A DNA stretch of 54,996 nt. Source: a virus. Taxonomy: Duplodnaviria > Heunggongvirae > Uroviricota > Caudoviricetes. The stretch's first letter is position 1. Each line of letters opens with the position of its first letter. This document shows positions 1-54,996 of this stretch, piece after piece. The notes under the pieces are model-generated. The model was not told the origin of the DNA. It did not search any database and worked only from the letters and a program-made list of their open reading frames with translations. The position numbers were made by a program, and so were the translations under genes. The stretch is taken from positions 1-54,996 of IMG/VR virus record IMGVR_UViG_3300045988_171436. The stretch is one strand, 5' to 3'.

Positions 1-52
1 CAGCGCATTCGTAATGCGAAGGTCGTAGGTTCGACTCCTATTATCGGCACCA
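1..52 (+). tRNA. thrW: 3' portion of tRNA-Thr (anticodon CGU), truncated by the window start
   Basis: Sequence CAGCGCATTCGTAATGCGAAGGTCGTAGGTTCGACTCCTATTATCGGCACCA matches the anticodon arm, T-arm and CCA end of enterobacterial tRNA-Thr(CGU) as remembered; ends in CCA at 50-52. Confidence 0.7.
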
Positions 53-53
53 T
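7..53 (+). repeat. attL core: 47-bp direct repeat identical to 41870-41916
   Basis: Exact 47-bp match between the two copies; mismatches immediately outside (pos 6 vs 41869, 54 vs 41917). Confidence 0.8.
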
Positions 54-66
54 TTAAATCAATAAG

Positions 67-1230
67 TTACACATCATTAGTACCTTCCTTATTTTTTGAC
101 TGGGACAAATTTGGGACCGATGGGTTCAGGATCGAGTCTATTTGCCGTGCGTGTTCGGTAAGGTGATTAGGTGCAAGGTGAGCATATCGACGAACCATTT
201 CGATAGACTCCCAGCCTCCCATTTCCTGTAACACTGACAACGGGACTCCGGCTTGAACCAGCCAACTTGCCCAGGTGTGTCTCAAGTCGTGAAATCTGAA
301 ATCATCAATACCAGCCCGTCTCAGCGCCGCTTTCCAGGCTGTGTTTGCGTCATACCGCATCTTCCTGACTGTTGGCGCTTTCGTTCCGTCTGGTTTGGTA
401 CAGCTTTCCTTGTACACAAATACCCAACGGTGATGATTCCCGATTTGTTTTTTCAATACGCGACATGCAGTATCATTCAGCGCAACGCCAATTGCGCGGT
501 TTGATTTACTCTCTTCCGGGTTTATCCATGCCACCCGGCGCTGCATATCTATTTGTTGCCATTCAAGGTTGATGATGTTCGAGCGTCTTAGGCCTGTTGC
601 CAGTGCAAATTCAACAACAGACTTTAATGGCTCCGGACATTCATCAATCAGCCTTTGTGCTTCATGGGGCTCCAGCCAGCGGATCCGTTTATTCTTTGGT
701 TGGGGCACTTTAATAATTGGTGCCTTATCCAGCATTTTCCATTCACGCTCTGCGGCTCTTAGTAGGGCCTTTATAAATGAAAGATGCGTAGCCTTCGTTG
801 CAACGGACGCTGGTTTTGGCGTGTATTCTGGAACAGGTTTCCCTTTTTTTCTGCATGCTTCTGCCCTGAGTTTCCAGTTTTCCTCATGACGCCGGTTCGT
901 CATTTTCTGCATTGCTGAATAAATTTTTGATTCAGTAATGTCTCTTAGTTGCATTCCTGCGAAATGTTGAAGCCAGAATCCGATCCGGCTTTTGTCATCG
1001 TCCAGTGATTTTTTATGTGCTTTCTCTTCAAGCCACCTGACACACGCTTCCTCGAACGTTATATCAGGTATTTCACCAAGTTTGCTGACCCGCCATGCTT
1101 CAGCCTTTAGCTTGTCATGGAGTTCTGTCGCCTGCCTTTTGTCCTTTGTTCCAAGAGACTGTTTAAATCTTTTACCGTTCGGCAATGTGAAACTGGCGTA
1201 CCATATTTCACCTCTGCGGAAGAGTGACAT
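67..1230 (-). CDS. int: Tyrosine integrase, P22-like
   Basis: 387 aa; C-terminal HDLRHTWAS and RRYAHL motifs (R-H-R-Y catalytic signature); N-terminus [21 protein letters not shown] typical of P22-family integrases, which target thrW. Confidence 0.9.
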
Positions 1231-1457
1231 TTTCTTTCCTCTGTTATGTCATCACCCGCGCTCACCTGGACAGTATGCAGCGGAGACTGAAGAGCCGCAA
1301 TGCAGGCTTGTCGTGTTGTGAGGTAAGGAGATTTATTCTTAGTGGGATCTTTGCGTGTTGCCTGAAGACGCCCTGTGCGTATCCAGTTAATGGCAGTCTG
1401 TCTGGATATCTTGAGAAAATGACAGGCCTCATCGAGTGTGAGGCTGTATGGCTCCAT
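1107..1457 (-). CDS. xis: Excisionase (Xis), overlaps int start
   Basis: Internal Met of ORF 1107..1541 gives 117 aa starting [31 protein letters not shown] (HTH excisionase-like); position immediately upstream of int. Confidence 0.6.
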
Positions 1458-1762
1458 TATTTCACCTCTTGCTGTGACATTGTTGAAAAATGGATACCAG
1501 CTCGTTGCTGCCAGACGATCCAACCGAGAGTCATATCCCATGCCATGTATTCGTTATCGCCGTTTTTTGCTCTCCGACGATCTACTAAGTCACCGAAACG
1601 CTTTTCCATGAATAATTCATAAGCTTCGCGTTCATCTGGTTCTACTTCCAGAGATAGGAGTGCGATTTCATAAGCACGGCGCTCAATATCGTCTCGCACG
1701 TCAAGGCTGCTGATACGCTCTTTAATTTCTTTAATCAGTTCTTTGTCGGTAAAAGTGGTCAT
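1457..1762 (-). CDS. Hypothetical phage protein (101 aa)
   Basis: ORF in leftward early operon, stop overlaps xis start. Confidence 0.45.
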   Translation of the reverse strand: MTTFTDKELIKEIKERISSLDVRDDIERRAYEIALLSLEVEPDEREAYELFMEKRFGDLVDRRRAKNGDNEYMAWDMTLGWIVWQQRAGIHFSTMSQQEVK

Positions 1763-2124
1763 TATGCTCCAGCCTCCGGTGCTTTTGGCATTACTGCCCA
1801 GTGAGTGATATTGACGTTTTCAAGGTCCCCGACCTGAAATGTCCACTGCCATTCTCCGGTTTCTTTTTGTCCCCAGGTGTACCAGAGAGAACGCCAGCCA
1901 ATTAGCCAGCCTTCTCCGTTAGCATCGAATAACAAAACACTTTCATTTGCTGGTGGCAGTTCAGTTGACACTGGTATTACTTTGTTTTCCTGTGCTGCAC
2001 ATTTAGCTTCAAGCGCATCGAATTTACGCACTAGGTATTCAGCATCTGTTTCATTTACTTTCAGATCTCGCGGTACACATCTCCCACGAAGAAACCCTTC
2101 CATTTCGAAAACATTCATGCGCAT
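1762..2124 (-). CDS. DUF551-like phage protein
   Basis: 120 aa, Trp-rich C-terminus ending ...ITHWAVMPKAPE as in DUF551 family (recalled). Confidence 0.45.
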   Translation of the reverse strand: MRMNVFEMEGFLRGRCVPRDLKVNETDAEYLVRKFDALEAKCAAQENKVIPVSTELPPANESVLLFDANGEGWLIGWRSLWYTWGQKETGEWQWTFQVGDLENVNITHWAVMPKAPEAGA

Positions 2125-2678
2125 TTGCGTAACTCCGATAACTCGTTAAAGCGTTCCATAAACATCCCGTAGGCATGGCCCGGAGCCAGTGGAATCACGT
2201 TGAACATCTCTGTTGCCGGGATACCTTCCAGTACAGGCCAGAAAGAGCCATCATCAAGCCCGAGATCGCGGCGTTCGGTTGCCAGCATGATGAGATCGGC
2301 ATATTTCACGGGCGTACTCATAACTGGGGGTAACCCGTATTTCTCACGGATTACGGCGTCTATTTTTTCTTCCATTTGTTTATAGTCAGGAAGAAGGCGT
2401 TTCAGTGGTGCGGGAATGTCCTGGCAATACGCTTCTGTTGCATCATGCATTAACGCTTCAAAAGCAAATTCCTGCGGCACCAGCTGGCTGCAAAGAACCG
2501 CATGTTGGGCGACGCTGTAGAAGTGCGAAAGATGACCGGCAAAGCGACAGATATTTGAAAGGGAAACCGCGATATCGTTAATATCGATGTCGTCTTTATT
2601 TATCCTGTCATAATAAAAATGCTTCCCGGAAAAAGTTTTAATAAATGACATTTTGTTCTCCACGTATATGCGCTGCAC
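2115..2678 (-). CDS. HD-domain-like phosphohydrolase (putative)
   Basis: 187 aa with H...HD arrangement (SVAQHAV ... LMHDATEAY). Confidence 0.4.
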   Translation of the reverse strand: MQRIYVENKMSFIKTFSGKHFYYDRINKDDIDINDIAVSLSNICRFAGHLSHFYSVAQHAVLCSQLVPQEFAFEALMHDATEAYCQDIPAPLKRLLPDYKQMEEKIDAVIREKYGLPPVMSTPVKYADLIMLATERRDLGLDDGSFWPVLEGIPATEMFNVIPLAPGHAYGMFMERFNELSELRKCA

Positions 2679-2778
2679 CGCGCTGAATTCTGGTAAAAAG
2701 AATCCCTCACCATCCGGCGATTATTGAGTAAATTACGTTTCCATAAATGCCCCCGCAGGGGCATTTGCAGTAATGAAA

Positions 2779-3603
2779 TCAGGCGGTGAAAGTACCAATA
2801 AAGGTTTCTACTTTGCTGTCCTTGAATTTCTCAACAAGCAGATCACGAAATTCGTTAGCCATTTCTTCCTGCACCGCCTCCAGCTGAATAATGCGTAGAA
2901 CCAGTACAGGACGATCGCCAGTGATAATACTGAGGCGTAATTTAAACGGACGTTCTTTCAGACCTTCAAACGGAACGCATTTAAATTCAAATGCCACTGG
3001 CATAATGTCTTTGGTCTTCGCTTCGACAGACTCCATCAGGGAGCGTTTGCCGCTGAAGTCATTATCTTCAAAATCAGCGGTCTGGTTTGCTTCAATCGTG
3101 ATTTTACGGACAGCCGCAGCCGCTTTTGTTGCCTGAATAGCGTCACCATTAGCATCAAAGCCCACAAGATAGTCGGCCCAGTCTTCAATCCATTCTGCCA
3201 GTGACTTCTGGGAGTTACGCTCGCCGTTAACAGACAACAGAGCAGAGAACGGTGCTGTCTTTTTCAGTTTGAGTGTGGCGGTGTTATCTGCGTGACCTGG
3301 TTCATCAATAGTACCCAGGTTAAGCACACTGACGGCACGCATATTATCAGCATCGATAAAGCAGCGGGTGCCTTCATCTGCAAGATCTTTAGAATAACGG
3401 GTAAAGTCATCGATGCTGGCAGTGGAAAGCGCACCACGGAAACGGAAGCGATTTAAATTAAATTTTTCCAGATCATGAATGCGGAAATTCTCAGGCAATG
3501 CCACAGCATCGGCACCAATCTTACTGATAATTTCATTAACACCCTGAGCAGAAATAAGGGCATGGATTTGATTAATTGCGGTTGCGTCTAAGTTCTGAGA
3601 CAT
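2779..3603 (-). CDS. DUF2303 (YfdQ-like) phage protein
   Basis: 274 aa; resembles prophage YfdQ-type proteins as remembered. Confidence 0.45.
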
Positions 3604-3668
3604 AATAAGTCCTCACTATATAAAGATATTCAGTGATGAGATAAATAATCAGTTAATTAAAAACGATA

Positions 3669-4031
3669 TTAACGACCTGCTGCGCGGAGTTTTCCGTCAG
3701 GTTCACCGGCAAGAGTCAGTAACTGTCCCTGGTCTTCCTGCAGAATAGTCAGGCGACCACCGCGATTGACATACATCGGCGTTTCGGTGGTGTCTTCTTC
3801 GGAAATTTTCCCGCGGTTAGTCGGGCGAACATATGAGAGTTTGTGTTTGATTTTCACTCGGTTCTCATCAAACGGTTCGATTTCCAGGTTGAGCGAGACC
3901 TTACCTTTGGTTTTCGTGTTCATCACACCGGAAGCGACTTCACTGAGAACTGCGCCGATTTTGGTTTCAAATACGCCGCCGTCCAGCTCCCCGATAAATG
4001 CCTGCACATCAGTACTGCGTTCGCTAGCCAT
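3669..4031 (-). CDS. Hypothetical phage protein (121 aa from internal ATG)
   Basis: Protein-like sequence begins at MASERSTDVQAF...; the N-terminal extension of ORF 3669..4349 runs through a GC-rich structured region and looks non-coding. Confidence 0.4.
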   Translation of the reverse strand: MASERSTDVQAFIGELDGGVFETKIGAVLSEVASGVMNTKTKGKVSLNLEIEPFDENRVKIKHKLSYVRPTNRGKISEEDTTETPMYVNRGGRLTILQEDQGQLLTLAGEPDGKLRAAGR

Positions 4032-4499
4032 TTTGCTGCTCCTCATCATATCGACCCTGCAAGGTCGGTTAGTTTCTCCACAAAACAGAGAAGAACACCT
4101 GCGGTGACTGCCGCCCGGATGGATTGGGTTATGAGCCCGTCGTCCGGTGATGCTCTTCTCTGTTTTGTAAAAAGGACGGTACCAGCCGGAAGCAAGGGTA
4201 CAAGCTGGTACCGCCAAGACTACACACAGCATAAAGTTGTGGTGCCGGGTGCCTCCCGGTGCCTGGCGAAGGTTGCACACCAGGCGGGTGGGTATCCACA
4301 GAAGGTCGACTGTCAGCCTCAACCTTAACCCGCGTGCGCTGAGCCGCATTCACCACAACGCTAAGGATTCTCTCTGGTTGAAAATACTTAGCTGTTATGT
4401 GCCTGCTTTTAGCCACATCAGGCGAGGTGGACCTAGTTATTCCCCAACAACAAGGATTCGGTTAATCTGGTTATCCCCAACAACGCAAAAGGAAAAGAA

Positions 4500-4934
4500 A
4501 TGTCCGGTAATATCTATACGCTGTACAAATCCCACTGTGAAAATGTTGGAAAGTATCGGGGCATTGAAATCAGTGGGGTAGTGTCATCAGTCGAAATAAG
4601 CAAAGTTGAATCAAGGGCAACATTACTTACTCTTTTGGACCTTGTCTTACATGAGCACCGGAAGAAATTCGGCACTCCCTATAATCAGTTGAATGGGAAA
4701 AAGGCTCTGGTTCACCTTATTCTGATGAAGCATCACTGGATGCCAAAACAGATTAATGAGATGAAATTTGATGAACTTCTTCTTTCAATTCAGGATGAAC
4801 TCACACTTGATAAAATAAGCGTAACCGCCCAGAAATTTTTAGATTATCGAGACTGGAGATCACAAATTCATCACTTTGATGATTTTGACGAAAATGAATG
4901 GGATCCTAATTTGTCTGCACAATATCTAAAGTAA
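4500..4934 (+). CDS. Hypothetical protein (144 aa), antisense moron in early-left region
   Basis: AT-rich ORF opposite to surrounding leftward genes; own upstream direct repeats and downstream terminator. Confidence 0.5.
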   Translation: MSGNIYTLYKSHCENVGKYRGIEISGVVSSVEISKVESRATLLTLLDLVLHEHRKKFGTPYNQLNGKKALVHLILMKHHWMPKQINEMKFDELLLSIQDELTLDKISVTAQKFLDYRDWRSQIHHFDDFDENEWDPNLSAQYLK

Positions 4935-5127
4935 CATCCTGTGATAAAACCGTGATTTCCTGATCCAGTTTTTTTAAGGAGTCTATTGTTTCCTGTCGAT
5001 AAGACAGCACTTCACGAAGCTGGTTTATAGCTGCCAGCTTCTTTGTCATCCACTCATAAATTTCCTCATCTGTGTAGCCAGGCGCGACGATTTTGGGTTC
5101 TGTTTTGTGCATTTCACATCTCCTCAA
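4906..5127 (-). CDS. Hypothetical small protein (73 aa)
   Basis: First gene of leftward operon downstream of the putative pL/OL region. Confidence 0.35.
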   Translation of the reverse strand: MRRCEMHKTEPKIVAPGYTDEEIYEWMTKKLAAINQLREVLSYRQETIDSLKKLDQEITVLSQDVTLDIVQTN

Positions 5128-5171
5128 GTTATCAGTTACTTGTTGATGGGGACCAGATTGTTAAAGAGCTA

Positions 5172-5194
5172 AGCGTCCTGTAGGGCGCTTTTTT
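5172..5194 (+). terminator. Rho-independent terminator-like hairpin plus T-run
   Basis: AGCGTCC-TGTA-GGGCGCT followed by TTTTTT. Confidence 0.45.
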
Positions 5195-5360
5195 GTTGCT
5201 AACGAATCATCCTGGACTTCATATGCCCCAGGCGGCTACTTCGTGGGCGTCCTGCCTGTTCGTTTTTGACATTTACTGACTGCTTACGACACATGCACCG
5301 TGTTGCAACCAGATTTTGTTGTAATCCTGTAGTTGGTCTGGAACAAAAGATAAAATTAAA

Positions 5361-5397
5361 TTGCGAGATATGCAAGTGATGTTTGCGAAATATGCAA
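5361..5397. promoter_or_regulatory. OL-like operators: two direct TTGC-N7-GCAA sites
   Basis: TTGCGAGATATGCAA (5361-5375) and TTGCGAAATATGCAA (5383-5397); same half-site pattern as the OR site. Confidence 0.5.
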
Positions 5398-5410
5398 ATT
5401 TATAGGTAAT

Positions 5411-5431
5411 AAAAAGCCACCTTTCGGTGGC
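5411..5431 (-). terminator. Rho-independent terminator downstream of cI
   Basis: GCCACC-TTTC-GGTGGC hairpin with A5 on plus strand (T5 on minus) about 20 nt after the cI stop. Confidence 0.65.
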
Positions 5432-5451
5432 CGATGGATGGGATATTGAGG

Positions 5452-6144
5452 TTAATTATGTCTCTTAAGGGTTTGCGACTGACTGATTAAGACCTTTCCA
5501 AAGACCATGAATCGGTGTTCGTTTTCGCTAGTAATTCCCCATTCACGGTAAATCTGGTTATCAGAAATCACCAGCAGTTTGTCAGGAATCATTTGAAGTC
5601 TTTTAACGTATATTTTGTCATCAAAACCAAAGACATATATACCATCACCATCAAACTGATTGATGCTGACATCAACGAAGATGAGATCTCCTGGCTCAAT
5701 GGTTGGACACATACTGTCCCCACGAACGTTGATAACTTTGATGTGATTGGCTGGTCGTCCGCCGAACATTGATACAGCATTATCAGTTCTGTATTCGATG
5801 GCATGAATCACATCAATGACATCACCGCCCTGGATAAGGCCATTTCCCGCACTGGCACTGATATCCAGCATTTCAATACGGAACACATCCTTCACCTGCG
5901 CAACATCCTCATTATTACTGTTTTTATATACAGTATTACTTTTGTGGGCAGAGGTAAAGAGATCAGCAATATCAACACCTAAGCTCTTGGCAATATTACT
6001 CAGTGTTTGTTCGGTAAATTGTTTTTGCTTACCCGTTTCTAAGCGCGAGATGTTCGCCGCATCTACTCCTATTGCTTCAGCGAGATCGGCGATTTTCATG
6101 TTCTTCGCTTGGCGAAGTTGTCTGACTCGGTTTCCTATGTTCAT
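5452..6144 (-). CDS. cI: CI-like repressor (HTH-XRE plus S24 LexA-type peptidase domain)
   Basis: 230 aa; N-terminal HTH (IADLAEAIGVDAANISRLETGKQ); C-terminal GDSM serine motif and conserved Lys (VFGKVL) typical of autocleaving repressors; divergent from cro. Confidence 0.85.
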   Translation of the reverse strand: MNIGNRVRQLRQAKNMKIADLAEAIGVDAANISRLETGKQKQFTEQTLSNIAKSLGVDIADLFTSAHKSNTVYKNSNNEDVAQVKDVFRIEMLDISASAGNGLIQGGDVIDVIHAIEYRTDNAVSMFGGRPANHIKVINVRGDSMCPTIEPGDLIFVDVSINQFDGDGIYVFGFDDKIYVKRLQMIPDKLLVISDNQIYREWGITSENEHRFMVFGKVLISQSQTLKRHN

Positions 6145-6164
6145 GCGTTTATTACATTTCTTTA

Positions 6165-6213
6165 TTGCGTGATAAGCAAATCAACTTGCGCAAAATAATT
6201 GCGTGAAATAACA
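6165..6213. promoter_or_regulatory. OR-like operator region between cI and cro
   Basis: TTGCGTGATAAGCAA (6165-6179), palindrome TTGCGCAA (6186-6193) and degenerate TTGCGTGAAATAACA (6199-6213); GGAGG RBS at 6233-6237 before cro. Confidence 0.5.
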
Positions 6214-6241
6214 TGCATAACGCGCAATATTTGGAGGTCAT

Positions 6242-6502
6242 ATGCAATCACCATTACGAAATGTGCGTAAGGCGCATGGTTTCACTTTGCAGCATGTTGC
6301 TGCGGGTGTTCAAGTCAATCCAGCGACGTTGAGTCGTATTGAGAGGCTGGAGCAGATTCCATCTATCGAGCTTGCAGAACGTTTAGCCAATTTTTTTAAG
6401 GGTGAAGTCAGCGAAATGCAGATTCTTTATCCGGCACGTTTTCAATCTAGCCAAAACCAGAATGGGTTTAAACCACAGGAACAGGAGGTGAACCGTGGGT
6501 AA
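6242..6502 (+). CDS. cro: Cro-like HTH regulator
   Basis: 86 aa with HTH (FTLQHVAAGVQVNPATLSRIER), divergently transcribed from cI. Confidence 0.7.
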   Translation: MQSPLRNVRKAHGFTLQHVAAGVQVNPATLSRIERLEQIPSIELAERLANFFKGEVSEMQILYPARFQSSQNQNGFKPQEQEVNRG

Positions 6503-7046
6503 GCATCACTGGAAAGTAGAAAAACAGCCTGAGTGGTACGTGAAAGCTGTCAGAAAAACTATCGCAGCGTTGCCGGGGGGGTACGCTGAAGCTGCTGACT
6601 GGCTGGATGTAACAGAGAACGCATTATTTAACCGCCTTCGTGCCGATGGCGATCAGATTTTCCCGCTGGGATGGGCAATGATTTTGCAACGTGCTGGTGG
6701 AACTCACTTCATTGCTGACGCTGTGGCGCAGTCTGCAAATGGCGTCTTTGTGTCTCTTCCTGACGTCGAGGATGTGGACAACGCCGATATTAACCAGCGC
6801 CTGCTGGAAGTCATTGAACAGATCGGCAGTTATTCAAAACAGATTCGTTCAGCAATTGAAGACGGTGTAGTGGAACCGCATGAGAAGACAGCAATTAACG
6901 ACGAGCTGTACCTCTCAATTTCGAAGCTGCAGGAGCATGCAGCACTGGTCTACAAAATTTTTTGCATTTCAGAAAGTAATGACGCCCGCGAGTGTGCAGC
7001 TCCGGGCGCCGTGGCGTGTCGTGACTGTGGAGAAACTAACGCATGA
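6495..7046 (+). CDS. Early regulatory protein (CII/YdaT-like, tentative)
   Basis: 183 aa immediately after cro; family assignment from memory only. Confidence 0.35.
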
Positions 7047-7381
7047 ACAGTTTAACAACACACTACCGTCGCTCGCAACTGATTGCGCTTCCTGTACCGG
7101 GTGGAAAAGCGAAGGTGGAGTATTGCTATGCAGTAAATGTACCAGGTGACAGGGAAATTGTAACCCACAGCTTTGCAGAGTGGGCTGTGGGTGATTTCAA
7201 CCGGCAGAAGGAGACAGTCCTTTGCGACAAGTTAACCGCTGGTTCAAAGATCACTACGGAGTGCCCGTCAGAGTCATTCGTTGGGAGCCGGAAACACAAC
7301 GGGTTATCTACCTCCGCGAAGGCTATGAGCATGAGTGCTTCAGCCCGCTCGAACAGTTTCGTCGTAAATTCAGGGAAATAG
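7043..7381 (+). CDS. Hypothetical protein; 3' part may be out of frame (see findings)
   Basis: ATGA start/stop overlap with upstream gene; C-terminal third is low-complexity while an overlapping frame is protein-like. Confidence 0.3.
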
Positions 7382-7401
7382 AGGTCGGTCATGAGCACTA
7401 A
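7222..7401 (+). CDS. Candidate small TTG-initiated gene (59 aa) in alternative frame
   Basis: AAGGAG (7208-7213), 8-nt spacer, TTG at 7222; product ...[53 protein letters not shown]. Confidence 0.3.
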
Positions 7402-8332
7402 ATTAACCGGCTATGTATGGGATAGTTGCGCTGCATCAGGCATGAAATTATCCAGCGTGGCAATTATGGCCCGCCTGGCTGATTTCAGTAATGACGAAGG
7501 TGTGTGCTGGCCATCAATTGAAACCATTGCCCGCCAGATTGGCGCGGGGATGAGTACCGTCAGAACGGCTATCGCACGGCTGGAAGCAGAAGGCTGGTTA
7601 ACGCGTAAGGCGCGTCGCCAGGGTAACCGCAATGCGTCGAATGTTTATCAGCTTAACGTTGCGAAGCTTCAGGCAGCGGCATTTTCTCAACTGTCAGATT
7701 CTGACCCGTCAAAATCTGACGCATCAAAATCTGACCCGTCAAAATTTGATGCGTCGAAATCTGGCAAAAAAGCGGGTTTTCACCCGTCAGAATCTGGCGG
7801 GGATCCGTCAGTAAAATCAAAACATGATCCGTCAGATAAAAAAACTTCTCGTCCGGACGCTTCGCAACCGGACACGCAGACGGATGAACAGGATTTTTTA
7901 ACTCGCCATCCTGATGCGGTTGTATTCAGCCCTAAAAAGCGCCAGTGGGGAACGCAGGATGATTTGACCTGCGCACAGTGGCTCTGGAAAAAAATCATCG
8001 CCCTGTACGAGCAGGCCGCCGAATGTGACGGCGAGGTGGTTCGTCCCAAAGAACCGAACTGGACAGCCTGGGCAAACGAAATTCGCCTGATGTGTGTGCA
8101 GGATGGTCGTACTCACAAACAAATCTGCGAGATGTACAGCCGCGTCAGCCGCGATCCGTTCTGGTGCCGTAACGTGCTCAGCCCGTCGAAGCTGCGGGAA
8201 AAATGGGATGAGCTTTCCCTGCGCTTATCGCCGTCCGTAAGCACGTACACCGAAAAACGCGAAGACCCGTACTTCAAATCCAGTTACGACAACGTGGACT
8301 ACAGCCAGATCCCGGCAGGATTCAGGGGGTGA
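7391..8332 (+). CDS. Replication initiation protein (lambda O-like) containing origin iterons
   Basis: 313 aa; N-terminal winged-HTH; central SKSD repeats encoded by DNA iterons; position after cro/cII-like genes. Confidence 0.6.
   Translation: MSTKLTGYVWDSCAASGMKLSSVAIMARLADFSNDEGVCWPSIETIARQIGAGMSTVRTAIARLEAEGWLTRKARRQGNRNASNVYQLNVAKLQAAAFSQLSDSDPSKSDASKSDPSKFDASKSGKKAGFHPSESGGDPSVKSKHDPSDKKTSRPDASQPDTQTDEQDFLTRHPDAVVFSPKKRQWGTQDDLTCAQWLWKKIIALYEQAAECDGEVVRPKEPNWTAWANEIRLMCVQDGRTHKQICEMYSRVSRDPFWCRNVLSPSKLREKWDELSLRLSPSVSTYTEKREDPYFKSSYDNVDYSQIPAGFRG
7695..7850. repeat. Putative origin of replication: iteron array plus A-rich tract inside the O-like gene
   Basis: Repeated CCGTCAAAATCTGACG-type units from 7695 to about 7770, further CCGTCAG repeats, then GATAAAAAAACTT at 7835-7848. 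Confidence 0.5.
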
Positions 8333-8334
8333 TC

Positions 8335-8823
8335 ATGAGTCTGTTAAATGACGTTCAGAAATTCATTGAAGCCCATCCGGGGTGTACTTCCGGAGACATT
8401 GCGGATGCTTTTGCTGGTTACTCACGGCAGCGCGTTCTGCAGTCAGCAAGCAAGTTACGTCAGAGTGGGCGTGTGGCTCACCGTTATGAAGGGGATACAC
8501 GCAGACATTTCCCGCGCCTGACTGAGAGAGCGCAGGAGCCGGAACCACAACCAGTTCGTGAAACCAGACCTGCGCGCAATTTCTATGTCGGCACTAACGA
8601 TCCCCGGGTGATTTTGTGCCTGACCCGCCAGGCGGAAGAACTGGAGTCAAGGGGCTTATACCGTCGTGCTGCAACCGTGTGGATGGCGGCATTCCGTGAA
8701 AGCCACTCCCAGCCAGAACGAAACAATTTTCTGGCGCGTCGTGAGCGGTGCTTACGGAAAAGCAGCAAGCGCGCTGCATCGGGTGAAGAGTGGTATCTGT
8801 CAGGGAATTACGTGGGGGCTTAA
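8335..8823 (+). CDS. Hypothetical phage protein (about 162 aa)
   Basis: AGGGGG RBS 6 nt before ATG 8335; Arg-rich C-terminus. Confidence 0.4.
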   Translation: MSLLNDVQKFIEAHPGCTSGDIADAFAGYSRQRVLQSASKLRQSGRVAHRYEGDTRRHFPRLTERAQEPEPQPVRETRPARNFYVGTNDPRVILCLTRQAEELESRGLYRRAATVWMAAFRESHSQPERNNFLARRERCLRKSSKRAASGEEWYLSGNYVGA

Positions 8824-9476
8824 TGAGTAATAAATATTGCCAGGCGCTGGTGGAACTGCGGAATAAACCAGCCCATGAACTGAAGGAAGTGGGAGATCAG
8901 TGGCGCACGCCGGATAACATTTTCTGGGGAATTAACACCCTGTTTGGTCCGTTTGTTCTGGATCTGTTCACTGACGGTGATAACGCCAAATGTGCCGCGT
9001 ATTACACGGCGGAAGACAACGCGCTGGCGCATGACTGGTCAGAACGTCTTGCGGAGCTTAAAGGTGCTGCCTTTGGTAATCCCCCATACAGCCGCGCCAG
9101 TCAGCATGAGGGGCAATACATCACCGGCATGCGTTACATCATGAAGCATGCCAGTGCCATGCGTGATAAAGGCGGGCGCTATGTTTTCCTGATCAAAGCT
9201 GCCACCAGCGAAGTGTGGTGGCCGGAAGATGCAGACCATATTGCTTTTATTCGCGGGCGTATTGGTTTTGAACTGCCTGTCTGGTTTATCCCGAAAGACG
9301 AGAAGCAGGTGCCGACAGGAGCGTTCTTCGCTGGTGCTATTGCTGTTTTCGATAAGACCTGGAAGGGACCGGCAATCAGCTACATCGGGCGCGATGAACT
9401 TGAGACATGTGGTGAGGCGTTTCTGGCGCAGGTTCGCCAGCAGGCGGAAAAACTGGTCAGGGAGATGGCGGCATGA
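8823..9476 (+). CDS. Phage Dam-like N6-adenine DNA methyltransferase
   Basis: FGNPPYS motif (NPPY catalytic motif IV); TAATG stop/start overlap with upstream gene. Confidence 0.75.
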   Translation: MSNKYCQALVELRNKPAHELKEVGDQWRTPDNIFWGINTLFGPFVLDLFTDGDNAKCAAYYTAEDNALAHDWSERLAELKGAAFGNPPYSRASQHEGQYITGMRYIMKHASAMRDKGGRYVFLIKAATSEVWWPEDADHIAFIRGRIGFELPVWFIPKDEKQVPTGAFFAGAIAVFDKTWKGPAISYIGRDELETCGEAFLAQVRQQAEKLVREMAA

Positions 9477-9799
9477 CGACATTAACTCAATGCCAGCAGC
9501 AGGTGCTGGATATGCTGATTTCTTATCAGAAAGAACGTGGCTTCCCGCCAACCAATCAGGAGGTGGCTACCATGCTGGGATACCGTTCAGTGAATGCAGC
9601 GGTGGAGCATCTTCGCGCACTGGAGAAAAAAGGCGTCATCACGATAAAGCGTGGCGTGGCACGGGGGATAACGCTTCATACCGCGGTGAAGGACGACGAC
9701 AGCGAGGCGGTCGGGATTATCCGCTCACTGCTTGCCGGTGAGGAAAACGCCAGGCTGCGTGCAGCCCACTGGTTACATGAGAGGGGCCTGAAAGTATGA
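9473..9799 (+). CDS. LexA-N-terminal-like winged-HTH DNA-binding protein
   Basis: 108 aa, MTTLTQCQQQVLDMLISYQKERGFPPTNQEVATMLGYRSVNAAVEHLRALEKKGVI. Confidence 0.45.
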   Translation: MTTLTQCQQQVLDMLISYQKERGFPPTNQEVATMLGYRSVNAAVEHLRALEKKGVITIKRGVARGITLHTAVKDDDSEAVGIIRSLLAGEENARLRAAHWLHERGLKV

Positions 9800-10185
9800 A
9801 GCTGATCCTGCCTTTTCCGCCCAGCGTGAACACGTACTGGCGACACCCCAACAAAGGGGCGTTTGCTGGTAAGAGCCTGATAAGCGCGGCGGGGCGCAAA
9901 TTCCAGAGCGCGGCGTGTGCAGCAATAGTTGAGCAGTTACGTCGTCTGCCAAAACCAACGTCGGCACCTGCTTCAGTGGAGATCGTGTTGTTTCCTCCGG
10001 ATAACCGGATCCGCGATCTGGACAACTATAACAAGGCGCTGTTTGACGCCCTGACCCACGCGGGTGTGTGGGAAGACGACAGTCAGGTGAAAAGAATGCT
10101 GGTGGAGTGGGGACCGGTTATCCCGGAAGGGAAGGTCGAGATCACTATCAGTAAGTACGAGAAACCGGCGGGTGCAGCCGCCTGA
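9796..10185 (+). CDS. rusA: RusA-family Holliday junction resolvase
   Basis: 129 aa with RIRDLDNYNKALFDALTHAGVWEDDSQV acidic catalytic cluster typical of RusA. Confidence 0.75.
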   Translation: MKLILPFPPSVNTYWRHPNKGAFAGKSLISAAGRKFQSAACAAIVEQLRRLPKPTSAPASVEIVLFPPDNRIRDLDNYNKALFDALTHAGVWEDDSQVKRMLVEWGPVIPEGKVEITISKYEKPAGAAA

Positions 10186-10204
10186 TTAAGAGGAGAAACG
10201 AAGT

Positions 10205-11002
10205 ATGAATAATCTGATGGTTATTGATGGTATTGAAGTTCGTCGTGATGCTTATGGGCGTTACAGCCTGAACGATCTGCACAGGGCTGCCGGTTCTCTG
10301 GATAAACATAAGCCTGCATTCTGGCTCCGCAATGAGCAAACCGAACGTTTAATAAGCGAGTTGCAGATTTGCAACTCGGTCAATATAGCGCCAGTTAACG
10401 TTATTCGTGGCGGAAATAACCAAGGGACGTATGTCTGCAAAGAACTGGTGTATGCCTATGCAATGTGGATCAGCCCGTCATTCCATCTGAAGGTGATCCG
10501 TACTTTCGATATGGTAACCAGCACACCGGAAAAATTATCCGGGCAGGCTGCTGACAAGATGCAGGCTGGCGTGATCCTGCTGGACTTTATGCGCCGGGAG
10601 TTAAACCTGTCTAACTCTTCAGTGCTTGGTGCCTGTCAGAAACTCCAGGAGGCTGTTGGCTTACCGAATCTGGCACCGCGCTATGCCATTGATGCTCCTG
10701 CTGACGCGCCTGATGGCTCAAGCCGCCCCACGCTGTCACTGAGTGCACTGCTGAAGCAGTATGGTATCTGCCTGACAGCTAATCAGGCATATCACCAGAT
10801 GGCGAAGCTGGGGATCGTTGAACAACGCGAACGATACAGCCGTACCGCGATTAACAACATCAAAAAATTCTGGTCGCTGACGGCGAAAGGCTGCATGTTC
10901 GGCAAGAACATCACCAGTCCTGCAAATCCGCGCGAGACGCAGCCGCATTTCTTCGAATCCCGATTCCCTGAGCTGTTAAAGCTGCTCGATACCGTTCATT
11001 GA
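10205..11002 (+). CDS. KilA-N domain protein (antirepressor-like)
   Basis: N-terminus MNNLMVIDGIEVRRDAYGRYSLNDLHRAAG typical of KilA-N. Confidence 0.55.
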   Translation: MNNLMVIDGIEVRRDAYGRYSLNDLHRAAGSLDKHKPAFWLRNEQTERLISELQICNSVNIAPVNVIRGGNNQGTYVCKELVYAYAMWISPSFHLKVIRTFDMVTSTPEKLSGQAADKMQAGVILLDFMRRELNLSNSSVLGACQKLQEAVGLPNLAPRYAIDAPADAPDGSSRPTLSLSALLKQYGICLTANQAYHQMAKLGIVEQRERYSRTAINNIKKFWSLTAKGCMFGKNITSPANPRETQPHFFESRFPELLKLLDTVH

Positions 11003-11003
11003 G

Positions 11004-11999
11004 GTGACCGTGAGAGCACTACTGACCCCTGAAATTGCCCCGCGTATGGGGATCGTATTGTTCAGACCAGGTTCAGAGCTGATGCCCCTGTTTATGCAGG
11101 GGCGTGTCCTGCTGGAGCCTGAGCCGGAACGTTATTCATCTTTCGCCAGTGGTGCCGTTCCGGCGGCATCACAACCGCTGGCGGATGATCCTGCCGTTCA
11201 GGCCGTGTTCCGCAATGAGGCAGTGATCCGTCGTGCTGGTGGCGTGGAATGTCTTGAAAGCTGGTTACTTCGTGAAAAAGGCTGCCAGTGGCCTCATTCC
11301 GACTGGCACAGCGAGAACATGACCACAATGCGACACGCTCCGGGCGCAATCCGTCTGTGCTGGCACTGCGATAACCAGCTGCGCGATCAGTTCACGGAAC
11401 GGCTGGAATCAATGGCAACGGATAACTGTGCCCGCTGGGTGTTGTCTGTTGTGCGTCGGGATCTCGGTTTTGATGACAGTCACGTTGTGACAATGCCGGA
11501 ACTGTGCTGGTGGCTGATTCGTAATGATCTGGCGGATGCCTTACCGGAAAGTGCAGCCCGTAAGGCACTGAGATTACCGAAGCCTGTTGTGCCGTCTGTT
11601 ACCCGGGAAAGTGACCTTGTGCCTTCGGTTCCTGCCACCAGCATCATCCAGGATAAGGCGAAAAAGGTGCTGGCGCTGAAAGTGGAGCCGGAGTCGCCGG
11701 AGTCTTTTATGTTACGCCCCAAACGTCGCCGCTGGGTTAACGAAAAGTACACGCGCTGGGTTAAGACGCAGCCGTGTGCATGTTGTGGAAAGCCTGCTGA
11801 TGATCCCCACCACCTGATAGGCCACGGTCAGGGTGGAATAGGTACAAAAGCGCATGACCTCTTCGTGCTGCCTTTGTGCAGAAAGCATCACGACGAGCTG
11901 CATGCGGATACCGTGGCATTTGAAGAGAAGTATGGCTCCCAGTTGGAGCTGATATTTCGTTTTATCGATCGCGCGCTGGCAACTGGCGTGCTGGCCTGA
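11004..11999 (+). CDS. DUF968-like phage protein with Cys/His-rich C-terminus
   Basis: C-terminal CACCGKPADDPHHLIGHGQGG...CRKHHDELH motif. Confidence 0.45.
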   Translation: MTVRALLTPEIAPRMGIVLFRPGSELMPLFMQGRVLLEPEPERYSSFASGAVPAASQPLADDPAVQAVFRNEAVIRRAGGVECLESWLLREKGCQWPHSDWHSENMTTMRHAPGAIRLCWHCDNQLRDQFTERLESMATDNCARWVLSVVRRDLGFDDSHVVTMPELCWWLIRNDLADALPESAARKALRLPKPVVPSVTRESDLVPSVPATSIIQDKAKKVLALKVEPESPESFMLRPKRRRWVNEKYTRWVKTQPCACCGKPADDPHHLIGHGQGGIGTKAHDLFVLPLCRKHHDELHADTVAFEEKYGSQLELIFRFIDRALATGVLA

Positions 12000-12001
12000 T
12001 T

Positions 12002-12379
12002 TTGTGGAGAAAGTTGATGCGTGATATTCAGATGGTTCTGGATCGTTGGGGTGCATGGGCGGCGAGTGATAGTTCTGGGGTAGACTATTCGCCTATAGCT
12101 GCTGGGTTTAAAGGGCTTCTTCCCTTTACAAGCAAAACACGTCAGGCTTGTTCAGATAGTGATGCATTAATTATTGAAGGTTGTCTTGCTCGTCTAAAGC
12201 AAAAAAGACCTGAAGAACACTCGCTTCTTGTTGCCCATTACCTATACGGTATCTCTAAAAGAAAGCTCGCTAAAGCTCGCAAAAAGGATGAGAAAATAAT
12301 ACGCATTGAGATACAGATGGCTGAGGGATTTATAGAAGGTTGTCTAGCTATTCTAAATGTTAGCTTAGATATGGATTAA
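12002..12379 (+). CDS. Late antiterminator Q-like protein
   Basis: 125 aa; MRDIQMVLDRWGAWAA... N-terminus typical of small Q-like antiterminators of E. coli cryptic prophages (recalled); position before the lysis genes. Confidence 0.55.
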   Translation: MWRKLMRDIQMVLDRWGAWAASDSSGVDYSPIAAGFKGLLPFTSKTRQACSDSDALIIEGCLARLKQKRPEEHSLLVAHYLYGISKRKLAKARKKDEKIIRIEIQMAEGFIEGCLAILNVSLDMD

Positions 12380-12395
12380 TATCTTGGTTTGGATA

Positions 12396-12417
12396 AGCAG
12401 GTGTGCTTGCACCTGCT
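12396..12417. terminator. Stem-loop between convergent Q gene and moron operon
   Basis: AGCAGGTG-TGCTTG-CACCTGCT, perfect 8-bp stem. Confidence 0.5.
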
Positions 12418-12422
12418 TAATA

Positions 12423-12875
12423 TTATATGTGGGGTAATATCCAGTTTATTTTCCTCCAGGTACTTGCAAATGAAACTATTGATACGATCAGGGTCGAGAA
12501 ACCATATAAGGTTAGGGCGAAATCAAGTCTTACAGAGGTAATGGTGATTTTTTCATTTATAAACATAGCTATCAGCGGGAAAATACATGCTAATATTAAG
12601 GTAACTCCCGTAGATAACAGGTTATGAATAATTTTAGGTAAAATCTTGTTTTGTTTTAAAGCAAAAATAATTCCATCAGTACTTGAACTTGCAGAACTGA
12701 AGATGGAAATAGCGGCCAATACAAAACCAAACAAAATGCCTGCCACCGTAGATAACACTCCGGCTGTACTTAAGATATCAGAGTGAGCCATAGGCGCTAG
12801 GTATTTCCCAAGCACCCAAGCTAACAGCCCACTGATAACTATGTTAATTAAAACTTTAATAAGCATAATCATCAT
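12423..12875 (-). CDS. Small four-TM membrane protein (150 aa), second gene of antisense two-gene moron
   Basis: Four hydrophobic segments (about res 2-24, 38-60, 88-110, 120-140); AT-rich; 12 nt downstream of partner gene. Confidence 0.6.
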   Translation of the reverse strand: MMIMLIKVLINIVISGLLAWVLGKYLAPMAHSDILSTAGVLSTVAGILFGFVLAAISIFSSASSSTDGIIFALKQNKILPKIIHNLLSTGVTLILACIFPLIAMFINEKITITSVRLDFALTLYGFSTLIVSIVSFASTWRKINWILPHI

Positions 12876-12889
12876 CCTTAAAAATAAGA

Positions 12890-13822
12890 TCAGATTTCAT
12901 ATTGCTTTAAATACTGACCATGTTCAATTTTAGCACTGATCAAGGCAGTACGCACATCTGTTTCTTTTGCGTAGCCATCTTTTGTGTTAATGTTTTTTTC
13001 ACTGATCAGAACTTGATTGAGAAGACTCCTTGAATGAGTATTTTTAGGTTCAGTGACATTAGCTTTACGTAATAAGTGAGGAACTTTTTCTATTAATTCC
13101 TTTATTCCACTTTTTACTTCATCACTGAGATAACCACGGATTAATTTACGTTGCGATGCTCTACCTCTAAGTGATAGTTTTAAATGCGAACCGCCCATCC
13201 CAGCCATCATTTCAATCATACTTTTGGAAAATGAATTCGAAAGGTCATAATCCGTTGCGCTAAAATTACGTGGAGCGGCGAGTGTAATTTCACAGCTACG
13301 TAAAGTGCTTCCTGTTTCAAGTAGTTCTTTTACACTTTCTTTTTTCCAAATGGCCTCAAACGCTACAGGTTTGTTTTCTTCAGAAAAATTGAATAAAAGA
13401 AATGCTAAATCGGAAACTTTAGGTCCTAAATGATTTTGAGATAAAACAAGAATGTCTTTCTTATAGTAGTAAATAAAATAAGTGCGTTCGACTATATATT
13501 TTTTATCATCTAACGGAATATTGTGCTCATCCCAATTTTCATCACCAATATAAGGTAAGTGGAAACCATCACGAGAGCATGATAGATAACCAAAATAGAA
13601 CTCCGCCTGTGCGTCTTTTTCTAAGAATACAATCTTTAATTTTTTCTTATCAAACTCAGCGGTATAAGAATTTTGCGAAGGTGTAACAATGGTTGTATAC
13701 ATGTTGTCAAATGCAAGTTGTGCATTTGATGTAGTTGACTTCGTTCCTGAGGAGCTTTGGAAGAAACCGATACGCATTTTTTTTTGTTTAGTTAGTGGCG
13801 CGGAAGTGGCTGTAGTAGTCAT
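12890..13822 (-). CDS. Hypothetical soluble protein (310 aa), first gene of antisense two-gene moron
   Basis: AT-rich ORF, ATG at 13822, no motif recognised by eye. Confidence 0.6.
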   Translation of the reverse strand: MTTTATSAPLTKQKKMRIGFFQSSSGTKSTTSNAQLAFDNMYTTIVTPSQNSYTAEFDKKKLKIVFLEKDAQAEFYFGYLSCSRDGFHLPYIGDENWDEHNIPLDDKKYIVERTYFIYYYKKDILVLSQNHLGPKVSDLAFLLFNFSEENKPVAFEAIWKKESVKELLETGSTLRSCEITLAAPRNFSATDYDLSNSFSKSMIEMMAGMGGSHLKLSLRGRASQRKLIRGYLSDEVKSGIKELIEKVPHLLRKANVTEPKNTHSRSLLNQVLISEKNINTKDGYAKETDVRTALISAKIEHGQYLKQYEI

Positions 13823-14098
13823 TAAAATTACCCTTTATTATCCTTTTGAATCAATGGGTTGTGATTTGTTAATGATCCTAGGTTCGTTGCATATGCATAA
13901 TCTATCAAAAAAAACTTACGCGGTCCGCATATTCTCGTTTACTGTGTTAAGAGTGGTTACTTCGCCACACAGCTTAAACCCGCCGTCGAGCGGTTTTTTT
14001 GTACCTGTAAACCTGGTGCAGTACAGTAAACACGCTGGTGGTCGTGAATACTGACTTTTTATCTTGCTGGCTTTTTAGACAAGAGTTATTGGTATGTC

Positions 14099-14326
14099 AT
14101 GTTAACCAGAAGGGAAAAAGACATGCTAAAACAGCAAGATATGACAGAAACCGCCGCCGCAGTCCTTCATTTCTTACCTGCTGACAAGTGGGTAACGCCA
14201 CGCATGATGACGAGAACTACCGGAGTAAGCGAAGCCCGGTGCCAGTTAATACTGACTCAGTTAGTTCTGGCGGGTCTGGCGAAGGATAACGGCGGGTACG
14301 GGAATAAATTCAGACGCTGCCAGTAA
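14099..14326 (+). CDS. Small hypothetical protein (possible wHTH)
   Basis: 75-aa ORF upstream of the methylase. Confidence 0.3.
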   Translation: MLTRREKDMLKQQDMTETAAAVLHFLPADKWVTPRMMTRTTGVSEARCQLILTQLVLAGLAKDNGGYGNKFRRCQ

Positions 14327-14476
14327 TGGCGGTTTCCTGCTGTGAAAATGGGCGGCTGGTGGGTGTTGGTAGCACCTGCCAGCCATTCGCTCATGCTTAC
14401 TGGTCACAAGCGAACCACGGCCCACTGCTTTAGCGCAAAAGCAGAGTGAGCCTACCAGAGTTACGCTTACTGATCC

Positions 14477-15529
14477 ATGAAAAATACTGTAAAAATAAAC
14501 AGTGTTGATTTAATCAACGCTGATTGCCTGCATTTTATTCAGTCCCTGCCTGATGATTCCATTGACCTGATTGTTACCGATCCGCCGTACTTCAAGGTGA
14601 AACCCAACGGCTGGGACAATCAGTGGAAAGGGGACGAAGATTACCTTAAGTGGCTGGACCACTGTCTGGCCCAGTTCTGGCGGGTGTTAAAACCTGCCGG
14701 AAGCCTTTACCTGTTCTGTGGGCATCGCCTGGCATCTGATATTGAGATCATGATGCGTGAACGTTTCAACGTGCTTAACCATATCATCTGGGCGAAGCCG
14801 TCCGGACGTTGGAATGGGTGTAATAAAGAAAGTCTGCGCGCATATTTTCCTGCCACAGAGCGCGTTCTGTTTGCTGAACATTACCAGGGGCCATATCGCG
14901 GCAAAAGTGACGGCTATGCGGCAAAAGAAAGGGAACTCAAACAGCACATAATGGCACCGCTGATATCGTATTTCAGGGATGCTCGTGCCGAACTGGGTAT
15001 AACGGCAAAACAAATTGCCGAAGCCACAGGTAAGAAAAATATGGTTTCCCACTGGTTTGGTGCCAGTCAGTGGCAGTTGCCGAATGAGGCTGACTATCGG
15101 AAGTTACAGGCTCTGTTTTCCCGTATAGCGGCAGAGAAGTTTCAGGAACAACAACTGGAACAACCACACCACCAGCTGGTGGCATCTTATGATTCACTGA
15201 ATCGCAAATATTCTGAATTGCTGGATGAGTTTAAATCTCTCCGGCGCTATTTCTCCGTATCAGTCTCCGTGCCTTATACCGATGTCTGGACGCATAAGCC
15301 CGTTCAGTTCTACCCGGGTAAACATCCGTGCGAGAAACCGGCGGATATGCTCCGGCAAATAATCAATGCCAGTAGTCGACCTGGTGATCTGGTTGCTGAT
15401 TTCTTTATGGGATCCGGTTCCACAATAAAAGCAGCAATGGCGCTGGGGCGTCGGGCGTTAGGTGTTGAACTTGAGTCAGAGCGGTTTAATCAGACGGTGA
15501 AAGAGGTAAGTGAACTGGTGGGGAAATAA
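14477..15529 (+). CDS. DNA methyltransferase (N6-adenine/N4-cytosine, beta class)
   Basis: IVTDPPYF (motif IV) upstream of FFMGSGST (motif I FxGxG). Confidence 0.8.
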   Translation: MKNTVKINSVDLINADCLHFIQSLPDDSIDLIVTDPPYFKVKPNGWDNQWKGDEDYLKWLDHCLAQFWRVLKPAGSLYLFCGHRLASDIEIMMRERFNVLNHIIWAKPSGRWNGCNKESLRAYFPATERVLFAEHYQGPYRGKSDGYAAKERELKQHIMAPLISYFRDARAELGITAKQIAEATGKKNMVSHWFGASQWQLPNEADYRKLQALFSRIAAEKFQEQQLEQPHHQLVASYDSLNRKYSELLDEFKSLRRYFSVSVSVPYTDVWTHKPVQFYPGKHPCEKPADMLRQIINASSRPGDLVADFFMGSGSTIKAAMALGRRALGVELESERFNQTVKEVSELVGK

Positions 15530-15605
15530 TTCTGGTGGCCACGTTGCGTGGCCTTTTTATTTCCAACACAGCACCCGCAAATATCGCGAGGTGAGAGATG
15601 ACGAA

Positions 15606-15932
15606 ATGCCTCATAACCCAAATACCTGGCTGGACTTGGTCCAGAGCTGGTGGCGTGGAGACACACCGCTGGGTGCAGTGATTATGTCGATCGTTATGGC
15701 TGGTTTGCGCATCGCCTATTTTGGCGGTGGTGGTGGCTGGAAGCGAAAAACGCTCGAAATTCTACTCTGTGGCGCTCTGACGCTGACTTTTGCATCCGCT
15801 CTTGAGTATGTCGGATGGCCTAAATCACTTTCTGTTGCCATTGGTGGTGGGGTGGGGCTGATCGGTGTCGATGCTATTCGTGGGGCTGCAATGCGAGTAA
15901 TCGGTAACAAATTTGGTGGCTCTAAGGAGTAA
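15606..15932 (+). CDS. S: Holin (lambda S-like)
   Basis: Hydrophobic segments, AYFGGGGGWKRKT region resembling the lambda S loop, charged C-terminus; directly upstream of endolysin. Confidence 0.65.
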   Translation: MPHNPNTWLDLVQSWWRGDTPLGAVIMSIVMAGLRIAYFGGGGGWKRKTLEILLCGALTLTFASALEYVGWPKSLSVAIGGGVGLIGVDAIRGAAMRVIGNKFGGSKE

Positions 15933-15935
15933 TTT

Positions 15936-16412
15936 ATGCAGGTACTAAATTCCCAGCGTAAAGCTTTCCTTGATATGGTGGCTTGGTCAGAAGGAACGGA
16001 TAACGGACGACAACCGACACGTAACCACGGTTATGACGTTATTGTCGGTGGTGAACTCTTCACTGATTACTCCGATCACCCTCGCAAACTTGTCACGCTA
16101 AACCCGAAACTCAAGTCAACAGCCGCCGGACGTTACCAGCTTCTTTCACGCTGGTGGGATGCTTACCGTAAACAGCTTGGCCTGAAAGATTTTTCTCCAG
16201 AAAGCCAGGACGCTGTAGCTCTGCAGCAGATTAAAGAGCGTGACGCTTTACCGATGATTGACCGTGGCAATATTCGTCAGGCAATCGACCGTTGCAGCAA
16301 TATTTGGGCTTCATTGCCCGGTGCTGGCTACGGTCAGTATGAACACAAGATCGATAGTCTGATTGCCAAATTCAAAGAAGCTGGCGGGGTGGTTAATGAA
16401 ACTTCGCTATAA
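15936..16412 (+). CDS. R: Endolysin, lambda R-like lytic transglycosylase
   Basis: Near-identity over long stretches to lambda R as remembered (QRKAFLDM.AWSEGTDNGRQ.TRNHGYDVIVGGELFTDYSDHPRKLVTLNPKLKST.AGRYQLLSRWWDAYRKQLGLKDFSP). Confidence 0.9.
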   Translation: MQVLNSQRKAFLDMVAWSEGTDNGRQPTRNHGYDVIVGGELFTDYSDHPRKLVTLNPKLKSTAAGRYQLLSRWWDAYRKQLGLKDFSPESQDAVALQQIKERDALPMIDRGNIRQAIDRCSNIWASLPGAGYGQYEHKIDSLIAKFKEAGGVVNETSL

Positions 16413-16788
16413 GCTGGTTATTTCTGCTTTCCTCCTGACTTTATTCGGTTCTCTCGTCTGGTCAGCTAACCATTACCACAGCAAATACCAGCGCGAAAAG
16501 AAACGTGCTGATGAGGCTGTACAAAATGCCGAATCGGCAACCGCTATTACCAATAACGTCCTGCAATCACTGCAAATCGTCAATACAGTTCTGGAGGCTA
16601 ACCAGCATGCAAAACAGCAGATCGCACTGGAGTCACAGAGAACCCAGGCTGATATCAAAGTGGCTGTTGCGGATGATGATTGTGCTGTACGCCCTGTGCC
16701 TGCTGCCGCTGCTGACCGGTTGCGGAAGTACGCGAACAGTTTACGTGAGCATTCCGAAGACTCCACTACCAGTCAGCTTGACTTCTGA
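16396..16788 (+). CDS. Rz: i-spanin (Rz-like)
   Basis: N-terminal TM (LVISAFLLTLFGSLVW), coiled-coil-like remainder, overlaps endolysin stop. Confidence 0.65.
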   Translation: MKLRYKLVISAFLLTLFGSLVWSANHYHSKYQREKKRADEAVQNAESATAITNNVLQSLQIVNTVLEANQHAKQQIALESQRTQADIKVAVADDDCAVRPVPAAAADRLRKYANSLREHSEDSTTSQLDF

Positions 16789-16921
16789 TACACCTGTACC
16801 GTTTATACCCAACCCACTGACGTATGGTGCAAGTCTTGATTTGAATGTAAGTTTGTTATCCGCGTTGGCTCAATGTAATAGGGATAAGTCAGATATCAGA
16901 ATCATTGATAATCAAAATTGA
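16673..16921 (+). CDS. Rz1: o-spanin (Rz1-like lipoprotein), overlapped with and extending past Rz
   Basis: MMIVLYALCLLPLLTGC lipobox followed by Pro-rich segment, +1 frame inside the Rz 3' end. Confidence 0.5.
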   Translation: MMIVLYALCLLPLLTGCGSTRTVYVSIPKTPLPVSLTSDTPVPFIPNPLTYGASLDLNVSLLSALAQCNRDKSDIRIIDNQN

Positions 16922-17125
16922 TGTATATTTTTATCGTCATGTAGATAACGAACAAGGTATTCCTCTGATACGTATTCGTTGAATACAGGTCATGGGTAGG
17001 CATTGCAATATCGCTTCGAAATTATCTGTGATAATGCTCTTAATTTTGAATGTATGTATTTGGGAAAAGAGATAAAGTAATAGTCTAATTAATGGAGATA
17101 TCCACAAAACACAAAAGGGACTATT

Positions 17126-17632
17126 ATGAGACCAGATCAATTTTTCTATCCAGATACTTTTACCTTTAATTCATCCACCTATTATGGTCAACGTGACTCA
17201 TCTAAAGGCCGATTGTATATTCCTATTGAAAGTGACTTATGCCCATTTAATATCGGCGATATCATTGTACAAAAAATGGTCGACAGGGAAAGACTATTTG
17301 AAGTGCTTGATTACGAGGTGCAAATTAGTCTCGAGGTTGGTTGCCCTGGCTACTCACATTTGGCGGTATTGATAGTGAAGGCATTGGATGTAAAAGAGAA
17401 GCCGAAGCAGATTACGACCCATTTGACGTTTAACGGTGCTATTAATGCTGGTGGTGATTTTCAAGCCGGTAATGATAATTCGATCACAAAGAATATAACC
17501 ATTCAACAACTACATGATGCTATAGAGCATTGCAATGATCCAGAGGTTAAAAGCCTTTGGCAAAAGCTATTGGAAAATCCGACGTTTGCTTCAATTGCTT
17601 CAATATTGGCAAAAAGTGCTTTAGGACAGTAA
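17126..17632 (+). CDS. Hypothetical protein (168 aa), AT-rich moron between lysis and packaging modules
   Basis: ORF preceded by about 330 bp of AT-rich non-coding DNA and followed by a terminator. Confidence 0.5.
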   Translation: MRPDQFFYPDTFTFNSSTYYGQRDSSKGRLYIPIESDLCPFNIGDIIVQKMVDRERLFEVLDYEVQISLEVGCPGYSHLAVLIVKALDVKEKPKQITTHLTFNGAINAGGDFQAGNDNSITKNITIQQLHDAIEHCNDPEVKSLWQKLLENPTFASIASILAKSALGQ

Positions 17633-17640
17633 TTCATCAA

Positions 17641-17664
17641 GCCCCATTCAATATGGGGTTTTTA
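17641..17664 (+). terminator. Rho-independent terminator
   Basis: CCCCA-TTCAATA-TGGGG followed by TTTTTA. Confidence 0.6.
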
Positions 17665-17689
17665 TGCTTATTACAAAGAGTTTTCTTCA

Positions 17690-18040
17690 ATGCCACCACG
17701 AATCCCAAAATCCTGCCGCGTTCGCGGCTGCCGCCATACCACTACTGACCCGTCAGGCTACTGCGAAAGCCACAAAAACGAAGGCTGGAAGCAATACAAG
17801 CCAGGACAATCCCGTCATCAGCGCGGCTACGGTTCGAAATGGGATGCTATCCGTGAACGTGTACTGAAACGTGACAAAGGTTTATGTCAGTTATGTCTGC
17901 GTGCCGGTGTGGTGCGTGAAGCGAAAACCGTTGACCACATCATCCCTAAAGCGCATGGCGGCACTGATGCCGACTGTAATCTGCAGAGTCTGTGCTGGCC
18001 GTGTCATAAGGCGAAGACGGCCCGTGAACGGTTGAAGTGA
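17690..18040 (+). CDS. HNH endonuclease (packaging-associated)
   Basis: CQLCLRAG...VDHIIPKAHGGTDADCNLQSLCWPCHKAKT HNH motif; immediately upstream of terminase. Confidence 0.8.
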   Translation: MPPRIPKSCRVRGCRHTTTDPSGYCESHKNEGWKQYKPGQSRHQRGYGSKWDAIRERVLKRDKGLCQLCLRAGVVREAKTVDHIIPKAHGGTDADCNLQSLCWPCHKAKTARERLK

Positions 18041-18066
18041 TAATGATTCTCAACTTCCTGAGGGGA

Positions 18067-18126
18067 GGGGCGGGTCAAATCCCTGCGGCCTGACGTCTTC
18101 CGGACTGCCCGCCCCATCGTTTTTTT
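18067..18126 (+). promoter_or_regulatory. GC-rich stem (GGGGCGGG/CCCGCCCC) plus T-run between HNH and terS; candidate cos region or terminator
   Basis: 8-bp G/C arms at 18067-18074 and 18108-18115, T7 at 18120-18126. Confidence 0.35.
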
Positions 18127-18165
18127 ATACCCGCGAAAAATGAAATTTAACCAGGAGTGCCGCAT

Positions 18166-18660
18166 ATGGCTGGAACGGCGGGGCGTTCCGGGCGTCGCCC
18201 CAAGCCAACGGCGCGCAAGGCGCTGGCCGGAAACCCCGGCAAGCGAGCCCTGAATAAAGATGAACCTGTTTTTACGCCCATCAAAGGTGTTGAGCCACCG
18301 GAGTGGTTCGCTGAAGAAGATCTCCCTCTCGCCACGATCATGTGGCAACTGACAACCAAAGAACTCTGCGGTCAGGGCCTGCTGTGCGTGACTGACCTCG
18401 CGGTGCTTGAGCGGTGGTGTGTGGCCTATGAGTTCTGGCGACGTGCCGTGAAAAATATTGCCAGACAGGGCAACACCATCACCGGTGCAATGGGCGGTAT
18501 GGTCAAAAATCCTGAGCTGACCGCCAAAAAAGAACAGGAGTCCGAGATGAGCAGTACGGGGGCAATGCTCGGACTCGACCCCAGCAGCCGCCAGCGTCTG
18601 ATTGGCCTGGCGGGGCAGAAGAAAGCCACTAACCCGTTTCTGAAAATTATCGAATCATGA
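18166..18660 (+). CDS. Terminase small subunit
   Basis: AGGAG RBS at 18153-18157; Arg/Lys-rich N-terminus; precedes large terminase. Confidence 0.65.
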
Positions 18661-20390
18661 GCCGGAAATCTTACCCCAACGTAAATGCTGCCAATCAGTA
18701 TGCCCGGGATGTCGTTCGCGGAAAGATTGTGGCCTGCCAGTTTGTGATTCAGGCCTGCCAGCGCCATCTTGATGACCTGATGGCGGAAAAAAGTAAGTCG
18801 TTTCGTTACCGCTTCGACAAGGACCTGGCTGAACGGGCCGCCAAATTTATTCAGCTGTTGCCGCATACCAAGGGTGAGTGGGCATTCAAACGGATGCCCA
18901 TCACGCTGGAGCCGTGGCAGCTCTTTGTGATCTGCTGTGCGTTTGGCTGGGTCAATAAAGGTACCCGGCTGCGCCGCTTCCGGGAGGTGTATACCGAAAT
19001 CCCCCGTAAGAACGGCAAATCGGCAATCTCTGCCGGTGTCGCCCTGTATTGTTTTGCCTGTGATAACGAGTTTGGCGCGGAAGTGTATTCCGGTGCCACG
19101 ACAGAGAAACAGGCGTGGGAAGTCTTTCGCCCGGCGCGACTGATGTGTAAACGCACACCCATGCTGACGGAAGCGTTCGGGATTGAGGTTAACGCCTCAA
19201 ACATGAACCGTCCGGAGGATGGCGCGCGGTTTGAGCCGCTGATCGGTAACCCCGGTGATGGTTCATCACCCCACTGTGCGGTGGTGGATGAATATCACGA
19301 GCATGCCACCGATGCACTTTACACCACGATGCTTACCGGGATGGGGGCGCGACGTCAGCCACTGATGTGGGCCATCACCACCGCCGGGTACAACATTGAG
19401 GGGCCGTGCTACGACAAGCGGCGGGAAGTTCTCGAGATGCTCAACGGTTCGGTACCCAACGATGAACTGTTCGGGATCATCTATACCGTTGACGAAGGCG
19501 ATGACTGGACCGACCCGCAGGTGCTGGAAAAAGCCAATCCAAATATTGGCGTGTCGGTTTATCGCGAATTTTTGTTAAGTCAGCAGCAGCGTGCGAAAAA
19601 TAACGCCCGTCTGGCAAACGTCTTTAAAACAAAACACCTCAATATCTGGGTGTCGGCGCGTTCGGCGTATTTCAACCTGGTGAGCTGGCAGAGCTGCGAG
19701 GATAAATCACTGACCCTTGAGCAGTTCGAGGGGCAGCCGTGCATTCTGGCCTTTGACCTGGCGCGTAAGCTGGATATGAACAGCATGGCGCGACTTTATA
19801 CCCGCGAGATTGACGGTAAAACGCATTACTACAGTGTGGCCCCGCGTTTCTGGGTACCGTATGACACGGTGTACAGCGTCGAGAAAAATGAAGATCGACG
19901 GACAGCCGAACGCTTTCAGAAATGGGTGGAAATGGGCGTTCTGACCGTTACCGATGGTGCGGAAGTGGATTATCGCTACATCCTCGAGGAGGCCAAAGCG
20001 GCGAACAAAATCAGCCCGGTCAGTGAGTCACCCATCGACCCCTTCGGGGCGACCGGGTTGTCACATGACCTTGCTGATGAAGACCTGAATCCCGTCACTA
20101 TCGTCCAGAACTTCACCAATATGTCCGACCCGATGAAAGAGCTGGAAGCGGCGATTGAATCGGGACGTTTTCATCATGACGGCAATCCCATCATGACCTG
20201 GTGTATCGGCAACGTGGTCGGCAAAACCATTCCGGGTAACGATGATGTGGTGAAGCCCGTCAAAGAGCAGGCGGAAAACAAAATCGATGGTGCAGTTGCG
20301 CTGATTATGGCGGTTGGCAGAGCCATGCTGTACGAGAAAGAAGACACGCTGTCTGACCACATTGAGTCCTATGGGATCCGCTCGCTTTAA
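18657..20390 (+). CDS. Terminase large subunit
   Basis: 577 aa with Walker A-like PRKNGKSA and C-terminal nuclease-like region; canonical position. Confidence 0.85.
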
Positions 20391-20401
20391 CTGAGGTAAT
20401 T

Positions 20402-20584
20402 ATGATCATGCTGATTCTCGCGCCTCTGGTGGGCGTGCTGGGGGCGCTTTTGCTGGCGTATGGTGCCTGGCTGATTTATCCCCCGGCGGGGTTTGTTGTT
20501 GCCGGGGCGTTGTGCCTGTTCTGGTCGTGGCTGGTGGCGCGATATCTCGACCGTACACAGTCGTCTGCCGGCGGAGGTAAATAG
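20402..20584 (+). CDS. Small membrane protein (60 aa)
   Basis: Two hydrophobic segments; between terminase and portal. Confidence 0.4.
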
Positions 20585-21825
20585 TGTTCTTTTCGGGATT
20601 ATTTCAACGAAAAAGTGACGCACCGGTGACCACGCCAGCAGAGCTGGCGGATGCTATCGGGTTGTCCTACGACACCTATACCGGAAAGCAGATCAGCAGC
20701 CAGCGGGCCATGCGACTGACGGCGGTTTTTTCCTGTGTCAGGGTGCTGGCGGAGTCGGTCGGGATGTTGCCCTGCAACCTGTATCACCTGAACGGCAGCC
20801 TGAAGCAGAGAGCCACTGGCGAACGTCTGCATAAGCTGATCTCCACGCATCCCAATGGCTATATGACGCCGCAGGAGTTCTGGGAGCTGGTGGTCACCTG
20901 TCTGTGCCTGCGGGGAAACTTTTACGCCTACAAAGTGAAAGCATTTGGCGAAGTGGCTGAACTGCTGCCCGTCGATCCCGGCTGTGTGGTACCGAAGCTT
21001 AACAGTAGCTGGGAGCCGGTCTATCAGGTCACATTCCCGGATGGCTCCACGGATGTACTGAGCCAGGAGGATATCTGGCATGTGCGCACGCTGACGCTGG
21101 ACGGACTGGTGGGGCTGAATCCCATCGCCTATGCCCGCGAGGCAATATCGCTGGCGGCAGCGACCGAAGAGCACGGGGCCAGACTGTTCAGCAATGGCGC
21201 GGTGACGTCGGGTGTGTTGCGTACAGAGCAGACGCTGTCAGATCAGGCTTATGAGCGCCTGAAGAAAGATTTTGAGGAGCGTCACACCGGGCTTGGCAAT
21301 GCTCACCGCCCGATGATCCTTGAGATGGGGCTGGACTGGAAGTCGATGGCGCTGAACGCCGAGGACAGCCAGTTCCTGGAAACCCGCAGGTTTCAGCTTG
21401 AAGAAATCTGTCGTCTGTTCCGGGTGCCGTTGCACATGGTGCAGAACACCGATCGCGCCACCTTCAACAATATCGAAGAGCTGGGGCTGGGATTTATCAA
21501 CTATTCACTGGTGCCGTATCTGACCCGCATCGAACAGCGGATCAACACCGGACTGGTACGAAAAAGTAAGCAGGGCGTTTATTACGCCAAATTTAACGCC
21601 GGGGCGTTACTGCGCGGGGATATGAAGTCCCGTTTTGAAGCCTACGCCACCGGGATCAACTGGGGAATTTACTCTCCCAATGACTGCCGCGACCTGGAAG
21701 ATATGAATCCGCGTCCCGGTGGTGATGTCTATCTCACACCGATGAACATGACCACGAAACCCTCCGATGGCAGTAAAGCCGGTAAGCAGAAGGATAACGC
21801 CAATGCAGACGAAACAACGTCTTGA
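20584..21825 (+). CDS. Portal protein (HK97-like)
   Basis: 413 aa following terL, preceding prohead protease. Confidence 0.8.
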   Translation: MFFSGLFQRKSDAPVTTPAELADAIGLSYDTYTGKQISSQRAMRLTAVFSCVRVLAESVGMLPCNLYHLNGSLKQRATGERLHKLISTHPNGYMTPQEFWELVVTCLCLRGNFYAYKVKAFGEVAELLPVDPGCVVPKLNSSWEPVYQVTFPDGSTDVLSQEDIWHVRTLTLDGLVGLNPIAYAREAISLAAATEEHGARLFSNGAVTSGVLRTEQTLSDQAYERLKKDFEERHTGLGNAHRPMILEMGLDWKSMALNAEDSQFLETRRFQLEEICRLFRVPLHMVQNTDRATFNNIEELGLGFINYSLVPYLTRIEQRINTGLVRKSKQGVYYAKFNAGALLRGDMKSRFEAYATGINWGIYSPNDCRDLEDMNPRPGGDVYLTPMNMTTKPSDGSKAGKQKDNANADETTS

Positions 21826-22453
21826 TGTACCGCTGAGTCTGAAATCTGTCAGTGACTCCGGTGAGTTTGAAGGGTATGGCTCTGTCTTTGGTGTAAAGGA
21901 CAGCCACGATGATGTGGTGGTGTCCGGGGCATTTGCTGCTTCCCTGCGGGCGTGGAGTGACAGAAAAGCGTTACCTGCACTGCTCTGGCAGCACCGTATG
22001 GATGAGCCCATCGGTGTTTACACCGAAATGAAGGAAGACGATGTCGGGCTTTACGTCAGGGGGCGGTTGCTCATTGATGATGATCCCCTGGCAAAACGCG
22101 CACATGCACACATGAAGGCCGGTTCGCTAACCGGCCTTTCTATTGGGTACGTCCTGAAGGACTGGGAATACGACCGGACGAAAGAAGCCTTTCTGCTGAA
22201 AGAAATCGACCTCTGGGAAGTCAGTCTGGTGACGTTTCCGTCTAACGACGAGGCGCGGATCAGCGACGTCAAGAACGCGCTGGCCCGCGGGGAAATCCCC
22301 GAACAGAAAAAAATCGAAAGAGTCCTGCGTGATGTCGGACTCTCCCGTACCCAGGCCAAAGCATTCATGGCCGGGGGCTATGGCGCACTGTCCCTGCGCG
22401 ACGCTGAGGATGTGGGCTCTGCACTGAATGCACTGAAAAATCTGAACTTCTAA
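21803..22453 (+). CDS. Prohead protease (HK97 family)
   Basis: FEGYGSVFGVKDSHDDVVVSGAF motif region; between portal and capsid. Confidence 0.75.
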   Translation: MQTKQRLDVPLSLKSVSDSGEFEGYGSVFGVKDSHDDVVVSGAFAASLRAWSDRKALPALLWQHRMDEPIGVYTEMKEDDVGLYVRGRLLIDDDPLAKRAHAHMKAGSLTGLSIGYVLKDWEYDRTKEAFLLKEIDLWEVSLVTFPSNDEARISDVKNALARGEIPEQKKIERVLRDVGLSRTQAKAFMAGGYGALSLRDAEDVGSALNALKNLNF

Positions 22454-22467
22454 TCAGGAGAAATACG

Positions 22468-23673
22468 ATGGCGGTTGATATTAAAGATGTCGAACAGGTC
22501 GCGCAGGAGCTGCAGCAGAAGTTTGACGACTTCAAAGCAAAGAACGACAAGCGCGTGGATGCGATTGAGCAGGAAAAAGGCAAGCTTGCCGGGCAGGTGG
22601 AAACCCTGAACGGGAAACTCAGCGAGCTGGAAAATCTCAAAAGCGACCTTGAAAAAGAGCTGCTTGAGCTGAAACGTCCGGCAGGTGGTGCGCAAAATAA
22701 ACTGGCCACCGAGCATAAAGAAGCGTTTGTGGGCTTCCTGCGTAAAGGCCGTGAAGACGGTCTGCGCGATCTGGAGCGTAAGGCATTGCAGGTGGGCACC
22801 GATGAAGACGGTGGCTACGCCGTGCCGGAAGCGCTGGATCGCAACATTCTCAACCTGCTGAAAGATGAAGTGGTGATGCGTCAGGAAGCCACGGTGATCA
22901 CCGTTGGCGGTTCCGACTACAAAAAACTGGTGAATCTGGGCGGCACGGCTTCCGGATGGGTGGGGGAAACGGATACGCGATCCCAGACTGCCACCTCCAG
23001 ACTGGAGCTGATTGAACCTCTCATGGGGGAAATCTACGGCAACCCGCAGGCTACCCAGAAAATGCTGGACGATGCCTTCTTCAACGTGGAAGCATGGATC
23101 AACAGCGAGCTGGCAACCGAATTTGCCGAACAGGAAGAAATTGCCTTTACCACCGGCGATGGTACCAAGAAGCCGAAAGGGTTCCTGGCGTATGAATCCA
23201 CGGATGAAACCGATAAGGTCCGGGCGTTCGGCAAACTTCAGCATATTGTATCCGGCGACGCGACTGCGGTGACCGCTGATGCCATTATCAAACTGATTTA
23301 CACGCTGCGAAAGGCACACCGCACCGGCGCGAAGTTCATGATGAACAACAACAGCCTGTTTGCCATCCGTTTGCTGAAAGACACCGAGGGTAACTATCTG
23401 TGGCGTCCGGGGCTGGAACTGGGGCAGCCGTCCTCTCTGGCGGGTTACGGTATCGCTGAAAACGAACAGATGCCGGATATCGCCGCTGATGCGAAAGCCA
23501 TTGCATTTGGTAACTTCAAACGGGGTTACACCATCGTTGACCGTATCGGCACCCGCATTCTGCGTGACCCGTACACCAATAAACCGTTTGTCGGTTTTTA
23601 TACCACCAAGCGCACCGGCGGGATGCTGGTCGATTCGCAGGCCATCAAACTGCTGAAGATTGCAGCGGCGTAA
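22468..23673 (+). CDS. Major capsid protein (HK97 fold)
   Basis: 401 aa with N-terminal coiled-coil scaffold-like delta domain, after protease. Confidence 0.8.
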   Translation: MAVDIKDVEQVAQELQQKFDDFKAKNDKRVDAIEQEKGKLAGQVETLNGKLSELENLKSDLEKELLELKRPAGGAQNKLATEHKEAFVGFLRKGREDGLRDLERKALQVGTDEDGGYAVPEALDRNILNLLKDEVVMRQEATVITVGGSDYKKLVNLGGTASGWVGETDTRSQTATSRLELIEPLMGEIYGNPQATQKMLDDAFFNVEAWINSELATEFAEQEEIAFTTGDGTKKPKGFLAYESTDETDKVRAFGKLQHIVSGDATAVTADAIIKLIYTLRKAHRTGAKFMMNNNSLFAIRLLKDTEGNYLWRPGLELGQPSSLAGYGIAENEQMPDIAADAKAIAFGNFKRGYTIVDRIGTRILRDPYTNKPFVGFYTTKRTGGMLVDSQAIKLLKIAAA

Positions 23674-23680
23674 TCATTCA

Positions 23681-23701
23681 GGGGCGCGGAACCGCGCCCC
23701 C
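23681..23701 (+). terminator. Stem-loop downstream of capsid gene
   Basis: GGGGCGCGG-AACC-GCGCCCC, weak T-run. Confidence 0.4.
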
Positions 23702-23722
23702 TGTTCTGACGGGTGAAGAATC

Positions 23723-23923
23723 ATGATCCTGAAACAAGATCTGAAATGGTCACCGGACGGTATGCGTGTTGAGGTCATTCGGGCCGGTGAGTATGACGAC
23801 GGGGCGCTGCCTGCCCGGGTGCAGGAGATTTCACTTCAGGCCGGGTTAGCAGAGCGCGGAACCAGTGCAAAAAGCAGTAAAGCGGCAAAAGAGAAAAAAG
23901 CCACGACCAGTAAAGAGGGCTGA
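23723..23923 (+). CDS. Small hypothetical head-associated protein
   Basis: 66-aa ORF with Lys/Ala-rich C-terminus. Confidence 0.35.
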   Translation: MILKQDLKWSPDGMRVEVIRAGEYDDGALPARVQEISLQAGLAERGTSAKSSKAAKEKKATTSKEG

Positions 23924-23925
23924 GT

Positions 23926-24249
23926 ATGCTTCTGACAATAGAAGAGATTAAAGCCCAACTCCGGCTGGATGAGGATTTCGATACTGATGACCGTCATCTG
24001 CAACTGCTGGCCTGTGCGGCGCAAAAGCGGACGGAAACGTATCTGAACCGGAAGCTCTATGCACCGGATGAAACCATTCCGGACAGCGATCCGGACGGAC
24101 TACACCTGCCGGATGATATTCGTCTGGGGATGCTGATGCTTATCAGCCATTTTTACGAAAACCGCTCGTCGGTTACGGAAGTGGAGAAACTCGACATGCC
24201 GCAGAGTTTTGGCTGGCTTGTCAGCCCGTACAGGTACTTTCCGCAATGA
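23926..24249 (+). CDS. Head-tail connector (gp6-like)
   Basis: 107 aa; MLLTIEEIKAQLRLDEDFDTDD start typical of this family. Confidence 0.55.
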   Translation: MLLTIEEIKAQLRLDEDFDTDDRHLQLLACAAQKRTETYLNRKLYAPDETIPDSDPDGLHLPDDIRLGMLMLISHFYENRSSVTEVEKLDMPQSFGWLVSPYRYFPQ

Positions 24250-24656
24250 AAATTCGTCAGGCGCAGACCAGCGCAACCTACATCCTGCCGGACCCCGGCG
24301 AACTGAATAAACGCGTCCTGATCCGCCAGCGGGTGGATATGCCCGCGGATAACTTTGGCGTGGAGCCTCAATACCCGGTTGCGTTCCGGGCATGGGCGAA
24401 GGTTATCCAGACCAGTGCCACCACCTGGCAGGAAACCGCGCAGACCGGAGACGCCATCACCCATTACATCACCATTCGCTACCGCCGGGGGATCACTGCT
24501 GATTATGAGGTGGTCTGTGGTGACAGTGTGTACCGCGTGAAACGTCAGCGTGATCTGAACGGAGCGCGGCGCTTTCTGCTGCTGGAGTGTACGGAGCTGG
24601 GCGAATTTACGCAGAGTCACGGAGGCAACAATGGCGACTTCCTTTTTGCACGTTGA
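24246..24656 (+). CDS. Head closure / head-tail adaptor
   Basis: Position and size (136 aa). Confidence 0.45.
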   Translation: MKIRQAQTSATYILPDPGELNKRVLIRQRVDMPADNFGVEPQYPVAFRAWAKVIQTSATTWQETAQTGDAITHYITIRYRRGITADYEVVCGDSVYRVKRQRDLNGARRFLLLECTELGEFTQSHGGNNGDFLFAR

Positions 24657-25137
24657 TTTTCAGCAGCCCGCGGAGATGCGCTTTAACCGCGCCCGTGTCC
24701 GGCGGGCGTTTGTCACGATTGGTCAGCGTCATATGCGTGATGCCCGTCGGCTGGTGATGCGCCGTGTGCGGTCGGCACCGGGTGAAAACCCCGGTTATCA
24801 GACCGGACGCCTGGCTCGTTCGATTGGTTACATGGTACCCAGAGCCAGTAAACATCGCCCTGGTTTTATGGCACGTATAGCCCCTAACCAGCGTAATGGA
24901 GAGGGAAACCGCCGTATCACCGGTGATTTTTATCCGGCTTTTTTGTTCTATGGCGTGAGGCGAGGGGCAAAGCGTCGTCGCAGCCATCATCGTGGTGCAT
25001 CCGGTGGCAGCGGCTGGCGACTGGCTCCACGTAATAACTTCATGGTGGAAACGCTTGAAAAGAACCGCAGTTGGACACGCTATTTTCTGGCGCGGGAATT
25101 GCGTAAATCACTGAAGCCGGAGCGACGACACAGATGA
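24631..25137 (+). CDS. Neck/tail-completion protein (HK97 gp10-like, tentative)
   Basis: Position, basic composition. Confidence 0.4.
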   Translation: MATSFLHVDFQQPAEMRFNRARVRRAFVTIGQRHMRDARRLVMRRVRSAPGENPGYQTGRLARSIGYMVPRASKHRPGFMARIAPNQRNGEGNRRITGDFYPAFLFYGVRRGAKRRRSHHRGASGGSGWRLAPRNNFMVETLEKNRSWTRYFLARELRKSLKPERRHR

Positions 25138-25694
25138 AACTGACGCCTGTTATTGCTGCACTGCGTGCCCGCTGTCCGTATTTTGAAAACCGGGTTGCAG
25201 GCGCGGCCCAGTTCAAAAATCTGCCGGAGGTCGGAAAGCTGAAACTCCCGGCGGCATATGTTGTACCGGGTGATGATTCTCCGGGAGAAAACAAAAGCCA
25301 GACCGACTACTGGCAGGAGCTGAAAGAGGGTTTCTCCGTGGTTGTCATACTGAGTAACGGGCGTGATGAGCGCGGTCAGTTTGCCTCGTATGATGTGGTG
25401 GACGATGTCCGGCAGATGCTCTTTAAGGCTCTGCTGGGCTGGAACCCGGAGGCGTGCGGTAACCCGATTACCTATGACGGCGGCACGCTGCTGGATCTGA
25501 ATCGTCATGAGCTGATTTATCAGTTCGATTTTTCGGTCATCAGCGAGCTGACTGAAGACGATACCCGCCAGCAGGATGATCTGAACAGTCTGGATGAACT
25601 GCAAACGCTGGCGATTGATGTTGATTATCTTGATCCCGGTAACGGGCCTGACGGCGATATCGAACATCACACCGAAATAACCCTTCCTTCCTGA
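25134..25694 (+). CDS. Tail terminator/completion protein (tentative)
   Basis: Position upstream of sheath. Confidence 0.4.
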   Translation: MKLTPVIAALRARCPYFENRVAGAAQFKNLPEVGKLKLPAAYVVPGDDSPGENKSQTDYWQELKEGFSVVVILSNGRDERGQFASYDVVDDVRQMLFKALLGWNPEACGNPITYDGGTLLDLNRHELIYQFDFSVISELTEDDTRQQDDLNSLDELQTLAIDVDYLDPGNGPDGDIEHHTEITLPS

Positions 25695-25702
25695 GAATCT
25701 TC

Positions 25703-25873
25703 ATGTTTGTGAAACCTGTTAAAGGGCGGTCAGTGCCTGACCCTGCCCGCGGTGACCTTTTGCCCACCGAAGGGCGAAATGTTGACGAGAACAACTACTG
25801 GCTGCGCCGTGAAGCAGCGGGTGATATCCGGCGCGTGAATAAAAAGGTGAACACCGATGACGATAAGCTTTAA
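25703..25873 (+). CDS. Small protein upstream of sheath (56 aa; DUF2635-like, tentative)
   Basis: Hand translation MFVKPVKGRSVPDPARGDLLPTEGRNVDENNYWLRREAAGDIRRVNKKVNTDDDKL; below the 60-aa cutoff of the track. Confidence 0.3.
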   Translation: MFVKPVKGRSVPDPARGDLLPTEGRNVDENNYWLRREAAGDIRRVNKKVNTDDDKL

Positions 25874-27353
25874 CACCATTCCGTCGAATACGCTGGTTCC
25901 GCTGTTTTATGCGGAAATGGATAACTCGGCGGCAAATACTGTACAGGACAGCGGGGCATCGTTGCTGATTGGTCACGCCAATAACGGTGCAGAGATTGTT
26001 GCCAACAGTCTGGTGCTGATGCCGTCGGCAGACTATGCACGCCAGATTTGTGGTGCGGGAAGTCAGCTGGCGCGTATGGTCGAGGCTTATCGCCAGACCG
26101 ACCCGTTTGGCGAGCTGTATGTGATTGCCGTTCCGGAAGCCACAGGCGCAGCGGCAACGGTTACGCTGACGGTGACCGGGGCGGCAACCGAGACCGGCAC
26201 GGTGAATGTTTATGTGGGACGTACCCGCGTGCAGACACCGGTGACCAACGGCGATAACGTCACGACGATTGCCAGCAGTATCAAAGATGCCATCAATGCC
26301 GTTCCGGCCCTGCCGTTTACGGCCTCATCTTCGGCAGGCGTGGTCACGCTGACCGCGCGTTATAAGGGGCTTTGCGGGAATGAAATTCCTGTCAGCCTCA
26401 ATTACTACGGCTTTGGTGGGGGCGAAGTGCTGCCAGCGGGCGTACAGATTGCCGTGGCGACGGGGACCGCCGGAACGGGCGCTCCGGTTCTCACCGGCGC
26501 GGTGGCTGCAATGGCGGATGAGCCGTTTGATTATATCGGCCTGCCGTTCAACGACACGGCCTCCGTTAACACGCTGGTGACCGAAATGAACGATACCAGC
26601 GGTCGCTGGAGCTATGCGCGTCAGCTGTATGGTCATGTGTATACGGCAAAGACCGGCACGCTGTCAGAACTGGTGACCGCAGGTGACCAGTTTAACCAGC
26701 AGCACATTACCCTGGCGGGGTACGAAAAAGACACCCAGACGCCTGCCGACGAGCTGGCGGCAAGCCGTACCGCCCGCGCAGCGGTGTTTATCCGCAACGA
26801 TCCGGCACGTCCCACGCAGACCGGTGAGCTGGTGGGAATGCTGCCTGCGCCGAAGGGGAAACGGTTCACGATGACCGAACAACAGACCCTGCTGTCTCAT
26901 GGCGTGGCAACGGCGTATGTCGAAAGCGGGGTGCTGCGCATTCAGCGTGATGTCACCACGTACAGGAAAAACGCTTACGGGGTTGCGGATAACAGCTACC
27001 TCGACAGCGAGACGCTGCACACCAGTGCGTATGTACTGCGCAAACTGAAATCCGTCATTACCAGTAAGTACGGGCGTCACAAGCTTGCCAGTGACGGTAC
27101 CCGCTTTGGTCCCGGTCAGGCGATTGTCACCCCGGCGGTGATTAAAGGGGAACTGCTGGCAACCTACCGTCAGCTCGAGCGTGCGGGGATCGTGGAAAAC
27201 TACGAACTGTTCAAGCAGTACCTGGTTGTGGAGCGTGATGCCAGCGATCCGAACCGCCTGAACACGCTGTTCCCGCCTGACTATGTTAACCAGTTGCGTG
27301 TCTTTGCCGTGGTTAACCAGTTCCGTCTTCAGTATTCAGAGGAGTCTGCATAA
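25857..27353 (+). CDS. Contractile tail sheath protein
   Basis: 498 aa, followed by tube, chaperone pair and tape measure. Confidence 0.75.
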   Translation: MTISFNTIPSNTLVPLFYAEMDNSAANTVQDSGASLLIGHANNGAEIVANSLVLMPSADYARQICGAGSQLARMVEAYRQTDPFGELYVIAVPEATGAAATVTLTVTGAATETGTVNVYVGRTRVQTPVTNGDNVTTIASSIKDAINAVPALPFTASSSAGVVTLTARYKGLCGNEIPVSLNYYGFGGGEVLPAGVQIAVATGTAGTGAPVLTGAVAAMADEPFDYIGLPFNDTASVNTLVTEMNDTSGRWSYARQLYGHVYTAKTGTLSELVTAGDQFNQQHITLAGYEKDTQTPADELAASRTARAAVFIRNDPARPTQTGELVGMLPAPKGKRFTMTEQQTLLSHGVATAYVESGVLRIQRDVTTYRKNAYGVADNSYLDSETLHTSAYVLRKLKSVITSKYGRHKLASDGTRFGPGQAIVTPAVIKGELLATYRQLERAGIVENYELFKQYLVVERDASDPNRLNTLFPPDYVNQLRVFAVVNQFRLQYSEESA

Positions 27354-27709
27354 TGGCCCGTATCGGGGGAACCTGTTATTTCAAAATTGACGGTCAGCAG
27401 CTATCGCTGACCGGCGGCATTGAGGTGCCCATGAACAGGACGGTCAATGATGACATCATCGGCCTGGACGGTTCAGTGGACCGCAAGGAAACTCACCGTG
27501 CGCCTTATGTCAAAGGGACCTTCAAGGTGCCGAAGAATTTTCCGGTGAGCAAAATCACCTCGTCTGATGAGATGACCATCACTGCCGAGCTGGCGAACGG
27601 TCAGGTCTATGTACTGTCGTCTGCCTGGCTGCACGGCGAAGCGAACCATAATGCCGAAGAAGGCACGGTCGATCTTGAGTTCCACGGTGAAGAAGGGGAT
27701 TACCAGTAA
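27353..27709 (+). CDS. Tail tube protein
   Basis: 118 aa, ATGA start/stop coupling with sheath. Confidence 0.65.
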   Translation: MARIGGTCYFKIDGQQLSLTGGIEVPMNRTVNDDIIGLDGSVDRKETHRAPYVKGTFKVPKNFPVSKITSSDEMTITAELANGQVYVLSSAWLHGEANHNAEEGTVDLEFHGEEGDYQ

Positions 27710-27978
27710 TGAAAGAGCTTGAGTTAAAGAAACCGATTACCGCTCATGGCGAGACACTCTCCGTACTGGAGTTTGATGAGCCCACCGGGAAAGATGTCCG
27801 CGAGCTGGGGTATCCCTACCAGATGAATCAGGATGAGTCCGTCAGACTTCTGGCGCATGTGGTATCGAAATACATTGTGCGGCTGGCGAAAGTGCCGCAA
27901 AGCTCTGTCGACCAGATGTCTCCGGCAGACCTGAATGCAGCGGCGTGGCTTGTGGCTGGTTTTTTCCTCCAGGCCTGA
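27709..27978 (+). CDS. Tail assembly chaperone (zero-frame product)
   Basis: Between tube and tape measure; T_TTT_TTC slippery heptamer at 27960-27966. Confidence 0.55.
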   Translation: MKELELKKPITAHGETLSVLEFDEPTGKDVRELGYPYQMNQDESVRLLAHVVSKYIVRLAKVPQSSVDQMSPADLNAAAWLVAGFFLQA

Positions 27979-28127
27979 CGGCTGAATACCTCACTGATCG
28001 CTTCTTTGACTGCGCCAGCTACTGGCGCATTAATCCCTTCGAATTGCTGAATATGCCGATCAGTGAAATTCCCTTGCTGGTCAGTCAGGCAAACAGGATA
28101 GAGCAGGAGAAACGCACACATGGCTGA
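27945..28127 (+). CDS. Tail assembly chaperone -1 frameshift extension
   Basis: -1 frame ORF overlapping the 3' end of the chaperone gene. Confidence 0.5.
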   Translation: MACGWFFPPGLTAEYLTDRFFDCASYWRINPFELLNMPISEIPLLVSQANRIEQEKRTHG

Positions 28128-29952
28128 ATTTGAGCTTAAGGCGTTGATCACCGGTGTCGACAGGCTTTCTCCCGCGCTGTCGAAAATGCAAAAGAAAATC
28201 CGGGGATTTAAACGCCAGGCGGAAGAAGCGTCACAGGGTGGGCTGGCGCTTGGTGGCGGACTGGCAGCGGGTCTGACGCTTTCCCTGAAATCTTATGCCG
28301 ATCAGGAAAACGCCGCCACCGGGCTGAAAGTCGCCATGATGGATGCGAACGGCGAGGTCGGAAAGAGCTTTCAGGACATCAATAAACTGGCTATTGGCCT
28401 GGGTAACCAGCTACCCGGTACAACGGCTGATTTTCAGAACATGATGCAGATGCTGGTGCGTCAGGGGATCCCGGCAGAAAACATTCTTGGCGGTGTGGGT
28501 AAAGCGACGGCTTATCTTGCGGTACAACTGAAAAAAACACCGGAAGCGGCTGCTGAGTTTGCCGCAAAGATGCAGGATGCTACCGGAACGGCGTCAGAAG
28601 ACATGATGGGGCTGTTCGACACTATCCAGAAAGCGTTTTATCTGGGCGTTGACGATACCAACATGTTGTCCTTCTTCACTAAAACCAGTTCTGTTCTGAA
28701 GATGGTGAATAAGGACGGTCTTCAGGCTGCACAGAGCCTTGCCCCTATCAGCGTCATGATGGATCAGATGGGGATGAACGGGGAGTCGGCAGGTAATGCC
28801 CTGCGAAAAGTTATCCAGTCCGGATTAAGCGTTAAGAAAATCAGGGACGTCAATAAAGTCATGGCCCGCCAGAAACTCGGAGTGCAGCTCGATTTTACTG
28901 ACGGCAAAGGGAGTTTTGGCGGTCTTGATAACATGTTTAAGCAACTGGCAAAGCTGCGAAAACTGACCGACGTTAAGCGAACCGGTGTACTTAAGGCAAT
29001 ATTTGGTGATGATGCTGAAACCCTTCAGGTGGTCAATGCTCTGATCGATAAAGGAAAGGATGGTTACGATCAGATCCAGCAGAAGATGAATAAACAGGCC
29101 AGCCTGAATAAACGTGTTCAGGCACAGCTTGGTACGCTGTCCAACCTGTGGGAGGCAATGACGGGGACCGCAACTAACGGTCTTGCAGCTATTGGCGGCG
29201 CATTTTCTGGTGACGCCAAAAATATCACGCAATGGCTGGGGGAGTTAGGGGAAAAATTCACGAAGTTTGCGGATGAAAATCCCAGGGTTATTCGCGGCGT
29301 CGTCGGGCTTGCTGCCGGTCTTGCGATTCTGAAACTGGGATTGATGGGCGTTGGCGGTGCCATCAGTATTGTCAGCAGGATTATGTCGATGACGCCGATT
29401 GGCATGATTGCGACGGCGATAGCCCTGGCTGCGGGATTAATTATCACTAACTGGGATGTTGTCGGACCTTATTTTAAGAAACTCTGGGAAACCATTGGTC
29501 CTTATTTTGAGGCTGGCTGGGAACTTCTTAAGAAGGTTTTTGCCTGGTCGCCGCTGGGGATAGTGATCAATAACTGGGGACCGGTTGTTAAGTGGTTTCA
29601 GGATATGTGGGACAAGCTGAAGCCAATTATTGAGTGGTTTACCGACAGTTCCGGTGACACGGTCGATGCCATTAACTCTGCGCAGTGGGGCGCGGGTGCT
29701 TATGATGCTTATGGGACGGGAATACCGGCGCGGGGATACACACCTTATCCGGCGGTAGATCCGGCTCAGTCAAACAACGCCTCCGATGCCACAGGCCCGA
29801 ATCCCTTCATGATTAACAAAGCTATCGCGCCAAAAGTTGATGGCGAGATCAAGGTTTCATTTATGAATATGCCACCAGGTATGCGGGTTACGGAAACACG
29901 TTCCAGTGGCATTGATATTAATCACGATGTTGGGTACACCAGATTTAGGTAA
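28120..29952 (+). CDS. Tail tape measure protein
   Basis: 610 aa, Ala/Gly-rich, hydrophobic central segment. Confidence 0.8.
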   Translation: MAEFELKALITGVDRLSPALSKMQKKIRGFKRQAEEASQGGLALGGGLAAGLTLSLKSYADQENAATGLKVAMMDANGEVGKSFQDINKLAIGLGNQLPGTTADFQNMMQMLVRQGIPAENILGGVGKATAYLAVQLKKTPEAAAEFAAKMQDATGTASEDMMGLFDTIQKAFYLGVDDTNMLSFFTKTSSVLKMVNKDGLQAAQSLAPISVMMDQMGMNGESAGNALRKVIQSGLSVKKIRDVNKVMARQKLGVQLDFTDGKGSFGGLDNMFKQLAKLRKLTDVKRTGVLKAIFGDDAETLQVVNALIDKGKDGYDQIQQKMNKQASLNKRVQAQLGTLSNLWEAMTGTATNGLAAIGGAFSGDAKNITQWLGELGEKFTKFADENPRVIRGVVGLAAGLAILKLGLMGVGGAISIVSRIMSMTPIGMIATAIALAAGLIITNWDVVGPYFKKLWETIGPYFEAGWELLKKVFAWSPLGIVINNWGPVVKWFQDMWDKLKPIIEWFTDSSGDTVDAINSAQWGAGAYDAYGTGIPARGYTPYPAVDPAQSNNASDATGPNPFMINKAIAPKVDGEIKVSFMNMPPGMRVTETRSSGIDINHDVGYTRFR

Positions 29953-29984
29953 AGACGAACAGGGAGGGCCGCCCCTCCCTGAAC

Positions 29985-30431
29985 TTACTGTGCGAACACG
30001 CAATTTCGGCCTGATGGGGAGCCGACAATTCTGGACATTTTTTCGCAAATAACAGTTACTTGTTCTCCTTTTTTAAGAGCAGCAGCTGTTGATTTTTCAG
30101 AGTCTTGCATTTCCATTCTTGCTGGCATGAATTCATTTTCAGTTCTGAATTTAATAATTATAGAGTCAGTAAAGTCCTTATCAATGGATTGTACGATACC
30201 TCTAACGGCGATTAATTTACCTTTTAACTGTTCATCGGTAGCGACTTCATTTTCTTCATACTGTTTAAACAGCTGTCGAGCAGTAGTGTTGTAGATTTCT
30301 TTTTGCGGTGCCGCAGCTTCCGTATCGGATGAGTATGAAGAATTAGAGCCTTTATCGTTATTGCCTGCAAAATATCCAATAATCACCAACCCGATGAAAA
30401 TATATAAAATCCATTTTAATAATTTCTTCAT
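29985..30431 (-). CDS. Membrane-anchored OB-fold (tRNA_anti-like) protein, antisense moron in tail cluster
   Basis: N-terminal MKKLLKWILYIFIGLVIIGYFAG anchor; ...YEENEVATDEQLKGKLIAVRGIVQSIDKD... pattern of tRNA_anti-like OB-fold proteins (recalled); AT-rich. Confidence 0.55.
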   Translation of the reverse strand: MKKLLKWILYIFIGLVIIGYFAGNNDKGSNSSYSSDTEAAAPQKEIYNTTARQLFKQYEENEVATDEQLKGKLIAVRGIVQSIDKDFTDSIIIKFRTENEFMPARMEMQDSEKSTAAALKKGEQVTVICEKMSRIVGSPSGRNCVFAQ

Positions 30432-30541
30432 GTTATCACCTTAATGCTAATGATTTATATAGTTACAAATGGTAATGGCTACCACTACAAATTATGGCAT
30501 TACCAGTAAATATTACTACTGATAATAAATATGGGACTTAT

Positions 30542-31870
30542 ATGACGTGGAAAGACAGGCTTCAGGATGCGTCATTTCGCAGCGTGCCGTTTAAGGTTGA
30601 AGAAGAAAGTGCGGGAACCGGTCGTCGTGTGGAAACACATGAATACCCGAACCGCGACAAACCCTATACCGAAGACCTGGGGAAAATCACTTTCCGCCCG
30701 TCCATCACGGCTTATGTGGTGGGAGATGACTGCTTTGACCAGCGTGATCGCCTGATTGAAGCGCTGAATAAACCCGGTCCCGGCACGCTTGTCCATCCGA
30801 CATACGGTGAGTTGAAAGTCTGTGTTGACGGGGAAGTTCGGGTCAGCACATCGAAGAGTGAAGGGCGTATTGTCCGCTTTGACCTGAAGTTTGTCGAAGC
30901 GGGAGAACTCTCTTACCCCACATCAGGCGTGGCGACGGCGCAGACGCTGATGTCATCCTGTTCTGCACTGGATGACTGCATCAGTGACAGCTTCAGCGGT
31001 TTCAGTATCGATGGCGTGGCGGATTTTGTGCAGAACGACGTTATCGGTAATGCCAGCACAATGCTTGGGTATGTTTCTGATGCGATGAAAGTGGTGGATT
31101 CTGCTGTATCGGATGCCGCCAGGCTGTTGCAGGGGGATATCTCGGTACTTATGCCGCCGCCATCGTCAGGAAAAAATTTCGTTGAGCAGGTGCAGAAAAT
31201 GTGGCGTACCGGAAAACGCCTTTATGGTAACGCCAGCGACTTGGTCACCATGATCAAAACGCTTTCTGGTGTCAGCCTCGGCAGCGATTTGCAACCGCGC
31301 GGCGTCTGGAAAACGGACAGTAAAACCACCGCCACAGCGACGCAGCAGCGTAACATGGTTGCCAGCACCCTTCGTACGACTGCAATCAGCGAAGCGGCGT
31401 ATGCCGTTACCCGATTGCCTGCGCCAACAACTTCTGCGGTGATGCAGAATGCCGCAGTGGGGCAGTCAACAACACCCGCGCAGAGCTCCGGCTGGCCTGC
31501 CGTCACGCATCCGGTGCTGAACAATGCACCGGCGGTGAAAAACACGGTTGACCTGCCAACGTGGGAAGAACTGACCGACATTCGCGACACACTGAATACG
31601 GCAATTGATAAGGAGTTGTCCCGTACAACCAGTGATGCGCTGTTTCTGGCGCTGCGCCGGGTGAAAGCAGATCTGAATGCGGATATCAACACGCGCCTTG
31701 AACAGTCTGCTCGGATCATTCAGCGCACGCCGGATGAGGTTTTACCCGCGCTGGTGCTGGCGGCGACCTGGTTTGATAACGCGGCGCGTGACGCGGACAT
31801 TATCCGGCGTAATGCCATTACGCATCCCGGTTTTGTGCCGGTGATCCCTCTGAAGGTGCCAGTGCAATGA
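30542..31870 (+). CDS. DNA circulation protein (Mu N-like)
   Basis: MTWKDRLQDASFRSVPFKV N-terminus; position after tape measure. Confidence 0.65.
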   Translation: MTWKDRLQDASFRSVPFKVEEESAGTGRRVETHEYPNRDKPYTEDLGKITFRPSITAYVVGDDCFDQRDRLIEALNKPGPGTLVHPTYGELKVCVDGEVRVSTSKSEGRIVRFDLKFVEAGELSYPTSGVATAQTLMSSCSALDDCISDSFSGFSIDGVADFVQNDVIGNASTMLGYVSDAMKVVDSAVSDAARLLQGDISVLMPPPSSGKNFVEQVQKMWRTGKRLYGNASDLVTMIKTLSGVSLGSDLQPRGVWKTDSKTTATATQQRNMVASTLRTTAISEAAYAVTRLPAPTTSAVMQNAAVGQSTTPAQSSGWPAVTHPVLNNAPAVKNTVDLPTWEELTDIRDTLNTAIDKELSRTTSDALFLALRRVKADLNADINTRLEQSARIIQRTPDEVLPALVLAATWFDNAARDADIIRRNAITHPGFVPVIPLKVPVQ

Positions 31871-32946
31871 ACGACAATGTCACGCTACGGGTAAATGGCC
31901 GGGAGTGGAATGGCTGGACATCGGTGCGCATCGGTGCCGGTATTGAACGGCTGGCACGGGATTTCAGTGTGGAGATCACCCGCCAGTGGCCGGGAGATGA
32001 GGGTATCACCACGCTTCAACCGCGTATTAAAAACGGTTCAAAAGTGGAAGTTCTGATTAGTGATGAACTGGTGATCACCGGCTGGGTGGAGGCGACGCCC
32101 GTTCGTTACGATGCCCGTTCGGTCAGCACTGGTATTGCCGGACGCAGTCTGACCGCTGACCTGATTGACTGTGCAGCCGAACCGACACAGTTTAACGGAC
32201 GATCGCTGGTACAGATTGCGCAGGCGCTTGCTGCGCCTTTCGGCATTGAGGTGGTGAACAACGGTGCGCCGTCGGGCGTTATTCCTGATGTCCAGCCTGA
32301 TCACGGCGAAACGGTGATTGAGGTGATCAACAAAATACTCGGTCAGCAGCAGGCACTGGCTTACGACGACCCGCACGGCAGGCTGGTGATTGGCGGTATT
32401 GGCTCAACGCGGGCACATACCGCGCTTGTACTCGGGGAAAACATCCTTTCCTGCGATACGGAGAAGAGTATCCGGGAGCGGTTTTCTGTTTACCAGGTGG
32501 CGGGGCAGCGTGCCGGAAACGACGATGATTTCGGTGAGGCCACCACCACCGCGCTGCGGGCCCGCACAGAGGACGCATTTATTTCCCGTTACCGTCCGAT
32601 GTATATCAGGCAGACAGGGCAGGCCACGGGGGCAGGCTGTATTGCCCGTGCTGACTTTGAAGCCCGACAACGGGCGGCGCGGACGGATGAAACCACCTAT
32701 GTGGTGCAGGGCTGGCGACAGGGTAACGGTACGCTGTGGCAGCCCAACCAGCGGGTGATTGTCTTCGATCCGGTCTGTGGTTTCGACAATACCGAACTGC
32801 TTGTCTCGGAAGTCACGTTTACTCTGGACCAGAACGGCACCCTGACGGAAATCCGTGTCGGCCCACCTGATGCTTATCTGCCTGAACCCGAAGCCCCCGG
32901 CGCGCGGAAAAAGAAAAAAGCCAGAGTACAGGAGGACCCGTTCTGA
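31867..32946 (+). CDS. Baseplate/tail protein (Mu P-like)
   Basis: 359 aa, synteny. Confidence 0.6.
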   Translation: MNDNVTLRVNGREWNGWTSVRIGAGIERLARDFSVEITRQWPGDEGITTLQPRIKNGSKVEVLISDELVITGWVEATPVRYDARSVSTGIAGRSLTADLIDCAAEPTQFNGRSLVQIAQALAAPFGIEVVNNGAPSGVIPDVQPDHGETVIEVINKILGQQQALAYDDPHGRLVIGGIGSTRAHTALVLGENILSCDTEKSIRERFSVYQVAGQRAGNDDDFGEATTTALRARTEDAFISRYRPMYIRQTGQATGAGCIARADFEARQRAARTDETTYVVQGWRQGNGTLWQPNQRVIVFDPVCGFDNTELLVSEVTFTLDQNGTLTEIRVGPPDAYLPEPEAPGARKKKKARVQEDPF

Positions 32947-33494
32947 TGAGTACGATTGAAGCCATGCAGCGACAACTCCTCGGCCTGATTGGGCGGGCCG
33001 TGGTGAAAAGCATCAGTGCCGCCACGAAATGTCAGACCGTGGATGTGTCCCTGATTGCCGGTGAACCCAAAGCCGGGGTTGAACATCTTGAACCCTACGG
33101 TTTTACCGCAAGGGCAAACAGCGGTGCGGAAGCGGTGGTGTTGTTTCCGGATGGCGACCGTTCTCATGCGGTGGTTGTTACGGTGTCGGACCGGCGCTAC
33201 CGCCTGAAAGGGCTGCAGACGGGTGAGGTGGCTGTCTATGACGATCAGGGGCAGTCCGTGACACTGACCCGGGAGGGGATCGTGGTGGACGGTGCAGGTA
33301 AAACGATCACGTTTTGCAATTCACCTAAAGCACGTTTTGAAATGGACCTTGAAGTGACCGGACAGGTGAAAGACCTGTGCGACTCCGGCGGCACCACCAT
33401 GTCAGCGATGCGGCTTGCCTATAACGGGCATCGTCACAGAGAGAACGGTCAGGGCAGTAACACCGACAAACCTGATAAAGCGATGGAGGCATGA
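32946..33494 (+). CDS. Baseplate assembly protein V (spike)
   Basis: 182 aa, synteny. Confidence 0.6.
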   Translation: MSTIEAMQRQLLGLIGRAVVKSISAATKCQTVDVSLIAGEPKAGVEHLEPYGFTARANSGAEAVVLFPDGDRSHAVVVTVSDRRYRLKGLQTGEVAVYDDQGQSVTLTREGIVVDGAGKTITFCNSPKARFEMDLEVTGQVKDLCDSGGTTMSAMRLAYNGHRHRENGQGSNTDKPDKAMEA

Positions 33495-33919
33495 TGGAAC
33501 TGTGGCTGACGGTGAACGGTAAACGCACCTGCGCCAGCGCACCGCTGGATCCGCTGACCCGCGCCGTGGTGATTTCCATGTTTACCTGGCGGCGGGCGGA
33601 GCCTGATGACAATGCCGACGTCCCGATGGGATGGTGGGGGGATACCTGGCCTGCGGTACAGAATGACCGTTACGGCTCCCGACTGTGGCTGCTTCAGCGC
33701 AGCAAACTGACCAATCAACTGGTGCAGACGGTAAGGGGGTATATCCGCGAATGCCTGCAATGGATGATTGATGACGGCGTGGTGTCCCGTATTGATCTGG
33801 ATATCCGCCGCACCGGGATTAATGAACTGGGTAACAGTATCACTCTCTGGCGTCGTGACGGACCGGTAATGATTTCTTTTGATGATCTGTGGAGTGCGAT
33901 AACGCATGGCGGACAGTGA
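33491..33919 (+). CDS. GP46-like baseplate protein
   Basis: 142 aa, synteny. Confidence 0.55.
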   Translation: MMELWLTVNGKRTCASAPLDPLTRAVVISMFTWRRAEPDDNADVPMGWWGDTWPAVQNDRYGSRLWLLQRSKLTNQLVQTVRGYIRECLQWMIDDGVVSRIDLDIRRTGINELGNSITLWRRDGPVMISFDDLWSAITHGGQ

Positions 33920-34964
33920 ATTTCAGCGCCCGACGCTGGCAGAAAATATCAGTATGCTCCGTAACGATTTATTCGCCAGGCTGGACGTCAGCGACACGCT
34001 CCGGCGCATGGATGAAGACGTGCGGGCAAAGGTGTATGCGGCGGCGCTGCATACGGTTTACGGGTACATCGATTATCTGGCAATGAACATGCTGCCTGAC
34101 CTGTGCGATGAGTCCTGGCTGGCGCGACATGCTGCGATGAAACGGTGTCCGCGCAAGGGGGCCACGGCTGCCAGCGGGTATATGCGCTGGGAAGGTGTCA
34201 GCGATGGCCTGAAGGTGACCGCCGGAAGTGTTATTCAGCGCGATGACCTGGTTCAGTACACGGCAACTGCCGATGCAACCAGCACCGGTGGTGTCCTGCG
34301 CGTGCCGATCGCCTGCTCAAGTGCAGGCGCGGTCGGTAACGCTGACGACGGTACGTCATTAATTTTGGTCACGCCGGTTAATGGTCTGCCGTCTTCCGGC
34401 GAGGCAGATACCCTGACAGGTGGATTTGATACTGAAGAGCTGGAAACGTGGCGCGCCCGCGTCATTGAGCGGTATTACTGGACGCCTCAGGGCGGGGCTG
34501 ACGGGGACTATGTCGTCTGGGCTAAAGAAGTGCCCGGCATTACCCGCGCATGGACATACCGACACTGGATGGGAACGGGGACTGTCGGTGTGATGATTGC
34601 CAGCAGTGACCTGATTAACCCCATTCCGGAAGAATCAACGGAAACAGCGGCAAGACAACATATCGAGCCACTGGCCCCGGTGGCAGGCTCTGATTTGTAT
34701 GTATTCAGGCCGGTGGCACATACGGTGGATTTTCATATCCGCGTGACGCCGGACACACCAGAAATACGAGCCGCCATCACCGCGGAGTTGCGTTCGTTTC
34801 TTCTGCGTGATGGTTATCCGCAGGGAGAACTGAAGGTATCGCGTATCAGTGAGGCGATTTCCGGTGCGAACGGGGAATACAGCCATCAGTTGCTTGCACC
34901 GGCAGACAATATCTCCATTGCGAAAAATGAACTGGCGGTTCTGGGGACGATTTCATGGACGTGA
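33906..34964 (+). CDS. Baseplate J-like protein
   Basis: 352 aa, synteny. Confidence 0.7.
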
Positions 34965-35539
34965 CAAACGATGATTACATCCGTCTGTTGTCGGCACTGT
35001 TGCCCCCTGGTCCGGCGTGGTCAGCCAGCGATCCGGCGATTGCCGGTGCGGCACCGTCATTAACCCGTGCTCATCAGCGTGCGGATGCCCTGATGCGGGA
35101 GCTGGATCCGCGCACCACCACCGAACTGATAAACCGCTGGGAGCGTCTGTGCGGCCTGCCGGATGAATGTATTCCGGCAGGGACGCAGACCCTTCGCCAG
35201 CGTCAGCAACGGCTGGATGCGAAGGTTAACCTGGCGGGCGGCATCAACGAGGATTTTTATCTTGCACAGCTTGCTGCCCTGGGCAGGCCAGATGCCACCA
35301 TCACGCGATACGACAAAAGCACCTTCACCTGCTCATCGGCCTGTACTGACGCGGTGAATGCGCCGGAATGGCGGTATTACTGGCAGATCAACATGCCAGC
35401 CGCCACCAACACCACCTGGATGACATGTGGCGATCCCTGTGATTCCGCGCTGCGTATCTGGGGCGACACCGTTGTCGAATGTGTGCTTAACAAACTCTGC
35501 CCGTCGCATACCTACGTAATTTTTAAATATCCGGAGTAA
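34955..35539 (+). CDS. DUF2313 (YmfQ/Mu gp48-like) tail protein
   Basis: 194 aa, synteny. Confidence 0.6.
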
Positions 35540-35542
35540 TCC

Positions 35543-36469
35543 ATGCATCGTATAGACACGAAAACCGCGCAGAAGGATAAGTTCGGCGCGGGTAAGAACG
35601 GTTTTACCCGTGGTAACCCCCAGACCGGCACACCTGCCACCGATCTGGATGATGACTACTTTGACATGTTGCAGGAAGAACTCTGCAGCGTGGTGGAGGC
35701 ATCCGGTGCCAGTCTGGAGAAGGGGAGGCACGACCAGCTGCTTACCGCGCTTCGTGCGCTGCTGTTAAGCCGCAAAAATCCGTTTAGCGATATCAAATCG
35801 GACGGCACGGTGAAAACGGCTCTCGAAAACCTTGGTTTGGGAGATACAAGCGGATACGTGGGACGCTGGGTGAATACCCGGGTTTTCACGTCATCAGGTA
35901 CGTACACCCCGACGCCAGGAACAAAACGGATCAGGGTCACAATAACGGGCGGCGGTGGCGGAGGGGGCGGCTGCAAGGCTATATCCAATAATGAAACGTT
36001 TTTCGGTGCTGGCGGCGGGGCAGGTGGGACAGTAATCACCACGCTGATCCTGACGAAGGATAGTTATCCTGTCACTATCGGTGCAGGTGGGGCCGGCGGC
36101 GTTAGTGCGACGAACGGCCTCAAGGGCGGTGATAGCTCGTTCGGATCGGTAATAGCCCCTGGTGGTGAAGGTGGTGGAAAATCAGGAGTCACAAACACGA
36201 ACGGTGGTAACGGCGGCGTGCCAAGTACTGGCGGTATCAACATCATTGGTGGAAATGGAGGCGACGGTCAGTCCGGAAATATCGGCGTCAGCGGTGAAGG
36301 CGGAACATCGTACTGGGGGGGCGGTGGACGCGCAGGCGCTGGCGGTGGTGTTAGTGGTAAGGCATATGGTTCAGGTGGCGGTGGCGCATACGATGCCGGT
36401 TATAGCGGAACCAGTATGACAGGCGGGAAAGGTGCTGCTGGGATTTGTATTATCGAGGAGTTTGCATAA
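35543..36469 (+). CDS. Tail fibre protein with Gly-rich repeat domain
   Basis: 308 aa with long GGxGG repeats. Confidence 0.65.
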
Positions 36470-36885
36470 TGAATGCGTCATATGCAGTTATTGAAAATGG
36501 GATGGTTGTGAATGTCATTGTCTGGGATGGCGAGGCTGAATTCACAGTGCCGGATAATCAGCAGCTCATTGATATTTCTGATATAAGTGAGCATCCCGGA
36601 ATCGGCTGGGTGTATTCAGACGGGGTATTTACTGCGCCGCTCCCTCCGGAACGTTCTCATGATGAACTGGTAGCTGACGCTGAACAGAAAAAACAGTCGT
36701 TGATAGACGCAGCAATGGTCAATATCAGCGTGATTCAGTTAAAGCTGCAGGCCGGGCGCAAACTGACGCAAGAAGAAACTACCCGACTTAACGTTGTGCT
36801 GGATTATATCGAGGCTGTGACGGCAACAGATACCAGCATTGCACCGGATATTGAGTGGCCGGATGAACCGTGCTTCGCTGAGTAA
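36469..36885 (+). CDS. Tail fibre assembly chaperone
   Basis: ATAATG stop/start overlap; [25 protein letters not shown] typical Tfa start. Confidence 0.6.
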   Translation: MNASYAVIENGMVVNVIVWDGEAEFTVPDNQQLIDISDISEHPGIGWVYSDGVFTAPLPPERSHDELVADAEQKKQSLIDAAMVNISVIQLKLQAGRKLTQEETTRLNVVLDYIEAVTATDTSIAPDIEWPDEPCFAE

Positions 36886-36931
36886 AGTCTGTTGAGGATA
36901 AGCGGTTTAATTGTAACTCAATTCTTTTTGT

Positions 36932-36990
36932 GTAATAAAAGTAGGACAAAACTGTGACACATAAAGCCTCGCAATGGTTTGCAAGGCTTT
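36932..36990. repeat. 59-bp imperfect direct repeat, copy 1 (partner 41734-41793), with internal stem-loop
   Basis: About 86 percent identity between copies; internal dyad AAAGCCT-CGCAATGGTTTGCA-AGGCTTT. Confidence 0.7.
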
Positions 36991-37092
36991 GAACGCTTCT
37001 GTATTGATGATGTGACGCGGTTTCGTTTATTTCCATTCTATATATTGATGTCGATTTTTATGAATATAGAGCATACGGATAAACTGCAGTGT

Positions 37093-37127
37093 GATTAGAG
37101 TCAAAGTAATAGTTGTTGACTCTAATC
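37093..37127. terminator. Perfect 12-bp stem-loop downstream of acyltransferase gene
   Basis: GATTAGAGTCAA ... TTGACTCTAATC. Confidence 0.5.
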
Positions 37128-37145
37128 ATTGCAAAGTGACTTTAC

Positions 37146-38213
37146 TTAATGAAATTTATCTCGGATGAATTGTTGCGATGGTTTTTCAATGAATATATAT
37201 GACATATAGCTAATTGCCATTAATGTAAGCATGAATAAAATGAATACCTTGGGGCTGTAAAAAAGATCGCGTCCATAGCCAATCTTGTCAGCTAAATAAA
37301 CAACAATGATTTGTAAAGGAAAATGTAAAAGATAAGATGAATAACTGATATCGCCCAACCATTCAATTTTTTTCCCAAAATCGTTTCGTATTGCGCTAAT
37401 TGATACAAGGAAAAAGATTATGGAGGTAAATCCGAATAAGATAATTGAGAATATATCTGCTACTTGCAGGGTAAAGATAACTCCCCATGAGATCAATAGA
37501 AAAACACAAGCAAAAATAAAAAATAACTTTGCGCTAATATTTTTTATGGCCGCAATCGTAATTTTATAAGTCAGACCACCAATAAAGAAAGAGAATGCGC
37601 CGATCATTATGGGATTGTTAATTTTGAAAAAGTAGTACGACAATGCAACTATTAAAATTGATATGAATGTTGTTTTTGATGTGAACTTGCATAATATAAA
37701 AAATATCATGTACATAAGTACTTCAATCGACACGGACCATGTCGGGGCGTTGAAGGACCAACCTCGCTCAAATCCCCATGATTGAATCATCAATAAATTC
37801 AGAATGGCATGGTAAATGTCATTCATAGGATAAACAAAAAAATAATTATGACTTTTAAAGAAAATAATTTGTAATATTGCCACGGCAGCAAATGTAAATA
37901 TATAAAGTGGATATAATCTACTGACACGGTTAACTATAAAAGTTTTTGCTGAGGTTTTATTGCTGTGTATATTGTCAGCGTATAGATAAAAAAATATGAA
38001 TCCAGAAATCATAAAAAACAATTCGACAGCATATAAACCGTAATGATAAAAGACGGAAAAAAATTCATAAAAAGGTTGGCGGTTTATGATTATGTCAGAT
38101 GCAGCATTCTTTTTCATAAAAAAATGTTGCCAATGCCATAACACAACGGAAAGTGCGGCAAATCCTCTCAGAACATCCAGGGTATATATTCTCTTCCCAA
38201 AAACATTCGTCAC
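37146..38213 (-). CDS. Integral-membrane acyltransferase (acyltransferase-3 family; O-antigen acetylase-like)
   Basis: 355 aa, about 10 TM segments, N-terminal LDVLRGFAALSVVLWH motif; very AT-rich. Confidence 0.8.
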   Translation of the reverse strand: MTNVFGKRIYTLDVLRGFAALSVVLWHWQHFFMKKNAASDIIINRQPFYEFFSVFYHYGLYAVELFFMISGFIFFYLYADNIHSNKTSAKTFIVNRVSRLYPLYIFTFAAVAILQIIFFKSHNYFFVYPMNDIYHAILNLLMIQSWGFERGWSFNAPTWSVSIEVLMYMIFFILCKFTSKTTFISILIVALSYYFFKINNPIMIGAFSFFIGGLTYKITIAAIKNISAKLFFIFACVFLLISWGVIFTLQVADIFSIILFGFTSIIFFLVSISAIRNDFGKKIEWLGDISYSSYLLHFPLQIIVVYLADKIGYGRDLFYSPKVFILFMLTLMAISYMSYIFIEKPSQQFIRDKFH

Positions 38214-38704
38214 AACGAACCTCTTTTAATAAAGTCAAGTGATAATGAAAGATAAATATTGTAAACGAAAAAGCACTGGACTGGAACATATATCTCTGCC
38301 TATAATTTAACTAGGAAAATTTTACTAACGCAGTCATAATTCGTTCATGTATACCAGATGAAAGTACATGTTCTATGAAATAGGGTTTTGCCTGGAGTTT
38401 GAAGGTTTTTAACGATTATACCTGTTTAATCGACTCCCCATGTTTTTTGACATTATCCACCGCACACGATACTGGATGCCAGGTAAACTGATTTGCTGGC
38501 ATAAAGTCACTGAGAATTTTTTACCAACAATATCTTGCCACATCTTTTCCCGCACAGTTTCGGCAATAGAATCAGCGGGCAGCGGTCATCAATATTCACC
38601 AGACATTGATCTGCCGCACTATCTGACCGGTGTCCTGCTGAGAATACTAATTTCTTTTTTTGCAAGTGCTGTCCAATCATGATTGGGGGGGGGCCGGCGG
38701 AGTT

Positions 38705-38744
38705 GAAACCGCAGGTACGTTGTATGCAATAACGTGCTGCGGTT
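38705..38744. repeat. Conserved hairpin element, copy A (partner 39725-39765)
   Basis: GAAACC + stem + core ACGTTGTATGCAATAACGTGCT; stem AAACCGCAG/CTGCGGTTT. Confidence 0.6.
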
Positions 38745-38764
38745 TAATCTTATCAATTGAATAC

Positions 38765-39634
<870 letters not shown>

Positions 39635-39724
39635 CTAACCCTTTGAATTTACATAGCGCAAAAAGATACCTTTCCTCATAATGTGAGCTAATTTTATGTT
39701 TCGTTTGATGATCGGATCGGTCTC

Positions 39725-39765
39725 GAAACCCGTAGCCACGTCGTATGCAAGAACGTGCTACGACT
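39725..39765. repeat. Conserved hairpin element, copy B
   Basis: GAAACC + stem + core ACGTCGTATGCAAGAACGTGCT; stem GTAGCC/GCTAC differs from copy A but pairing is preserved. Confidence 0.6.
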
Positions 39766-40101
39766 GGCTGGTGAACTTCCGATAGTGCGAGTATTGAATG
39801 ATTTCCAACTGTTATCGATTTTGCGTATTTTTTGCATGAGAGGATTTTTACCTCCTCCCACCGATCCTCCATGGCTTTACGCCAGTGTCTCTGGTCTGCT
39901 ATGTGCCAGAAGCGGACGTTGCGGGACGTCAGATATCTAAAAAAACTAATGGTCCGCTTGGATAGATACTTACACAGGATGCAATAAAGAGTTTCTATTT
40001 CTTTGTGGTAGCAAACTTTGATTTCTGAAGGATAATACCTCCAATAAGTTGAAATCACATATATCGCTAAAGACTCTATACAACAACCAAGAGAGACCGC
40101 A

Positions 40102-41487
40102 ATGGATAGTGTCAGTAGTGTTGAGCGTTTAAGAACAAAAGCTTTTTATCAGTTGCTTGTGGATAGGCTTGGAACTGAGGCCTGGGCTGCTCGCAAAGCT
40201 GCATATTTCAAGCGCATAAGAGAGAAGGAGGCTAAGTTTAACATCAATCTGCCGATAGAGCCCCAGCTCTTCATACCAGCAGAAGATGACATCGACTGGT
40301 ACATTCTGGCGTCGTATCTGTCTCATGATTTTCCATATAGTGATGCTACTTACAGCAGCAGACGTATCTACCCCTATGCTATGGCCATCGGAGCTGTTGC
40401 AGACCAGCTTCGCAAAGTCCCATACGTCGATGATGTTCTGGACAAAATGCTAGCAAATAACAATAAACCAGAAACTCAAATTTTTGAGCTGCTGACGGCA
40501 TCGTTCTACCTAAAGAACGGCTATGAGGTTGCCTTCATCCCAGAAAGCAGCATTGTTTGGCCCGATGGAAAGACCAAAAAATCACCGGATATGCTTGTCA
40601 AGTTAGGTGATCTGGAGTTCTACGTCGAGTGCAAAAGGTCGGATAAGCAAACCAAGTACTCAAAGACAGAAGAGCAAGCCTGGGCCAACATCTGGCATCA
40701 ATTGAGCCAACATATGCTCAAAGTCGCACCATGGAACATTGTCGATATAATTTTCCATGAGCAGGTCGCCAGTGTGACTCCGGCAGACGTTATTAAAGCG
40801 GTGAATCTAGCCATTAAAGGGGGGACGGGAAAAGCTAATGAAGGTTCAATCAGTGTGGGAATACGAGCCATCGACAAATTAGGTCTCAGACGTCACTACA
40901 GAAAATTTTCAGTCAGAGCCAATAGCCCACAGCATGAATTGCTGGTATTTGGGGATCTAGATAGCAATGAGAAACGAAGTATCTCGACTATCGCTCAGAG
41001 AGTTATTCGTCCTGGCACCAATAACGATATTCTCAACATTTTTGTAGAGGATGTTGCAAAGTGCGTTGGAGCTCAGTGGCGCTGCGATCATGAGATTTCT
41101 CTTGGCCTCAGATCCAAGCATTTCAAGAGCTTGCTCAATGATGGAGTCATGCAGATTCCCCCTGATCGTGCTGGCGTGGTGCATATTTGGTATGAGACTT
41201 GCGAAGGCATAGATATTGAAGAACTACGTAGGGATAAAAACATGGAGCATATCTCGGCCTACGATGCCTCTAAAACAACTGTGTTGGGTGCTTTCCTGCA
41301 TGCCGTTAATTATTACCCATTAGAGGACAACTATGAGTGGGCTGAGACTGTTCAAGACTTTGCCCGTGTCCCGGATTTGATGGGGCTCTTCCTTAGACAG
41401 CCATTGATGCTTACATCTGACTCGACGCGTGGGGTCGAAGGTGTCACACATTGGGAGCAAGATAAGGCCGCAAAAAGCATGCGTTGA
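40102..41487 (+). CDS. PD-(D/E)xK nuclease-like protein with large unknown C-terminal region (461 aa)
   Basis: ELLTASFYLKNGYEV ... SPDMLVKLGDLEFYVECKRSDK gives the E / PD / ExK triad spacing. Confidence 0.5.
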   Translation: MDSVSSVERLRTKAFYQLLVDRLGTEAWAARKAAYFKRIREKEAKFNINLPIEPQLFIPAEDDIDWYILASYLSHDFPYSDATYSSRRIYPYAMAIGAVADQLRKVPYVDDVLDKMLANNNKPETQIFELLTASFYLKNGYEVAFIPESSIVWPDGKTKKSPDMLVKLGDLEFYVECKRSDKQTKYSKTEEQAWANIWHQLSQHMLKVAPWNIVDIIFHEQVASVTPADVIKAVNLAIKGGTGKANEGSISVGIRAIDKLGLRRHYRKFSVRANSPQHELLVFGDLDSNEKRSISTIAQRVIRPGTNNDILNIFVEDVAKCVGAQWRCDHEISLGLRSKHFKSLLNDGVMQIPPDRAGVVHIWYETCEGIDIEELRRDKNMEHISAYDASKTTVLGAFLHAVNYYPLEDNYEWAETVQDFARVPDLMGLFLRQPLMLTSDSTRGVEGVTHWEQDKAAKSMR

Positions 41488-41733
41488 AAGTGGCTGGAAT
41501 ATGGCGATACTGGGAACATAACTATTCACCGCGTTTCATAACCCACTCTCGGCTGATTAACACACGTTATCGTTGGAGGAAAGGACCAATTCCCTACGTC
41601 CGCTCCTCGCTCATAACAGACATAAACTTCAGTTATGGCATAAAGGTATGCATGCTGGGTGGGGAAAGTATGAAGGAAAAGAAGACTGCTGCGCCGTTTG
41701 TCGTCACGTTTATCTTCATTGGCTATGCAAGTC

Positions 41734-41793
41734 GTAATACAAGGTGGGACAAAACTGAGACACATAAGGCCTCGCAATGGCTTGCAAGGCTTT
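41734..41793. repeat. 59-bp imperfect direct repeat, copy 2
   Basis: Aligned to 36932-36990. Confidence 0.7.
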
Positions 41794-41869
41794 ACATGTT
41801 TTGATGTGGTGGGACGTGTGAGCGCAGTATTGATGGGGTAATGCTTTGAATTAGAAGCGGATTCTTATA

Positions 41870-41916
41870 ATTCGTAATGCGAAGGTCGTAGGTTCGACTC
41901 CTATTATCGGCACCAT
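41870..41916 (+). repeat. attR core: duplicated 3' end of tRNA-Thr
   Basis: Exact 47-bp copy of 7-53. Confidence 0.8.
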
Positions 41917-42264
41917 CTTTTCTCGTAAAATCATCAGGTTACTATTGCAGAGTTTTGCTTTGTTTAACACTAATGTGCAATTTTGCGCGTTGTAGGTGTG
42001 GCAAAATTGTGGCAAGTCCAGTGAGATTGTTTGTGGCTCAATGCAAGGGTATGCTAACAGCACGTGTTACCTTTTAGCTCCCGCCTATCTTGCCTTTTGA
42101 GCAATATTTCTACTTCTTGTTACGGACGTTGTCAGGCCTGCACGGTTAGGTTGAAAGGATGTTACTACAACAACATACACAGGCATTCAAACGCGGTTAG
42201 TCGTCCATTTGGGAATTTGCATTGACTTGGCTACCTGACCTGCCCCCACGATTAGATACAACAC

Positions 42265-43098
42265 TCAGTTAGTAACGTCGGAATCTTCATTCTCAGAATG
42301 ACCCTTTCTCCAGCCCGCTGCAAATTCAGACGGTGTCTGATAATTCAGCGTGGAGTGCGGGCGGCATTCGTTATAATCCTGCCGCCAGTCATTAATAATT
42401 TTCCTGGCATGAACGATATCGCTGAACCAGTGCTCATTCAAACATTCATCGCGAAATCGTCCGTTAAAGCTCTCAATAAATCCGTTCTGCGTTGGCTTGC
42501 CCGGCTGGATTAAGCGCAACTCAACACCATGCTCAAAGGCCCATTGATCCAGTGCACGGCAAGTGAACTCCGGCCCCTGGTCAGTTCTTATCGTCGCCGG
42601 ATAGCCTCGAAACAGTGCAATGCTGTCCAGAATACGCGTGACCTGAACGCCTGAAATCCCAAAGGCAACAGTGACCGTCAGGCATTCCTTTGTGAAATCA
42701 TCGACGCAGGTAAGACACTTGATCCTGCGACCGGTGGAAAGTGCGTCCATGACGAAATCCATCGACCAGGTTAGATTGGGCGCCGCCGGACGGAGCAGCG
42801 GCAGACGTTCTGTTGCCAGCCCTTTACGACGTCTTCTGCGTTTTACGCCCAGACCACTGAGGTGATAAAGCCGGTACACGCGCTTATGATTAACATGAAG
42901 CCCTTCACGGCGCAGCAACTGCCAAATACGACGGTAGCCAAAACGCCTGCGCTCCAGTGCCAGCTCAGTGATGCGCCCTGATAAATGCGCATCAGCAGCC
43001 GGACGGTGAGCCTCATAGCGGCAGGTCGACAGGGATAAACCTGTAAGCCTGCAGGCACGACGTTGCGACAGACCGGTCGCATCACACATCAACATCAC
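42265..43098 (-). CDS. IS3-family transposase OrfB (DDE integrase domain)
   Basis: DDE-type catalytic region (WSMDFVMD ... TDQGPEF ... [16 protein letters not shown]). Confidence 0.85.
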
Positions 43099-43121
43099 GG
43101 CTTCCCGCTTCTGGTCTGTCG

Positions 43122-43385
43122 TCAGTACTTTCGCCCAAGAGCCACCTGAAGCGCCTCTTTATCCAGCATGGCTTCGGCAAGCAGCTTCTTGAGTCTGGTG
43201 TTCTCTTCCTCAAGCGACTTCAGGCGCTTAACTTCAGGCACCTCCATACCGCCATACTTCTTACGCCAGGTGTAAAACGTGGCATCGGAAATGGCATGCT
43301 TGCGGCAGAGTTCACCGGCGGGTACCCCAGCTTCGGCTTCGCGGAGAATACTGATGATCTGTTCGTCGGAAAAACGCTTCTTCAT
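43122..43385 (-). CDS. IS3-family transposase OrfA (HTH)
   Basis: 87 aa, HTH plus leucine-zipper-like C-terminus, directly upstream of orfB. Confidence 0.85.
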
Positions 43386-43831
43386 GGGGATGTCCTCATG
43401 TGGCTTATGAAGACATTACTAACATCGGGGTGTACTAATCAACGGGGAGCAGGTCATACCCATTCGCATTTTACTTGGACATCTCTAACAAAAATGCAAC
43501 CAATACCCAGTTAAACTGGAAGATAGCTTTGAGCGAACAGCGGAAGTTCATAGTTGTTCAAATTTCTGATGAAAGCTTTACCAGCCTCGCTATGCCACTC
43601 CTTCCCACACTATGGATATTTTCCTTAATAGTCATACCGAACGAACTTGAGTGGCTTATGCGCAAATGTTCTAATCTTCTTGTCTCAGCCATCATTGCTC
43701 TGGTACTGGATTGTATTTCTTGGTATAGGATAGCCCCCTTTACAGGGGGGCAAATGTAAAGCAATCTTTTTTGCATTGAGTTTCTACTTCCAGTGAATGC
43801 GTATTTAATTATTAAATATTACTTATGTTGA

Positions 43832-45190
43832 TTAAACTTTGAAATTGCCATCTAAATGTTGTTCAAATCGCCCTGTTAATATCAATAACTGGATTAAAAG
43901 GGAGGATACTCTATTTCTGTTGGAGTCGATACCTAACATATATAAGTCACCGGCAACTGTATTTATATTGCCATGCTCAATGCAATTTGGTAGCATTTTT
44001 AAATCTTGAGTTTTTAGTATTTTTTTGTATTTTCGTCCGATTAATTCAACAACCTTTTTCGTCCCAATCTCAGATATAATCTTATATGGACAATTGAAAA
44101 GCTCAAAAAAAATCTCATATTCTTCTTGAGACTTTTCTAGCAATTCATTTAGTTCTAAAAAAAAGTCTTTCCCATTAATATATTCTTTCCATATGTCCAT
44201 ACGTACAACATTTTTTTTATCATAGTATGGTTCTAAACTTGAAATCGGTTTTCCAATGACAATATCATTATTTGTTGATTTATAGTTGAACTTAACATAG
44301 CCCTTTAGTAAATTGTTATTACCCTCTTCTGTATTTTGGTGGTTTTTATTTATTGCTGTCATAATCATGGTTTTTGATTTTTGATTCCACGAATTGTCAT
44401 TATCTATCAAATTTGAATCTACAAGTATGTTATTTATAGTGCTATTATTGCAACTTAATATTTTTATTTTACCTTCTTCAATATACGGAGCATCAGAATC
44501 GAGAGATAGTTTATACCAACGTGATTTATCCCCATCTTTTTTTATTGCCAACCCAAAAGGCTCATTGGTTCCTACACCAACATATAATGGCAAATAAATT
44601 TTTTTGCCATTTACTTGGTTGCATTTTATTATTTTTAGATGAATTTTTTCTTTTTCTACATGTAGAAAATTATCTTTAAAATAGTCACGCAACTCTGTGT
44701 GATTTATTTCATTAAAGTCAATTTGGCTTATTTTTCTTGAAACATCAAATTGCTTATCCCATTGAGGAAACTCGAAAAATTCTAAATCAATGACTACACC
44801 ATCCTTAAGGCCTAGTTGTCTTAAATCGTTTAAGATACTATCATTTTGTATTACCGATTCTTTCCTGGAAACCTCAATGCGATAATCTAAACCCATAAGG
44901 TGATAATTGAAGTTATGATATAATGATGTCCTGAAATCCCATCGTCCAAATAAGTCCTTTTCGATACCACGATCCTCTTTGATGAATTTAAAAAGTTCAA
45001 TCCCAAAAAAAGAATTTTCCACATCATTAATTAAAGAAAAATTGAATTTTTCGTTTGAATATATGAAGCTCTTTAAAATATAAGGTAGGTTTTTGTCCGG
45101 GCCTAATATTTCATCTGTCATTATTACATCTGACTTAATTAAATCATTTGTTTTTTTAATTCTTTCATTTATTGATTCAATAAATCTCAT
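43832..45190 (-). CDS. Hypothetical protein (452 aa), very AT-rich
   Basis: Long ORF, Asn/Lys/Ile-rich; no recognised motif. Confidence 0.5.
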   Translation of the reverse strand: MRFIESINERIKKTNDLIKSDVIMTDEILGPDKNLPYILKSFIYSNEKFNFSLINDVENSFFGIELFKFIKEDRGIEKDLFGRWDFRTSLYHNFNYHLMGLDYRIEVSRKESVIQNDSILNDLRQLGLKDGVVIDLEFFEFPQWDKQFDVSRKISQIDFNEINHTELRDYFKDNFLHVEKEKIHLKIIKCNQVNGKKIYLPLYVGVGTNEPFGLAIKKDGDKSRWYKLSLDSDAPYIEEGKIKILSCNNSTINNILVDSNLIDNDNSWNQKSKTMIMTAINKNHQNTEEGNNNLLKGYVKFNYKSTNNDIVIGKPISSLEPYYDKKNVVRMDIWKEYINGKDFFLELNELLEKSQEEYEIFFELFNCPYKIISEIGTKKVVELIGRKYKKILKTQDLKMLPNCIEHGNINTVAGDLYMLGIDSNRNRVSSLLIQLLILTGRFEQHLDGNFKV

Positions 45191-45808
45191 ACATCCCTCA
45201 CTTGTTTTTATTGAAATGATTTTGATATTTTAAGGTAAATACATGAAAAATAAAATGAGAAAAAGTATATAAAACGATACACTTTGTATAAGAATAGTGC
45301 CACATACCTAAACCTCTACTTATTATTTTTTCTTTACGATTTAATATCATAGATTTATCCTCATTTATCCAAACGTATAAGTCTGTATGAAACATTATAT
45401 CTCACGAATTTAGCCTGTCTCAGAAAAGACTGAACATAATTACGGTTTAGCCCAGTTAGGAAAAGTGAAGCTGATGGGCTTCTTTATTTCAGGGAGCTTT
45501 AGGCTCCAACCAAGCGGTAACGTCACCGGCACCGTTGATAAAGTCAAAAAGGATGAACGACTGTTCCAGTCTCATGCAAGAATTAATTACTTGATATCCA
45601 GCATGAAAAATAAAACTCACCGGCATTACCATTTGCCACTACATCTATATATCTCATGCGTATACTTGTATTCATTATTATTCCCCATGGTCAAATACTA
45701 TCACTCCTTTGTATATTACAATGGTTTAATGCAATAAACTGCTAAAGCACTGCATTTAAACTTTTATCCAACGAGTGAAGGCCATTGTAATTAACTTAAA
45801 AGCATGAG

Positions 45809-46807
45809 CTAACTTTGCTTATCATTCAATTTGTCAAGTAGTATTTTTAACGTAAGCAAAAGTCGCTTTTGAAATTGGTTGGTGATTTCTGGGAGTCGAT
45901 GATTTATTTTAGTATCACCACTATAAAATAAATTTCGACTTTTATACGACTCAAAACGTCCTTCTGATGTTTGGTCAGGGAAAAGCAAATATTTTTCAAT
46001 GCATGCATTGTTCAGGATAACTCTATATGCTTTTGGCATATCGTCTAAAAGACCATCATGTATGATATGGTTTCGAACACATTCTATTTCATTAATAAAT
46101 GGACATTGCTCAAATAAAGATCCTTCATAATTATTTAAGCTCACTTTCTTTTTGTCGCCATATTGAGAGTTTTTGGCTGTCAATTTAACATAAGTAGAGA
46201 ACTGTGTTTTTAAATTTTCAATTTCTATAGCTAGTTTTGTTATGTAGTCAAGCAAACTGTGCATACGGATATAAATAAAACTAAGTAATGCAAAGAGCTT
46301 GGTCACGACTGGTGATGTCACATATCTTATACCGTCCTCCTCTTTAATGTTAGGGTAAAACAAGGGTTCAAAATTTAACGTGTAATAAAACTCCCCTTGA
46401 AGTTGCATCACTTCCTTGCTGCACTCCTGTATGCTACTTACAATTTTACGGCAATCAAAAAGGTAAAGGGCTTTGTTTACGTCAGTATTTCCTTTAAATT
46501 TATCAATAAATAAAATAAATGTTTCTTTTGAAACTACGGATTCTGAATTCAGACCTGCTGTTGATAAAAACTCAGGGGCCATATAAAGGAACTTGTGGTA
46601 GTTTTCTAACCCATCAAAAATGCTATTAGCTATAGCATCATGGATATTAACGCATAATGCATCGATCGCATAAAGATGATTCTCTCTGTTTGGGTACCAT
46701 CCTCCTTGAGGATCATGTATAAAGTAAATATCTTCACCTCCAATAGATTCAGTTGGTATCCCTTTTAAAGTCAAATACATGTTTTCATGTGAAGGTATCA
46801 TATCCAT
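45809..46807 (-). CDS. Hypothetical protein (332 aa) with HEPN-like Rx4H motif
   Basis: AT-rich; C-terminal ECVRNHIIHDG matches the R-x4-H signature; surrounding helices predicted. Confidence 0.5.
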   Translation of the reverse strand: MDMIPSHENMYLTLKGIPTESIGGEDIYFIHDPQGGWYPNRENHLYAIDALCVNIHDAIANSIFDGLENYHKFLYMAPEFLSTAGLNSESVVSKETFILFIDKFKGNTDVNKALYLFDCRKIVSSIQECSKEVMQLQGEFYYTLNFEPLFYPNIKEEDGIRYVTSPVVTKLFALLSFIYIRMHSLLDYITKLAIEIENLKTQFSTYVKLTAKNSQYGDKKKVSLNNYEGSLFEQCPFINEIECVRNHIIHDGLLDDMPKAYRVILNNACIEKYLLFPDQTSEGRFESYKSRNLFYSGDTKINHRLPEITNQFQKRLLLTLKILLDKLNDKQS

Positions 46808-47157
46808 AATTTTTCTGGAATTCCTCTTATGAAGCGAAAAACTGAGATGTGTACATAGGTTAATTTAAACAAGATAATCAAAATTTGAAAGCAATAATTT
46901 TTCATCTCAGGGGTTATCAAAAGACGCAGGGGGTTATATGGGTTTTTCTTTACTCAACCTAACGTCCGCTCCTGGCACAGAGCGGAAAAGCTCACTGGGC
47001 CAAAGGTCTGCTGTGAGCGAGGAGAGGAAGTTCCAGTGTTCTGCAACAGACGAAGGCCCTAATCAATGGATAGCTGGTAATGGTTAATATGCCATTGCTC
47101 TAAGTTAAAAGAATCTGTGTGCTCCTGGCTCTGGTAGTCTCAATGAAGATAATATTA

Positions 47158-50100
47158 TCAAGGTGAAGTGATCGTTTTAAATACATCAAAAAAATAAGAT
47201 GGGAAGCCTTGTAGCATTACTTCAAATCTCTCTGGGTTTTGTCGAATCATGTGTCGGGCGTCAAAACTAACTTGAATAGCACCTTGAGTCGTTCCTTCTG
47301 CAAGACACTGGGCAATTACGCGTTCAGCAAATCCCGCTTCAAAAAAGGCAATGCAACTCTGATTCGGAAGTCCATATTTCAATCGCTTCTGAAGAAGATC
47401 AACATATTCTCTAAAAACCTCACCCGCCTGTTCTGAAGAGAACGCGAGAAAGGATTCCTTTACCGCTGCGAGCAACAGCGCAAACTCAAAGCCAAATGTT
47501 TGTTCACACAGGTCTACAACCACATCAAGATCAAATTTTCTTTGGTTCGCACCATAGGGATAGGATGCACCCAATTTGTCAAGCCGTTGAACGAGAGCTG
47601 CAAACGAATCTCCAGCCAGCCACCCCAATGCTAATTTCTTAAGTGCCCCATTAGGAACTATGTCGCTCAACCGTTTTTCATTAGATAAGAGTACTAAAAG
47701 CGGCCATAGCATATCAAACAGGTGATCGGCAGAGGTTGCTCCCTCGAGTGCGTTTGCATTTGTAGTGACCCATGATTCGATTGCCAACGCTTGATCAATA
47801 CCTAACAAAGTCCGCCCGAAACGCTTCTGGATCGCTGTATCTGGAACAAAAAGTTCGATCCTTCGCGCCACAGACTCGAAGATATCTGTCAGGAGTATTT
47901 TTTGCTCTTCAGTGGCAAGCGAGTAGGCAAGTGTTTCAGTAACCAATTCTCGAGAGTTGTCCACAAAAGTTTCGGGCTGAACATCACTACGATATGTCAT
48001 TAAGAAGCTTTCAACAGCTTCAATTATCTTTTTCTTGGATTTAAGTTGTTCGATTAGTGAAGCGACCGAAAAGTTCTGTTTAGGAATATTGATAGGAACG
48101 CTCTCTACCCACTTTAAAAGAGCTTCCCAGTCATTGACAATGTAAGTGGCTACTTCAGCAGAGCTTGGAGAGCTTAGAATAACTGTTCCGAGGTCATTTC
48201 GCAGAGGATCGAAAAGAGAAAGCAATGTACTTCCAGTTGGCTCAGCACTATCAGGATTGATTAGATTGATCGTTTCTTGCCAACGGTACGTCTTTGCGAA
48301 ACGCTCGTCATAGAGACGGGGGTCAGTGAAAATAACAGTACCCTCACCGTACATTCCGGCACGTCCAGCGCGTCCCATGAGATTATGGAAGTCGCGTACT
48401 TTGATCGATTCACGCCCCTGCATTGCGCTTGTTACAAGTAGGTATCGAATCGGAAGGTTAACACCCTGTGCAAGCGTCGAGGTGCAGATGATCAATCGAA
48501 TAAGGCTTTGCCTCATAGCATACTCAATAGCCAGACGAACACCTTGGGGAGTGTTGCCGTGATGAGCAAAAATGCCTAAAGCAGCTGCTTGTGTCAAATA
48601 TGCATTAGCACCAAAATTACGTTCGAAGAGATAAACAAAGCGACGAATCTCATTAGGGTCACTATGGGCAGAAGGTGGCTCAAGTGAAATTCCACGACGA
48701 AAAATATCTTCGGCGGCCTCACGAACAATTTTTGCAGCAGAAGACTTTCTTCCTGTGAAAATAGCAACCCCACCATTTTTCAGCAGACGTAAACTAAGAT
48801 ATAACGCTATGGAGCCACTCTCCTGAGTAGGGAAAAAACGATCCTTTCTTTCCTTAGGTAATCGAGGCATTTTTTCTGAAACAATAACTCGCGGGACAAA
48901 GAATTTCTGATCGCTATCAGAGGCCACATTGAACTGAAGTTGACCATCTTTACCTTTCGGAAGGCTGGCAAAGGCAATGAGTCTACTAGCCTGTAAGGCT
49001 CTACTGGAGACAACCTTTGAACCGTCATTTAATAGCCATGCAGCAACAGAAGCAGCATTCTGAATTACTGCTGAAATCAACACGCTCTGGGCATTTTCGT
49101 GTAGCATTCGCTTAATGGATGTTAACAGCAGTTCATAAGTTACACCCCGGCTGCCTGTGTCAAACTGATGCCCTTCGTCATAAACTACCAATCCAGCTTT
49201 CTGAACAATGTCTGGCTCTTGTCGAAGTATGTAAAGAAGCTTTTCCGGGGTAAGAATAATGACTTGTGGCTTCGATTCGACCTCTGAGTCAAATATTCCA
49301 GATTCCAAATCGAGAAAATCTGATAAGTTAGAAAAATCGAACTCGACATCTGGTTGCAACGCGTCACTGGGTTGATTGACGTCATAGCCATCATCCTTGA
49401 ATGCCTTTTCAAGATCGTTTGCTATCTCTTGGCATAGTGCGCGGAAGGGGGCAATAACTAAAGCCAATTTCGTACGAGCAGAAAGAAATGCCGACCGAAT
49501 AATAAGCTCGGTAGCTCTAGATTTCCCGGCGCTCGTCGGCATCTGAACAACACCTGATGTCCCTTTATACAATCCAGCCTCTCCTAGCAAGCGCTGAGAT
49601 GGCCACATTTCCTTAATTGACATAGAACGCGATAAATATGTATCCCACTTTTCTTGCGGGAGGTTGCTATAGCGTGGAAGTAATGTCCAAGCAGAATTAG
49701 CGATGCGAGTGGCACTAATCGCTCCGAGCAAATCGGCCATAAGTAGGTCATGTGCAGACGCATGGCTATAGGCCCATTCGCGCAATGATTTAATAGCATC
49801 ATTGGCTTTCTGTCGGCCATTCAGGCCATTTCTGAAGTGTTGGCTCAAAACATCCAAAATATCTTTTGCACGTGAAGACTCTAGTGTCTCGTTGGTATGC
49901 TCCCAAGGCCGATCCATCGCAGTTTTAACTGCAATAGCTAAAGTATCGTGCTTAGGAAAATCTAGTTGGCTCAGTTTAGATAATTGGACTGCAGCATTTC
50001 CGGGTACATCACCAAGATAGAAACCAGCAGCGGCAAGTATGCGAAGATTGAAGGAGAGTTCTTTGTTAAGCAGGGAATCCTCAAAAGCTTGAAGGACTTG

Positions 50101-50373
50101 AGCCGAAAAAATAACCTCATCCAGTGGGGTTTGGGATTGTGCTTCAATCGAATTGCCGATGGTCTTAGCCACCACTTCGGACGCAAAGTCACCGACAGTA
50201 CCAACAGCTAATGGAAACTGCATCTCCAAATTGAGATCATCAGGAAGCTCTATATGGTCTCCTTCAGGAACTCCATACTCAAACATTTTTCCTTTTGATA
50301 GCGTAACTGCCGCCGCATATCGAGCACGTTTTTTAGGCTTCATTTTCTGCCCTCCAATAGAGAGCGTGAACAA
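47158..50373 (-). CDS. hamB: SF2 DExH helicase (Hachiman HamB-like)
   Basis: Walker A QMPTSAGKSRA, motif II VYDEGHQF, motif VI HNLMGRAGRAG; 41-nt overlap with upstream gene. Confidence 0.6.
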   Translation of the reverse strand: MFTLSIGGQKMKPKKRARYAAAVTLSKGKMFEYGVPEGDHIELPDDLNLEMQFPLAVGTVGDFASEVVAKTIGNSIEAQSQTPLDEVIFSAQVLQAFEDSLLNKELSFNLRILAAAGFYLGDVPGNAAVQLSKLSQLDFPKHDTLAIAVKTAMDRPWEHTNETLESSRAKDILDVLSQHFRNGLNGRQKANDAIKSLREWAYSHASAHDLLMADLLGAISATRIANSAWTLLPRYSNLPQEKWDTYLSRSMSIKEMWPSQRLLGEAGLYKGTSGVVQMPTSAGKSRATELIIRSAFLSARTKLALVIAPFRALCQEIANDLEKAFKDDGYDVNQPSDALQPDVEFDFSNLSDFLDLESGIFDSEVESKPQVIILTPEKLLYILRQEPDIVQKAGLVVYDEGHQFDTGSRGVTYELLLTSIKRMLHENAQSVLISAVIQNAASVAAWLLNDGSKVVSSRALQASRLIAFASLPKGKDGQLQFNVASDSDQKFFVPRVIVSEKMPRLPKERKDRFFPTQESGSIALYLSLRLLKNGGVAIFTGRKSSAAKIVREAAEDIFRRGISLEPPSAHSDPNEIRRFVYLFERNFGANAYLTQAAALGIFAHHGNTPQGVRLAIEYAMRQSLIRLIICTSTLAQGVNLPIRYLLVTSAMQGRESIKVRDFHNLMGRAGRAGMYGEGTVIFTDPRLYDERFAKTYRWQETINLINPDSAEPTGSTLLSLFDPLRNDLGTVILSSPSSAEVATYIVNDWEALLKWVESVPINIPKQNFSVASLIEQLKSKKKIIEAVESFLMTYRSDVQPETFVDNSRELVTETLAYSLATEEQKILLTDIFESVARRIELFVPDTAIQKRFGRTLLGIDQALAIESWVTTNANALEGATSADHLFDMLWPLLVLLSNEKRLSDIVPNGALKKLALGWLAGDSFAALVQRLDKLGASYPYGANQRKFDLDVVVDLCEQTFGFEFALLLAAVKESFLAFSSEQAGEVFREYVDLLQKRLKYGLPNQSCIAFFEAGFAERVIAQCLAEGTTQGAIQVSFDARHMIRQNPERFEVMLQGFPSYFFDVFKTITSP

Positions 50374-51172
50374 ATTTCATAAGCGATTTAGCATGTATCA
50401 CAACCAACATAAGGTTTTTAATATTTTCATGCGAAGTGCAGTCTGTAGTTTTAGATATATGAACCGGATCATAAAGACTTGAACAAAAAACAGCCGCCGC
50501 CCCTGTCATTCGTACATAAGGGACATCCAACCCTTCTTGAAAGCGTTCCACGCGATCTGCACCTTCTTCATCTTGATGATCAATTAAACGGCGCTTCATC
50601 GCATTAAGGGATTCTGAAATTCTATACACATCCTTTATCGAGTCGATAACGGCGTCTTGCAATCTAGGCTTTGCTTTCTTACCACTGAGTTGTGCTTTCG
50701 ACTCAAAAGAAATCAAGATATCTTTTGTAGATGGCCGTGATGGGCCTATGCCATCAAACTTAAACGCTAAGACATCTGTTCCCTTTGGGGACTCGTTGCG
50801 AACCATTTTGTTGTCATATCGGGTACGTGGAACCCAAAAACCAAAATGGCTTTCAAGTAGATCCGCGATAAGGATTTCAGCAAAATCACCGGAGCGCGTT
50901 GCTGGGCCAAAATCTTCAGACTCATCAGGAAACACCAAGTCTCTCAAATACTCGGCTCGCGATTTGTTAGTCCCTCTGCGCAGGCGATCAATTTGGCTAT
51001 CAAGACAGTAATGCTCACGGAAATGTTTGGCCCATGCGGATAGTACAAGCCCTGCTTCAAGATCGATTTCGAGCTCGTATACCTCTACCTCATTGCCGTC
51101 AGAAGTGGTTATGCTATGTTCAGCTTTTTTGAGCCAAGCTGAGTACGGTTGTCCAGCATTCATTGTAACCAT
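50333..51172 (-). CDS. hamA: HamA-like (DUF1837-type) protein, putative PD-(D/E)xK-like
   Basis: 279 aa immediately upstream of and overlapping the helicase; GTDVLAF ... ISFESKAQL acidic/Lys pattern. Confidence 0.45.
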   Translation of the reverse strand: MVTMNAGQPYSAWLKKAEHSITTSDGNEVEVYELEIDLEAGLVLSAWAKHFREHYCLDSQIDRLRRGTNKSRAEYLRDLVFPDESEDFGPATRSGDFAEILIADLLESHFGFWVPRTRYDNKMVRNESPKGTDVLAFKFDGIGPSRPSTKDILISFESKAQLSGKKAKPRLQDAVIDSIKDVYRISESLNAMKRRLIDHQDEEGADRVERFQEGLDVPYVRMTGAAAVFCSSLYDPVHISKTTDCTSHENIKNLMLVVIHAKSLMKFVHALYWRAENEA

Positions 51173-51472
51173 TTTTGCTCTTTCTTAAGCACTCCGTGGC
51201 TTAACACTTTGAGATGCGACGGCGAAATCGACAGTTTGCGGGCATAGTACTCCCTTTGATTTTACTGCTATGAGCTCCGCAGGGTGAATATATTGATGCC
51301 TAAGACGGTAAGCCAGGTAATACGAGAAAACAGGCCCTAAATTGTCCATATAAGATGGCATGAAACTGCCGACTTTGGTAGCCGATCTTACTCGAATGTG
51401 ATGATGACATCATTGGCATAGCGGTATATTAGTCAACAGAGAACAGGTGTGTAGCAAAGTAAGGGGAAATCA

Positions 51473-52837
51473 ATGGATATCTTAGCGTTAAAAGAATTAC
51501 TCCGCCCTGTGGTGGGAAACTTGAAAGATCACTGCACTAACGAAAAAATCCCTGATCTCTGTCGTCACTTGGGTCTACCTGTGCCCAAAGAAGAAGGATC
51601 CAAGCGCGAGCGCTTGCATGGAGCCTTTGATTTACTCGATGACGCAGATATGCCGGAGTTTGCAAGAGCGCTTTTGGCGCAGAAGGTTTTCAATCCCAGC
51701 ATACGCAACAATATCCAGGACCTCCTATGGGCGGACGAGCCCATCATCGATATACCCAAGCGTCATCGTCGTGAACTGGCAGAAGCTCTGCAACCATTTG
51801 AATTATTTGGCCACTGGGAAAATTTCAAGCGTTTATTAAATGATCTGTTTGTTTTTCCGTTGGATTTAAGTGAAATGTTTTCGATTCATGAGACAGGGAT
51901 TCTTGGCGAAATTCACCGACATTTTGTACGAAATCCTGAAGACGGTGACGTGGCATGGTTATTTGAAAAACTACAGGTTGTCGAACTATCAGCTCCACGT
52001 TTCCGTAGGTGGCTCGAAGGTTTAGTCTCTGCGGACGTGCAGATCAGTATCGAAAGGCAGTTAGCAAAAGTTGAGGCCGTTAATAAAGTTTTAAGAACCT
52101 GTGGAGCTGAGCTTATCCATAGCTCTGATGCTGAAGGCTATCCGGTTTTCAGCCTGATATCGTTGCGGACATTTCGGGGGCGCCCTAAGAACATTATTTT
52201 TGCCTCTCTCACCAAACCCGATATTCGCTTGAGTGACTCTCTTAATAACGAAATTGAAATTCTTTCAAACCCCAATCAGGTTTTGATCTATGATCGTCCA
52301 TTAAGTACCGAGGGATTGAGTTGGCGTGAACTGCAGGCATGGTGGGCAGATTTTATTTGCGAAGAGAATAGCGAAGAGGCAAAAATTTCGCTTTATCGAC
52401 GATTGCAGCAAAGTTTGCCTAATTCGTCTCCGCCCCAGAAAAAATTTTTCAAGGAATTCTTTCGACAATATAGGTCAGCAATTTATGACTTACCTGCATT
52501 GCTACCAGAAGTTTGGCTGCACTGGGATCCCAAAACCGTATCTGAGAGAGGCGCTGGAGCATTACTCAATCATCGGATGGATTTTCTTTTGCTAATGCCT
52601 GATGGCAGTAGGGTTGTGATCGAAATCGATGGCATTCAACATTACTCAGATGAAAAAGGTAGGGCAAGTAAGAGTAAGTATGCAGATTTGGTTGCAGCTG
52701 ATCGTAGCTTAAAATTGGCAGGTTATGATATTTATCGTTTTGCAGGTGTCGAACTTCATCACGACGATGCTTCATACAAAATAAAGTACTTTTTTGATAC
52801 TTTATTTAAATATCATGGGATAAAAATAAAATTTTAG
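51473..52837 (+). CDS. Protein with C-terminal DUF559-like endonuclease domain (454 aa)
   Basis: C-terminal RVVIEIDGIQHYSD ... RSLKLAGYDIYRFAG resembles the DUF559/Vsr-like core; N-terminal 330 aa unknown. Confidence 0.5.
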   Translation: MDILALKELLRPVVGNLKDHCTNEKIPDLCRHLGLPVPKEEGSKRERLHGAFDLLDDADMPEFARALLAQKVFNPSIRNNIQDLLWADEPIIDIPKRHRRELAEALQPFELFGHWENFKRLLNDLFVFPLDLSEMFSIHETGILGEIHRHFVRNPEDGDVAWLFEKLQVVELSAPRFRRWLEGLVSADVQISIERQLAKVEAVNKVLRTCGAELIHSSDAEGYPVFSLISLRTFRGRPKNIIFASLTKPDIRLSDSLNNEIEILSNPNQVLIYDRPLSTEGLSWRELQAWWADFICEENSEEAKISLYRRLQQSLPNSSPPQKKFFKEFFRQYRSAIYDLPALLPEVWLHWDPKTVSERGAGALLNHRMDFLLLMPDGSRVVIEIDGIQHYSDEKGRASKSKYADLVAADRSLKLAGYDIYRFAGVELHHDDASYKIKYFFDTLFKYHGIKIKF

Positions 52838-53427
52838 CTAAATTTTTTCTAAAAAAAAGCACTATATAAGCTTAGAGTAATGGTTTGGGGCCGCCTTCAG
52901 GGATGTGTCACTTTATTTTATTTGACTCGCTACTCTTAGTAGTGATACAGATAGATGTTAGCAATATCCAGTATTTGCATATAGCAGTCATTCAGATTTG
53001 AGACCTGTAGCCTAACACTCCCGAATCTTAGTGGTCCAATTTTATTGGCGTTGCTCGACTAATCTGCAAACGGTGAAAAGATAAAATGTAAATGGATAGT
53101 CAAATCAAATGCAACTACGCATCCATTAGTATTTTCGAATAATTAGATGTAAGATGCTAATGTCTAATGTAGGATGTTCCATTCAGGCCAGAGTGCCAAA
53201 AAAAAGGCCCGATCTTACCAGTCGGGCTTCTTTATATCGGCTTTCAATGCTGCCTGTACCACCGCTAAAATGATTTACCTGGTCAGGGCAGGTCCCCATC
53301 ATCAAGGACCGGATTTTTTAATCCTCAGTTGTCCGAGTGTATTATCGCTTTAATAAGTTGTTAGTAATGCATGAGTATTATTCAAAGCATATTATGTATT
53401 AGGACTAAGCAATCTAATTGAATACTA

Positions 53428-53685
53428 TTACTTTTTTTTATTAAACCATGCCTCATGTAGCTCTTGCAGTTTCACCCAAAAATATGCATCTGTATTGAAA
53501 ATTATCGCGAGTTGAAAAGCTTCCTCAAGAGTTATATTTCGCTCATTTTTTATTATTTCCAAAATTTTTTCATATGATGTATCCATCAGTTCAGCAAGTC
53601 TTGCGGGAGGCATATCCAATGGTTTCAAGAATTCTTCGTATAAAATCTCTCCGACAGTTGAAGGTGCAGCATTTATCGTCCTCAT
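53428..53685 (-). CDS. HigA-like HTH antitoxin/regulator (orphan)
   Basis: 85 aa, GEILYEEFLKPLDMPPARLAELMDTSYEKILEIIKNERNITLEEAFQLAIIFNTDAYFWVKLQ matches the HigA-family pattern; AGGAGG RBS. Confidence 0.55.
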   Translation of the reverse strand: MRTINAAPSTVGEILYEEFLKPLDMPPARLAELMDTSYEKILEIIKNERNITLEEAFQLAIIFNTDAYFWVKLQELHEAWFNKKK

Positions 53686-54017
53686 CCCCCCTCCTTTTTT
53701 TAAACGTCATCGGATTCATTATAGTAATTTGTTTAGTTAAACAAATCATAGAGTAAGGTTGGTTTAAGTGTTTTTCTTACTCAAATTCGATATATCCGCT
53801 GTCAGGAATGAATCATTTGCAAACAGTAGTTCTTATAAAGGTTAGCTAACCAAATTAATAAGTCATCTACAACCCTCTGTTATTTACATTTTGTTTCATT
53901 TTATTTATTGCTATTTAGTTTAGCTAAACAATCTATTTCATCATGTATAATCTGTGTATTTACCCATAGATTCTGTTGATAATATTGTGCATAACTTGTT
54001 TGTTTATTTTTTATCAT

Positions 54018-54083
54018 ATGACATATGAGGTACGCTTTTATGACATATGAGGTACGCTTTCATGACATTTGAGGTACAGATAT
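54018..54083. repeat. Three tandem 22-bp direct repeats
   Basis: ATGACATATGAGGTACGCTTTT / ATGACATATGAGGTACGCTTTC / ATGACATTTGAGGTACAGATAT. Confidence 0.8.
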
Positions 54084-54378
54084 AATTTAAAATTCTCATA
54101 ATAAACAAATAAATATATCACTTTTCCACCTCCCTCTAACCTGATCTTTAACCTTATATATAACCAAAAAGATTAAAGGAATTATTAAAACCTTAGTGTC
54201 ATTCAGAAATTGGTCAATAAAACCAATTTCATATGAAGTAAGAACCCGATGAATAAAAACCCTGTTGACATTATTCTTTTTGGCAGTAAGTTTTAATTAT
54301 TCTCAATTCATAACGTTGGTTAGCAAACTTTAGCGCCTAAAATTTTAGCCGCTAAAATCCTCAAATTTCTACTGAGAG

Positions 54379-54672
54379 ATGGGTTCTTCGATGAAATCAG
54401 TTATGCCAGAACTTATAACCGTTGAAGAGTTGGCTTTTGCATTAAAGAAAACTGTAAAAAGTATCCGCAGTGATGCAACGCGAAATCCAAAATGTCTTCC
54501 ACCAAGATGCCGTCTTCCCGGTAATAAACGTCTTCTCTGGCGTAGAGAGGATGTTAAGGACTGGATAGATAAATCTGTAGAGTCAAAGACAGAAAATGAC
54601 GATATAGCGAAAGAGATAAATAGGGTTCAAAGGAAACGTGGCAGGCCGCTAAAACCCAAGCCGCGAGAATAA
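54379..54672 (+). CDS. AlpA-like HTH regulator
   Basis: ...LITVEELAFALKKTVKSIRSD ... KRLLWRREDVKDWIDKS resembles AlpA/excisionase-type HTH; start codon uncertain (54379, 54391 or 54403). Confidence 0.5.
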   Translation: MGSSMKSVMPELITVEELAFALKKTVKSIRSDATRNPKCLPPRCRLPGNKRLLWRREDVKDWIDKSVESKTENDDIAKEINRVQRKRGRPLKPKPRE

Positions 54673-54996
54673 AAATATTCCTTGGGGTATTCAGATAAGT
54701 TTCCTTTCAATAAACACATATGCTGCACACTTTTACACGACTAATACTGCACAAATGCTTTACGAAAACACACTGAGTACACAGGAATACACAATACGTA
54801 CACAGATTCACAACGGCAAATGTAGGGCAGGACATGTAAAGTAGGCCCACCGTAAACGGTGCTTCTACTTTACCTTCCCTTATTCGCAGCTGAGCTGCTC
54901 AACGGAGTCCTGCTCTGCGAGGCTGATCGGCTACCGCCTGTATGAACCGCCCCGGGTTTCCTGGAGAGTGTTTTATCTGTGAACTCAGGCTGCCAG

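What the first reader, a model, noticed from the sequence alone, without database searches (positions are those of the whole stretch)
54018..54083. Three tandem 22-bp repeats upstream of the AlpA-like gene
Head-to-tail copies, the third degenerate, each contain a CATATG palindrome and lie about 300 bp upstream of the AlpA-like gene in an AT-rich region. They look like iterons or regulator binding sites, possibly from the control region of a second integrative element that continues beyond the window.
Basis: seen in the sequence. Interest (0 to 1): 0.4.

Follow-up and report, generated by a model that had tools for sequence, protein, structure and literature searches.

The report
Plasmid-type replication-origin repeats inside a mobilizable island
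The three 22-bp repeats are binding sites of the kind used by the replication protein TrfA of IncP-1 conjugative plasmids, sitting in a chromosomal mobilizable island that has no such protein of its own, so the island probably borrows replication (as well as regulation and transfer) from a visiting helper plasmid.

Summary
The repeats are real: three head-to-tail 22-bp units at 54018-54083. Each holds a 15-nt core, TGACAT(A/T)TGAGGTAC.

That core and its 22-bp phasing match the TrfA iterons of IncP-1 plasmid origins. RK2 has TGACA(G/C)(A/T)TGAGGGGC, and Enterobacterial IncP-1-like plasmids such as pEC187_3 have exactly the GGTAC form. The flanks mirror a plasmid oriV in miniature: a DnaA-box region, the iterons, an AT-rich stretch, then TAACC repeats.

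The same intergenic region also carries KorA and KorB operators, and an IncP-type oriT lies further downstream.

The host element is an integrative mobilizable island at tRNA-Thr (window 41870 onward) carrying Hachiman. Its closest known relatives are the PIME elements described in a 2026 preprint. It has no replicase gene.

In 13 diverged copies from E. coli and Enterobacter:
- Arrays of 3-4 iterons stay in phase.
- Cores are conserved while spacers drift.
- Some copies carry a ~165-bp patch about 97% identical to a plasmid oriV.

Most likely the repeats form a helper-dependent origin, a TrfA decoy, or both. A vestigial relic is not excluded.

The parts
54018..54083 (+). Three tandem 22-bp units. 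The 15-nt TrfA-type iteron cores lie at 54019-54033, 54041-54055 and 54063-54077 (TGACAT(A/T)TGAGGTAC), separated by 7-nt spacers.
   Evidence: The same core and phasing occur in the oriV of pEC187_3, p5_3214 and pKPC2_sg2. Logo of 26 distinct island units. RK2 iteron sequences in PMC3273809 and PMC9499019.
53959..53982 (+). DnaA-box region. In this copy it is degenerate (TTTACCCATA ... CTGTTGATAA). The first box reads TTATCCACA in 8 of the 13 aligned island variants. The plasmids have inverted boxes TTATCCACGGAATCTGTGGATAA at the same place.
54084..54200 (+). AT-rich stretch (25% G+C) followed by TAACC-containing ~12-nt repeats (54137, 54149, 54161). It is collinear with the AT-rich/TAACC-repeat part of the plasmid oriV and is the presumed DNA-unwinding element. 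The G+C-rich block that follows in the plasmids is absent.
53731..53742 (.). KorA operator-like palindrome GTTTAGTTAAAC. It has 1 mismatch here and is perfect (GTTTAGCTAAAC) in relatives. It lies about 45 bp upstream of the HigA-like gene.
   Evidence: OA sequence from PMC11790492.
53918..53929 (.). Perfect KorA operator GTTTAGCTAAAC, invariant in all 13 variants.
   Evidence: PMC11790492.
54329..54356 (.). Two tandem KorB operators: TTTAGCGCCTAAA (1 mismatch) and TTTAGCCGCTAAA (perfect). They lie 35-60 bp upstream of the HTH gene and correspond to the 15-bp tandem repeat that TRF reports.
   Evidence: OB core from PMC11790492.
53786..53851 (.). Two further conserved blocks with no known binder: TTCGATATATCCG (53786-53798) and the palindrome GGTTAGCTAACC (53840-53851).
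   Evidence: Neither block is present in pEC187_3.
53428..53685 (-). Solo HigA-family/XRE helix-turn-helix gene, divergent from the HTH gene. No toxin partner is annotated in any of the examined copies.
   Evidence: TIGR02607, E = 2e-17
54391..54672 (+). Residues 5-55 are invariant in 8 variants, and the C-terminal KRGRPxKxKP motif is also invariant.
54829..54923 (+). IncP-type oriT: an inverted repeat (54829-54880, the presumed TraJ site) and the nick region GAGTCCTGCTCTGCGAGGC (54905-54923). The nick region is identical in the islands and in the plasmids.
   Evidence: oriT features described in bioRxiv 10.64898/2026.01.12.698999.
54943..54996 (+). End of an IS3-family insertion sequence. It interrupts the element about 10 bp upstream of where traJ starts in strain CUVM53.
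41870..41916 (+). 47-bp copy of the 3' part of tRNA-Thr, marking the left end (att) of the island. The same repeat flanks the complete 18.3-kb element in CUVM53 and in Enterobacter quasiroggenkampii.
41917..53427 (.). Cargo of the island: an IS3-family element, two hypothetical genes, Hachiman (HamB 47158-50373, HamA 50333-51172) and an AbiJ_NTD3 protein (51473-52837). Relatives carry other defence systems in this position.

Best explanation
The repeats are TrfA-type iterons, the initiator-binding sites of IncP-1 plasmid replication origins. They form the core of a miniature oriV that has no replicase gene: a DnaA-box region, 3 iterons in 22-bp phase, then an AT-rich/TAACC-repeat unwinding region. 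This oriV sits in the regulatory intergenic region of an integrative mobilizable island inserted at tRNA-Thr.

Shown:
- The sequence identity and collinearity with plasmid oriVs.
- Conservation of the iteron cores, but not the spacers, across diverged island copies.
- Patches shared with plasmid oriVs.
- Absence of any trfA or other rep gene in the island.
- Presence of KorA and KorB operators and an IncP-type oriT next to the array.

Inferred:
- When an Enterobacterial IncP-1-like helper plasmid enters, its TrfA binds the three cores.
- With host DnaA, TrfA then opens the AT-rich region, so the excised island replicates only while the helper is present.
- The extra iterons also compete with, or pair with, the helper's own origin.
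- KorA/KorB sites tie the island's two divergent promoters, and perhaps its partition, to the helper.
- The oriT lets the helper relaxase mobilize the island.

This particular copy looks partly disabled. Its DnaA box, one KorA site and one KorB site each carry mutations, and an IS3-family element sits just upstream of traJ.
For: 1. Match to plasmid origins. blastn places window 54017-54153 at 77% identity on the non-coding region just downstream of trfA in MOBP/MPF_T conjugative plasmids, with 5-6 hits per plasmid. Those plasmids carry 2+7 copies of (T/C)GACAT(A/T)TGAGGTACGC at 22-bp spacing, preceded by DnaA boxes and followed by AT-rich and TAACC repeats. The window has the same order of parts.

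2. Match to proven TrfA sites. The RK2 iterons are TGACA(G/C)(A/T)TGAGGGGC, 17 bp. Position 13-14 variants (TA for the usual GG) are reported among IncP/P-1 clade II iterons.

3. Conservation across copies. In 13 island variants from E. coli and Enterobacter the arrays have 3-4 units in strict phase. Positions 1-12 carry 1.2-2.0 bits of information each and spacers 0.26-1.0 bits. Invariant columns are 28/36 in the cores, 274/627 in the rest of the intergenic region (p = 9e-5) and 2/21 in the spacers (p = 9e-7). Window versus PSS-11 identity is 97% in cores, 38% in spacers and 63% elsewhere.

4. Exchange with plasmids. Islands carry two flavours, GGTAC and GGGGC, as the plasmids do. Variants L009, L010 and L014 carry a ~165-bp patch about 97% identical, spacers included, to the oriV of pS171-1.3, set within island-specific flanks.

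5. The island genes are not decaying. dN/dS is 0.04-0.2 at dS up to and above 1, and all ORFs are intact.

6. No replicase. There is no trfA in the island. trfA-like DNA is found in 65 plasmids and 4 chromosomes among 5,426 E. coli genomes; the two chromosomal hits that were listed are lab strains. No Rep domain appears in the backbone proteins.

7. Other IncP-1 sites close by. There are two OA and two OB operators and the oriT.

8. Feasibility from earlier work. An RK2 origin replicates when the plasmid function is supplied in trans (Figurski & Helinski 1979, listed). Iterons supplied in trans inhibit RK2 replication (Kittell & Helinski 1991, listed). Related PIME1 elements excise and replicate only with IncP helpers and reduce helper amplification.
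Against: - No binding or replication experiment exists for this element.
- The array has 3-4 iterons, against 5 in the minimal RK2 origin and 7+2 in the related plasmids.
- The G+C-rich block that follows the plasmid oriV is missing.
- According to the review read, RK2 needs all four 13-mers. The island has three adjacent TAACC units plus one more distant.
- The DnaA box is perfect in only 8 of the 13 aligned variants and is mutated in this window.
- Many copies lack an integrase and attR, so they cannot excise.
- In the guaA-type relative in E. coli HS the module has shrunk to a single iteron, and a separate RepA-oriV does the work. This shows the module can be dispensable.
- Core conservation could come from repeated gene conversion from plasmids rather than from selection in the island.
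- At most one of the E. coli genomes with a traJ-trbJ match holds both an island and an IncP-1-like plasmid.
Confidence: 0.55

Rival explanations
1. Relic. The array is a non-functional leftover of an IncP-1-like plasmid segment from which the island's transfer module was built. It is bound by nothing useful and persists by inertia or by occasional gene conversion from passing plasmids.
For: There is no trfA. The array is short and lacks the G+C-rich block. This copy has a mutated DnaA box and mutated OA and OB sites. In the guaA-type PIME1 of E. coli HS the module is reduced to one iteron and the HTH gene is truncated. IS elements have cut the array or its surroundings in some strains. Many copies have no integrase. 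The plasmid-identical patch shows that conversion can refresh the cores without selection acting in the island.
Against: Cores stay intact and in phase in all 12 uninterrupted variants, while spacers and flanks diverge to 38-63% identity. Neighbouring genes are under strong purifying selection. KorA and KorB operators are likewise conserved. Conversion tracts replace the whole functional unit of iterons plus AT-rich region rather than random pieces.
Confidence: 0.28
2. Decoy only. The chromosomal iterons do not fire as an origin. Instead they act against IncP-1-like plasmids by titrating TrfA or pairing with the plasmid origin (incompatibility). Together with the island's TrbK entry-exclusion protein, this makes the backbone an anti-plasmid module within a defence island.
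For: Iterons in trans inhibit RK2 replication (Kittell & Helinski 1991, listed). The island keeps trbJ-trbK-trbL intact. Its cargo is always defence genes. Island and plasmid are rarely found in the same genome: at most 1 observed against about 3.8 expected, which is not significant. PIME1 lowers helper amplification.
Against: A single chromosomal copy of 3-4 iterons is a weak competitor for a plasmid carrying nine. The DnaA box and the unwinding-type repeats are conserved alongside the iterons, and a pure decoy would not need them. An oriT and a TraJ imply that the island wants the plasmid's transfer machinery rather than wanting to exclude it.
Confidence: 0.12
3. Local regulator sites. The repeats are operators for the island's own HTH protein ('AlpA-like') or for the HigA-like protein.
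For: The repeats lie between two divergent HTH genes. Direct repeats are used by some excisionase-type proteins (general knowledge).
Against: The HTH region of the 93-aa protein is invariant while the iteron flavour changes. HigA-like proteins differ by more than 50% between islands with near-identical arrays, as in L006 versus L016. The same repeats occur in plasmids that lack both proteins. Other conserved palindromes in the region are better candidates for these proteins.
Confidence: 0.04

Closest known systems
oriV iterons of IncP-1 plasmids (RK2/RP4) bound by TrfA
   Same: The core motif is TGACA..TGAGG..C. The spacing is 22 bp centre to centre and the repeats are direct. The array is flanked by DnaA box(es) on one side and an AT-rich unwinding region on the other. 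Some island variants carry TGACACTTGAGGGGC, which is identical to RK2 iterons.
   Different: There are only 3-4 copies. No trfA is present in the replicon, and the G+C-rich block is missing. The array sits on a chromosome-integrated island. The window's flavour has TA instead of GG at positions 13-14.
oriV of Enterobacterial IncP-1-like ('clade II') plasmids such as pEC187_3, pKPC2_sg2 and pS171-1.3
   Same: The iteron flavours (GGTAC or GGGGC) are the same, and the order DnaA boxes - iterons - AT-rich - TAACC repeats is the same. Identity is 77% over 134 bp for the window and about 97% over ~165 bp for some island variants. The nick region of oriT is also shared, and trbJ is 88-94% identical.
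   Different: The plasmids have 2+7 iterons directly after trfA, more TAACC repeats and a G+C-rich block. The island has none of the plasmid's replication, partition or relaxase genes.
PIME elements (Pseudomonadota integrative mobilizable elements; bioRxiv 10.64898/2026.01.12.698999), which include GIsul2 and the 'IncP island'
   Same: It is an integrated island with a tyrosine integrase, a small HTH regulator, IncP-like oriT, traJ and trbJ-trbK-trbL, and a large defence-gene cargo. IncP plasmids are the expected helpers. TraJ, TrbJ and TrbL are 86-89% identical to those of a guaA-type PIME1 in E. coli HS.
   Different: PIMEs are defined with a replicase (repA, with or without repC) and have their own iterons of a different sequence next to repA. 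This island has no replicase and instead carries helper-type TrfA iterons. It sits at tRNA-Thr rather than guaA. Its HTH protein is not recognisably AlpA (28% identity over 25 residues to the HS one). The preprint does not mention KorA or KorB operators.
SGI1 and its IncC helper plasmids
   Same: It is a mobilizable island that replicates only when the helper is present, destabilises the helper, and hijacks helper partition sites (titles and abstracts of PMC7433901 and PMC10954446). The KorB operators here could play the role of the hijacked parS.
   Different: SGI1 encodes its own Rep and oriV and belongs to an unrelated family. Here the proposal is that the origin itself imitates the helper's origin.

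Membership tests
IncP-1 oriV iteron array (TrfA sites) | Core sequence matching TGACA(G/C)(A/T)TGAGGGGC or a documented subgroup variant | tested here: met
   The window cores are TGACAT(A/T)TGAGGTAC. They are identical to cores in the oriV of pEC187_3, p5_3214 and pKPC2_sg2. Relatives of the island carry TGACA(T/C)(A/T)TGAGGGGC, as RK2 does.
IncP-1 oriV iteron array (TrfA sites) | Direct repeats at about 22-bp spacing with variable spacers | tested here: met
   Spacing is 22 bp in the window and in the plasmids. Spacers carry little information.
IncP-1 oriV iteron array (TrfA sites) | DnaA box(es) on one side and an AT-rich region with short repeats on the other | tested here: inconclusive
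   The order of parts is the same as in the plasmids. However, the DnaA box is degenerate in this window, there are fewer TAACC units, and the G+C-rich block is absent.
IncP-1 oriV iteron array (TrfA sites) | A cognate trfA in the same replicon | tested here: not met
   There is no TrfA match in the window, in the complete element of CUVM53, or in the Enterobacter loci. Natural E. coli chromosomes lack trfA-like DNA.
IncP-1 oriV iteron array (TrfA sites) | TrfA binding and TrfA-dependent initiation | not testable with these tools
   Requires EMSA or footprinting and a replication assay.
PIME (IncP-dependent integrative mobilizable elements) | Integrase and flanking att repeats | tested here: met
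   47-bp tRNA-Thr repeats occur at window 41870-41916, and at both ends of the 18.3-kb element in CUVM53, next to a Phage_integrase protein. The integrase lies beyond this window, and several strains lack it.
PIME (IncP-dependent integrative mobilizable elements) | alpA regulator | tested here: inconclusive
   A small HTH protein sits in the expected regulatory position. The only family match is HTH_17 at E = 0.19. The fold search lists MerR and Xis types, none significant.
PIME (IncP-dependent integrative mobilizable elements) | Own replicase (repA/repC) | tested here: not met
   No Rep-like protein is found in the backbone or the cargo.
PIME (IncP-dependent integrative mobilizable elements) | trbJ and trbL (with trbK), and an oriT resembling IncP plasmids | tested here: met
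   The oriT lies within the window. traJ and trbJ-K-L lie directly beyond the window end in CUVM53 and in all relatives.
PIME (IncP-dependent integrative mobilizable elements) | Excision, replication and transfer induced by an IncP helper | not testable with these tools
   This has been shown only for PIME1 elements, in the preprint.
   There is no match to 50,697 phage records. The viral-contig hits are this same island. The neighbours are conjugation genes, not satellite genes.

The most novel reading that the evidence does not exclude
The tRNA-Thr island is a parasite of Enterobacterial IncP-1-like plasmids that works entirely through borrowed DNA sites. It has no replicase, relaxase or partition genes. 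Instead it carries imitations of the helper's origin (TrfA iterons), its global-regulator and centromere sites (KorA and KorB operators) and its oriT. It keeps the iterons matched to whichever helper lineage circulates by gene conversion from the helper's own oriV. The same sites would let it sense the helper's arrival and depress helper copy number.
Probability: 0.35. Interest if true: 0.75.

Novelty: new variant of a known kind. Interest (0 to 1): 0.55.

Why it matters
Mobilizable islands that ride on conjugative plasmids are now seen as major carriers of anti-phage defence genes. How they detect and exploit their helpers is an open question that the PIME preprint states explicitly.

This island suggests a concrete and testable answer. 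It uses origin mimicry (TrfA iterons without trfA) and carries operators for the helper's KorA and KorB repressors beside its own control genes. If confirmed, this would be a case of an island borrowing a helper's replication initiator through imitated binding sites.

That would have two further consequences:
- It would explain incompatibility-like effects of such islands on IncP plasmids.
- It would define which plasmid lineages can move a whole class of E. coli and Enterobacter defence islands. Several of those lineages carry KPC or CTX-M genes, as the pKPC2_sg2 name and the pS171-1.3 annotation show; mcr-1 carriage by IncP-1 clade II plasmids is reported in PMC9499019.

Tried and rejected
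- **P4/PICI origin.** Rejected: no match in the phage collection, and the IMG/VR hits are the same island.
- **Integrase arm-type sites.** Rejected on position: the array is about 12 kb from the left att site and, in complete copies, about 6.4 kb from the right one.
- **Operators for the 93-aa HTH or the HigA-like protein.** Rejected for lack of covariation and because the repeats occur in plasmids without these proteins.
- **R6K-type 22-bp iterons.** Considered from memory only. Dropped once the direct match to IncP-1-type origins was found.
- **Structure of the 93-aa protein.** The single-sequence model had pLDDT 65 and produced no significant fold match, so 'AlpA-like' stays unproven.
- **TrbA operator.** I suspected that TTCGATATATCCG resembles it but could not verify the consensus. 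PMC94970 is not held and the 2026 TrbA paper does not print it. The block is absent from pEC187_3. It remains unexplained.
- **Uninformative search.** One E. coli search was dominated by the IS3-family end at the window edge. It told me only that the window ends in an IS.
- **Promoter scan.** It found nothing above chance.

Full report
**Observation**

The window holds three head-to-tail 22-bp units at 54018-54083. Tandem Repeats Finder reports period 22, 2.8 copies, 94% matches and score 108. The 14-nt core GACATWTGAGGTAC occurs exactly three times in 55 kb, all here and in phase; 0.48 matches are expected even with two mismatches allowed. The surrounding intergenic region (53686-54378) is 29% G+C, against 48% for the window.

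The third unit has an intact core and only its trailing spacer differs. The CATATG palindrome is incidental to the core TGACAT(A/T)TGAGG.

**What the repeats match**

A sensitive blastn of the intergenic region against 72,556 plasmids hit only the repeat region (window 54018-54165). Identity was 72-84% across the hits, all to conjugative MOBP/MPF_T plasmids of 41-128 kb from Klebsiella, E. coli, Enterobacter and Salmonella (one further hit, 100% over 53 bp in a 307-kb plasmid, covers another part of the intergenic region). There were mostly 5-6 hits per plasmid and no annotated feature under any of them.

In pEC187_3, p5_3214 and pKPC2_sg2 the hits lie just downstream of trfA. The backbones are IncP-1-like: ssb-trfA, trbA-trbL, klcA, korA-incC-korB, kfr, traM-K, oriT and traJ-I. 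Each plasmid has nine copies of (T/C)GACAT(A/T)TGAGGTACGC. Two sit right after trfA and seven are in tandem at 22-bp spacing. The array is preceded by inverted DnaA boxes (TTATCCACGGAATCTGTGGATAA) and followed by an AT-rich stretch, TAACC-containing 12-mers and a G+C-rich block.

The window has the same order in miniature:
- a degenerate DnaA-box region (53959-53982),
- three iterons,
- an AT-rich stretch,
- TAACC repeats (54137-54165).

This is shown.

The experimentally studied RK2 iterons are 17 bp with consensus TGACA(G/C)(A/T)TGAGGGGC. The five-iteron sequence is printed in PMC3273809. The length and the general origin layout are in PMC4980987. The consensus and its subgroup variants, including changes at positions 13-14, are in PMC9499019. 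The repeats are therefore TrfA-type iterons by sequence, spacing and context.

**The element that carries them**

The window is E. coli DNA. Strain CUVM53 matches window 41870-54944 at 99.9%. Window 1-53 is the 3' end of tRNA-Thr. Positions 54-41869 are a myovirus-type prophage. At 41870-41916 a 47-bp copy of the tRNA 3' part marks the start of a second element.

In CUVM53 and in Enterobacter quasiroggenkampii the same repeat recurs just past a tyrosine integrase. That bounds an 18.3-kb element with the following layout:

att - cargo - HigA-like gene (minus strand) - the 690-bp intergenic region - 93-aa HTH gene - oriT - traJ - trbJ-trbK-trbL - small ORF - vbhA - 315-aa ORF - int - att

In this window an IS3-family element interrupts the island at 54943, about 10 bp before traJ would start.

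The segment from the HigA-like gene to trbL is present in roughly 130 E. coli chromosomes at tRNA-Thr. The cargo on the tRNA side differs in nearly every lineage:
- Hachiman plus an AbiJ-domain protein (this window),
- ABC-three-component system,
- CBASS-like genes (SMODS nucleotidyltransferase, SAVED, ThiF-type and MPN-type proteins),
- HEPN nuclease plus methyltransferase,
- AAA ATPase plus HNH nuclease,
- S8 peptidase / IteS,
- NACHT.

Two Enterobacter species carry the same backbone with TraJ 98% identical, which points to recent transfer between genera.

**Closest described family**

The closest described family is the PIMEs of a January 2026 preprint. These are islands with int, alpA, repA, traJ and/or traI, trbJ/K/L and immune cargo. 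They excise, replicate and transfer only with IncP helper plasmids. Earlier literature on GIsul2 and the 'IncP island' made the same proposal (PMC5704250). A guaA-type PIME1 in E. coli HS has TraJ, TrbJ and TrbL 86-89% identical to ours.

Our island fails one defining criterion: it has no replicase.
- There is no TrfA or other Rep protein in the window, in the complete CUVM53 element or in the Enterobacter loci.
- trfA-like DNA occurs in 65 plasmids but only 4 chromosomes among 5,426 E. coli genomes. The two chromosomal hits that were listed are engineered lab strains.

The HS PIME1 has a RepA unrelated to TrfA, with its own, different iterons. Further on, in the position equivalent to ours, it carries one leftover TrfA-type iteron, one KorB operator and a truncated copy of the HTH gene. 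The TrfA-type module is therefore shared ancestrally with PIME1, decayed there, and kept here.

**Evidence bearing on function**

I aligned the intergenic region of 13 variants whose coding neighbours have diverged to dS of about 1 or more.
- All 12 uninterrupted variants keep 3-4 iterons in strict 22-bp phase. An IS5 element has cut the array in strain HeN100.
- Over 26 distinct units, positions 1-12 carry 1.2-2.0 bits each. Positions 13-14 are dimorphic (GG or TA). The 7-nt spacers carry 0.26-1.0 bits.
- Invariant columns are 28/36 in the cores, 274/627 in the rest of the region (Fisher p = 9e-5) and 2/21 in the spacers (p = 9e-7).

The two flavours correspond to two plasmid lineages whose trfA genes are only 74% identical. 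Variants L009, L010 and L014 carry a ~165-bp patch covering the iterons and the AT-rich region. The patch is about 97% identical, spacers included, to the oriV of pS171-1.3, while both flanks remain island-specific. Islands and these plasmids therefore meet in the same cells and recombine at exactly this unit.

The island's genes are under strong purifying selection (dN/dS 0.04-0.2, all ORFs intact). The backbone is not a decaying remnant.

**Other plasmid sites in the same intergenic region**

The region contains two KorA operators:
- GTTTAGCTAAAC, perfect, at 53918;
- the same with one mismatch at 53731, which is perfect in relatives.

It also contains two tandem KorB operators (consensus TTTAGCSGCTAAA):
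- perfect at 54344;
- one mismatch at 54329.

These are the only such sites in the window; 0.14 and 0.09 are expected by chance. The consensus sequences come from PMC11790492. pEC187_3 itself has two KorA sites and about twelve KorB sites. The preprint does not mention KorA or KorB.

The oriT nick region GAGTCCTGCTCTGCGAGGC is identical in islands and plasmids, while the inverted repeat next to it is island-specific.

Two further invariant blocks are absent from pEC187_3 and remain unassigned: TTCGATATATCCG and the palindrome GGTTAGCTAACC.

**Mechanism proposed**

Shown:
- The repeats are homologous to TrfA iterons.
- They sit in an oriV-like arrangement.
- Their cores are selectively conserved, or at least selectively retained.
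- They are exchanged with plasmid origins.
- The island has no initiator of its own.

Inferred:
- TrfA from a matching helper binds the cores.
- With DnaA it opens the AT-rich region and replicates the excised island.
- The extra iterons compete with the helper origin.
- KorA and KorB connect the island's divergent promoters, and possibly its segregation, to the helper.

Precedents support feasibility. RK2 origins fire with the plasmid function supplied in trans, and iterons in trans inhibit RK2 replication (references listed). PIME1 replicates only with a helper and lowers helper amplification.

**Counter-evidence**
- The array is short.
- The G+C-rich block of the plasmid oriV is missing.
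- The DnaA box is imperfect in 5 of the 13 aligned variants, including this one.
- Many copies lack an integrase.
- Gene conversion could mimic selection.
- Island and plasmid are almost never found in the same sequenced genome: at most 1 observed against about 3.8 expected, which is not significant.

I put 0.55 on a helper-dependent function, 0.28 on a relic, 0.12 on a decoy-only role and 0.04 on local regulator sites.

**This copy**

Compared with the family consensus, the window's copy has a mutated DnaA box, one mutated KorA site, one mutated KorB site and an IS3-family insertion next to traJ. Whatever the family does, this copy is probably impaired.

**The 'AlpA-like' gene**

The 93-aa protein has only a sub-threshold HTH_17 match (E = 0.19). 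The low-confidence model's nearest folds are MerR, BldC and Xis types, none of them significant. Its residues 5-55 and a C-terminal KRGRPxKxKP motif are invariant across variants. It is nearly absent from plasmids. It is a conserved small DNA-binding protein in the position where PIMEs have alpA, but membership in the AlpA family is not established.

**Verdict**

The repeats are real and are not ordinary regulator sites. They are IncP-1-type iterons in a replicase-less mobilizable island. This is a new variant of two known things, IncP-1 origins and PIME-type islands, and it yields clear, inexpensive experiments.

Noticed in passing
window 1-41869: The window starts inside tRNA-Thr (1-53). It then runs through a myovirus-type prophage (integrase 67-1230, terminase 18657-20390, portal, tail sheath, tape measure). 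The prophage sits in tandem with the mobilizable island at the same tRNA site.
   Followed up: partly
window 53731-53742, 53918-53929, 54329-54356: Two KorA operators and two tandem KorB operators of IncP-1 type lie beside the island's two divergent regulator genes. The 15-bp tandem repeat at 54325-54358 is the pair of KorB sites. The PIME preprint does not mention such sites.
   Followed up: yes
window 53786-53798 and 53840-53851: An invariant block, TTCGATATATCCG, and a perfect palindrome, GGTTAGCTAACC, are conserved in 12 of the 13 island variants and absent from pEC187_3. Their binder is unknown; candidates are the HigA-like protein, the 93-aa HTH protein, or TrbA.
   Followed up: partly
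window 54943-54996: An IS3-family end is inserted about 10 bp upstream of the position where traJ starts in strain CUVM53. It separates traJ from oriT and its promoter region in this strain.
   Followed up: partly
window 43832-45190 and 45809-46807: Two hypothetical genes lie between the IS3-family element and Hachiman. They have no significant Pfam or PADLOC match and are candidate unknown defence genes within a defence-cargo slot.
   Followed up: no
L021 (E. coli HS) 15225-15310 and 15594-15730: The guaA-type PIME1 has its own four RepA iterons (GCGCATATTCTGTC-like). Further on it has a vestige of the TrfA-type module: one iteron (TGACACATGAGGTAG), one KorB operator and a truncated start of the 93-aa HTH gene.
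   Followed up: partly
L009 2835-2990, L010, L014 versus L022 40050-40210: A ~165-bp patch covering the iterons and the AT-rich region is about 97% identical between some islands and the oriV of the CTX-M-130 plasmid pS171-1.3, with island-specific flanks. This looks like a gene-conversion tract.
   Followed up: yes
L023, L024 (IMG/VR contigs): This island is filed in a viral contig collection, probably because prophages integrate next to it at tRNA-Thr.
   Followed up: partly
E. coli genome collection: traJ-trbJ matches fall in 327 records from 326 genomes. So at most one genome holds both an island and an IncP-1-like plasmid, against about 3.8 expected by my own rough estimate if the two were independent. 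This is suggestive of exclusion or incompatibility but is not significant.
   Followed up: no
window 54391-54672: The 93-aa HTH protein ends in an invariant KRGRPxKxKP motif resembling an AT-hook. That would suit binding in this very AT-rich region.
   Followed up: no
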